In this document: positions 1-64,000 of the stretch, in pieces
Position numbering within the stretch: position 1 is the first letter of the stretch
Layout of the letters: each line of letters begins with the position of its first letter
Source of the DNA: Anthoceros angustus
Taxonomy: Eukaryota; Plantae; Anthocerotophyta
Reading direction: 5' to 3'
NCBI GenBank assembly: GCA_010909165.1
Contig: MU008165.1
Coordinates: forward strand, 2,047,042 to 2,111,041
DNA: 64,000 bases
Notes under the pieces: generated by a model
What the model saw: only the letters and a program-made list of their open reading frames with translations
What the model was told of the DNA's origin: nothing
Databases searched by the model: none
Translations under genes and position numbers: made by a program

Positions 1-446
1 CGTCCTGAGTAGGCCCTTTGACCTCCTTGGCCCTTTTCGCCACCAGCTCCTTCTCCGCACGTCTCCACTTAGGGTCGGGCGGACGTGAGGGAGTTCGGGA
101 ACTAGCCCGCTTTCCTCTCCTCGTAGGGGATAGGACCGGCTCTAGGTGGGGTTCTTGATGACCCTTGCCGTGGGCGTCTCGCCCTTCTTCTTGCCTCTTC
201 GCCTCCACCACTCGGTCGGCAGGTAAGCTGAGTCCTTGAGACGGCAGGTGGGGTTGTGTGCTTCCTCTTCCATCTCCCTTCTCGTCTCACGGCTCGGCGG
301 TGTCATGCCGCAGTGATATTAATCTACTTGGCTTAGTGTTTGATTAGCATTAATTAATCTAATTACTTATCTTTAAGTAAGTAGTATTAATTAATCTAAG
401 GTGCTTATGTTAATTAAGCATTGATTAGTGTTAATTAAACATGGTT

Positions 447-575
447 AGCTAAGTGGATAAGCTCCAATATGCTTTGGCATATTCCTTGCATATTATAGTG
501 TATTCTTAGGATACAATAGCTAAGTGGATAAGCTCAAGTAATATGCTTTGGCATATTCCTTGCATATTATAGTGT
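447..575. repeat. ~70-bp direct repeat, 2 copies
   Basis: agctaagtggataagctc..aatatgctttggcatattccttgcatattatagtgt occurs at ~447 and ~518. Confidence 0.8.
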
Positions 576-894
576 CAAAGCATATTACTTGCATATTATA
601 GTGTATTCTTAGGATATTTCTGGCATATGCTGATGCCAATAGGATATCTTAGGAATATGCCGATGCTAGGGTCTAGTATATCTAGACCCTTCCATTGAGG
701 ACAAGCTCAGATCATAGCTTGTCCTCTAGATATGCAATGCAAGAGCGTTGTGAGGAGGCCAAAGGCGACCCGAGAGCTGTGAGGAATTTGCGTGTTGTTC
801 TGGGAGAGTGTTTGTGCCACGACGTGCGAGCTACTTCCTCCTGTGACTATGATCTCGTGTGTGTACACTAGATAGGCCGTGCTAGGCTTAGTGT

Positions 895-995
895 GATGCT
901 AGGCGATGCTAGGCGATGCTAGGCGACGCTAGGCAATGCTAGACGATGCTAGGCGATGCTAGGTGACGCTAGGCGATGCTAGGCCGTGCTAGGCG
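895..995. repeat. 10-bp minisatellite (GATGCTAGGC)n, ~10 copies
   Basis: Directly visible tandem units gatgctaggc/gacgctaggc/aatgctagac. Confidence 0.9.
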
Positions 996-1818
996 AGGCG
1001 ACGCTAGCTCTTTAAGCAAGTAGGCAAGGGACTCTTTAAAGTGTGCCCAAGGCTTGAGGCCACAAGTACTTTGCCCTGGCCACAAGTACTTGCCCCCCAC
1101 AGCAGATATCTATGGGATATATCGGCCATATGTGATGCCTTCATGTGACTGCGACCCTCATTCTCACGGCCCTTCACTTGCAGGGGATCCGTGATCTGGT
1201 ATTGTTGGGATTTCGTGCGGGTGCAGTTTATGCAGCACTTTGGTGGCGAAGGTTGTCTCCTGGCACATCTGCGGTGATTGGAAGTGGGAAAACGGGCTGA
1301 TCTTCTCCACAGTGTATATCGGCATTATTCTCGCTATTTATCGAACGGGTGTACTCGAACACTTGCCAACAGACTAAGGCGCTCTGCTTCATTTGTTGGC
1401 TTTGACCTGGCCCACACCGGCTCGAGCCTACCCTGGAGTGATTTGTTATGGGTTCTGACTTGCTGGAAGGCAGCATGCAAGGTCCATTGCCTACAGGGGT
1501 TACTGCGTATTGACGGATTCCAAGGAGTATTCAGAATCACAAGCTCCCTCGTCCAAAGGTGCAAGGTGCAAAAATAAAATCGACAGATTATTCAAGTCCT
1601 TCCAAACGGATATTAAAAGTTGCAATCGATCTTCCGCTTCCCAGTCGAAAGTTACATGAGTAAGTCAAGTCCAAGTTTCCAAGCAACTTTTTCAAGACAA
1701 AATTCAGTCTCAAGAGCTGGACATTGCTGCACTCCAAAAGAAGCTGGATCTTCAACTTCCAACAATACAAGCAGATCTAGTCCAGCATCGGCACCAAATT
1801 GCTTCCCTCAACAAGCAA

Positions 1819-2631
1819 TTGCCTACCTACTTGCCCAAGACGGCTGTTCCTCAGCTGAAATCAGATTTCCTGGAACATCACCAGCATCATATGGATTCTT
1901 TCAAGCAGGATCTTTCTACAGATTATATGCTCAACAAGGAGATGCCACAATTCAGAGAGGACCTCATGCACCGTGCCTCCACTTCTATGGATGCCAAGTG
2001 CTTGGTCAAACAATTTGTGCAAAGAGAATTGCAGGACCTATCTGGTAAATTGTCTATTTCAAAGCTCGAAGTGGCAGACCACATTTACGCAACCAAACAA
2101 TTCGTTACAGCGGAGGTGGAAAAGTTGGGCAATGGCTTGGTTCAGGCCCCAATCCTGCCTGCTGCTGCTCCTCAGAGCCTGCCAGGCTCGCCTTCAGACG
2201 CAGTGAATGCAACTATTGTTGAATCTCAGGAGCGGATGAAGCGCTCCCTTAATCTCCGAGTGACAGGCTTACGGAATTCTGGAACTGCGCAGGAGGTGGT
2301 GTCTGAGTTCCTAGCCACTAAGCTCCAACTACCTCGAATATCCTTCCAGAATGCTTGGCTCGTTGGGAAGGACCCTGGTCGCCCAACTGTTTTCCTCATC
2401 CGTTTCTACTCTGTCCAGGATCGGCTCCAAGTCTTGCGGGCCCGCACTAATTTGCGGGGCCAAAATATTTTTATCGCAGATGATTTAACCAAGTTGCAGG
2501 TCAAGACCAAGTATGCCCAGATGCCTGCCTTCAGGGAGGCTCGGGCGGCGGGGAAAATCGCATTTTTCCATGGGGACCGTCTGTTTATCAAGGATGCCAC
2601 AAGCATCCAGGATGGGCTGCCGGACTTATGA
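1819..2631 (+). CDS. LINE ORF1p: coiled coil plus L1/Transposase_22-like RRM and C-terminal domain
   Basis: Motifs KRSLNLRVTGL, RPTVFLIRF, IFIADDLT, GKIAFFHGDRLFI resemble L1/CR1/RTEX-type ORF1p. The frame extends upstream to ~1459 with one TGA at 1657. Confidence 0.75.
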   Translation: MPTYLPKTAVPQLKSDFLEHHQHHMDSFKQDLSTDYMLNKEMPQFREDLMHRASTSMDAKCLVKQFVQRELQDLSGKLSISKLEVADHIYATKQFVTAEVEKLGNGLVQAPILPAAAPQSLPGSPSDAVNATIVESQERMKRSLNLRVTGLRNSGTAQEVVSEFLATKLQLPRISFQNAWLVGKDPGRPTVFLIRFYSVQDRLQVLRARTNLRGQNIFIADDLTKLQVKTKYAQMPAFREARAAGKIAFFHGDRLFIKDATSIQDGLPDL

Positions 2632-4295
2632 GGTCTGCGGCCCGCAAGGCCCACTCCGGGTCCATCCTTAGGATGGCTTCCTGGAATTGCAATGGTTCTT
2701 TATGGGCACAACCAGGTGGTATGCTCCACCTTACAGCGGGCCACGACTTGATCTTTCTCACGGAAACTCACGAACACCGGGCAGAAATCTTCCCACTTTT
2801 CCCAATTTCCTTTCCTTCTCTTTATTCAGGAATTATGTTTCTTCCAAGACACCCAAAGCTGCGGGTGGTGTGGCTTGCTTTTTCCGATCTTCTCTCTCAC
2901 AATTCATCACTGTGGTAAGGGAGGACTCTTTGGCGAGAGTTTTGTGGATCAGGGTCTCGGCAATGATTCTTCCATCTAATCGTCATTTATTCATAGCATG
3001 TTGCTATTTTCCACCTCAGGGTTCTCCCCATGCCAAAGGCCAGCCTCCTATGACATTTCAAGACCTTTCAGAAGATCTCATGCATTTTATGCCTCTTGGG
3101 GATATCTTGTTGGTTGGAGACTTTAATGCTTGGACATCCTCCGAGCAATCTCCTATCTATGCACCGGATGACCAACAAAAGTTATTCCCGCTTGATCTTG
3201 CTGAGGTTGGCCTCCAGAGACGGTCTGATGATCCGCACCAGGTTAATGTTTTTGGCAGGGCTCTTCTCAACCTGGTGGAGTCGCACAGCCTATTTATTTT
3301 CAATGGACTTCCTCAATGGCCTGGGAGCGAGAGGATTACCCACTATGCTCCTTCAGGTCAACTTCCTGCTGTCCTTGATTACGTCATTGGAGAGGCTTCC
3401 TTTCTTTCTTGTTCACCAATTGCGGTCTCGACTTCAAGCCTCTTGAGTCGACCATGTCTTCATTCTTGGCATATATCCTATGACAAACGATGCTGCTGCT
3501 CCAATCCCACAAGTCTTCTAGAGTCCACTTTTCCCTCAACCATCGTCTTGCTTCCCAATACTCCTCTCTTCTAAAAAGTCCTTGTGCCATTCCTCTTGGC
3601 CTTCCCTTCTCCCAACAAGCCCTTTGCCTTCACTTACGCCATGCTATCTTACGCATAAAATCTTTCCCCTAAACCTTGTCATCTGTCAAGCTCTCCAACC
3701 TGCTCCTCGCCACCCTTGGTTTGATGATGAATGCAAACGTCTCCGCTTTCATACTCATAAGTGCCTCCGTGCTCTCAATGTCCCATCCAAGTCTCATCAT
3801 TCCCCGCTGTACAAGGCTATTGTCAAGCCTTATAAGGCTCTTATTGCTGTCAAAAAGTCTGCTTTCTTTTCCTCCCAGCGTGATCGCCTCTTGAGGCTTC
3901 TCAGAGAATCTCCTGGTGGTGCTGCTTTTTGGAAGGAGTTTCACTCTCATCGAACAATCTTATTGGAGGCCTCTCCTGAGCTTATCAAGTATGTGCAAAC
4001 TCTCTTCTTAGAATCTGTTCCCCTTGTGAGTCTCGGGATCACAGGATCAAGCATTCCTCGACCTCATTCGGCTATCAACAAACTCGGATCTGGGAGAGCC
4101 TCGACCTGCGGATATCCACGGAGAACTTTTCTCTTATGCTCCTCATTGTGCCCCTCCCTTAGCTTTGTTCAATGAGGCTTTAGTCCATGGTTTTCCTGAG
4201 GCATGGTGTTGGAATGACATTCATTCCATCTTCAAGACAGGTGACCCACAGCTCCCGCCCAACTACAGGTATATCATGGTTGAGTCCATCTTCGC
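2628..4295 (+). pseudogene. LINE ORF2 5' part: apurinic-like endonuclease, linker and start of RT (frameshifted)
   Basis: SWNCNG, LIFLTETH, GGVACF, CYFPP, GDFNA, VLDY, PWFDDECK, IFKTGD..NYRYI spread over several frames. Confidence 0.9.
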
Positions 4296-5126
4296 TGTGG
4301 TAGGGAAAACCCGGGGCACTCCCGAGGTCCTCCCACTATAGCGGCCACACTTATCCCACTGTCGCTTCGTACGTTGGGTTTCGTCCCATGAGACTTGTGT
4401 GAAAATTCGAGGCCTTGTGGTACCAATCGCTACCTGCAGAGACACAACTTCTCGGCCTTCTAAACAAGCAAGGCGCCCTCTACTCTCCCTCTTCTTGCGG
4501 TGCACCGCACCTTTGCTCGAAAAATCACCAATCCTCGACCTACAGCGACACAACACTTGCAGGTCTGCCTTAGCGTGAGGAGCCTATCACGGGCGCCCAG
4601 GACCCCCGATCCACACGCGATTTCGTCCCTACTTCTAAGACCACTCTTCTCCACTCGGGGAGCTCTTTTACTTGCAGTTGGGATTCGTCCCTTAGGCTGC
4701 ACTGTGGCCTTCCACTAACACCTACACCTCTAATCCTCTACTCATCTTCTCATCTCCTCATCCTCTTCCTCCTATTCTAACCTCGATTCGGGCTTCTTGG
4801 TTTCGACTTTACAGCTGGCTCACAGGTCGGCCTCCACCAAGTTCTTCCTTGGGCGGTTGCTATGAGTTTGACACGTGAGAACCTCCGAGTCTTTCCTGTA
4901 GTCTACCCTCAAGCCGAGTTCTGGGCATTTGCCACACACCCAAAGCAAAGCAATTTCACGGCAACCATTCACAAGGGAGCAACTCGTTTAGGCACTTGCG
5001 GTGAGCAAGTCCTCCACCAAGCACTCCGACCACCGCGACTTCCTCTCTACGGACTGCGTTGGCTCAGACGGATGGAATTTGTATGGCAAAGGCAAGACAT
5101 GATACTTTACTTTGTGAAATCCTCCT

Positions 5127-5139
5127 CCTCTTATAGGAG
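5127..5139 (-). promoter_or_regulatory. Putative LTR TATA box (CTCCTATAAGAGG), near the U3/R boundary
   Basis: The same 13-mer occurs at 12397-12409 in the second LTR at a similar distance (0.84 vs 1.0 kb) from the LTR 3' end. Confidence 0.6.
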
Positions 5140-5639
5140 GCCTTCCACATACAACCTCCCTTAGGTGACCCTCTGCGGTCACCTTTTCCAATTTTCTATT
5201 ATTTCCTACAGACATTTAATGTATGGCACCTAAATCTATTATGCATCCTTGGTAAATTCTATTCTAGTAACTTCACCTAAGACCATCCTTAAGGATGTCG
5301 GACATCACCTATCCTTCCTATTCCCCAAAGCTCATTTATGGTCATTGACCATTCTAGTCTTCACCTCTGGGGTGGGGACATGCCCTTGTGGATTGGCTCC
5401 CTCGCCCTCCTTTTGCTCTGTCCCTTCCCGGATCTTGTCATCTTCCTAATGTGTGGGGCAAGTACAATCTGCCTTCCCGTCCCCTTCCTAATGTGTGGGG
5501 CAAGTACAATCTGCCCTTCCTCCATCTCCAGGGCGCTCTCCATCATCGCCCCTCCGGCCTCGCGCCTTCCTCGCCCTGGCGCCCTTCTCGGCCTCCGCGG
5601 TAGTCGCGCGGACTACGGTAGTGACTACGGTAGTGACTA

Positions 5640-7845
5640 CTTGGTACCTTCTCCTTCCTTCCTCTCTTCTTCCTCCGGTGATGTCTTGGGTTGAATCTTT
5701 TGCTCCTTCCTTTGTTTTGTCCATACCTATCATGGAGCATCTTCAAAATCTTCCCCATTGTCATGTTTACTAATCTCTCGGGCCTTCTTGCGTTGGTCTC
5801 CTCTCGGCTGGCTCCTTCCCTTGCTCGTGGGGAGAACTTCTCACCCTCCTTCTTCCTCGGTCGGACCCCCTCTCCTCCGGTGGGGTTGTCTCCCCCACCT
5901 CCTCTTCCTCCTTCTTCCTCTCCGGCCCCTTCATCGGCCCGCGGCCCGACTCCCCCGATCTCAGCGCCCGTGGGCTGCCTACCGGTAGTCAGCGGACTAC
6001 CGGTAGTCAGCGGACTACGGTAGTGGTCTGGTGGTGACCCCAGGAGGCTTTCCCCCTCCTTGCTCTGCGCCATCTTCCTTTGGCGCTCGCGCCTCCTTCA
6101 CCTCGACTCCTCAGTTCCTCGGAGTCCATCACATCAAAATCGGAGGCCTCACTGCACTGTTGCAGCTCCTTCATCATCATGAGGACCCAATGTCCTCCTC
6201 TTGGCCAACGCAGATCTCATTGTTGGCCTTCAAAATCTATTGTGGAGGGCCCCAAGCTGATGCATTTGGAGATCATCAATCTCAGTGGGCCACTCTCCAT
6301 CTTCACACCTACCTTTGTAGGCGTCCCTCTGAGGTGGTCAATTCCCCACCTTGACATGGAGGTCACATTCTCCTCCCTTGCTTCCTTATTTGGTGGCCAA
6401 TTTTGCACGAAGGGCATAATCACGCCCAAAACCTTCCTTCCTCACCATTCTATGTACCACCTTCTTGTGGTACTCCTCCTCTGGAACCTCCTTTGTTCCA
6501 AGTCCTCTATTTTGAGCAAGCCCTTCCTCTCCTTGCCAAGCATCTTTCGCTCCGGCTCTGGTCTTGGTGAATTTCAGCTCGGCGCTTCTCTTCCAAATCA
6601 GGGTCTTCTCAACTCTTCCTTCATGTCCGGATGATGGCTTGGTAGCCATCACTGCTCTTGCGTCCATTGCGAGACCTTCTCCTTCCTAGTGCCTGTTTTG
6701 CCCTTTTCTCCTCGCACCTGGCGCGCCTCTCGGCCGCGGTGATGCGGCTTGGTGACTACCCTACATGGTGGTAACTTTCTACTGGTATCTTCAGTATCTT
6801 CTTCTTCTTCTTCCTCCGGTGATGTCCATACCTATCATGGAGCATCTTCATCTTCCTTTGTTTGATTTGTCCATACCTATCATGGAGCATCTTCAAAATC
6901 TTCCCCATTGTGATGTTGACTCCTAATCTCCGGGCCTTCTTTGTTGGTCTCCTCCTGGCCTTCCTTGCTCGTGGGGAGAACTTCTCACCCTCCTTCTTCC
7001 TCCGGCCTTCTTGTGGTACTCCTCCTCTCCTCGGTGGGGTTGTCTCTCCCACCACCTCCTCTTCTCCGCCTCTGGGGCCCCCTTCATCGGCCCGGCGACT
7101 CCCCTAGCGGCGTGGTGGGTGCTTGCTACCGGTAGTCAGCGGACTACGTGGTAATAGTGGTCTGTCACCTGGTAGGTTGACCCCGGAGGTGGGCTTTCCC
7201 CCTCCTTGCTCTGCGCCATCTTCCTTGGCGCGCTCTCACCTCTCCGACTCCTCAGTTCCTCGAGTCCGGCCTCATCAAAATCGGAGGCCTCTGCACTGTT
7301 GCAGCTCCTTCTGTCATCATCATGAGGACCCAATGTCCTCCTCTTGGCCAAGATCTCATTGTTGGCCTTCAAAATCTATTGTGGTGGGCCCCAAGCTGAT
7401 GTGCATTTGGAGATCATCAATCTCCATGGGCCACTCTCCATCTCACACCTACCTTTGTAGGCGTCCCTTGGTGGTCAATTCCCCACCTTGACATGGAGGT
7501 TACATTCTCCTCCCTTGCTTCCCCTTTGGTGGCCAATTTTGCACGAAGGGCATAATCACAAAATCCCCGCTTCCTTACTACCATTCTATGTACCACCTTC
7601 TTGTGGTACTCCTCCTCTGGAACCTCCTTTGTTCCAAGTCCTCTATTTTGAGCAAGCCCTTCCTCTCCTTGCCAAGCATCTTTCGCTCCGGCTCTGGTCT
7701 TGGTGAATTTCAGCTCGGCGCTTCTCTTCCAAATCAGGGTCTTCTCAACTCTTCCTTCATGTCCGGATGATGGCTTGGTAGCCATCACTGCTCTTGCGTC
7801 CATTGCGAGACCTTCTCCTTCCTAGTGCCTGTTTTGCCCTTTCTT
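5640..7845. repeat. ~1.1-kb tandem duplication inside the solo LTR (5640-6720 vs ~6790-7845)
   Basis: Near-identical blocks differing mainly by small indels. Confidence 0.8.
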
Positions 7846-9440
7846 GCTCTAATTGGGCAAAATGCTCCTCCGCCTTTTGCCTGAATCCCTTGGGTTGTTG
7901 CTCGAATGGCTCTTTCTTGGTTTGTGACCTTCCCTCAGGACCTTTTCCTTGCGCTCATCCATGAGGTCGGCTGGAGCTTCTCTGACCTTTCCAACTTGGC
8001 TGCCTTTTCGTCGGACTCCATGGCCTCCAATTGCCATTTGGTCCTGCCTTCCCGCCATGTCTTGAGCTTTCACTTCCTCTTGGCATGCCCACAAGGAGGC
8101 TGCTAGCTCCCTAGCCCCTTCAAATCCACATGGTGAGTGCTTCACAAGCACTCGGCAATTCTCCTAGGGTCCTAATTCCACCCCTTTCTTCTTCTTTGGA
8201 AATCTCCAGCTCTCCGCCTCTCCATCAGCGGCCAGTCCCTCACGTCGCTCCATCCGCTCTCCACCAGCGGAGATGGTGGCCTAGCGCCGCCCGGCTCTGT
8301 TTCTCCTTCCCTTCCACCGTGGGCTGCACTACGTGGTGCACCCCCTGTGGTGTGCTCCAGCGGTGATGCGCCTACCTACCATGGTGGGCGCCTACCACGG
8401 TAGTCCGCCCACCCCTTGGGTGTGCCTCCCTGGGGTAGGTGAGATCTGGGCACCCAATGGTGGGGACTCCCCCACCCAGGCGTAGTTCTCTCATAGACTA
8501 CCATTGGCCTTCCTTGGCCGGTTCACTCCCTCCTCTTGCTTGCTCTTGTGGGGAAAGATTCCCACTCGGCAACCTTGCCATCTTCTCCTCTTGCCTAGCA
8601 TGCTTGTGGAGTCGACCTCCACTTCTTCCATAATGCAAAGGCAAGGCCTTTCCAAACCTCGGTGGAGATGGATGACCTCAAAGGGATGCCATGCATCTTC
8701 AAGCTCCTTGCTTGTGAGAAGTCCCTCTGCTTTCCCAAATGCACCAAATAGGTGCCGAGGCATGGCTCGGCCTTCCTCATCCACGAATTTGGCTTGAGGA
8801 GCTTCTCCGGTGGTGGATGTATGTTTATACATAATGGTTCCCCAATCCGCTATTCTATGGAAATCTTCCACAAAAATTGGAGGAAGTTGGTGCGAATAAG
8901 TTCTGGTAATTCACCAACCCCAGCACAATCTTTGCAAAGAGCCTCCACGTCAGCTCCTTGATGCTCTCTGTTTTCCAGCCATTCTTGGCGTGGGCCTTCA
9001 CCCCTCCATCCATCATGTCAAGGAACTCTTGTGGGATTTCGGAGAGGGCCGTCCTCTTCCCTCCATTCGACCTTTCGAGGAGAGCAATTCGAGCTCTCCT
9101 CCTCTCCATACACTGCCAATGCTTTTACGGTCCAAAGAAGGGGATCCGCTCGAGCATTCCTTTTCCTAACGCGCAGGGTCGCTCGATTGATGGAGATTGA
9201 TGAAGCACTCAATCAACTCCAAATTGGTGTAGGCCCATTGGCGGCCATACACCCATCCCAATTGGATGTTCTCTTCCGCAAAATTAACCCACCAAGTCTC
9301 GGGGTTGAGCTGCAAGAACGTAGAATTGAGGCATCAAAAGCTCGCCTCCCGGGCGGCGCAATACCTGCTTTTTGCCCTTCCTCCTTCGAAGAGGAACCTT
9401 GGCGCCTTTTCCCTTGCCTTTCCTTTCCTCCTCGAGGCAT
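6780..9440 (-). pseudogene. LTR-encoded accessory ORF (family A), frameshifted in this assembly; unknown function
   Basis: Starts MPRGG; motifs LGWVYGRQWAYTNLELIE, KNGWKTESIKELTWRLF, ADWG, a charged coil, ENVT, EWP and LGPHDD are shared with the ORF in the second LTR. 3' end approximate. Confidence 0.6.
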
Positions 9441-10270
9441 GGCAATGCCTTCCTTCCCAAATGTTTCAGGTGGAAGAGATTATTTTCCGATTCGGATACT
9501 ACCAACCTCGTGCTCGCTTCCTGGTGCTCCTCCTTCCGAGCTAGAAGCTAGGGCCCAAACAAACACCACGGCAGCATCGGGCAGCCTTCGAATCACTCTC
9601 GCCTCCTTCCAAAGGCGCCTGCCACCCTGCACTCGGCCGCCACTGGTGCTCCAACTTTCACCGCCGCCCTCCTTGGTGTTTTCCTGCCTCCGGCGCTCAC
9701 ACCCTCACCCGCTCCACCTCCTTTCCTTTCCTTCTTCGCCAATCACTGGAGCTAGGGTTTTCTAGCCTTCAACGCACAAACACTGCCTTCTTCTCGCGCC
9801 TTTCCTTCCTCGGCGGCGATGGCGATGGCGGCTTCCTTCCTTTCCTCACCTCGAGGCATGGCAATGCCTCCTTCCCAAATGTTTGAGAAGAGATTATTTT
9901 CCGATTCGGATACTACCAACCTCGCTCTGCTCTGTGCTCCTCCTTCTCACTAGAAGCTAGGGCCCTGAAACACCAGCAAGGTTAATTGTGAGGCTCTTGG
10001 CTTCACTCTCTCGCTTCCTCCTTCCAAAGGCGCCCTCGGCCCGGTCGGCCTCCTGGTCAAGCGCTCTGGTGCTCCAACTTTCACCGTCAGCCTCCCTTGG
10101 TGTTTTCCTAGCAGCTCCTGGCGCTTCTCACACTCCACAGCGACTGCCTCTTCTCCACCTCCTTTCCTTTCCTTCTCCAATCAGGAGCTAGGGTTTCCTT
10201 CTCCTTCAACGCACGCACTGCCTTCTTCGCCGCCTTCCTTCCTCTGGCGGCGATGGCGGCGGCTTCCTTC
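9420..10270. repeat. ~420-bp tandem duplication inside the solo LTR
   Basis: ctcgaggcatggcaatgcct...ggcggcttccttc occurs twice (~9430 and ~9850). Confidence 0.75.
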
Positions 10271-10493
10271 TCCTCTTGTGTTTACGCCCAGCCCAAGTGA
10301 AGTTGCTCACAAGGAGTTAAGCGCCCAAATTGCACTTTGCCTCTCCGATGTCCGCCAATCGGAGGCTTCTCAACCCTAGATTTGATTCATCATTCCAAAA
10401 TCCTAATTCTATCTAAACCGGCCTATTTCGTATTCCCGCTATTCCTAATTAATCGCTACTAATCACCCTATATGTTTATTCCCTATTGGTGAG

Positions 10494-10502
10494 CATATAT
10501 AG
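10494..10502 (-). promoter_or_regulatory. Putative upstream TATA (CTATATATG) for the LTR-internal ORF
   Basis: Same 9-mer upstream of the ORF in LTR B (19356-19364, duplicated at 18638-18646) and in the third copy (~63099-63107). Confidence 0.4.
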
Positions 10503-10858
10503 TGGATATCCCCTATATTCATTGCTTTTCTGGCCGAGATCCTGGCTACCACTGCGGTAGTCTACCCACTGGTAGTCTGCTCCTTTCTCGACCTACCGGC
10601 GTGGGGTGGCGACCTACGATGGTAGTCTCACACTTACCAATCTTCGACCGCCTCCCGCTCCGTCTGGGGGTCGTTTCGACCCGTTTTTCTTCCTGGGATA
10701 TCCTCTTCACATTCCTAACAATATTGTATGACTCCAGCTTCAAGATTCTCAGAAGTTTTCCTGGCATGCTTCTCTTCAATCGTTCCTAGCCAAAAAAAAA
10801 CAAAATTGTTCGTCTTTTGGCTAGTTTGGACTGGTTGCCCAAACTTTTACGTTCCACA

Positions 10859-11408
10859 TTCGCCAAGATCTTTAGCGCATGCTTGGAAATTCTCACTACT
10901 TCTTGGGCCGAGAATGCTGGAATCAGAGCACAGGGCCAAGCTGGGTTTCGTCCGGAGCGGAATACTCAGGGTAATCTTTTCACTCTCATTGCTATTATTA
11001 AGGAGGCCAAGAGCAAGCGGAGGGACGATCGACATGTTTATGTCTGTTTTGTTGATTTCAATGAGCTTCGTCTATCTCCCGAGAAATATTTGCCCGGTTT
11101 CATAGGTTGGGGTTGCCTACTCATCTTTTACATGCCATCTGGGTTCTCTATGAAAAGGTGAAGGCCAAGATCCACTCTTCTGTTGCTTTGACCTTTTGGA
11201 TTTTGCTTTGCAATTTGGAGACGTTAGAGATCCATCTTCTCCCAACTTATTTGGCTTGTTCGTTGATGACCTGGAGTCTTGGATTGCGGAGTCTGGGGAC
11301 CCCGGCTGCCTCCTCTCCTTGGTATATGTAGCTATTCTCCTGTATGCAGATGACATTGCTCTTTTGTCCCATTCTCCTGAGGGCCTCCAACAGCAACTAG
11401 ACACATTG
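10859..11408 (+). pseudogene. LINE reverse transcriptase fragment
   Basis: QAGFRPERNT, VYVCFVDF, SPNLFGLFVDDL, LLYADDIALLSHSPEGLQQQLD; continues the frame broken at 4295. Confidence 0.9.
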
Positions 11409-11819
11409 TGTGGTGGGAGGTTCCCGGGACCCCCGGAACCCTCAGCCCTGTAGCGGCCACACTTATCCCACTGTCGGTTCGTACATTAGGTTTCGTTCCC
11501 ACGAAGGAGTGGGGGAGCCCTTCCCGCGGATGGAGGTGCGCCCTCACGGACCTCTCACTCCCGTGCAGGCGCCGACTAAGCGCCTCCTACCGGGCGCCAC
11601 AGGTGACCCACCCTCGGTAAGTCACACTACCCTCGCGCGATGACTCGTCGGCGGACCTCGTCATGAGAGGCACCGCCAATGCGTGGCGACCTTGGGACCC
11701 CAAATCACCGTCTGATGGGCAATCCTCCCACCAGCAGTTCCTACACTCCCTAAGACCCTTCTCTGACAAATTTGGGGCCGCCCCTCAAGCTCTTGTCCAC
11801 GACCCTTGAAATTTCACCT

Positions 11820-12045
11820 TCCCTCTCTTTTCTAGGTTTCTTCCTCCTCTCTTCTCTTTTTGTCTTTTCTCTTTTCTCTCTTGCTCCTTCCTTCTCCTCT
11901 CTTGCTCCCTATCCTCTCTAGCTCCTCTCTCGTCCTCTCTCGCTCTCACTCTCTCGCTCTCTCGCTCTCTCTCTTTTCTTTTCTCTTTTCTCTTTTCTCC
12001 TCTCTTCTCCTCTCTTCTCTAATCTACCTCTTCCACTCTTCCTAG
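11820..12045. repeat. CT-rich low-complexity tract (GA-rich on the element strand) in the R/U5 part of LTR B
   Basis: Polypyrimidine run directly visible. Confidence 0.85.
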
Positions 12046-12396
12046 CTAACTTCTGCCACAGGCGCCCTCACAGCCTCCCAGGCCTCGAGATCATAGGGCA
12101 TTGCCCTCACGGACCTAGGCGGACATTTGGCTGCAAGTGGCGTCCGCGTCTTTGGATTTTGCTAGGGGTCTTCCTTACCGATCAGCCATGCCGTCACTGC
12201 AACCACAATGCGCTCCTCACGCTCGAGCTACCCGGCTACCTCCGGAAAGAAAGGTTTGGGCCGCCCTCACCACAGTCACCGCACCTCAAGACCCTACCGG
12301 ACACCATGCACCCTCACACGGTCGGCCGCGCTTGTGTAGCAAGACAAGCACACAGTCGGAGAGCAAGGCATGACATTTTATTATGGGAGCTCCTCC

Positions 12397-12409
12397 CCTC
12401 TTATAGGAG
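12397..12409 (-). promoter_or_regulatory. Putative LTR TATA box (CTCCTATAAGAGG)
   Basis: Identical to 5127-5139; flanked by the inverted repeat GGGAGCTCC...GGAGCTCCC. Confidence 0.6.
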
Positions 12410-12549
12410 CTCCCCAAACCCTAGCATTAATTAAGTCGGTGGGGTAGGTGGGGTTGCTTACGGTTTTAAGTAGGTGGCCTCTTAAAGGTTCTTAACCTAC
12501 CTCCTAACAATCCCACTAACCCCTAGGGGTCTTAATGACCCATTCACTC

Positions 12550-15500
12550 CCCTACCAACTATCGCCTACTTCTTCTTGGCGTTGGCATGGCGGGCGCCCA
12601 ACCACCGTCTTCCTCCTCTTGGCTTGGGGGTGTCCCCGTCTCTTCACTCGTCGTCATGACGGGAACCTCCACACTGTCTCGGCGATGTTGATGAGGCGGT
12701 GGGCACGCCACCCCTCTTGCAGGCGCTCTTGTAGAGGCACCGGCCTCTCTGTAGCCATCCGCATCCCGCAATTACCTCAGGCGGTTGGGTGTTGGTGCTC
12801 TGTCTGCCGCCAGACCCCACCAACTCTCGGCTGGAAATCTCTTCCTCTTCCATTGGCTCCTCCCACATTGAGCCTTACGCATCCATTTCACTCTCCAAGT
12901 CCCGAATCTCCGAGGTGAGGGTGCAATTCTTCAAAATCTCCACATCGTCATCGTGGGGACCCAACAACTTCCTTGTCAACAAGGCATCTCCTTGGCAAAC
13001 TTGTTGACCCTAGCATGTAAGTGGACTGCATCTCACGGCCCTTCAAACAAATCTCATCAAATTCCTCGGGCCACTCTCACGAGGCTATCTTACCATAGCG
13101 CATCCCTCTCAAGCGTCACCTCACTCAAGCAGGCGTAAGTGACATTCTCGGCATCTCTCTTCCATGCCTCCGGTATCCCTTGCGCCATGCATAATCGGCT
13201 GGGCGTTGCTTCTGACGACGGCATGCGATGCATCATTTTCCTCGGTGGGCTACCTCTTCCTTCCACCGTTGGTCGACCTCCGTTGCTTGCTTTGGAGCTC
13301 CTCACGCTCCTTGCTCCATGTGGCTGTCCTTCCTCCGGCTCCTTGAGCTTGGCCTCGATTCTTCATTCTTGGCTTGCGGCCTCGGCCTCCCAGGGGCAGT
13401 CTTGATCGTCCCTATTCTCTTCTTCTCGGCTGAAGGCGAGAAATTCTTCGCTCCTTCCCACGGACAGTCTCCTCAATCTTACGATTGAGGTAGCCACTTC
13501 CTTCATTCGCTCCCTACTTTCTTGTCTCGACCTTTGTTCTTCAATCTTGAGCCCCAACCTTCTCTCCAGTCAACTAGGCCCTTGCGCCATCTCCTTGATA
13601 GCCTTGCTATCCTTCTCCCCACCGATCAGTACTGCCCTCTCGACGCCTCACCTCCAACTCCTCTACTCGTAAGGCCCGCTTACTAATGGAGTATCAATTA
13701 GTCGATGATGGTCAGATCCTTCAAAGCCTTTGTCTTCTCATTCCTCCGGGTCGACAACGCCTTTCTCTTGGTGAGCGCCTCCACCCCCGATATGGGTGGA
13801 ACTCCGTGACTCGGTCATCTCACAGGGTGGGTTACATCCACCACCGCTCCATGGGGTTGCCTCAGACACATGGTGGCACCGCCACCTCTTCCTCTTGTGC
13901 CACTGCCTCGGACGACGTGCACTTCTTCCTTCAAGGCCGACGGGGTGGTCTCATCATCCAAGATCACCACGAGGTGAAGCACTCCTTGCTCCACCTTGGG
14001 TTCCTCCTCTGCCTTCTTCACCTTCTTAGGAGAGGGACCCTGTCATCCCTCGGAGGGACCACTTCAAGCGGTGGTAAGACTCCTCCGGCTCTTCTTATCG
14101 TAACCCATGTGCCCCCACAATTGCACAAGGTAAGTACTCAAATGGTGTCTCCCCACAGACGGGCACTCTTCTTCCTTCCTTGGCGTCGGGCGGGGTGGTC
14201 TCATCATCCAAGATCACCACACGGGTGAAGCACTCCTTGCTCCACCTTGGGTTCCTCCTGCCTTCTTCACCTTCTTAGGAGAGGGACCCTGTCACCCCTC
14301 GGAGGGACCACTTCAAGCGGTGGTAAGACTCCTCCAGCTCTTCTTGTCGTAACCCATGTGCCCCCACAAGCTGAGTAAGTACTCAAATGGGTGCCTCGCC
14401 CCTCATTATCCACAATGTTTGGCCTCGGACTTGTCTCGGTGATGCTCATATCACAAGATGGTTGTCCCCAGTCGGTGAGCTCCTTGCTTCGCCCACATGA
14501 AATGAAAGAATGCCTCAAGTAGGTGGTTCACGACCAGTCACCCCAAAACTATCCTTGTAAAAGCTTCCACTTGAGGTCGACAATCTTATCTGCCCTCCAC
14601 CGCCTTCGCCTATCCCTCCGATGAGCATGCCGAGAGCTTCCTCGGGAAGGTCGACCACTGCTCCATGGGGTTGCCTCAGACACATGGTGGCACGCCACCT
14701 CTTCCTCTTGTGCCCTTGTCTCCCCACAGACGGGCACTCTTCTTCCTTGGCGTCGGGCGGGGTGGTCTCATCATCCAAGATCACCACACGGGTGAAGCAC
14801 TCCTTGCTCCACCTTGGGTTCCTCCTGCCTTCTTCACCTTCTTAGGAGAGGGACCCTGTCACCCCTCGGAGGGACCACTTCAAGCGGTGGTAAGACTCCT
14901 CCAGCTCTTCTTATCGTAACCCATGTGCCCCCACAAGCTGAGTAAGTACTCAAATGGTATGCCTCGCCCCTCATTATCCACAATGTTTGGCCTCGTGACT
15001 TGTCTCGGTGATGCTCATAGGCCTTGACATGGTTGTCCCCAGTCGGTGAGCTCCTTGCTTGACTTCCACATGAAAGAATGCCTTCTTGAAGTAGGTGGTT
15101 CGTGACGGCGGTCAACCCAAAACTATCCTTGTAAAAGCTTCCACTTGAGGTCGACAATTCCTTCATTCGCTCCCTACTTTCTTGTCTCGGCCTTTGTTCT
15201 TCAATCTTCTTTGAGCCCCAACCTTCTCTCCGGGTCAACTAGGCGCCCTTTGCCAGCGCCATCTCCTTGATAGCCTTGCTATCCTTCTCCCCACATGGGG
15301 CAATCGCTTGGTGTCCTCTGACAGCTCACCTCAACTCCTCTACTTCACCTTAAGGCACTTCACTAATGGAGTGTCAATTAGGCGAGATGGTCGGCGATCC
15401 TTCAAAGCCTTTGTCTTCTCATTCCCCTCACAGGGGTCGACTCGGCCTTTCTCTTGGTGGCGGTCTCTCCACTCTGGCCCGATGTTGGGTGGAACTCCGT

Positions 15501-18500
15501 GACTCGGTCATCTCACAGGGTGGGTTACATCCACCACCACTGCTCCATGGGGTTGCCTCAGACACATGGTGGCACCGCCACCTCTTCCTCTTGTGCCACT
15601 GCCTCGGACGACGTGCACTTCTTCCTTCAAGGCCGACGGGGTGGTCTCATCATCCAAGATCACCACGAGGTGAAGCACTCCTTGCTCCACCTTGGGTTCC
15701 TCCTCCTTCTTCACCTTCTTAGGAGAGGGACCCTGTCATCCCTCGGAGGGACCACTTCAAGCGGTGGTAAGACTCCTCCGGCTCTTCTTATCGTAACCCA
15801 TGTGCCCCCACAATTGCACAAGGTAAGTACTCAAATGGTGTCTCCCCACAGACGGGCACTCTTCTTCCTTGGCGTCGGGCGGGGTGGTCTCATCATCCAA
15901 GATCACCACACGGGTGAAGCACTCCTTGCTCCACCTTGGGTTCCTCCTGCCTTCTTCACCTTCTTAGGAGAGGGACCCTGTCACCCCTCGGAGGGACCAC
16001 TTCAAGCGGTGGTAAGACTCCTCCAGCTCTTCTTGTCGTAACCCATGTGCCCCCACAAGCTGAGTAAGTACTCAAATGGGTGCCTCGCCCCTCATTATCC
16101 ACAATGTTTGGCCTCGGACTTGTCTCGGTGATGCTCATATCACAAGATGGTTGTCCCCAGCCGAGCTCCTTGCTTCGCCCACATGAAATGAAAGAATGCC
16201 TTCTTGAAGTAGGTGGTTCACGACCAGTCACCCCAAAACTATCCTTGTAAAAGCTTCCACTTGAGGTCGACAATCTTATCTGCCCTCCACCGCCTTCGCC
16301 TATCCCTCCGATGAGCATGCCGAGAGCTTCCTCGGGAAGGTCGACCACTGCTCCATGGGGTTGCCTCCAGCACATGGTGGCCCGCCACCTCTTCCTCTTG
16401 TGCCCTTGTCTCCCCACAGACGGGCACTCTTCTTCCTTGGCGTCGGGCGGGGTGGTCTCATCATCCAAGATCACCACACGGGTGAAGCACTCCTTGCTCC
16501 ACCTTGGGTTCCTCCTGCCTTCTTCACCTTCTTAGGAGAGGGACCCTGTCACCCCTCGGAGGGACCACTTCAAGCGGTGGTAAGACTCCTCCAGCTCTTC
16601 TTGTCGTAACCCATGTGCCCCCACAAGCTGAGTAAGTACTCAAATGGGTGCCTCGCCCCTCATTATCCACAATGTTTGGCCTCGTGACTTGTCTCGGTGA
16701 TGCTCATAGGCCTTGACATGGTTGTCCCCAGTCGGTGAGCTCCTTGCTTGACTTCCACATGAAAGAATGCCTTTGAAGTAGGTGGTTCGTGACGGCGGTC
16801 AACCCAAAACTATCCTTGTAAAAGCTTCCACTTGAGGTCGACAATCTTATCATCCTCCGGCCATTCAGCGTCTTGGCGTCTATCCCTCCGATGAGCATCT
16901 TTGAGCTTCCTCGGGAAGGTCGACCACTGCTCTCTTTCCATCTTCATTCCTCCGTGGGAGCCACACCATCACTCTCCTCGGCCTCCCAGGGCGTCTTCAT
17001 CCCTATTCTCTTCTTCTCGGCTGAAGAGTGAGTCTTGCCGCTCCTTCCCACCAGACGGTCTCCTCAATTTTACGGTTGAGGTAGCCACTTCCTTCATTCG
17101 CTCCCTACTTTCTTGTCTCGGCCTTTGTTCTTCAATCTTCTTTGAGCCCCAACCTTCTCTCCGGGTCAACTAGGCGCCCTTTGCCAGCGCCATCTCCTTG
17201 ATAGCCTTGCTATCCTTCTCCCCACATGGGGCAATCGCTTGGTGTCCTCTGACAGCTCACCTCAACTCCTCTACTTCACCTTAAGGCACTTCACTAATGG
17301 AGTGTCAATTAGGCGAGATGGTCGGCGATCCTTCAAAGCCTTTGTCTTCTCATTCCCCTCACAGGGGTCGACTCGGCCTTTCTCTTGGTGGCGGTCTCTC
17401 CACTCTGGCCCGATGTTGGGTGGAACTCCTGACTCGGTCATCTCACAGGGTGGGTTACATCCACCACCACTGCTCCATGGGGTTGCCTCCTGTACACATG
17501 GTGGCACCACCTCTTCCTCTTGTGCCCTTGTCTCCCCACAGGGACAGGCACTTCTCCTTCCTTGGCGTCGGGCAGGGGTGGTCTCATCATCCAAGATCAC
17601 CACGAGGTGAAGCACTCCTTGCTCCACCTTGGGTTCCTCCTCTGCCTTCTTCACCTTCTTAGGAGAGGGACCCTGTCTCCCTCGGAGGGACCACTTCAAG
17701 AATGGTAAGACTCCTCCAGCTCTTCTTCGGTAACCCATGTGCCCCCCACAATTGCACAAGGTAAGTACTCAAATGGCTATGCCTCGCCCCCTCATTATCC
17801 ACAATGTTTGGCCTCGACTTGTCTCGGTGATGCTCATAGGCCCGACATGGTTGTCCCCAGTCGGTGAGCTCCTTGACTTCCACATGAAATGAAAGAATGC
17901 CTGAAGTAGGTGGTTGAGAGTCAAAAACTATCCTTGTAAAAGCTTCCACTTGAGGTCGACAATCTTATCATCCTCCGGCCATTCAGCGTCTTGGCGTCTA
18001 TCCCTCCGATGAGCATCTTTGAGCTTCCTCGGGAAGGTCGACCACCGCTCTTTCCATCTTCATTCCTCTCGTGGGAGCCACCATCACTCTCGGTTTCGGC
18101 CTCCCATACACCTTCGAATGTGCCGATACCCATCCTTCGGATCCGCCCGCACGTTCCTCTCCGTCAGTCTCTGTTTCTCCCTCGGAGGGACCACTTCAAG
18201 CGGTGGTAAGACTCAACCAATTCCACATTAGAATAGGCCCAATGCCTATCGTAAACCCTTTGGGCTGCACATTTTTTCGGACCGTCGAAAATCCCATAAG
18301 TCTCTGGAGGAGACTTGCTGAAAACACAAAATCCCGGCCCCTCCTTCTCGGATCCTTCTCGGGCTTCTCCTTCACGCTTTTCTTCTTCTCCTTTGCTGAC
18401 AGGTTCGCTCCCTCCTTGCTGCTGGACGCCTTGCGCACTCCTCCGGGGCATTGCGTCTTCATCTCCGCCATATACAGGTCTAACTTCTCCAAAATCCTCC

Positions 18501-19200
18501 TTTTATACTCGGTCTTTCTCCTCTTTCGATCTTCCTCTAAAAAATCTAGCTAAGTGTTTCTTCAGGTCTGTCCTCGAGGCCCGCCTCCTGCTGATCCTAG
18601 TCCTCCGATAAATGAGCTAAACGCTCCCCTCTGCCCACATATATAGGGTGAGGAGGATTTTCCACACCCAAAGGCCAAGGACGAAATTTCCCTGTCAAGG
18701 CCAAGGACCCCCTTGATACGTTGGAATTCCTCAACCACGAAGGCCAAGGACGAAATTCTCCTCAGCGCCAAGATTTTCCCAAGGCTATATATGCTTGCAT
18801 GCGCCTCCTTGGTGCGCCTCTTCCTCCTCTCGCGCGCTGTCACACCATCACTCTCCTCGGCCTCCCATACACCTTCGAATGTCTTTGGGCGGTCCATCCC
18901 TTCGGATCCGCCCGCACGTTCCTCTCCGTCAGTCCTCTGCTTCTCCGCTCCGAGCCGTCAGAGCAAGACTCAACCAATTCCACATTAGAATAGGCCCAAT
19001 GCCTATCGTGAAACCCACTGAGTATTGGCCGAGCCCATCGAAAATCCCATAAGTCTCGGAGGAGACTTGCACAAACACAAAATCCCGGCCCCTCCTTCTC
19101 GGCGATCCTTCTGCTTCTCCTTCACCGCTTTTCTTCTTCTTCTCCTTCGTGTGCGCCCCTCCTTGCCGGGCTGGACGCCTTGCGCACTCCTCCGGGGCAT
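12550..19200 (-). pseudogene. LTR-encoded accessory ORF (family B), frameshifted and internally multiplied
   Basis: Starts MPRRS (19200; duplicate at 18451); motifs DRHWAYSNVELVES, DLPEEALGMLIGGI, DKIVDLKWKL, TDWG, ENVT, ERDA, EWP, LGPHDDD. 3' end approximate. Confidence 0.6.
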
Positions 19201-19500
19201 TGCGTCTTCATCTCCGCTTCCGCATCCTTCTCAAAAATCCTCCTCACTATGCCTCTCCTGATCTCCTCTCAAAAATCCAGCTAAGTTTTCGTCCTCCGGT
19301 GCTCTCCCCCGTCCTAGTCCTCTCCCGACCAACTCAAATGAGCTAAACGCCTCTACATATATAGGGTGAGGAGGATTTTCCACACCCAAAGGCCAAGGAC
19401 AAAAATTTCCCTGTCCAGGCCAAGGACCTTTCCTTCAAGAAACGTTAGAATTCCTCAACCACGAAGGCCAAGGAAAAATTCTCCTGCCACCGCGCCAAGG
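13400..19500. repeat. Complex tandem/nested duplications within LTR B
   Basis: The same 0.25-1.7-kb blocks recur 2-7 times (e.g. gaagcactccttgctccaccttgggttcctcc); 18080-18780 repeats at 18840-19500. Confidence 0.8.
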
Positions 19501-20015
19501 ATTTTCTCTATATATGCTTGCATGCGCCTCCTTGGTCGGCGCCTCTTCCTCCTCCCTCGCTCTGGCTCCTGGCCACCACCTTCAACCTCTCGCGCTGTCA
19601 TGCGGAATTGCCTTTGTATAACCAGACCTCTTCGCGTCTTCGGTGGAGTAAACTTACTCCATGCATTTTATGCGGGGGCGTGACTGGCGCCGCCGCCACT
19701 GGGCCGGCACCAACCCTCCTTTCTGCGGTTCGGCCTTGCGAACCTCCCGTGTAAATTCTTCCAACTTCCGGACCTCCGTGGGACCTCCGTCCTTTCTAAC
19801 CGTTGGACCCGTTTTGAATCCGTTTTCCTCCTTTACATCATCGGTCGGGGCGCAAATCTGTCCGCTTCTCCATGTGCCACTCTTGTTCTTTGTCTTCCGT
19901 CAATGATACATTGGTGAAAAAGAAAAAAAAGAAAAATAAAACCTAACTAATATGAACAAAACTAAGAGGCATCCGCCCTCTTCTGCCGTGGACCCAAAAT
20001 TTGGCGTTCCACATG

Positions 20016-20026
20016 CCCCCCCTTCC
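20016..20026 (-). other. Polypurine tract GGAAGGGGGGG
   Basis: Lies between the integrase stop and the TG start of the LTR, separated from it by 2 nt. Confidence 0.85.
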
Positions 20027-20057
20027 ACTTGTTTGCGTCCACCGCAAACAACAGGAC

Positions 20058-21127
20058 TCAAAAATACTTCTTGACCTTCCGACCATTCACTCGCGTTAGC
20101 GAGGTCTCCATCCAAGACTCGCGGTGAACAGACCCATTCTCATACACCTCCTCAACCTTGTAGGGTCCCATCCACCTCAATCTCAACTTTCCTGGAAAAT
20201 CTAAGTATCGGCTGTCATACAGCAACACCAAATCTCCAGCCACAATCACTTCTCTCTTTCGAAGCTTCCCGTCATGTCGATGCTTCCGTTGTTCTTGGAT
20301 CTTGTAGGTCTCCTCAAGTGCCTCTTCTCGGTCCTCCTCATAAGTCGCGAAAGCCTCCAATCGTATTTGTTTGTTGTCCTCCACAGTCATCCTTACGTCC
20401 TCCATGATTCGATGTGTTGGAATCTCAAACTCAATTGGTAACACTTGGTGACATCCGTAGGTCGGATAGTAGGCGTTCGTTTCGTGGTTACCTTCTCGGT
20501 ATCGATATGCCCAAAGTCTTTGAATGAAGCTTCGTGTCGATCATACATGTGTGTGGATCACCTTAGTCAAAATGGTACCCGACAATCCGTTGGTCTTCTC
20601 GTGAGGCCATTTGCCTTGGGTTGTAAGGCGTTGTCTTGCGGTGTCGTATGTTGAAGTAGCTGGTCAGCGACTCAATGTGATGTTCAAGTGAGTTCCTCGG
20701 TCACTCACCAACTCAAGGACAACCATACGTGTGATGATGTTCTCAAACAAAAATTTTACGCATTGTCGGGCGTCATCCTTCCTATGCCTCGCCTCTACCA
20801 TCTTGGTGCGATGTCGGTGGCCACCAATATGTATTGCTTAGTCCACGGTAGGTGGGCGAATCGGCCAACAAAGTCGATTCCCACTTCTCAAAAGGAGCGA
20901 GTGGCGAATGTAGGTCGATGGCCCTTTGTGTGACGATGTCGGCCTCCCTACGGCCCGGCGCGCATCTCCTAATAGAATCCCAAACATCACGTTGCATGGT
21001 AGTCCACCAAAAGCCTGTATCCAAAATCTTCTTAATCGTGACCTGCACCGAGTAATGACCTCCTGCCTCCTCCGCATGTAAAGCCTCAATCACTAAAACT
21101 GCCTCTCCAGGCTCCAGACACCTTCGT
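20058..21127 (-). pseudogene. Ty3/Gypsy integrase, non-chromovirus (Athila/Tat-like); element truncated upstream
   Basis: HAEEAGGHY..KILDTGFWWTTMQRD (zinc-binding region), PFEKW..DFVG core, LPIEFEIP, GDLVLLYD, FPGKLRLRWMGPY, VNG..VKKY; no chromodomain. Confidence 0.9.
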
Positions 21128-21130
21128 ATT

Positions 21131-21410
21131 CAAAGGGACAATGACCATGAGCTAGACAATGCATTATCTAAACTTGCAGTTGACAAGAAGACTCTGGAAG
21201 ATGCGGCTTGGGGATTGGAGTGCGAAGGAAACACGTTGCGTCAGAACCTGGAGGCAGAGCAGGAGAAAAAAGCGTGCTTGATCTGCTATGTGAAGCCTAG
21301 GAACACCGTCGTCCTTCCTTGCTTGCATTTTATGTTTTGCAACTTGCATTGACTGTGAGTTGGGATCTCTGTGTCCTATTTGCAGGCCCCATCCTTGGGT
21401 ATATAGTGTG
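21131..21410 (+). pseudogene. Coiled coil plus RING-HC (C3HC4) zinc-finger gene fragment
   Basis: Manual translation LRQNLEAEQEKKACLICYVKPRNTVVLPCLHFMFCN-[frameshift]-CIDCELGSLCPICR; no start codon seen; not in the ORF track. Confidence 0.75.
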
Positions 21411-21768
21411 AATGTGCTTTAGCTCCAATGCTATTGTTGCTGTCTATTTTAAACCTTTCAACTGGGCCTTGGTGTACGCTATGGGCGAGTTGCTAAGAAT
21501 AATGTACGGGCATGCAATACACTTTTTGTATGGCGAGACCTTAGCAATTGGCGAGGACATAGCATTAACAATGTACTTTTGAGGTTTAAAGGGCCTTTCT
21601 ATAAGAAAAGCAGCCTTTAATTGTACCCTAAGCTTTGGTTCTTGTATGGAGCTATGGCTCTTTGTTCCAACAAAGGCATCTCTTGGTTGGTTGGTTGAGG
21701 TTCGGATCTGCTTCTCCACTTCTCGCTCTATTTGTAAGAAAAGGTATCCCACGTACGAGTGGAGAGGT

Positions 21769-22360
21769 GTGATGTAGAGGCGCAAGTCTGAACAGTTGCT
21801 GGCATGGTGGAGAGCTCCCCTCCAGCGCTATCGCCACCATGCTTAAACAAAAAGACACTTTCAAAAACGAGCCCGCGTAGGAAGAAATGCCAGCCATTTC
21901 TTACGCCAAATAGACAACATTTATAAGAACGTGGTTACTAAGCATCTTGTGCTTCGATCGATACTTAGATGGGGTGTCTAGAGGGAGTGGATACCCTTGG
22001 TGCGAATAGCTGAGGCACACTATAGTACAAGTTGTTAAGAACCAAGTCCTATTATAGGAAAATTCAATCAAGTGGACTATAATAGACAAAAAGCTAGGTA
22101 AAGATTTAGAATCACCCACCTTAGTAGAAAAAGGGACCCACACTCATCCATGCCTCGTCTCATCATCACTAACCACATCATTTATGCGGAAAATGCTCGA
22201 TTATGTGTGTGAGAATCACATTCCTCAAGCGCATTTATTTGAAATAATGTCAATCCCATTTATTGTTGCAATCATTTCATTCCGCATTTCATTGAGGATT
22301 TCATCTATTCTTGTCGCAGTTATGAAGCTCATCTATGTTTATCTCATCATCATGAAGATT
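21769..22360 (-). repeat. Inverted copy of segment B of the tandem unit (26372-26950)
   Basis: Reverse-complement match over ~590 bp with scattered differences. Confidence 0.9.
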
Positions 22361-22598
22361 CGATCATTATCAACTTCAAGTATTAATCCTTTGCAATTGG
22401 GAAATGTGCATCTTGCATGATGATTATGCAACCATGGAGCAAGACATCGCTTGAAAGGAATGAGAACATCGTCCACTTGTGTGATTTCTTGATGTTTTTA
22501 ATTTCATCTTGACAAATGGTGCAATCCTTGACTTCGTCGCCATTATACATCCTTGTTCTCACCTTGAATGTTCTTCTAATTGAACTGTTATGCTCCAT
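22190..22598 (-). pseudogene. RING-H2 zinc-finger gene remnant (paralogue of the array RING ORFs)
   Basis: Across frames: DCTICQDEIKNIKK..CSHSFQ..CLAPWLHNHHARCTFPNCK, followed by an acidic tail DEILNEMRNEMIATING. 3' end approximate. Confidence 0.65.
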
Positions 22599-23998
22599 CA
22601 GGATTTCCCTAACCCTAAATGAATTCTTCGCTTCCTTGGAATAAGGAATAATGTGGTATTCTGGATGCAGTGATATGCCATATATTCGATGACAAACATA
22701 TATAGTTGGGGGTCATGTAACTAGGTATTATCAGGTAAAAAAAGTTTTTTCTCGATAACAAAATTGATAATAATTATAAATTGGTCTTACTATTTTAAAT
22801 ATTAGATAAAAATTATAAGATCTAATATATATGGTATCTATGTATGGAGTTGTGTTCACTGCAGCTTCTTAAAGATAGGTAGATCTCTAGAGTTTAGGGT
22901 TTATAGGTAGATAGAGGTTCGCTAGGCTAAAGAGCAGCATATGTGACTTGTGTCTGTGTGTAGGACCCAGCTACCTGAGCGTCGTACGACGTTTCCGCCA
23001 TGGTCTAGGGGCCCTACCATACGTGAATGCATGTCCATATGGCCCTTCGTATGCCACTACGAGTGATGGGGAAAAATTGAAATGTGTATGAATTGAGAGT
23101 GTAAAACGTCTTGAAAGTCTCACCTGGTGTGAGCCTGTAGGTAAGCCTATTAAGGCCCTAGGTTGTGCAGTATTCGACCAATATATCGTTTTCCTGGTCT
23201 CATGGGGTTAGGAAGAGCCAACTTGCAGTTCTCTTGCAGCCCTTGCAGGTAGTGGATTACCACCAGGTCGTGACACAAAGCCAGAACATTGCGTAGGAAC
23301 GGCATCACATAAAGCCCTCAAGCTTGAGGCAAACTGGTTGGTGGAATCCTTTGACGAATGATAGTGAGAAAGAGCTCATACATTTGCTGCCCGTGTGTAT
23401 GTGTTCCCATACTAACAACCCCCTGTCTATAACTATATGTTACACATGTGCATAGGTATATCTAACAAAGTGGCACCCTCGGCGGGACCTGCACATTCAA
23501 GTGCAAAAGGCTTGATGTCCTAACCTAAGGCTGGCTTGTCATCTGACTCATCATTCGCTAAGCTTTCCTTCACGGCTCCTGTTTGCCTAACAAGCCAGGC
23601 ACACAAATCCGTCGATCTCTTGATTTAGAAGGTTGCTTCTTGGGAAATGAAATGCTCTACTAACCGAGTCCTTAGAGGTTTTGACTTCACGGAGGAGGAA
23701 CTTGCTGCCTCGACTTCACGGAGGAGGAACTTGCTGCCTCGACTTAGTGAATAAAAATTCCAGAAATAGTCCCAATAGTAGTTCCCATGGGGCTTGTCAA
23801 CACCCAAAGTGTATACCCTCATGTTTGTGCTTGATCATTAGATCCAAGTCTTCCAAGCACCGTCGGGCAATTATTCTTTGGGGTCTTCCTCATCCCACAC
23901 TATTGTTGCGATGTTGAACTTCTTAGGCTCGAGTCTTCGACAAGGTCCGTGATCATCCATCCGCCGAAAGTTCGTCCACAAAAACATTGCGTCGGTCT

Positions 23999-24250
23999 AA
24001 TTCTTTAGAGTTTTAAAGTGGTTTATTGACCATAGGCTGGTTTCTTACGTTCTTTGGGGTCCAATTCTTAAGAGTTTTAGAGTGATTTATTGAGGATAGG
24101 TTGATTTCTTACGTTCTTGAGGTCCAATTCTTAAGAGTTTTAAAGTGGTTTAGCGACAATAGGCTGGTTTCTTCGTTCTTTGGGGTCCAATTCTTAAGAG
24201 TTTTAAAGTGGTTTAGTGACAATAGGCTGGTTTCTTACGTTCTTTGGGAT
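23999..24250. repeat. ~63-bp minisatellite, 4 copies, present in essentially every 4-kb unit
   Basis: ccaattcttaagagttttaaagtggtttagcgacaataggctggtttcttcgttctttggggt and variants. Confidence 0.9.
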
Positions 24251-27200
24251 TTTGGGAGCGCTCTTATCAATGTGCTTTGGTGAGGTGAATCGTGTCATCC
24301 TCATCCAAGCACATTCAAGCGTTAGGTGGCGATTTAGGCGGCTCATGTATCGTGTATGATTTGGAGCTTTTGATCCTACATTGGCCATGTTATCGAGCTT
24401 GGCTGGTTGGATGGTGTCGTTTGAGGTTTACTTATGAGTCTCAAGCTTTGAGTGGATTGGGAGTTCGGAGGTAGTCGGTGTTTAGAGGTTCGTGTGTAGG
24501 TGTTCTTATTCAACATTGTCCACTTGTCTTTCTGGAGGTATTCGGTCTCATGTGAAGGTCTCTTTGGAGGGCTTTGTCCTATTTTGGTGTATATTTTCAA
24601 CAAAACCAGAATTGTTTTGAAAAACCCATAAATATTCATGTAAATTTAATCAGAAAAATGACTTATCTATACAAAAATAGAAGATAGTTATATGATAATT
24701 ATTAAATAAATAACTAAAATAATCAAAATAATTCAAATGATTATTTAATACTTTCTTCTCAATATAAATGAGATGATCTAAATCATCTAGGTGTACTCGT
24801 TGGATAGGGTGGCTCCATCTACAATAGGTGTACTCACTAGATGGGATGGCCCTATCCACCATAGGATAGCGCCAAAGCTACTTGATCTGGATGCCTGTGT
24901 TCATATATAGCAAGACACCATTGCAATTCAACATACAAGAAAAGCCTTTCATCTTCGTCGTTACTTTGGATTGCATTTTCTCCATCTTGTCGGAAGCTTT
25001 GTTCAATCCGCGCATACGACATTATATCCATCTCTACTCTCCCACTCACAATATCTCTTATCATTTGAATGTCCTCTTGGATGGAAATGAGGTCATTCGA
25101 AATTGATGTGGAAGATGACTTTCGTCTTGAGATGGTAAACCTTTTCGTAATCTCTTCTCTAAAGTGTATTTCACGTCTACATAATGGGCATGTACGTCAC
25201 GCCACACATATGCAACCATGGATCTAAACATTTTTATGATACAAATGAGCACATATATTTTATTTTAGTAATCTCTGGCCCACCTCAAGACTATCAAGGC
25301 AAGCGGTTGGTGGAATCCTTTCTTCATTTTGATAAACATTTGTAGATACATTGTAAATTGAAGACGTGTTCATGATTCTAACGCAATATTCTGAGATGTT
25401 ATGTAGGCTAGTATAACCGTAATGCACGAAGAATAGTAAATGTTATGAGAAAAACCTCTTCAAAAGGTTATGAAAATACCCTCTTTTCTAAGTATGTGAA
25501 AGAAGCATATACCTTCGCATATATAGGCCATCATTTTGATAATGACCTTGGATTTTGTACATCTAAATTTGACCTACTTTTGTTTATTTTAGGCTGTCAT
25601 TTTCTATTTTGTCCTTGGATTTCGATCATGTTTGGTTTTATTTTGTACTTGATTTGGCCCATGTGTCATTTTTATTTTGTCCTTGGATTTCGCCCATGTG
25701 AACTCTTTCAAGATATGTTTGAAGAACACGTACATCTCACATAGAGATTTAAAGGCGATATTCTTTTGAAAAGCATATTGTTAAAAAATTGAATGATTTT
25801 TGTGGAAAGAAAACAACGATAATCCTAAATCCTAACAAAACTACAACTAATGTTGTGCATGACAACTTCGGTGCATAGCCAAGGATGCTAATACATGGAA
25901 CGTAACAAGGCCATGAGGCGGGGCATGAGGTTAGGTGAAAACCAGGGTAAACCGGGGTCTTGAGATGATAAACCACTATTTGTATTCTCTTCTCTAAGTA
26001 TACTTCACGTCTACATAGTGGGCATGTACGTCACGCCACACACATATGCAACCATGGATCAAACATTTTTGTGATACAAATGAGCACATATGTTTATTTT
26101 AGTAATCTCTTGGCCCACCTCAAGTTTATCAAGGCAAAATTGCAGTCACTTGAATCATCGGCTTCTTCATTTTGATAAACATATGTAGATCCTCTCTATC
26201 TCTACTCTCTCAATAGAGTTTCTCATTAAGTAAGTTAAGTCGTTATAGTCGCTATGAAAATCGTTATGTCTATTCGCACGGATACTAAATATTCATCTCC
26301 TTATTTTATATTTTATTATATTTTTAATAATAAACTAATTTAAACATCATATAATTAGATTATAATAATAAAATCTTCATGATGATGAGATAAACACGGA
26401 TGAGCTTCTTACAATGCACAAGACTAGATGAAAATCCTCAATGAAATGCGGAATGAAATGATTGCAACAATAAATGGGATTGACATTATTTACGAAATAA
26501 ATGCGTTGAGGAATGTGATTCTCACACACATAATCGAGCATTTTCCGCACATAAATGATGTGGTTAGTGATGATGAGACGAGGCATGGATGAGTGTGGGT
26601 CCCTTTTCTACTAAGGTGGGTGATTCTAAATCTTTACCTAGCTCTTTGTCTATTATAGTCCACTTGATTGAATTTTCCTATAATAGGACTTGGTTCTTAA
26701 CAACTTGTACTATAGTGTGCCTCAGCTATTCGCACCAAGGGTATCCACTCCTCTAGACACCCCATCTAAGTATCGATCAAGCACAAGATGCTTAGTAACC
26801 ACGTTCTTATAAATGTTGTCTATTTGGCTTAAGAAATGGTGGCATTTCTTCCTCTGTGAGCTCGTTTTGAAAGTGTCTTTTGTTTAAGCATGGTGGCGAT
26901 AGCTGGAGGAGCTCTCCACCGTGCGCCTGAGACTTGCGCCTCTACATCACTAAAGAGCATATGTGACTTGTGTCGTGTGTAGGACCTAGCTACAGGCGTC
27001 GTGCAGCGTTTCCGCCATGGTCTAGGGGCCCTACCATACGTGAATGCATGTCCATATGGCCCTTCGTGGTATGCCACTACGGTGATGGGGAAAAATTGAA
27101 ATGTGTATGAATTGAGAGTGTAAAAGCGTCTTGAAAGTCTCACGGTGTGAGCTGTGGGTAAGCCTATTAAGGCCCTAGGTTGTGCGATTCACCAATATAT

Positions 27201-28806
27201 CGTTTTCCTGGTCTCATGGGGTTAGGAAGAGCCAACTTGCGTTCTCTTGCAGCCCTTGCGGTAGTGGATTACCACCGTCGTGACACAAAGCGAACATTGC
27301 GTGAACGGCATCACATAAAGCCCTCAAGCTTGAGGCAAGCGGTTGGTGGAATCCTTTGACGAATGATAGTGAGAAAGAGCTCATACATTTGCTGCCCGTG
27401 TGTATGTGTTCCCATACTAACATGTCTAAAACTATATGTTACACATGTGCATAGGTATATCTAACAAAGTGGCACCCTCGGCGGGACCTCACATTCAAGT
27501 GCAAAAGGCTTGATGTCCTAACCTAAGGCTTGTCATCGACTCATCATTCGCTAAGCTTTCCTTCACGGCTCCTGTTTGCCTAACAAGCCGTGCACACAAA
27601 TCCGTCGATCTCTTGATTTAGAAGGTTGCTTCTTGGGAAATGAAATGCTCTACTAACCGAGTCCTTAGAGGTTTTCGACTTCACGGAGGAGGAACTTGCC
27701 TCGACTTCCGTCGGAATAAAAATTCCAGAAATAGTCCCAATAGTAGTTCCCATGGGGCTTGTCAACACCCAGTGTATACCCTCGTGTTTGTGCTTGATCA
27801 TTAGATCCAAGTCTTCCAAGCACCGTCAGGCGTTATTCTTTGGGGTCTTCCTCATCCCACACTATTGTTGCGATGTTGAACTTCTTAGGCTCGAGTCTTG
27901 ACAAGGTCCGTGATCATCCATCCGCCAGTTCGTCCACAAAAACATTGCGTCGTCTAATTCTTTAGAGTTTTAAAGTGGTTTATTGACCATAGGCTGGTTT
28001 CTTACGTTCGTGGGGTCCAATTCTTAAGAGTTTTAGAGTGATTTATTGAGGATAGGTTGATTTCTTCGTTCTTGAGGTCCAATTCTTAAGAGTTTTAAAG
28101 TGGTTTATTGACAATAGGCTGGTTTCTTCGTTCTTTGGGGTCCAATTCTTAAGAGTTTTAAAGTGGTTTAGTGACAATAGGCTGGTTTCTTACGTTCTTT
28201 GGGATTTTGGAGCTCTTATCAATGTGCTTTGGTGAGGTGAATACGTGTCATCCTCATCCAAGCACATTCAAGCGATTAGGTGGCGATTTGGGCGGCTCAT
28301 GTATCGTGTATGATTTGGAGCTTTTGATCCAACATTGGCCATGTTATCGAGCTTGGCTGGTTGGATGGTGTCGTTTGAGGTTTACTTCGTTATGAGTCTC
28401 AAGCTTTGAGTGGATTGGGAGTTCGGAGGTAGTCGGTGTTTAGGTTCGTGTGTAGGTGTTCTTATTCAACATTGTCCACTTGTCTGCTGGAGGTATTCGG
28501 TCTCGATGTGAAGGTCTCTTTGGAGGGCTTTGTCCTATTTTGGTGTATATTTTCAACAAAACCAGAATTGTTTTGAAAAACCCATAAATATTCATGTAAA
28601 TTTAATCAGAAAAATGACTTATCTATACAAAATAGAAGATAGTTATATGATAATTATTAAATAAATAACTAAAATAATCAAAATAATTCAAATGATTATT
28701 TAATACTTTCTTCTCAATATAAATGAGATGATCTAAATCATCTAGGTGTACTCGTTGGATAGGGTGGCTCCATCTACAATAGGTGTACTCACTAGATGGG
28801 ATGGCC

Positions 28807-29332
28807 CTATCCACCATAGGATAGTGCCAAAGCTACTTGATCCGGATGCCTGTTCATATATAGCAAGACACCATTGCAATTCAACATACAAGAAAAGCCT
28901 TTCATCTTCTCGTTACTTTGGATTGCATTTTCTCCATCTTGTCGGAAGATTTGTTCAATCCGCATCGACATTATATCCATCTCTACTCTCCACTCACAAT
29001 ATCTCTTATCATTTTGAATGTCCTCTTGGATGGAAATGAGGTCATTCGAAATTGATGTGGAAGATGACTTTCGTCTTGAGATGGTAAACCTTTTTATAAT
29101 CTCTTCTCTAAAGTGTATTTCACGTCTACATAATGGGCATGTACGCGCCCGCACATATGTAACCATGGATCTAAACATTTTTATGATACAAATGAGCACA
29201 TATATTTATTTTAGTAATCTCTGGCCCACCTCAAGACTATCAAGGCAAACAAAGACAAGTCACTTACGAATCATCGGCTTCTTCATTTTGATAAACATTT
29301 GTAGATACATTGTAAATTGAAGACGTGTTCAT
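28807..29332 (-). CDS. RING-H2 putative E3 ligase ORF 1 of the tandem unit (representative copy; ~12 copies, some partial)
   Basis: Manual consensus across copies MNTSSIYNVSTNVYQNEEADDSSD-CxxC-LDSLEVGQEITKINI-CAHLYHKKC-LDPWLHMCGVTT-CPLC-RREI; individual copies show indels. Confidence 0.7.
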
Positions 29333-32300
29333 GATTTCTAACAATATTCTGATGTTATGTAGGCTAGTATAACCGTAATGCACGAAGAATAGTAAATGTT
29401 ATGAGAAAAACCTCTTCAAAAGGTTATGAAAAATACCCTCTTTTCTAAAGTATGTGAAAGAAGCATATACCTTATATATAGGCCATCATTTTGATAATGA
29501 CCTTGGATTTTGTACATCTAAAATTTGACCTACTTTTGTTTATTTTAGGCTGTCATTTTCTATTTTGTCCTTGGATTTCGATCATGTTTGGTTTTATTTT
29601 GTACTTGATTTGGCCATGTGTCATTTTTATTTTGTCCTTGGATTTCATGTGAACTCTTTCAAGATATGTTTGAAGAACACGTACATCTCACATAGAGATT
29701 TAAAGGCGGATATTCTTTTGAAAAGCATATTGTTAAAAAAATTGAATGATTTTTGTGGAAAAGAAAACAACGATAATCCTAAATCCTAACAAAACTACAA
29801 CTAATGTTGTGCATGACAACTTCGATTAGCCAAGGATGCTAATACATGGGCTGTAACAAGGCCATGAGGCGGGGCATGAGGTTAGGTGAAAAACCAGGGT
29901 AAACCAGGTCTTGAGATGATAAACCACTATTTGTATTCTCTTCTCTAAAGTATACTTCACGTCTACATAGTGGGCATGTACGTCACGCCACACACATATG
30001 CAACCATGGATCAAACATTTTTGTGATACAAATGAGCACATATGTTTATTTTAGTAATCTCTTGGCCCACCTCAAGTTTATCAAGGCAAGCACAAGTCAC
30101 TTGAATCATCGGCTTCTTCATTTTGATAAACATATGTAGATCCTCTATCTCTACTCTCTCAATAGAGTTTCTCATTAAGTAAGTTAAGTCGTTATAGTCG
30201 CTATGAAAATCGTTATGTCTATTTACGGATACTAAATATTCATCTCCTTATTTTATATTTTATTATATTTTTAATAATAAACTAATTTAAACATCATATA
30301 ATTAGATTATAATAATAAAATCTTCATGATGATGAGATAAACACGGATGAGCTTCTTACAATGCACAAGACTAGATGAAATCCTCAATGAAATGCGGAAT
30401 GAAATGATTGCAACAATAAATGGGATTGACATTATTTACGAAATAAATGCTTGAGGAATGTGATTCTCACACACATAATCGAGCATTTTCCATATAAATG
30501 ATGTGGTTAGTGATGATGAGGCGAGGCATGGATGAGTGTGGGTCCCTTTTCTACTAAGGTGGGTGATTCTAAATCTTTACCTAGCTCTTTGTCTATTATA
30601 GTCCACTTGATTGAATTTTCCTATAATAGGACTTGGTTCTTAACAACTTGTACTATAGTGTGCCTCACTATTCGCACCAAGGGTATCCACTCCTCTAGAC
30701 ACCCCATCTAAGTATCGATCAAGCACAAGATGCTTAGTAACCACGTTCTTATAAATGTTGTCTATTTGGCTTAAGAAATGGCATTTCTTCCCTCTGAGCT
30801 CGTTTTGAAAGTGTCTTTTTGTTTAAGCATGGTGGCGATAGCGCTGGAGGGGAGCTCTCCACCGTGCCAGCAACTGTTCAGACTTGCGCCTCTACATCAC
30901 TAAAGAGCAGCATATGTGACTTGTGTCTATGTGTAGGACCCAGCTACCTGAGCGTCGTACGACGTTTCCGCCATGGTCTAGGGGCCCTACCATACGTGAA
31001 TGCATGTCCATATGGCCCTTCAAGGTATGCCACTACGAGTGATGGGGAAAAATTGAAATGTGTATGAATTGAGAGTGTAAAACGTCTTGAAAGTCTCACA
31101 TGGTGTGAGCCTGGGTAAGCCTATTAAGGCCCTAGGTTGTGCAAGATTCGACCAATATATCGCTTTTCCTGGTCTCATGGGGTTAGGAAGAGCCAACTTG
31201 CAGTTCTCTTGCAGCCCTTGCGGTAGTGGATTACCACCGGTCGTGACACAAAGCGAACATTGCGACGGCATCACATAAAGCCCTCAAGCTTGAGGCAAAC
31301 TGGTTGGTGGAATCCTTTGGAATGATAGTGAGAAAGAGCTCATACATTTGCTGCCCGTGTGTATGTGTTCCCATACTAAAAACTATAACTATATGTTACA
31401 CATGTGCATAGGTATATCTAACAAAGTGGCACCCTCGGCGGGACCTCACCACATTCAAGTGCAAAAGGCTTGATGTCCTAACCTAAGGCTGGCTTGTCAT
31501 CGACTCATCATTCGCTAAGCTTTCCTTCACGGCTCCTGTTTGCCTAACAAGCCGGGCACACAAATCGATCTCTTGATTTAGAAGGTTGCTTCTTGGGAAA
31601 TGAAATGCTCTACTAAGGAGTCCTTAGAGGTTTTCACTTCACGGAGGAGGAACTTGCTGCCTCGCGGAATAAAAATTCGAAATAGTCCCAATAGTAGTTC
31701 CCATGGGGCTTGTCAACACCAGTGTATACCCTCGTGTTTGTGCTTGATCATTAGATCCAAGTCTTCCAAGCACCGTCGGGCAATTATTCTGGGTCTTCCT
31801 CATCCCACACTATTGTTGCGATGTTGAACTTCTTAGGCTCGAGTCTTCTAACAAGGTCCGTGATCATCCATCCGCCATGAAAGTTCGTCACAAAAACATT
31901 GCGTCTAATTCTTTAGAGTTTTAAAGTGGTTTATTGACCATAGGCTGGTTTCTTCGTTCGTCGGGGTCCAATTCTTAAGAGTTTTAGAGTGATTTATTGA
32001 GGATAGGTTGATTTCTTACGTTCTTGAGGTCCAATTCTTAAGAGTTTTAAAGTGGTTTATTGACAATAGGCTGGTTTCTTCGTTCTTTGGGGTCCAATTC
32101 TTAAGAGTTTTAAAGTGGTTTAGTGACAATAGGCTGGTTTCTTACGTTCTTGGGATTTTGGGAGCGCTCTTATCAATGTGCTTTGGTGAGGTGAATACGT
32201 GTCATCCTCATCCAAGCACATTCAAGCGATTAGGTGGCGATTTAGGCGGCTCATGTATCGTGTATGATTTGGAGCTTTTGATCCAACATTGGCCATGTTA

Positions 32301-33868
32301 TCGCTTGGCTGGTTGGATGGTGTCGTTTGAGGTTTACTTCGTTATGAGTCTCAAGCTTTGAGTGGATTGGGAGTTCGGAGGTAGTCGGTGTTTAGGTTCG
32401 TGTGTAGGTGTTCTTATTCAACATTGTCCACTTGTCTTCTTTGGAGGTGTATTCGGTCTCGATGTGAAGGTCTCTTTGGAGGGCTTTGTCCTATTTTGGT
32501 GTATATTTTCAACAAAACCAGAATTGTTTTGAAAAACCCATAAATATTCATGTAAATTTAATCAGAAAAATGACTTATCTATACAAAAATAGAAGATAGT
32601 TATATGATAATTATTAAATAAATAACTAAAATAATCAAAATAATTCAAATGATTATTTAATACTTTCTTCTCAATATAAATGAGATGATCTAAATCATCT
32701 AGGTGTACTCGTTGGATAGGGTGGCTCCATCTATAATAGGTGTACTCACTAGATGGGATGGCCCTATCCACCATAGGATAGCGCCAAAGCTACTTGATCC
32801 GGATGCCTGTGTTCATATATAGCAAGACACCATTGCAATTCAACATACAAGAAAAGCCTTTCATCTTCGTTACTTTGGATTGCATTTTCTCCATCTTGTC
32901 GGAAGATTTGTTCAATCCGCATCGACATTATATCCATCTCTACTCTCCCACTCACAATATCTCTTATCATTTTGAATGTCCTCTTGGATGGAAATGAGGT
33001 CATTCGAAATTGATGTGGAAGATGACTTTCGTCTTGAGATGGTAAACCTTTTCGTAATCTCTTCTCTAAAGTGTATTTCACGTCTACATAATGGGCATGT
33101 CACGCCACACATATGCAACCATGGATCTAAACATTTTTATGATACAAATGAGCACATATATTTATTTTAGTAATCTCCGCCCACCTCAAGACTATCAAGG
33201 CAAAGACAAGTCACTTGAATCATCGGCTTCTTCATTTTGATAAACATTTGTAGATACATTGTAAATTGAAGACGTGTTCATGATTTCTAACGCAATATTC
33301 TGATGTTATGTAGGCTAGTATAACCGTAATGCACGAAGAATAGTAAATGTTATGAGAAAAACCTCTTCAAAAGGTTATGAAAAATACCCTCTTTTCTAAA
33401 GTATGTGAAAGAAGCATATACCTTCGCATATATAGGCCATCATTTTGATAATGACCTTGGATTTTGTACATCTAAATTTGACCTACTTTTGTTTATTTTA
33501 GGCTGTCATTTTCTATTTTGTCCTTGGATTTCGATCATGTTTGGTTTTATTTTGTACTTGATTTGGCCCATGTGTCATTTTTATTTTGTCCTTGGATTTC
33601 ATGTGAACTCTTTCAAGATATGTTTGAAGAACACGTACATCTCACATGATGATTTAAAGCGGATATTCTTTTGAAAAGCATATTGTTAAAAAAATTGAAT
33701 GATTTTGTGGAAAAACAACGATAATCCTAAATCCTAACAAAACTACAACTAATGTTGTGCATGACAACTACATTACATCTCACATGATGATTTAAAGGCG
33801 GATATTCTTTTGAAAAGCATATTGTTAAAAAAATTGAATGATTTTGTGGAAAGAAAACAACGATAATC

Positions 33869-34315
33869 CTAAATCCTAACAAAACTACAACTAATGTTGT
33901 GCATGACAACTTCGATTGCATAGCCAAGGATGCTAATACATGGGGCTAACAAGGCCATGAGGCGGGGCATGAGGTTAGGTGAAAAACCAGGGTAAACCAG
34001 GTCTTGAGATGATAAACCACTATTTGTATTCTCTTCTCTAAAGTATACTTCACGTCTACATAGTGGGCATGTCACGCCACACACATATGCAACCATGGAT
34101 CAAACATTTTTGTGATACAAATGAGCACATATGTTTATTTTAGTAATCTCTTGGCCCACCTCAAGTTTATCAAGGCAAAGACAAGTCACTTGAATCATCG
34201 GCTTCTTCATTTTGATAAACATATGTAGATCCTCTATCTCTACTCTCTCAATAGAGTTTCTCATTAAGTAAGTTAAGTCGTTATAGTCGCTATGAAAATC
34301 GTTATGTCTATTCGC
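33869..34315 (-). CDS. RING-H2 putative E3 ligase ORF 2 of the tandem unit (representative copy; ~7-8 copies) with hydrophobic C-terminus
   Basis: Consensus ..LMRNSIERVEIE..VYQNEEADDSSD-CxxC-LDKLEVGQEITKINICAHLYHKxCLxPWLHMCGVTTCPLCRREVYF..LMPRLMALLxPCISILGYAIxVVMHNISCSFVRI*; start codon uncertain. Confidence 0.65.
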
Positions 34316-37300
34316 ACGGATACTAAATATTCATCTCCTTATTTTATATTTTATTATATTTTTAATAATAAACTAATTTAAACATCATATAATTAGATTA
34401 TAATAATAAAATCTTCATGATGATGAGATAAACACAGATGAGCTTCTTACAATGCACAAGACTAGATGAAATCCTCAATGAAATGCGGAATGAAATGATT
34501 GCAACAATAAATGGGATTGACATTATTTACGAAATAAATGTTGAGGAATGTGATTCTCACACATAATGAGCATTTTCCACATAAATGATGTGGTTAGTGA
34601 TGATGAGGCAGGCATGGATGAGTGTGGGTCCCTTTTCTACTAAGGTGGGTGATTCTAAATCTTTACCTAGCTCTTTGTCTATTATAGTCCACTTGATTGA
34701 ATTTTCCTATAATAGGACTTGGTTCTTAACAACTTGTACTATAGTGTGCCTCAGCTATTCGCACCAAGGGTATCCTCCTCTAGACACCCCATCTAAGTAT
34801 CGATCGAAGCACAAGATGCTTAGTAACCACGTTCTTATAAATGTTGTCTATTTGGCTTAAGAAATGGTGGCATTTCTTCCTCTGAGCTCGTTTTGAAAGT
34901 GTCTTTTGTTTAAGCATGGTGGCGATAGCTGGAGGAGCTCTCCACCGTGCCGACCTCGAGACTTGCGCCTACATCACTAAAGAGCGGCATATGTGACTTG
35001 TGTCGTGTGTAGGACCTAGCTACGGCGTCGTCGGCGTTTCCGCCATGGTCTAGGGGCCCTACCATACGTGAATGCATGTCCATATGGCCCTTGGTATGCC
35101 ACTACGAGTGATGGGGAAAAATTGAAATGTGTATGAATTGAGAGTGTAAAAGCGTCTTGAAAGTCTCACGGTGTGAGCCTGTGGTAAGCCTATTAAGGCC
35201 CTAGGTTGTGCGATTCGACCAATATATCGTTTTCCGGTCTCATGGGGTTAGGAAGAGCCAACTTGCGTTCCCTTGCAGCCCTTGCGGTAGTGGATTACCA
35301 CCAGTCGTGACACAAAGCGAACATTGCGTGAGCGGCATCACATAAAGCCCTCAAGCTTGAGGCAAACTGGTTGGTGGAATCCTTTGACGAATGATAGTGA
35401 GAAAGAGCTCATACATTTGCTGCCCGTGTGTATGTGTTCCCATACTATGACCCCCTATAACTATATATTACACATGTGCATAGGTATATCTAACAAAGTG
35501 GCACCCTCGGCGGGACCTCACCACATTCAAGTGCAAAAGGCTTGATGTCCTAACCTAAGGCTTGTCATCGACTCATCATTCGCTAAGCTTTCCTTCACGG
35601 CTCCTGTTTGCCTAACAAGCCGGGCACACAAATCCGTCGATCTCTTGATTTAGAAGGTTGCTTCTTGGGAAATGAAATGCTCTACTAACCGAGTCCTTAG
35701 AGGTTTTCGACTTCACGGAGGAGGAACTTGCTGCCTCGGCTGCGGAATAAAAATTCCAGAAATAGTCCCAATAGTAGTTCCCATGGGGCTTGTCAACACC
35801 AGTGTATACCCTCATGTTTGTGCTTGATCATTAGATCCAAGTCTTCCAAGCACCGTCGGGCAATTATTCTTTGGGGTCTTCCTCATCCCACACTATTGTT
35901 GCGATGTTGAACTTCTTAGGCTCGAGTCTTGACAAGGTCCGTGATCATCCATCCGCCAGTTCGTCCACAAAAACATTGCGTCATCTAATTCTTTAGAGTT
36001 TTAAAGTGGTTTATTGACCATAGGCTGGTTCTTACGTTCTTGAGGTCCAATTCTTAAGAGTTTTAGAGTGATTTATTGAGGATAGGTTGATTTCTTACGT
36101 TCTTGAGGTCCAATTCTTAAGAGTTTTAAAGTGGTTTAGCGACAATAGGCTGGTTTCTTCGTTCTTTGGGGTCCAATTCTTAAGAGTTTTAAAGTGGTTA
36201 GTGACAATAGGCTGGTTTCTTCGTTCTTTGGGATTTTGGGAGCGCTCTTATCAATGTGCTTTGGTGAGGTGAATACGTGTCATCCTCATCCAAGCACATT
36301 CAAGCGATTAGGTGGCGATTTGGGGCGGCTCATGTATCGTGTATGATTTGGAGCTTTTGATCCTACATTGGCCATGTTATCGAGGCTTGGCTGGTTGGAT
36401 GGTGTCGTTTGAGGTTTGCCTAACAAGCCGTGCACACAAATCCGTCGATCTCTTGATTTAGAAGGTTGCTTCTTGGGAAATGAAATGCTCTACTAACCGA
36501 GTCCTTAGAGGTTTTCGACTTCACGGAGGAGGAACTTGCTGCCTCGACTTAGTGCGGAATAAAAATTCCAGAAATAGTCCCAATAGTAGTTCCCATGGGG
36601 CTTGTCAACACCAGTGTATACCCTCATGTTTGTGCTTGATCATTAGATCCAAGTCTTCCAAGCACCGTCGGGCAATTATTCTTTGGGGTCTTCCTCATCC
36701 CACACTATTGTTGCGATGTTGAACTTCTTAGGCTCGAGTCTTGACAAGGTCCGTGATCATCCATCCGCCTAAAAGTTCGTCCACAAAAACATTGCGTCAT
36801 CTAATTCTTTAGAGTTTTAAAGTGGTTTATTGACCATAGGCTGGTTTCTTACGTTCTTGAGGTCCAATTCTTAAGAGTTTTAGAGTGATTTATTGAGGAT
36901 AGGTTGATTTCTTACGTTCTTGAGGTCCAATTCTTAAGAGTTTTAAAGTGGTTTAGCGACAATAGGCTGGTTTCTTCGTTCTTTGGGGTCCAATTCTTAA
37001 GAGTTTTAAAGTGGTTTAGTGACAATAGGCTGGTTTCTTCGTTCTTTGGGATTTTGGGAGCGCTCTTATCAATGTGCTTTGGTGAGGTGAATACGTGTCA
37101 TCCTCATCCAAGCACATTCAAGCGATTAGGTGGCGATTTGGGGCGGCTCATGTATCGTGTATGATTTGGAGCTTTTGATCCTACATTGGCCATGTTATCG
37201 AGGCTTGGCTGGTTGGATGGTGTCGTTTGAGGTTTACTTCGTTATGAGTCTCAAGCTTTGAGTGGATTGGGAGTTCGGAGGTAGTCGGTGTTTAGGTTCG

Positions 37301-40300
37301 TGTGTAGGTGTTCTTATTCAACATTGTCCACTTGTGCTGGAGGTCGTATTCGGTCTCATGTGAAGGTCTCTTTGGAGGGCTTTGTCCTATTTTGGTGTAT
37401 ATTTTCAACAAAACCAGAATTGTTTTGAAAAACCCATAAATATTCATGTAAATTTAATCAGAAAAATGACTTATCTATACAAAAATAGAAGATAGTTATA
37501 TGATAATTATTAAATAAATAACTAAAATAATCAAATTAATTCAAATGATTATTTAATACTTTCTTCTCAATATAAATGAGATGATCTAAATCATCTAGGT
37601 GTACTCGTTGGATAGGGTGGCTCCATCTATAATAGGTGTACTCACTAGATGGGATGGCCCTATCCACCATAGGATAGCGCCAAAGCTACTTGATCCGGAT
37701 GCCTGTGTTCATATATAGCAAGACACCATTGCAATTCAACATACAAGAAAAGCCTTTCATCTTCGTCGTTACTTTGGATTGCATTTTCTCCATCTTGTCG
37801 GAAGCTTTGTTCAATCCACATACGACATTATATCCATCTCTACTCTCCACTCACAATATCTCTTATCATTTTGAATGTCCTCTTGGATGGAAATGAGGTC
37901 ATTCAAATTGATGTGGAAGATGACTTTCGTCTTGAGATGGTAAACCTTTTACGTAATCTCTTCTCTAAAGTGTATTTCACGTCTACATAATGGGCATGTA
38001 CGCGCCCGCACATATGTAACCATGGATCTAAACATTTTTATGATACAAATGAGCACATATATTTATTTTAGTAATCTCCGCCCACCTCAAGACTATCAAG
38101 GCAAAGCGGCAAGTCACTTGAATCATCGGCTTCTTCATTTTGATAAACATTTGTAGATACATTGTAAATTGAAGACGTGTTCATGATTTCTAACATAATA
38201 TTCTGATGTTATGTAGGCTAGTATAACCGTAATGCACGAAGAATAGTAAATGTTATGAGAAAAACCTCTTCAAAAGGTTATGAAAATACCCTCTTTTCTA
38301 AAGTATGTGAAAGAAGCATATACCTTAGCATATATAGGCCATCATTTTGATAATGACCTTGGATTTTGTACATCTAAACTTTGACCTACTTTTGTTTATT
38401 TTAGGCTGTCATTTTCTATTTTGTCCTTGGATTTCGATCATGTTTGGTTTTATTTTGTACTTGATTTGGAGCTTTTGATCCTACATTGGCCATGTTATCG
38501 AGGCTTGGCTGGTTGGATGGTGTCGTTTGAGGTTTACGTTATGAGTCTCAAGCTTTGAGTGGATTGGGAGTTCGGAGGTAGTCGGTGTTTAGGTTCGTGT
38601 GTAGGTGTTCTTATTCAACATTGTCCACTTGTGCTGGAGGTATTCGGTCTCATGTGAAGGTCTCTTTGGAGGGCTTTGTCCTATTTTGGTGTATATTTTC
38701 AACAAAACCAGAATTGTTTTGAAAAACCCATAAATATTCATGTAAATTTAATCAGAAAAATGACTTATCTATACAAAAATAGAAGATAGTTATATGATAA
38801 TTATTAAATAAATAACTAAAATAATCAAATTAATTCAAATGATTATTTAATACTTTCTTCTCAATATAAATGAGATGATCTAAATCATCTAGGTGTACTC
38901 GTTGGAAAGGGTGGCTCCATCTATAATAGGTGTGTACTCACTAGATGGGATGGCCCTATCCACCATAGGATAGTGCCAAAGCTACTTGATCTGGATGCCT
39001 CTGTTCATATAGCAAGACACCATTGCAATTCAACATACAAGAAAAGCCTTTCATCTTCGTCGTTACTTTGGATTGCATTTTCTCCATCTTGTCGGAAGAT
39101 TTGTTCAATCCACATACGACATTATATCCATCTCTACTCTCCACTCACAATATCTCTTATCATTTTGAATGTCCTCTTGGATGGAAATGAGGTCATTCGA
39201 AATTGATGTGGAAGGTGACTTTCGTCTTGAGATGGTAAACCTTTTACGTAATCTCTTCTCTAAAGTGTATTTCACGTCTACATAATGGGCATGTCGTCAC
39301 GCCACACATATGCAACCATGGATCTAAACATTTTTATGATACAAATGAGCACATATATTTATTTTAGTAATCTCGCCCACCTCAAGACTATCAAGGCAAA
39401 GCGGCAAGTCACTTGAATCATCTTCTTCATTTTGATAAACATTTGTAGATACATTGTAAATTGAAGACGTGTTCATGATTTCTAACATAATATTTAGATG
39501 TTATGTAGGCTAGTATATAGTAATGCACGAAGAATAGTAAATGTTATGAGAAAAACCTCTTCAAAAGGTTATGAAAATACCCTCTTTTCTAAAGTATGTG
39601 AAAGAAGCATATACCTTCGCATATATAGGCCATCATTTTGATAATGACCTTGGATTTTGTACATCTAAACTTTGACCTACTTTTGTTTATTTTAGGCTGT
39701 CATTTTCTATTTTGTCCTTGGATTTCGATCATGTTTGGTTTTATTTTGTACTTGATTTGGCCCATGTGTCATTTTTATTTTGTCCTTGGATTTCGCCCAT
39801 GTGAACTCTTTCAAGATATGTTTGAAGAACACGTACATCTCACATAGATGATTTAAAGCGGATATTCTTTTGAAAAGCATATTGTTAAAAAAATTGAATG
39901 ATTTTGTGGAAAAGAAAACAACGATAATCCTAAATCCTAACAAAACTACAACTAATGTTGTGCATGACAACTTCGATTGCATAGCCAAGGATGCTAATAC
40001 ATGGAACTGTAACAAGGCCATGAGGCGGGGCATGAGGTTAGGTGAAAAACCAGGGTAAACCAGGTCTTGAGATGATAAACCACTATTTTGTATTCTCTTC
40101 TCTAAAGTATACTTCACGTCTACATAGTGGGCATGTCGTCACGCCACACATATGCAACCATGGATCAAACATTTTTGTGATACAAATGAGCACATATGTT
40201 TATTTTAGTAATCTCTTCTCTAAAGTGTATTTCACGTCTACATAATGGGCATGTACGCGCCCGCACATATGTAACCATGGATCTAAACATTTTTATGATA

Positions 40301-43300
40301 CAAATGAGCACATATATTTATTTTAGTAATCTCCGCCCACCTCAAGACTATCAAGGCAAAGCGGCAAGTCACTTGAATCATCGGCTTCTTCATTTTGATA
40401 AACATTTGTAGATACATTGTAAATTGAAGGCGTGTTCATGATTTCTAACATAATATTCTGATGTTATGTAGGCTAGTATAGTAATGCACGAAGAATAGTA
40501 AATGTTATGAGAAAAACCTCTTCAAAAGGTTATGAAAATACCCTCTTTTCTAAAGTATGTGAAAGAAGCATATACCTTCGCATATATAGGCCATCATTTT
40601 GATAATGACCTTGGATTTTGTACATCTAAACTTTGACCTACTTTTGTTTATTTTAGGCTGTCATTTTCTATTTTGTCCTTGGATTTCGATCATGTTTGGT
40701 TTTATTTTGTACTTGATTTGGCCCATGTGTCATTTTTATTTTGTCCTTGGATTTCGCCCATGTGAACTCTTTCAAGATATGTTTGAAGAACACGTACATC
40801 TCACATAGGCAGTTAAAGGCGATATTCTTTTGAAAAGCATATTGTTAAAAAAATTGAATGATTTTGTGGAAAAGAAAACAACGATAATCCTAAATCCTAA
40901 CAAAACTACAACTAATGTTGTGCATGACAACTACTGCATAGCCAAGGATGCTAATACATGGGTAACAAGGCCATGAGGCGGGGCATGAGGTTAGGTGAAA
41001 AACCAGGGTAAACCAGGTCTTGAGATGATAAACCACTATTTTGTATTCTCTTCTCTAAAGTATACTTCACGTCTACATAGTGGGCATGTACGTCACGCCA
41101 CACACATATGCAACCATGGATCAAACATTTTTGTGATACAAATGAGCACATATGTTTATTTTAGTAATCTCTTGGCCCACCTCAAGTTTATCAAGGCAAA
41201 GCGGCAAGTCACTTGAATCATCGGCTTCTTCATTTTGATAAACATATGTAGATCCTCTCTATCTCTACTCTCTCAATAGAGTTTCTCATTAAGTAAGTTA
41301 AGTCGTTATAGTCGCTATGAAAATCGTTATGTCTATTCGCACGGATACTAAAATATTCATCTCCTTATTTTATATTTTATTATATTTTTAATAATAAACT
41401 AATTTAAACATCATATAATTAGATTATAATAATAAAATCTTCATGATGATGAGATAAACACGGATGAGCTTCTTACAATCTGCACAAGACTAGATGAAAT
41501 CCTCAATGAAATGCGGAATGAAATGATTGCAACAATAAATGGGATTGACATTATTTACAAAATAAAATCTGAGGAATGTGATTCTCACACATAAGCGAGC
41601 ATTTTCCGCACATAAATGATGTGGTTAGTGATGATGAGGCGAGGCATGGATGAGTGTGGGTCCCTTTTCTACTAAGGTGGGTGATTCTAAATCTTTACCT
41701 AGCTCTTTGTCTATTATAGTCCACTTGATTGAATTTTCCTATAATAGGACTTGGTTCTTAACAACTTGTACTATAGTGTGCCTCAGCTATTCGCACCAAG
41801 GGTATCCACTCCTCTAGACACCCCATCTAAGTATCGATCAAGCACAAGATGCTTAGTAACCACGTTCTTATAAATGTTGTCTATTTGGCTTAAGAAATGG
41901 TGGCATTTCTTCCTCTGAGCTCGTTTTGAAAGTGTCTTTTGTTTAAGCATGGTGGCGATAGCGGAGGAGCTCTCCACCGTGCAATGCTGCCAGACTTGCG
42001 CCTCTACATCACTAAAGAGCGATATGTGACTTGTGTCGTGTGTAGGACCTAGCTACAGGCGTCGTCGCGTTTCCGCCATGGTCTAGGGGCCCTACCATAC
42101 GTGAATGCATGTCCATATGGCCCTTGGTATGCCACTACGAGTGATGGGGAAAAATTGAAATGTGTATGAATTGAGAGTGTAAAACGTCTTGAAAGTCTCA
42201 CGGTGTGAGCACTGAGGTAAGCCTATTAAGGCCCTAGGTTGTGCGATTCACCAATATATCGCTTTCCGGTCTCATGGGGTTAGGAAGAGCCAACTTGCGT
42301 TCTCTTGCAGCCCTTGCGGTAGTGGATTACCACCGGTCGTGACACAAAGCCGAACATTGCGTGAGCGGCATCACATAAAGCCCTCAAGCTTGAGGCAAAC
42401 TGGTTGGTGGAATCCTTTGACGAATGATAGTGAGAAAGAGCTCATACATTTGCTGCCCGTGTGTATGTGTTCCCATACTAACGACTATAACTATATGTTA
42501 CACATGTGCATAGGTATATCTAACAAAGTGGCACCCTCGGGACCTCACATTCAAGTGCAAAAGGCTTGATGTCCTAACCTAAGGCTGGCTTGTCATCGAC
42601 TCATCATTCGCTAAGCTTTCCTTCACGGCTCCCTGTTTGCCTAACAAGCCGGGCACACAAATCCGATCTCTTGATTTAGAAGGTTGCTTCTTGGGAAATG
42701 AAATGCTCTACTAACCGAGTCCTTAGAGGTTTTCGACTTCAGAGGAGGAACTTGCTGCCTCGACTTATGGAATAAAAATTCCAGAAATAGTCCCAATAGT
42801 AGTTCCCATGGGGCTTGTCAACACCAAAGTGTATACCCTCATGTTTGTGCTTGATCATTAGATCCAAGTCTTCCAAGCACCGTCGGGCAATTATTGGGTC
42901 TTCCTCATCCCACACTATTGTTGCGATGTTGAACTTCTTAGGCTCCGAGTCTTCTAACAAGGTCCGTGATCATCCATCCGCCGAAAGTTCGTCCACAAAA
43001 ACATTGCGTCGATCTAATTCTTTAGAGTTTTAAAGTGGTTTATTGACCATAGGCTGGTTTCTTCGTTCTTGAGGTCCAATTCTTAAGAGTTTTAGAGTGA
43101 TTTATTGAGGATAGGTTGATTTCTTCGTTCTTGAGGTCCAATTCTTAAGAGTTTTAAAGTGGTTTAGCGACAATAGGCTGGTTCTTACGTTCTTTGGGGT
43201 CCAATTCTTAAGAGTTTTAAAGTGGTTTAGTGACAATAGGCTGGTTTCACGTTCTTATAAATGTTGTCTATTTGGCTTAAGAAATGGTGGCATTTCTTCC

Positions 43301-46300
43301 TCTGAGCTCGTTTTGAAAGTGTCTTTTGTTTAAGCATGGTGGCGATAGCTGGAGGAGCTCTCCACCGTGCGACAGCTGATCGGGACTTGCGCCTCTACAT
43401 CACTAAAGAGCGGCATATGTGACTTGTATGCATGTGTAGGACCTAGCTACGGCGTCGTGCAGCGTTTCCGCCATGGTCTAGGGGCCCTACCATACGTGAA
43501 TGCATGTCCATATGGCCCTTGAGGTATGCCACTACGAGTGATGGGGAAAAATTGAAATGTGTATGAATTGAGAGTGTAAAAGCGTCTTGAAAGTCTCACG
43601 GTGTGAGCTAGGTAAGCCTATTAAGGCCCTAGGTTGTCGATATTCGACCAATATATCGTTTTCCTGGTCTCATGGGGTTAGGAAGAGCCAACTTGCGTTC
43701 TCTTGCAGCCCTTGCGGTAGTGGATTACCACCGGTCGTGACACAAAGCGAACATTGCGTGAGCGGCATCACATAAAGCCCTCAAGCTTGAGGCAAACTGG
43801 TTGGTGGAATCCTTTGACGAATGATAGTGAGAAAGAGCTCATACATTTTGCCCGTGTGTATGTGTTCCCATACTAACTGCCTATAACTATATGTTACACA
43901 TGTGCATAGGTATATCTAACAAAGTGGCACCCTCGGGACCTCACCACATTCAAGTGCAAAAGGCTTGATGTCCTAACCTAAGGCTGGCTTGTCATCGACT
44001 CATCATTCGCTAAGCTTTCCTTCACGGCTCCTGTTTGCCTAACAAGCCGAGCACACAAATCCGATCTCTTGATTTAGAAGGTTGCTTCTTGGGAAATGAA
44101 ATGCTCTCTACTAGCAGGGTCCTTAGAGGTTTTCGGCTTCACGGAGGAGGAACTTGCCTCGACTTAGTGGAATAAAAATTCAGAAATAGTCCCAATAGTA
44201 GTTCCCATGGGGCTTGTCAACACCAGTGTATACCCTCGTGTTTGTGCTTGATCATTAGATCCAAGTCTTCCAAGCACCGTCGGGCAATTATTGGGTCTTC
44301 CTCATCCCACACTATTGTTGCGATGTTGAACTTCTTAGGCTCGAGTCTTGACAAGGTCCGTGATCATCCATCCGAGTTCGTCCACAAAAACATTGCGTCG
44401 GTCTAATTCTTTAGAGTTTTAAAGTGGTTTATTGACCATAGGCTGGTTCTTACGTTCTTTGGGGTCCAATTCTTAAGAGTTTTAGAGTGATTTATTGAGG
44501 ATAGGTTGATTTCTTCGTTCTTGAGGTCCAATTCTTAAGAGTTTTAAAGTGGTTTAGCGACAATAGGCTGGTTCTTACGTTCTTTGGGGTCCAATTCTTA
44601 AGAGTTTTAAAGTGGTTTAGTGACAATAGGCTGGTTCTTACGTTCTTGGGATTTTGGGGCGCTCTTATCAATGTGCTTTGGTGAGGTGAATCGTGTCATC
44701 CTCATCCAAGCACATTCAAGCGATTAGGTGGCGGTTTAGGCGGCTCATGTATCGTGTATGATTTGGAGCTTTTGATCCTACATTGGCCATGTTATCGCTT
44801 GGCTGGTTGGATGGTGTCGTTTGAGGTTTACCGTTATGAGTCTCAAGCTTTGAGTGGATTGGGAGTTCGGAGGTAGTCGGTGTTTAGGTTCGTGTGTAGG
44901 TGTTCTTATTCAACATTGTCCACTTGTCTGCTGGAGGTGTATTCGGTCTCATGTGAAGGTCTCTTTGGAGGCTTTGTCCTATTTTGGTGTATATTTTCAA
45001 CAAAACCAGAATTGTTTTGAAAAACCCATAAATATTCATGTAAATTTAATCAGAAAAATGACTTATCTATACAAAAATAGAAGATAGTTATATGATAATT
45101 ATTAAATAAATAACTAAAATAATCAAATTAATTCAAATGATTATTTAATACTTTCTTCTCAATATAAATGAGATGATCTAAATCATCTAGGTGTACTCGT
45201 TGGAAAGGGTGGCTCCATCTACAATAGGTGTACTCACTAGATGGGATGGCCCTATCCACCATAGGATAGCGCCAAAGCTACTTGATCCGGATGCCTCTGT
45301 TCATATATAGCAAGACACCATTGCAATTCAACATACAAGAAAAGCCTTTCATCTTCGTCGTTACTTTGGATTGCATTTTCTCCATCTTGTCGGAAGATTT
45401 GTTCAATCCATACGACATTATATCCATCTCTACTCTCCACTCACAATATCTCTTATCATTTGAATGTCCTCTTGGATGGAAATGAGGTCATTCGAAATTG
45501 ATGTGGAAGGTGACTTTCGTCTTGAGATGGTAAACCTTTTGTAATCTCTTCTCTAAAGTGTATTTCACGTCTACATAATGGGCATGTCTGTGACCGCACA
45601 TATGTAACCATGGATCTAAACATTTTTATGATACAAATGAGCACATATATTTATTTTAGTAATCTCGCCCACCTCAAGACTATCAAGGCAAAGACAAGTC
45701 ACTTCATCTTCTTCATTTTGATAAACATTTGTAGATACATTGTAAATTGAAGGCGTGTTCATGATTTCTAACGCAATATTCTGAGATGTTATGTAGGCTA
45801 GTATAACCGTAATGCACGAAGAATAGTAAATGTTATGAGAAAAACCTCTTCAAAAGGTTATGAAAATACCCTCTTTTCTAAAGTATGTGAAAGAAGCATA
45901 TACCTTCATATAGCAAGACACCATTGCAATTCAACATACAAGAAAAGCCTTTCATCTTCGTCGTTACTTTGGATTGCATTTTCTCCATCTTGTCGGAAGA
46001 TTTGTTCAATCCAGCGCATACGACATTATATCCATCTCTACTCTCCCACTCACAATATCTCTTATCATTTGAATGTCCTCTTGGATGGAAATGAGGTCAT
46101 TCGAAATTGATGTGGAAGATGACTTTCGTCTTGAGATGGTAAACCTTTTACGTAATCTCTTCTCTAAAGTGTATTTCACGTCTACATAATGGGCATGTCT
46201 GCGGCGCCCGCACATATGTAACCATGGATCTAAACATTTTTATGATACAAATGAGCACATATATTTATTTTAGTAATCTCGCCCACCTCAAGACTATCAA

Positions 46301-49300
46301 GGCAAAGACAAGTCACTTCAATCATCTTCTTCATTTTGATAAACATTTGTAGATACATTGTAAATTGAAGGCGTGTTCATGATTCTAACGCAATATTCTG
46401 AGATGTTATGTAGGCTAGTATAACCGTAATGCACGAAGAATAGTAAATGTTATGAGAAAAACCTCTTCAAAGGTTATGAAAATACCCTCTTTTCTAAAGT
46501 ATGTGAAAGAAGCATATACCTTGCATATATAGCAAGACACCATTGCAATTCAACATACAAGAAAAGCCTTTCATCTTCGTCGTTACTTTGGATTGCATTT
46601 TCTCCATCTTGTCGGAAGATTTGTTCAATCCAGCGCATACGACATTATATCCATCTCTACTCTCCCACTCACAATATCTCTTATCATTTTGAATGTCCTC
46701 TTGGATGGAAATGAGGTCATTCGAAATTGATGTGGAAGATGACTTTCGTCTTGAGATGGTAAACCTTTTACGTAATCTCTTCTAAAGTGTATTTCACGTC
46801 TACATAATGGGCATGTCGTCACGCCACACATATGCAACCATGGATCTAAACATTTTTATGATACAAATGAGCACATATATTTATTTTAGTAATCTCGCCC
46901 ACCTCAAGACTATCAAGGCAAAGACAAGTCACTTCGAATCATCGGCTTCTTCATTTTGATAAACATTTGTAGATACATTGTAAATTGAAGACGTGTTCAT
47001 GATTCTAACGCAATATTCTGAGATGTTATGTAGGCTAGTATAACCGTAATGCACGAAGAATAGTAAATGTTATGAGAAAAACCTCTTCAAAAGGTTATGA
47101 AAATACCCTCTTTTCTAAAGTATGTGAAAGAAGCATATACCTTGCATATATAGGCCATCATTTTGATAATGACCTTGGATTTTGTACATCTAAAATTTGA
47201 CCTACTTTTGTTTATTTTAGGCTGTCATTTTCTATTTTGTCCTTGGATTTGATCATGTTTGGTTTTATTTTGTACTTGATTTGGCCCATGTGTCATTTTT
47301 ATTTTGTCCTTGGATTTCGCCCATGTGAACTCTTTCAAGATATGTTTGAAGAACACGTACATCTCACATAGGCAGTTAAAGGCGGATATTCTTTTGAAAA
47401 GCATATTGTTAAAAAAATTGAATGATTTTTGTGGAAAGAAAACAACGATAATCCTAAATCCTAACAAAACTACAACTAATGTTGTGCATGACAACTCATT
47501 ACATAGCCAAGGATGCTAATACATGGGGTAACAAGGCCATGAGGCGGGGCATGAGGTTAGGTGAAAAACCAGGGTAAACCAGGTCTTGAGATGATAAACC
47601 ACTATTTGTATTCTCTTCTCTAAAGTATACTTCACGTCTACATAGTGGGCATGTCGTCACGCCACACACATATGCAACCATGGATCAAACATTTTTGTGA
47701 TACAAATGAGCACATATGTTTATTTTAGTAATCTCTTGGCCCACCTCAAGTTTATCAAGGCAAGCTGCAGTCACTTGAATCATCGGCTTCTTCATTTTGA
47801 TAAACATATGTAGATCCTCTATCTCTACTCTCTCAATAGAGTTTCTCATTAAGTAAGTTAAGTCGTTATAGTCGCTATGAAAATCGTTATGTCTATTCAT
47901 ACGGATACTAAATATTCATCTCCTTATTTTATATTTTATTATATTTTTAATAATAAACTAATTTAAACATCATATAATTAGATTATAATAATAAAATCTT
48001 CATGATGATGAGATAAACACGGATGAGCTTCTTACAATCTGCACAAGACTAGATGAAATCCTCAATGAAATGCGGAATGAAATGATTGCAACAATAAATG
48101 GGATTGACATTATTTACGAAATAAATGCTGAGGAATGTGATTCTCACACATAATCGAGCATTTTCCATATAAATGATGTGGTTAGTGATGATGAGGCGAG
48201 GCATGGATGAGTGTGGGTCCCTTTTCTACTAAGGTGGGTGATTCTAAATCTTTACCTAGCTCTTTGTCTATTATAGTCCACTTGATTGAATTTTCCTATA
48301 ATAGGACTTGGTTCTTAACAACTTGTACTATAGTGTGCCTCAGCTATTCGCACCAAGGGTATCCACTCCTCTAGACACCCCATCTAAGTATCGATCAAGC
48401 ACAAGATGCTTAGTAACCACGTTCTTATAAATGTTGTCTATTTGGCTTAAGAAATGGTGGCATTTCTTCCCTCGGGCTCGTTTTGAAAGTGTCTTTTGTT
48501 TAAGCATGGTGGCGATAGCTGGAGGAGCTCTCCACCGTGCCGAACAGCTCACTTGCGCCTCTACATCACTAAAGAGCGATATGTGACTTGTGTGTGTAGG
48601 ACCTAGCTACAGGCGTCGTGCAGCTTTCCGCCATGGTCTAGGGGCCCTACCATACGTGAATGCATGTCCATATGGCCCTTGAGTATGCCACTACAGTGAT
48701 GGGGAAAAATTGAAATGTATGAATTGAGAGTGTAAAAACGTCTTGAAAGTCTCACATGGTGTGAGCACTTGCTATTAAGGCCCTAGGTTGTGCGATTCAC
48801 CAATATATCGCTTTCCTGGTCTCATGGGGTTAGGAAGAGCCAACTTGCGGTTCCTTGCAGCCCTTGCGGTAGTGGATTACCACCGGTCGTGACACAAAGC
48901 GAACATTGTGGTGGCATCACATAAAGCCCTCAAGCTTGAGGCAAAGCGGTTGGTGGAATCCTTTGACGAATGATAGTGAGAAAGAGCTCATACATTTGCT
49001 GCCCGTGTGTATGTGTTCCCATACTACATGTCTATAACTATATGTTACACATGTGCATAGGTATATCTAACAAAGTGGCACCCTCGGGACCTCACCACAT
49101 TCAAGTGCAAAAGGCTTGATGTCCTAACCTAAGGTGGCTTGTCATCGACTCATCATTCGCTAAGCTTTCCTTCACGGCTCCTGTTTGCCTAACAAGCCGT
49201 GCACACAAATCCGTCATCTCTTGATTTAGAAGGTTGCTTCTTGGGAAATGAAATGCTCTCTACTAACCGGAGTCCTTAGAGGTTTTCGACTTCAGAGGAG

Positions 49301-52300
49301 GAACTTGCTTTTCCGCGAATAAAAATTCCAGAAATAGTCCCAATAGTAGTTCCCATGGGGCTTGTCAACACCAGTGTATACCCTCATGTTTGTGCTTGAT
49401 CATTAGATCCAAGTCTTCCAAGCACCGTCGGCAATTATTCTTTGGGGTCTTCCTCATCCCACACTATTGTTGCGATGTTGAACTTCTTAGGCTCCGAGTC
49501 TTCAAGGTCCGTGATCATCCATCCGAGTTCGTCCACAAAAACATTGCGTCGACTAATTCTTTAGAGTTTTAAAGTGGTTTATTGACCATAGGCTGGTTTC
49601 TTCGTTCTTTGGGGTCCAATTCTTAAGAGTTTTAGAGTGATTTATTGAGGATAGGTTGATTTCTTCGTTCTTGGTCCAATTCTTAAGAGTTTTAAAGTGG
49701 TTTAGCGACAATAGGCTGGTTTCTTACGTTCTTTGGGGTCCAATTCTTAAGAGTTTTAAAGTGGTTTAGTGACAATAGGCTGGTTTCTTCGTTCTTTGGG
49801 ATTTTGGAGCTCTTATCAATGTGCTTTGGTGAGGTGAATACGTGTCATCCTCATCCAAGCACATTCAAGCGTTAGGTGGCGATTTAGGCGGCTCATGTAT
49901 CGTGTATGATTTGGAGCTTTTGATCCTACATTGGCCATGTTATCGAGCTTGGCTGGTTGGATGGTGTCGTTTGAGGTTTGCCGTTATGAGTCTCAAGCTT
50001 TGAGTGGATTGGGAGTTGGAGGTAGTCGGTGTTTAGGTTCGTGTGTAGGTGTTCTTATTCAACATTGTCCACTTGTCTGCTGGAGGTCGATTCGGTCTCA
50101 TGTGAAGGTCTCTTTGGAGGGCTTTGTCCTATTTTGGTGTATATTTTCAACAAAACCAGAATTGTTTTGAAAACCCATAAATATTCATGTAAATTTAATC
50201 AGAAAAATGACTTATCTATACAAAAATAGAAGATAGTTATATGATAATTATTAAATAAATAACTAAAATAATCAAAATTAATTCAAATGATTATTTAATA
50301 CTTTCTTCTCAATATAAATGAGATGATCTAAATCATCTAGGTGTACTCGTTGGATAGGGTGGCTCCATCTACAATAGGTGTACTCACTAGATGGGATGGC
50401 CCTATCCACCATAGGATAGCGCCAAAGCTACTTGATCCGGATGCCTGTGTTCATATATAGCAAGACACCATTGCAATTCAACATACAAGAAAAGCCTTTC
50501 ATCTTCGTTACTTTGGATTGCATTTTCTCCATCTTGTCAAGCTTTGTTCAATCCGCATACGACATTATATCCATCTCTACTCTCCCACTCACAATATCTC
50601 TTATCATTTGAATGTCCTCTTGGATGGAAATGAGGTCATTCGAAATTGATGTGGAAGATGACTTCGTCTTGAGATGGTAAACCTTTTCTAATCTCTTCTC
50701 TAAAGTGTATTTCACGTCTACATAATGGGCATGTACGCCACACACATATGCAACCATGGATCTAAACATTTTTATGATACAAATGAGCACATATATTTAT
50801 TTTAGTAATCTCGCCCACCTCAAGACTATCAAGGCAAAGACAAGTCACTTGAATCATCGGCTTCTTCATTTTGATAAACATTTGTAGATACATTGTAAAT
50901 TGAAGACGTGTTCATGATTTCTTACGTTCTTGAGGTCCAATTCTTAAGAGTTTTAAAGTGGTTTATTGACAATAGGCTGGTTTCTTCGTTCTTTGGGGTC
51001 CAATTCTTAAGAGTTTTAAAGTGGTTTAGTGACAATAGGCTGGTTTCTTACGTTCTTTGGGATTTTGGGAGCGCTCTTATCAATGTGCTTTGGTGAGGTG
51101 AATCGTGTCATCCTCATCCAAGCACATTCAAGCGTTAGGTGGCGATTTAGGCGGCTCATGTATCGTGTATGATTTGGAGCTTTTGATCCAACATTGGCCA
51201 TGTTATCGAGCTTGGCTGGTTGGATGGTGTCGTTTGAGGTTTACTTCGTTATGAGTCTCAAGCTTTGAGTGGATTGGGAGTTGGAGGTAGTCGGTGTTTA
51301 GGGTTCGTGTGTAGGTGTTCTTATTCAACATTGTCCACTTGTCTGCTGGAGGTCATGTGAAGGTCTCTTTGGAGGGCTTTGTCCTATTTTGGTGTATATT
51401 TTCAACAAAACCAGAATTGTTTTGAAAACCCATAAATATTCATGTAAATTTAATCAGAAAAATGACTTATCTATACAAAAATAGAAGATAGTTATATGAT
51501 AATTATTAAATAAATAACTAAAATAATCAAAATAATTCAAATGATTATTTAATACTTTCTTCTCAATATAAATGAGATGATCTAAATCATCTAGGTGTAC
51601 TCGTTGGATAGGGTGGCTCCATCTATAATAGGTGTACTCACTAGATGGGATGGCCCTATCCACCATAGGATAGTGCCAAAGCTACTTGATCCGGATGCCT
51701 CTGTTCATATATAGCAAGACACCATTGCAATTCAACATACAAGAAAAGCCTTTCATCTTCGTCGTTACTTTGGATTGCATTTTCTCCATCTTGTCGGAAG
51801 CTTTGTTCAATCCGCATACGACATTATATCCATCTCTACTCTCCACTCACAATATCTCTTATCATTTGAATGTCCTCTTGGATGGAAATGAGGTCATTCA
51901 AATTGATGTGGAAGATGACTTCGTCTTGAGATGGTAAACCTTTTCTAATCTCTTCTCTAAAGTGTATTTCACGTCTACATAATGGGCATGTACGCCACAC
52001 ATATGCAACCATGGATCTAAACATTTTTATGATACAAATGAGCACATATATTTATTTTAGTAATCTCGCCCACCTCAAGACTATCAAGGCAAAGACAAGT
52101 CACTTGAATCATCGGCTTCTTCATTTTGATAAACATTTGTAGATACATTGTAAATTGAAGACGTGTTCATGATTTCTAACAATATTCTGATGTTATGTAG
52201 GCTAGTATAACCGTAATGCACGAAGAATAGTAAATGTTATGAGAAAAACCTCTTCAAAAGGTTATGAAAATACCCTCTTTTCTAAAGTATGTGAAAGAAG

Positions 52301-55300
52301 CATATATAGGCCATCATTTTGATAATGACCTTGGATTTTGTACATCTAAATTTGACCTACTTTTGTTTATTTTAGGCTGTCATTTTCTATTTTGTCCTTG
52401 GATTTCGATCATGTTTGGTTTTATTTTGTACTTGATTTGGCCCATGTGTCATTTTTATTTTGTCCTTGGATTTCGCCCATGTGAACTCTTTCGAAGATAT
52501 GTTTGAAGAACACGTACATCTCACATAGACAGATTTAAAGGCAGATATTCTTTTGAAAAGCATATTGTTAAAAAAAAGTGAATGATTTTTGTGGAAAAGA
52601 AAACAACGATAATCCTAAATCCTAACAAAACTACAACTAATGTTGTGCATGACAACTACAGTGCATAGCCAAGGATGCTAATACATGGAACTGTAACAAG
52701 GCCATGAGGCGGGGCATGAGGTTAGGTGAAAAACCAGGGTAAACTGTCTTGAGATGATAAACCACTATTTTGTATTCTCTTCTCTAAAGTATACTTCACG
52801 TCTACATAGTGGGCATGTCGTCACGCCACACACATATGCAACCATGGATCAAACATTTTTGTGATACAAATGAGCACATATGTTTATTTTAGTAATCTCT
52901 TGGCCCACCTCAAGTTTATCAAGGCAAGCGCAGTCACTTCAATCATCGGCTTCTTCATTTTGATAAACATATGTAGATCCTCTCTATCTCTACTCTCTCA
53001 ATAGAGTTTCTCATTAAGTAAGTTAAGTCGTTATAGTCGCTATGAAAATCGTTATGTCTATTCGCACGGATACTAAATATTCATCTCCTTATTTTATATT
53101 TTATTATATTTTAATAATAAACTAATTTAAACATCATATAATTAGATTATAATAATAAAATCTTCATGATGATGAGATAAACACGGATGAGCTTCTTACA
53201 ATGCACAAGACTAGATGAAATCCTCAATGAAATGCGGAATGAAATGATTGCAACAATAAATGGGATTGACATTATTTACGAAATAAATGCTGAGGAATGT
53301 GATTCTCACACACATAAGCGAGCATTTTCCGCATAAATGATGTGGTTAGTGATGATGAGACGAGGCATGGATGAGTGTGGGTCCCTTTTCTACTAAGGTG
53401 GGTGATTCTAAATCTTTACCTAGCTCTTTGTCTATTATAGTCCACTTGATTGAATTTTCCTATAATAGGACTTGGTTCTTAACAACTTGTACTATAGTGT
53501 GCCTCAGCTATTCGCACCAAGGGTATCCACTCCTCTAGACACCCCATCTAAGTATCGATCAAGCACAAGATGCTTAGTAACCACGTTCTTATAAATGTTG
53601 TCTATTTGGCTTAAGAAATGGTGGCATTTCTTCCTCACGAGCTCGTTTTGAAAGTGTCTTTTGTTTAAGCATGGTGGCGATAGCTGGAGGAGCTCTCCAC
53701 CGTGCGGCCTGCGACTTGCGCCTCTACATCACTAAAGAGCGGCATATGTGACTTGTGTGTGTAGGACCTAGCTACAGGCGTCGTGCAGCGTTTCCGCCAT
53801 GGTCTAGGGGCCCTACCATACGTGAATGCATGTCCATATGGCCCTTCGGTATGCCACTACGAGTGATGGGGAAAAATTGAAATGTGTATGAATTGAGAGT
53901 GTAAAACGTCTTGAAAGTCTCACATGGTGTGAGCCTATGGTGCCTATTAAGGCCCTAGGTTGTGCGATTCGACCAATATATCGTTTTCCGGTCTCATGGG
54001 GTTAGGAAGAGCCAACTTGCGGTTCTCTTGCAGCCCTTGCGGTAGTGGATTACCACCGGTCGTGACACAAAGCCGAACATTGCGAGAACGGCATCACATA
54101 AAGCCCTCAAGCTTGAGGCAAGGTTGGTGGAATCCTTTGACGAATGATAGTGAGAAAGAGCTCATACATTTGCTGCCCGTGTGTATGTGTTCCCATACTA
54201 ACGACCCCTATAACTATATGTTACACATGTGCATAGGTATATCTAACAAAGTGGCACCCTCGGCGGACCTCACCACATTCAAGTGCAAAAGGCTTGATGT
54301 CCTAACCTAAGGTGGCTTGTCATCGACTCATCATTCGCTAAGCTTTCCTTCACGGCTCCTGTTTGCCTAACAAGCCGTGCACACAAATCCGTCGATCTCT
54401 TGATTTAGAAGGTTGCTTCTTGGGAAATGAAATGCTCTCTACTAACCGAGTCCTTAGAGGTTTTCAGCTTCACGGAGGAGGAACTTGCTGCCTCGACTTA
54501 GCGGAATAAAAATTCCAGAAATAGTCCCAATAGTAGTTCCCATGGGGCTTGTCAACACCAAAGTGTATACCCTCATGTTTGTGCTTGATCATTAGATCCA
54601 AGTCTTCCAAGCACCGTCGGGCAATTATTGGGTCTTCCTCATCCCACACTATTGTTGCGATGTTGAACTTCTTAGGCTCCGAGTCTTAACAAGGTCCGTG
54701 ATCATCCATCCGCCATGAAAGTTCGTCCACAAAAACATTGCGTCGATCTAATTCTTTAGAGTTTTAAAGTGGTTTATTGACCATAGGCTGGTTTCTTACG
54801 TTCTTGAGGTCCAATTCTTAAGAGTTTTAGAGTGATTTATTGAGGATAGGTTGATTTCTTACGTTCTTGATTTCTTAAGAGTTTTAAAGTGGTTTATTGA
54901 CAATAGGCTGGTTTCTTACGTTCTTTGGGGTCCAATTCTTAAGAGTTTTAAAGTGGTTTAGTGACAATAGGCTGGTTTCTTCGTTCTTTGGGATTTTGGG
55001 AGCGCTCTTATCAATGTGCTTTGGTGAGGTGAATCGTGTCATCCTCATCCAAGCACATTCAAGCGTAGTGGCGGTTTAGGCGGCTCATGTATCGTGTATG
55101 ATTTGGAGCTTTTGATCCTACATTGGCCATGTTATCGAGGCTTGGCTGGTTGGATGGTGTCGTTTGAGGTTTACTTCGTTATGAGTCTCAAGCTTTGAGT
55201 GGATTGGGAGTTCGGAGGTAGTCGGTGTTTAGGTTCGTGTGTAGGTGTTCTTATTCAACATTGTCCACTTGTCTGCTGGAGGTCAGATTCGGTCTCGATG

Positions 55301-58300
55301 TGAAGGTCTCTTTGGAGGGCTTTGTCCTATTTTGGTGTATATTTTCAACAAAACCAGAATTGTTTTGAAAAACCCATAAATATTCATGTAAATTTAATCA
55401 GAAAAATGACTTATCTATACAAAAATAGAAGATAGTTATATGATAATTATTAAATAAATAACTAAAATAATCAAATTAATTCAAATGATTATTTAATACT
55501 TTCTTCTCAATATAAATGAGATGATCTAAATCATCTAGGTGTACTCGTTGGATAGGGTGGCTCCATCTACAATAGGTGTACTCACTAGATGGGATGGCCC
55601 TATCCACCATAGGATAGTGCCAAAGCTACTTGATCCGGATGCCTCTGTTCATATAGCAAGACACCATTGCAATTCAACATACAAGAAAAGCCTTTCATCT
55701 TCGTCGTTACTTTGGATTGCATTTTCTCCATCTTGTCGGAAGATTTGTTCAATCCATACGACATTATATCCATCTCTACTCTCCCACTCACAATATCTCT
55801 TATCATTTGAATGTCCTCTTGGATGGAAATGAGGTCATTCGAAATTGATGTGGAAGGTGACTTTCGTCTTGAGATGGTAAACCTTTTTCGTAATCTCTTC
55901 TCTAAAGTGTATTTCACGTCTACATAATGGGCATGTCGCACCCGCATATGTAACCATGGATCTAAACATTTTTATGATACAAATGAGCACATATATTTAT
56001 TTTAGTAATCTCGCCCACCTCAAGACTATCAAGGCAAAGACAAGTCACTTCAATCATCGGCTTCTTCATTTTGATAAACATTTGTAGATACATTGTAAAT
56101 TGAAGACGTGTTCATGATTTCTAACATAATATTCTGAGATGTTATGTAGGCTAGTATAACCGTAATGCACGAAGAATAGTAAATGTTATGAGAAAAACCT
56201 CTTCAAAAGGTTATGAAAAATACCCTCTTTTCTAAAGTATGTGAAAGAAGCATATACCTTGCATATATAGGCCATCATTTTGATAATGACCTTGGATTTT
56301 GTACATCTAAACTTTGACCTACTTTTGTTTATTTTAGGCTGTCATTTTCTATTTTGTCCTTGGATTTCGATCATGTTTGGTTTTATTTTGTACTTGATTT
56401 GGCCCATGTGTCATTTTTATTTTGTCCTTGGATTTCGCCCATGTGAACTCTTTCAAGATATGTTTGAAGAACACGTACATCTCACATAGAGATTTAAAGG
56501 CGGATATTCTTTTGAAAAGCATATTGTTAAAAAAATTGAATGATTTTTGTGGAAAAGAAAACAACGATAATCCTAAATCCTAACAAAACTACAACTAATG
56601 TTGTGCATGACAACTACGATTGCATAGCCAAGGATGCTAATACATGGGAATAACAAGGCCATGAGGCGGGGCATGAGGTTAGGTGAAAAACCAGGGTAAA
56701 CTGTGGTCTTGAGATGATAAACCACTATTTGTATTCTCTTCTCTAAAGTATACTTCACGTCTACATAGTGGGCATGTCGTCACGCCACACACATATGCAA
56801 CCATGGATCAAACATTTTTGTGATACAAATGAGCACATATGTTTATTTTAGTAATCTCTTGGCCCACCTCAAGTTTATCAAGGCAAGCGCACAGTCACTT
56901 CAATCATCGGCTTCTTCATTTTGATAAACATATGTAGATCCTCTCTCTACTCTCTCAATAGAGTTTCTCATTAAGTAAGTTAAGTCGTTATAGTCGCTAT
57001 GAAAATCGTTATGTCTATTCGCACGGATACTAAATATTCATCTCCTTATTTTATATTTTATTATATTTTTAATAATAAACTAATTTAAACATCATATAAT
57101 TAGATTATAATAATAAAATCTTCATGATGATGAGATAAACACGGATGAGCTTCTTACAATGCACAAGACTAGATGAAAATCCTCAATGAAATGCGGAATG
57201 AAATGATTGCAACAATAAATGGGATTGACATTATTTACGAAATAAAATCTGTGAGGAATGTGATTCTCACACACATAAGCGAGCATTTTCCGCTTTATAA
57301 ATGATGTGGTTAGTGATGATGAGACGAGGCATGGATGAGTGTGGGTCCCTTTTCTACTAAGGTGGGTGATTCTAAATCTTTACCTAGCTCTTTGTCTATT
57401 TGGCTTAAGAAATGGTGGCATTTCTTCCTCACACACATAATCGAGCATTTTCCGCATAAATGATGTGGTTAGTGATGATGAGACGAGGCATGGATGAGTG
57501 TGGGTCCCTTTTCTACTAAGGTGGGTGATTCTAAATCTTTACCTAGCTCTTTGTCTATTACGGATACTAAATATTCTTATATGGGTAAATGCCGTAAATT
57601 AGAATCGTAGGTAGAGCAATTACAAGCATTAACCCGATTCGGTTACCTCCAAGAGTTCTTGGCATGAGCGAGGCCAGGGACCTATATGTACGAGAAACAA
57701 GAATGAAAGCGGCCATTCTAGACTCATCGGCCCAACTCCTCGCTATGAAAATCGTTATGTCTATTATAGTCCACTTGATTGAATTTTCCTATAATAGGAC
57801 TTGGTTCTTAACAACTTGTACTATAGTGTGCCTCAGCTATTCGCACCAAGGGTATCCACTCCTCTAGACACCCCATCTAAGTATCGATCACATCTCACCA
57901 CAAGAGGTGGAGGCGGATCTCTCCAGTGACTGAGAGGGCGAAGACTGCTTTGGATGGAATTAATTCTGACAGTGCGCCCGGAGAGGTAGGCGGACCTGCC
58001 CGTCCGGTCGCGGCGGCCAAAGTGCGTACTCTTGGACTAGTCCCTGCGGAGGATACGGAGACACAAGTCGGGAGAAGGCATGGCACTTGGCGACAATCAC
58101 GGGCGGCGGTGATGGGGAAAAATTGAATGATTTTTGTGATACAAATGAGCACATATGTAGATCCTCTCTATCTCTACTCTCTCAATAGAGTTTCTCATTA
58201 AGTAAGTTAAGTCGTTATAGTCGCTATGAAAATCGTTATGTCTATTCGCACCAAGGGTATCCACTCCTCTAGACACCCCATCTAAGTATCGATCAAGCAC

Positions 58301-58749
58301 AAGATGCTTAGTAACCACGTTCTTATAAATGATGTGGTTAGTGATGATGAGATAAACACGGATGCTATGGAGGTATTTGAACGGGAAGTCATGGCAGAAG
58401 AAGGCGGTGGGCCGGTGAGTGGCGTGCTCAAGCCTTGGAGCGATCGCTGCCCGGTGATCCACGAGTCCACCTTGATGATCCCCAACATTAGCGTCGGCGG
58501 TCAGCCCTGCCATGCGCTGCACAAGCCACGGACAAAGTCGGCGCGGTGGGAAGGCGTCGAATGGGACCCGGCAAGGGACTCGGTCGGAGGAACCTTAGGA
58601 AGTTGGTAGTCGAGCTCTTACAGCGAAGGTGATAACCAAGACATCAAACCTTTGGTGAGGGCGCAACTCCTCGCTATGAGCAGGAGGCACGGAAGGGCAA
58701 AGGCGTACGAGGCGAATTGAGTCAGGGGGACGCTCTTCAAACCCGTGCA

Positions 58750-59150
58750 GTTGGACAAAGAATTACGGTAAGATCGAGCGACTACATTCAGCGGCAATGA
58801 AAAGGATGCACAAAGCATACACGATTGGTTGGACAAGCTCGACAAACACAGCAGCGACGGAGAAGGGCGATCTTAAAAAATCGATTTTGTGTTATGTCCT
58901 TGGAGGCTATGCCTACAGTGGTGGAGGCAAGAGAGGCAGTGGAGATTGGAATGGAAGCGATCTCACGTTTGGCAATCTTCTTGGAGAGCTTGTCAGATGA
59001 AAAGGAGCTTTATCACCGATTGGAAGATACAACAACTGGAGCGATTCAAGACTATTGCGATAAATTTCTTCAACTCACCTTGGACATGCCCGGCAGGCGA
59101 AGAAGCGAAGATCGAGCGGTTCATCGTGACGAAGAATGATCTCGGTGGCG
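58750..59150 (+). pseudogene. Retrotransposon gag remnant
   Basis: ELYHRLEDTTTGAIQDYCDKFLQLTLDM resembles the Retrotrans_gag LxQxGxVxDYxxxF motif; lies upstream of pol. Confidence 0.55.
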
Positions 59151-60099
59151 TGACAAAGCGGATCAAACACCAGGGCGTGCATGAGAAATCAACTACGGTA
59201 GCAATAAATACAAGCATCTCAACACGGCGGGAGGCGTCGAGGAGATGGGGTCGGTGGGATCTGGCGAAGCCGTCAAAGATTCTCGAAGAGGAGAAAAATA
59301 CCATGAGAAACACTTGTGTTTCACAGCATACTCTGGAACCACGGATCCGGGCTTGCCCACATAGGAAGGAGTTCATCGCTGGCTTAAGGAAGCGGTAAGT
59401 CTACTCGTACCTCTGGACGGACTTATGTCAGTGGTCACTCGATCACCATAGAAGGTGGTGACCATAGCAGCTCACGATGTCTCGAGATTGTGCCATGTGT
59501 AACAAAACTGAGGGTACATGTAAAGGATCATGTGCCAATCAAGTTGTTAGTGAGGCGATGGAGAAAGCCACTAGTTTGCTGAACTAGTGCTAGTCACCAC
59601 TATGTCTCATTAGTGCGAGGGTTAGTCATACGGGACACGGACATCCTGTATGACCACGGATGGGCGAGACAGAAAGCTGTACATGCGAGAGTTGCCTTCC
59701 CGGTGGTTACGGAGGTCACATTCAGTGATGCCAACCACATGCCATGACATGATCATTGGCAAACCAGCTAAACACTCCAATGGGTTGGAGATGGTGTCAA
59801 ATAATGAGTTCGATCAAGTAGCGACATGATGAAAGGGAAATCGTCCCGAAAACACTTGTTCTTGTATCTCTTAAAAGCTTCGCCGACAGTTCTGTGTGTA
59901 ACGTCTCAAAAGGTTCTCCCTTTAGAAGGAAGTAGTCACGCGTCTGCTTAAGCAGAAGATGGCGGAGATGAAGGACTGTGGCAGTATGAGGACGTTTTGC
60001 AATCTCAGGCCCACCCGGAGGCTATCGACCCAGGCACAATTAGTACACATCTGGCCTTGAGCATACCACCTTCATTTTTCTGCATTTGATATTGAAGAT

Positions 60100-62230
60100 C
60101 AAGCGTCGGGTTGGCCAATTCTTCTGACAAGGGTTCATCCGATTGGTCTATGCTCCGTGTTGTTGGTGGGAAAACGGATGGAGGTGGCGTCTATGTATAA
60201 ACTAAAGGTTTTGAAAAGCGAGCCCTTTTTAAGCGTGTACGGATGTCATAGGCGAAATATTAGACCAGTAGGGCCGGATATTTTACCAAGGTGGATCTGC
60301 CTGTCCATCAGTTTCGAAGGATGAATATAAAGCTGCGTTAGCGAGACATGGAGTTCATCGTGATGCCCGGCCTCACAAATGCACCGACCACCTTTGTCGA
60401 TGCGAAATCCTAGCCTCCTTGGTAGTGGCGTCGAGGTTTCCTCGGCGACATCTAATATCTGCGTCGATCTGCGGACCATTGTGAGTTAGTAGGAAGGTGT
60501 TTGATCTCCTCGCAAACAAATTGCAAAGCGACAAATGTGTATTTATGAAGGAGGAATGTGAATACCTAGGCCATCGATCGATGCGAGATGGTATCGAGTG
60601 GACACGAGAAAAATCAAAGCGATATCGGTGGAAGGCGCGGGATATCACCGTTGCGTGGGTTCACAGGCATCTCGCTTCTAGGAGGTTCGCCGGGGATTCA
60701 GCAGATTGCTGTCCCATTGTGAGGCGCTCATGCATGCGAGCTTGTTAGGACCTACGGATCGAGGCTTTTCCCTCGAGGAGGCTCTAAATCATGTCCCTAG
60801 CGTTGGCCAATCCAAAGTATTACCTTGCACACCGATGCTTGGACTTCGCCATGGGGCGGTACTCTCCCGGAGGCAAGGTCATTGCCTGAGTCACGGGGCT
60901 GCAGGTGATTGAACTCGCCGTACATGACAAAGAGATGTTGGCCATAGTGCAGAACTTGGCGTCATTACACCTTGGTCAGTTCACATACCGACCATCATTC
61001 ATTGACACTTTTGATCAACCCTTTGAGCGCTAGGCGGCCGTTGGTGGTGAGTATTTGAGACTTCAATTTGAAATCGGATATGTCAGGACCACTAATGTAG
61101 TGGCGATGCCTGAGCCGCGGGCTGCACCCTCAGGCTCAACACCATCGACTTGGTGAGAGAGGCCCTTCAGCGAGACCAACATTATGGACAATTTATCAGC
61201 GGTGATATGGATGCGATCAGTACCTACCCCACTCATGCGAGAATACACATTGAAGATGCGTGCTTGTATAGAAAGGTCGTTATACGAACAACTAGCGAGA
61301 TGTGAAGAGGTCCATTCTTCATGATCTCCACGGACCCCATCTCGGGCCATCTTGGAGTCGATAAAACATATGCTAGAGTAAAGGAGCATTTTCTTTGGGC
61401 GGCTGGTGATGCCATTAATTGGTGCGTTCGCACCTCTTGCCGACAAGCTAAGGCGAAATCGGAAGCAGGGATGCACTTCCTCTGCAGATCCCCACTGGCG
61501 ATTCAGTCCATCTCCATGGACTTTATCACACTGCCTCGTCTGGGGTAGTGGGCAGATGCAGGTGGTCATGGACCCTTTGTCAAAACTTGATCCCTACCAC
61601 CAATGTTACGGCGAAACTAGCTCGGCTCTTCATCAGAAATTTTAGGCTTCATGGAGCTCGGACGATGTCGTGTCCAGCGAGATCTGAAGTTTACCTCGAG
61701 CCGGAAGACCTTCACGAGGCAGAGAATCCAAGCACCTCTCGTCCTCATGTCACCGGTCGGACGGCGAGCGGAAAAACTGTCGGTGCTTGAAGACATGCTG
61801 ACACTTCCTCCACGACAAGCAAGGCGTGGAAACCTTGTTACCTCTCTTGGAATACGCCTACAACTCTTCCCATGCGACCACGGTAGCTCCTTCAAGCTCC
61901 TACGGCGCGTGCCCCCTCATGGCCCTATGGCCCTCGGCACAACAGGATGGCGGGCCGCGGGCAGCTGACGTGTTCAATCAGCAAGCGCAGCAAGCTCACG
62001 GCGGCTCGAATCGTCTGGCCGGTCGGCTAACCGCAGCGACATGAGCTACGGTCGAGGCGAGATGGTGTGGCTCGGATGAAACCACATCGATACCCCTCCA
62101 CAGTTCGTGACACAAACTTAGCTACCGATTTGCGGACCATTAGGATCTGCCAGTGAACCGGTGGCGTTCATTCGAGCTCCCCGTACGCATATGTAAGACA
62201 TTCCATGTCTCCATCGCAAACCCGTCGTCG
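60100..62230 (+). pseudogene. pol remnant: RT, RNase H, integrase
   Basis: YFTKVDL, EFIVMP.GLTNAPTTF, KCVFMKEECEYLGH, TDA, HDKEMLAIV, HTDHHSL, SGHLGVDKTYARVKEHFLW, SISMDFIT, LLPLLEYAYNSS. Confidence 0.85.
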
Positions 62231-62512
62231 ACCACCGCGCCGGCGAGACCACGGGGGCCCGGGTTGTCGGCAAACGGCCCTCGTGCGTTGTTCCTAAAAT
62301 GTTGCCCGCGGACAGCGCGAGATGTTGCTTCGACAACGCATCAAACCTCGACCCCTCCCTCCCAACCAGCACACCAACAAAGCGGCGAGGAGACCTCCAT
62401 CCGGGGAACTGGCCGGATCATCCAGGCCGCCAGCGCCCGGCTCCGTCATCGCACCATCAAATTATACGGTGGTGGCGAGCAAGCGAGCTTGCATCACGGG
62501 AAGCGGCGGTGG

Positions 62513-62937
62513 TGTCATGATTTCCTCGACTCCGGCTTACCCTTGATGGTCGGGAGGACGAGACCACGCCTAGTGGGGAGAATGTCGCGGACTCACTCGC
62601 CGGATAGGGTACCACAAACACGTCTCGCTATGGGCGCGGTGCTAGCAACCTAACGGACGGAAATAGTAGCGCCCGCGAATAGTATGATGGCGGACTTACT
62701 AGGTAGAAGCAGTAAAACCAGACTAACCACGTTATCGTGGTGGGAAATATTGATTAATATGGGTAAATGCCCGTGAAATTAGAATCGTGGGTAGAAGCGG
62801 TAAAACGTAACGATTGGTTACCTCCAAGAGTTCTTGGCATGAGCAGGCAGGCGGGACCTATATGTACGAGAAACAAGAATGAAAGCGGCCGTTCCTAGAC
62901 TCCATTGCTCACCGGACCCAGCTTGAGGATTGTTGCA
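62513..62937 (+). repeat. 3' LTR (~425 bp, TGTCATG...GTTGCA) preceded by purine-rich GGGAAGCGGCGGTGG
   Basis: TG..CA termini; partial match to the 5' LTR remnant; followed by GCATG (predicted TSD). Confidence 0.65.
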
Positions 62938-63070
62938 GCATGGATGAGTGTGGGTCCCTTTTCTACTAAGGTGGGTGATTCTAAATCTTTACCTAGCTCT
63001 TTGTCTATTATAGTCCACTTGATTGAATTTTCCTATAATAGGACTTGGTTCTTAACAACTTGTACTATAG
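62938..63070. repeat. Remainder of tandem-unit segment B
   Basis: gcatggatgagtgtgggtccc...tgtactatag matches the array units. Confidence 0.85.
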
Positions 63071-64000
63071 TCGGAAAAGCAATGAATAGGGGATATCCAC
63101 TATATATGCTCATCAATAGGGGAATAAATATATAGGTTAATTAGGGGTGGCGGCTAGAATAGAAAAGATAGGCGCTTAGATAGGATTAGGATTTTGTAAA
63201 TGATGAACCAAATCTAGGTTGTTCCTCGGTGTGATCATCCAAAGAAGGCAAAGTGCGGTTTGGGGGCAACTTCCTCTTCGAGTGGCGTCCTCACTTCACG
63301 AAGAGAGGCTGAGGTGGGCGTAAGGGGGCGCGAGAAGGCCATTATGAGTGTCATTGCGACTTGTGAGCAAGAGGAGGCGGCGAGGAAACCCTAGGCGAGA
63401 GAGGAGGAGGCGGACTCGGCTCGAACACCACGGGTGTTTGGACCCAATTGGCGTGAAGGAGGCGGTCTTTGGAATTTGTCAGGCGGGAGCCACAGTCGAG
63501 GAGCCTAGCGGTGTGAGATTGAAGGGATTGAAGGCGAGGAGGAGCAAATGCGACGGAGAAAAGCAGCTCACTGGCGGCTTGCCCCGGAGGAGAAATCGCG
63601 AGGGGAAAGTGCGCTAGAAGGCTCAAGCCGGGGCTAACGTGTACTTGTGCCTCGGGTTGGGTATTCTGCTAGTGACAAGGAAGGGAGTGTTTGGGAGTAA
63701 AGCTTTGGAGCCCCACTGGAATTGGAGAGTAATTCTCCTCGTTAGAAGCGTTGGAAGTGAGAAAGGTGCCATGCCACGTGGGAAGAGCAAGGGAAGGAGC
63801 CACTGCCAAAGGTTCCTCCTCGAGAGGAGGAAAGGGCCGGAGAAGCACGCCGCGAGGGAGGCGAGCTTATAATGCCCCAATTCACTTGTTTTGCGGGCAG
63901 CTTAACCCCGATTTGGTTGATTTTTGCAATGGCGAGGAGGATAACATCCAATTGGGATGGGTGTATGGCCGCCAATGGGCCTACACCAATTTAGAGTTGA
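63071..64000 (+). mobile_element. 5'-truncated, diverged copy of giant LTR family A (opposite orientation) including the start of its ORF (ATG 63771)
   Basis: Reverse-complement similarity to 10535-9210; encodes MPRGK... and LGWVYGRQWAYTNLEL. Confidence 0.8.

Follow-up and report, generated by a model that had tools for sequence, protein, structure and literature searches.

Two diverged LTR families in Anthoceros angustus share a protein-conserved coding region between their termini

The stretch of Anthoceros angustus DNA analysed here (the window, 64,000 nucleotides) holds a LINE on the plus strand that is interrupted by two long blocks, A and B, lying on the opposite strand (Table 1). The left part of the LINE gives a PF03372 match on 2672-3571 (E 8.8e-5) and the right part a PF00078 match on 11160-11408 with the YADD motif in frame (E 3.6e-5), both below the curated cut-off, and the RT frame runs on across the insertion of block A (...YIMVESIF / AKIFSACL...). 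Block A begins with TGTGG, ends with CCACA and is flanked by the 5-bp duplication TTCGC (4291-4295 and 10859-10863). The empty site is present in one contig of a short-read set, X1, which joins 4290 to 10859 with five letters that fit either side. One X1 contig also leads from A's terminus into a reverse-complemented purine tract and then into TGTTTGCGTC, a 10-mer found once in the window, beside the polypurine tract (PPT) of element B and between that tract and the integrase; this PPT link for family A is the 23-letter loose end of a single contig. No long repeat pairs the two ends of block A, so it is not bounded by two short LTRs. Because the empty site exists as a contig and A's terminus is preceded, in another copy, by a PPT and a B-type motif, block A is a solo LTR, with TG..CA ends and a 5-bp duplication.

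Block B adjoins the remains of its own element. The integrase frame ends at 20058, 44 bp ahead of the TG at 20013, and the order of integrase as last pol domain, PPT and 3' LTR is that of Ty3/Gypsy elements. The integrase has no chromodomain, is truncated in the N-terminal zinc-binding region and has the relatives P0001 (48%) and P0002 (39%), both PF00665. P0001 was found in none of 19 viral contigs and, among 125 metagenome loci, in 4 distant ones, none of which carries the LTR gene described below (tblastx). Element B ends inside the integrase near 21135, with RT, RH and the 5' half absent, and neither a full-length two-LTR element nor a PBS was found in the 64-kb window. Block B has no flanking duplication, and no loose contig end is shown at 11409. 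An X1 contig over the integrase-PPT-LTR junction reaches 26 letters into the LTR, short of the 31-letter bar. Given its PPT-adjacent start, block B is an LTR.

At the DNA level A and B have little in common. A single blastn match joins them (57 bp, 89%, word size 7), near the element-sense 3' end, and their first nine bases are identical; the 57-bp block is likely to be a U5 end signal. Two X1 contigs carry this block and then continue with unlike sequence, which suggests a further family. A third LTR fragment, related to A (75% over 247 bp, 78% over 163 bp), begins near 63074; ~330 bp at the start of the LTR are missing from it, and no TG end is visible. A sequence-only reading of this DNA had taken 4296-10858 for a solo LTR with a 5-bp duplication, had placed a PPT ~30 bp after the integrase stop with LTR from 20013 onward, had judged the two LTRs barely alignable as DNA and had seen the N-terminal motif retained in a third copy at 63771 (the MPR there lies on the plus strand); these statements hold.

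Table 1. Features at the locus, in window positions
Feature	Position	Strand	Remarks
Left part of target LINE: endonuclease region followed by beginning of RT region	2672..4295	+	PF03372; frame up to insertion
Left target-site duplication copy, 5 bp	4291..4295	.	empty site in one X1 contig
Family A solo LTR	4296..10858	-	TG..CA ends, 5-bp duplication, empty site, PPT-preceded terminus
57-bp block common to A and B, near LTR 3' end	4336..4391	-	only A-B blastn match
Downstream TATA-like box and poly(A)-like motif, A	5085..5140	-	conserved with B 12360-12410, side-by-side sequence
Duplicate of 6798-7842 within LTR A, repeating the C-terminal part of the gene	5658..6706	-	86% identity, 94 gap positions
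LTR gene of family A	7136..9440	-	MPR start, K/R-rich tail, N-domain ~9330-8690, charged middle, C-block ~7600-7310; frameshifted
Duplicate of 9420-9839 within LTR A, with a further MPR start	9837..10270	-	77% identity, gap-rich
Upstream TATA-like box	10490..10505	-	also in B (19363, 18645) and third copy (~63100)
GACTAC/GGTAGT cluster, family A	10550..10630	.	others near 5600-5640, 5980-6025, 7125-7150, 8390-8500
Right duplication copy (10859-10863) and LINE RT continuation	10859..11408	+	cut again by element B
Family B 3' LTR	11409..20013	-	TG..CA ends, start directly behind PPT
Downstream TATA-like box, B	12360..12410	-	AATAAA 24 bp later
LTR gene of family B	12770..19200	-	frameshifted, internally repeated; MPR at 19200 and 18451
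Polypurine tract of element B	20014..20030	-	purine-filled
Integrase remnant of element B	20058..21135	-	translation; PF00665 relatives
Third, A-related LTR fragment	63074..64000	+	TATA-like box, MPR at 63771, N-domain start; cut by window end

The window is a noisy assembly, and this affects both the apparent size of the LTRs and the state of the reading frames. Compared with contigs of X1 and of a second set, X2, the sequence at 3500-22000 shows short indels at 369 places. The sizes of 6.6 kb (A) and 8.6 kb (B) are inflated by internal duplicates that are 77-94% alike and gap-rich; without them A measures ~5.0 kb and B ~4.3 kb. In block B short-read contigs join across the repeated middle, and both duplicates in A are likely assembly artefacts, the one at 5658-6706 being judged so without a contig joint across it. 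Since there are 369 indel places and B's repeats are skipped in contigs, many frame breaks in the gene are likely assembly errors. X2 contigs, which are RNA by guess only, cover pieces of the B gene and leave most of block A and B's 3' end uncovered, a gap given no weight here. Contig depth bins range from 0 to 8434 in A and from 0 to 460 in B, depth not being a copy number. Abrupt junctions lie near 21135, 57400-58350 and 62940-63070.

Between the TG and CA termini of both LTRs lies a homologous coding region that is conserved as protein in the element sense, with two parts common to A and B, an N-terminal domain (~240 residues) and a C-terminal block (~100). In A it spans an estimated 708 codons from MPR to LGPHDD, and the frame closes near 7139, for an estimated ~770 codons overall; the B gene is estimated at about 640-700 codons, with the N-domain best seen at 18450-17700 and the C-block at 13240-12944. 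A frameshift-aware alignment of the N-halves has 106 identities in 242 aligned residues and scores 234, against 45-63 in five shuffles, and none of 120 neutral-drift simulations reaches a sense-minus-antisense gap of 100, the observed gap being 117. With stricter gaps the N-half scores 121 (antisense 57), unreached in 40 shuffles (maximum 49), and the C-block scores 52 and 60 (antisense 41 and 32), again unreached in 40 shuffles each (maxima 35 and 37); under looser gap costs the C-block shows no asymmetry (sense 101, antisense 95). Within the A gene the element strand has 3.0 stops per 100 codons, against 5.2 and 6.1 in the flanks, and the picture in B is mixed (3.4-3.6 in the gene, 4.3 and 2.7 in the flanks). 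Codon-position identity (0.54/0.68/0.36) was rejected as coding evidence because the antisense alignment gives almost the same pattern (0.49/0.63/0.36).

The motifs that the sequence-only reading had listed as collinear and in the same sense were recovered by pattern search on the minus strand of both A and B. Its inclusion of the charged coil among them does not hold, as conservation of the charged middle is at chance level (11 of 40 and 5 of 40 shuffles reach its score). Its ORF of roughly 800 codons in both LTRs survives as a homologous same-sense coding region of ~640-770 codons and fails as a long open frame: there is none in this assembly, the longest stop-free piece of the A gene region is 139 aa, and the N-half alignment has to pass through 13 breaks in A and 11 in B. 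The A gene is not bounded by inverted terminal repeats, and no internal-region homologue of it was found. The N-half and the C-block are conserved as protein beyond the reach of DNA alignment, which requires selection during the divergence of families A and B. That the gene is retained in a solo LTR is seen directly in block A. In full-length elements it would be present twice, and it may be intact and expressed today.

Searches for relatives of the gene product gave blank results, which carry little weight because every query was short and out of frame in part. There was no match for the A fragment 8491-8910 among 76 longer proteins, for a six-fragment alignment, A1, among 5489 candidates at E<=1, for the B fragment 17662-17964 among 1.84 billion representatives, or for the A fragment 9169-9333 among 163 metagenome contigs. 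The ESM Atlas gave no usable match (best 0.80, to bacterial clusters), and PDB sequences gave one, at E 1.6. Twenty fragments, 43-191 aa long and none of them wholly in frame, had no relevant Pfam match, PF03078, PF20167, PMD and Transposase_28 included; what appeared was unrelated and sub-threshold. The AlphaFold model of A1 is meaningless (pLDDT 51, pTM 0.13), with no BFVD match below E 2.2. No tRNA or Rfam match was found in the window, and no transposase family match for blocks A and B. The product has a K/R-rich, basic N-terminus, and 12 frame scans, in which frameshifts could hide a segment, gave no signal-peptide-like or transmembrane-grade stretch (maximum 19-residue hydropathy 1.37).

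Two TATA-like boxes are conserved across families A and B, one on each side of the gene. The upstream box, 360-650 bp into the LTR, is likely the promoter of the LTR gene, and the downstream box with its poly(A)-like motif, ~840 bp (A) and 1000 bp (B) from the LTR 3' end, likely marks the U3/R boundary. From this flanking pair we infer a place for the gene in U3, not in R/U5. In the non-duplicated part of A, GACTAC occurs 13 times against 1.0 expected (0 of 200 simulations); the repeats are absent from B. Those flanking the A gene could, speculatively, be candidate binding sites.

On balance we favour the reading, somewhat better than even in our judgement, that A and B are LTRs of two diverged Athila-like (non-chromovirus Ty3/Gypsy) families, each with a homologous gene of ~650-770 codons, likely in U3 and likely with its own TATA promoter, for a predicted soluble nuclear accessory protein that would aid transcription or escape from silencing. 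Genomic RNA would start at the downstream box of the 5' LTR, which would place the gene in U3, and the upstream box would drive a gene mRNA with its 3' end at the poly(A) signal of the LTR itself. As U3 is copied into both LTRs during reverse transcription, an insertion would hold the gene twice, and one copy would remain after LTR-LTR recombination. A lone end repeat thus retains the gene and could probably express it. The product would help element transcription or silencing escape, a nuclear role being more likely than an envelope role because the N-terminus is K/R-rich and no transmembrane-grade segment is seen.

The gene might instead lie in R/U5, with the upstream box starting genomic RNA, the gene as first cistron and gag-pol reached by splicing or from a second promoter. 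The upstream box does occupy an ordinary promoter place in all three copies, and functionally parallel sense 5' extra ORFs are listed for Tekay (33% of elements) and Ogre (21%) in the part of Additional file 5 available (PMC6317226), yet a second conserved box with an AATAAA-type motif follows the gene in both families, the ~0.8-1 kb behind it, ending in the 57-bp block, resembles a normal R/U5, and minus-strand strong-stop DNA would need more than 4 kb; we regard this arrangement as unlikely. It is quite unlikely, too, that the coding region rides along as a passenger, having been fixed in an ancestral LTR as a captured gene or a nested element that was formerly conserved and is now decayed or dispensable. 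Such a history would suit the lack of an open frame in this assembly, the chance-level middle, the weak C-block asymmetry and the absence of relatives in the searches made; however, protein conservation that outlasted DNA alignability needs selection during divergence, the A gene lacks bounding inverted repeats, the third copy has an identical 19-residue block, and short-read contigs indicate assembly errors behind many of the breaks.

An env-like or movement protein, with virus-like particles or membranes and not the nucleus as its site of action, would fit a U3 gene that sits in the env position after pol in genomic RNA, and the sense 3' ORFs of Athila are termed env-like, some with transmembrane segments, in the available text of PMC7264820. 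The basic N-terminus and the frame scans speak against this, and we consider it very unlikely. Finally, block A could be a DNA transposon with TG..CA ends or a chimera of the assembly, with B a similar element beside an integrase by chance: errors are plentiful in the window, which has several abrupt junctions, and the ends are 5-bp inverted repeats. This is highly improbable, given that the empty site of A is present in short reads, that A's terminus follows a PPT and a B-type motif in another copy, that B abuts its PPT without a flanking duplication, and that A and B begin with the same nine bases and match no transposase family.

For the favoured reading of an LTR-borne accessory gene, a conserved gene of ~700 codons would account for some 4-5 kb LTRs and double the gene per insertion, and solo LTRs would be potential protein-coding units that pipelines masking LTRs as non-coding would miss. 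A bolder version, which we consider rather unlikely, is that an entire Athila-like plant lineage moved an accessory gene into its LTR, so that every LTR, those of a large solo-LTR population included, is a self-contained transcription unit making a family-specific DNA-binding factor for its own short repeats (GACTAC arrays in A), which acts in trans to keep the family active. If so, solo-LTR formation, usually seen as the host disarming an element, would leave an anti-silencing gene behind. The locus would also be a clean place to ask what the accessory ORFs of plant retrotransposons do, because one LTR unites promoter, gene and candidate target sites.

The integrase tail of element B is one that we take to be Athila-like, and the motif order of the N-domain presumably resembles PF20167, by eye. 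With Athila the elements share a non-chromovirus integrase, a 5-bp duplication, large LTRs and an extra ORF that lies downstream of pol in the same sense. The 5-bp duplication and the absence of a chromodomain and of an aRH after the integrase agree with Athila, and Ogre and Retand fit too. In the available part of Additional file 5 of PMC6317226 a 5-bp duplication is typical of Athila (95%), and Selgy, Phygy and TatI, rejected here against the 5 bp at block A, have 4 bp. Athila LTRs of up to about 5 kb are reported in the available texts (PMC6317226, PMC11728184, PMC7264820). As far as those descriptions go, the extra ORFs of Athila (ATHILA ORF-1, PF03078; Transposase_32, PF20167) lie between pol and the 3' LTR, whereas the PPT here comes within 30 bp of the integrase stop and the gene lies beyond it, inside the LTR and the solo LTR. 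The extra ORFs of Tat, Ogre and Retand (PMD PF10536, Transposase_28 PF04195) are likewise accessory genes of unknown function, and gene23 of maize Grande is driven by a promoter of its own and its product is nuclear (PMC4408406, PMC7264820, in the portions available); as described there, however, Tat/Ogre/Retand ORFs are internal and mostly antisense, while the gene here is sense, within the LTR and without a PMD or Transposase_28 match on its fragments. Rice Retrosat2/RIRE3/RIRE8 are similar in their LTRs of more than 3 kb, an extra fast-evolving ORF and many solo LTRs, but in the available text ORF0 is upstream of gag-pol and treated apart from the LTR, and replication enzymes are said not to be encoded by LTRs (PMC3485330). 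Plant reviews and surveys, in the parts available, put extra ORFs in the internal region and regard LTRs as non-coding (PMC7264820, PMC3485330, PMC6317226). A plant or Gypsy element with an LTR-internal gene was not found in the literature searched, which was mainly open-access, matched by literal phrase and exclusive of the per-element table and sequences of PMC6317226. An Athila-like lineage holding a soluble accessory gene in its LTR is our best reading.

The MMTV ORF has ~320 codons, and its product is a membrane superantigen. Its Sag reading frame is carried in U3 with its own U3 promoter, according to the available text of PMC9412291. MMTV sag/naf is thus, like the gene here, a protein-coding ORF within an LTR with its own promoter and hence doubled per provirus, a layout that at our locus is deduced. 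MMTV, however, is a vertebrate betaretrovirus with a much shorter ORF, whereas the present elements are Ty3/Gypsy, with LTRs of 4-5 kb and a gene of ~700 codons in which no membrane segment is seen.

In the window, two diverged Gypsy families, A and B, very probably carry inside their LTRs a region of some 700 codons that is conserved as protein and persists in a solo LTR. As DNA, the two LTRs share one 57-bp match near the 3′ end, which agrees with the sequence-only reading that they are barely alignable, and the motifs that it had picked out were recovered from both LTRs, collinear on the element strand. For the N-half of this gene, a frameshift-aware alignment of A with B gave 106 identities in 242 pairs and a score of 234, against 45–63 for five local shuffles and 127 for antisense versus antisense. 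Over a slightly narrower stretch the sense–antisense gap was 117; of 120 pairs mutated neutrally, none had a gap as large as 100. Stricter gap costs gave the N-half a score of 121, which none of 40 shuffles reached (antisense 57), and gave the two copies of the C-block in A scores of 52 and 60, again reached by none of 40 shuffles each (antisense 41 and 32). When gap costs were loose, the C-block had no sense/antisense asymmetry (101 vs. 95). The charged middle is not above chance: 11 of 40 and 5 of 40 shuffles did as well. In A, stops are clearly depleted; in B the picture is mixed. Codon-position identity was dropped as coding evidence, since it does not discriminate. A same-sense ORF of some 800 codons had been proposed: the conserved region stands, at an estimated ~770 codons in A and 640–700 in B, and the long open frame does not, there being none for this gene in the present assembly. 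The third copy is A-related; it retains the MPR start, a TATA-like box, and an identical block of 19 residues, while the first ~330 bp of its LTR are missing.

The window assembly is error-rich: internal repeats differ from each other largely by gaps, and short indels separate it at 369 places between 3500 and 22000 from the contigs of two public short-read runs (X1 and X2). Internal duplicates, two in A and several in B, are 77–94% alike. In B, 3590 bases of the repeated middle are skipped by one contig from each run, and 877 bases near the start by one from X2. No joint across A's internal duplicates is listed among the contigs of either run; these duplicates we infer to be an assembly artefact. 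After removal of duplicates the LTRs measure ~5.0 kb (A) and ~4.3 kb (B). LTRs of non-chromoviruses reach ~5 kb in the part of one source drawn on here (PMC6317226), and size alone is therefore not new. X2 has contigs over parts of the gene and the integrase of B; to call that run RNA would be a guess only. Two X1 contigs continue from the conserved LTR-end block into unlike sequence (see table), hinting at what may be a further family of these LTRs.

Block A had been read as a solo LTR, and this was borne out. It starts with TGTGG, ends with CCACA, and is flanked on both sides by a TTCGC duplication; its empty site is present in one X1 contig, where 4290 is joined to 10859. The LINE frame reads YIMVESIF before the block and AKIFSACL after it, and, judged from sequence, both flanks are one LINE. 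No long repeat was found to pair the block's two ends, and A is therefore not a small two-LTR element. A contig on the element-sense 5′ terminus of A runs on for 23 letters, the reverse complement of a purine tract (PPT) and then TGTTTGCGTC, a 10-mer whose single occurrence in the window is beside the PPT of element B. This extension, the most informative finding on the block and seen in one contig, puts the end of family A behind a PPT in another genomic copy, in the same setting as in B.

The element to which block B belongs is truncated and lies on the minus strand, with B as its 3′ LTR. Its integrase frame ends 44 bp ahead of the TG, with the purine tract in between; a PPT close behind the integrase stop had already been noticed. 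The integrase piece matches two database proteins at 48% and 39% (both with PF00665, neither named) and has no chromodomain. Its tail, together with the mix of elements in the window, points to a land plant as the probable host. The block terminates in CCACA within the same LINE as A, and gag, RT, and the 5′ LTR are absent from the window. One X1 contig extends over the integrase–PPT–LTR junction with 26 letters on the LTR side, which is below the bar for a bridge. The two LTR families lie ~550 bp apart in one LINE copy, both opposite to its orientation.

Features of the window (window positions)
Feature	Position	Strand	Remarks
Short tandem repeats	610–1100		Upstream of LINE; 30-bp x2, 10-bp x10, 20-bp x2
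Two long frames	1660–2631; 1617–2048	+	No Pfam match; possibly LINE ORF1
LINE endonuclease similarity	2672–3571		Left of A; PF03372, E 8.8e-5, under curated cut-off
Block A	4296–10858	-	Solo LTR
GACTAC/GGTAGT repeats, family A	5599–5640; 5979–6024; 7121–7147; 8392–8502; 10556–10626		Partly palindromic
LINE RT similarity	11160–11408		Right of A; PF00078, E 3.6e-5, under curated cut-off
Block B	11409–20013	-	3′ LTR; TG at 20013
LTR-end block in two X1 contigs	11446–11496		Conserved 57-bp block, then ~100 unlike letters
Purine tract of element B	20014–20030	-	
Integrase stop of element B	20058	-	
RING-finger fragment	21135–21350	+	C3HC4, PF13920, E 2.6e-7; abuts B's broken integrase; perhaps part of a host gene, or an assembly join
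Tandem array	21769–57400		~3.95-kb unit, ~nine unit-lengths, several copies partial/rearranged; 91–97% alike, gap-dominated; each unit with 63-bp x4, 37-bp x2, 34-bp x3 subrepeats
Inverted part of array	21769–22927		Inverted vs. rest
Array-unit fragments	57428–58352; 62938–63071		28–136 bp, 97–100% alike
Matching pair	57569–57725; 62745–62902		84% match; possible LTR pair of right-hand Gypsy element
Right-hand Gypsy element	58300–62600	+	Unrelated-looking; gag-, RT-, integrase-like stretches by eye; frameshifted
Its purine tract and TG	~62575–62590		
Third LTR copy	63074–64000	+	A-related

The tandem array has no Rfam match, and seven fragments of the right-hand Gypsy element gave no relevant match in Pfam. 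Fragments of the array unit lie at the junctions flanking that element and ahead of the third LTR copy; they may mark assembly joins.

Two TATA-like boxes are common to both families. In each of the three copies the upstream box precedes the start codon, 360–650 bp into the LTR. The downstream box follows the gene, its distance from the 3′ end being ~840 bp in A and ~1000 bp in B; within the next ~25 bp B has AATAAA and A a motif like it. On the simplest reading, the downstream box would be the genomic-RNA promoter and the gene, driven by a promoter of its own, would belong to U3; a gene lying in R/U5 instead is a less likely alternative. The mechanism as a whole, which takes in a gene in U3, its duplication in every element, expression today, and function, is in our judgement moderately probable.

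Homologue, family, and fold searches with the LTR-gene protein were all blank, the queries being short and partly out-of-frame. Its N-terminus is K/R-rich, and no transmembrane-grade segment appeared in any frame (maximum 19-residue hydropathy 1.37, 12 scans). In family A the hexamer GACTAC is present 13 times where 1.0 would be expected, a count that none of 200 simulations reached, and it ranked first among all hexamers tested; its copies cluster near the gene and the two promoter regions, and B has none. By eye, the motif order of the N-domain presumably resembles Transposase_32. In the portions of the sources drawn on, Transposase_32 was reported from an extra ORF of a sunflower Athila element (PMC11728184), and gene23 of maize Grande has a nuclear product and a promoter of its own (PMC7264820). 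Based on the K/R-rich N-terminus, the lack of a transmembrane-grade segment, the gene23 precedent, and the GACTAC clustering, we favour, speculatively, a soluble nuclear factor that would act on its own family's LTR.

In the sections used of five sources (PMC7264820, PMC6317226, PMC4408406, PMC3485330, PMC11963269), the extra ORFs of plant elements have internal positions, either ahead of gag or in the interval from pol to the 3′ LTR. The literature searched, partial in coverage, yielded no plant or Gypsy element with a gene inside the LTR. In MMTV, according to the excerpted text of one source, the Sag ORF lies within U3, with a U3 promoter (PMC9412291), and this layout of an ORF within the LTR matches the one inferred here.
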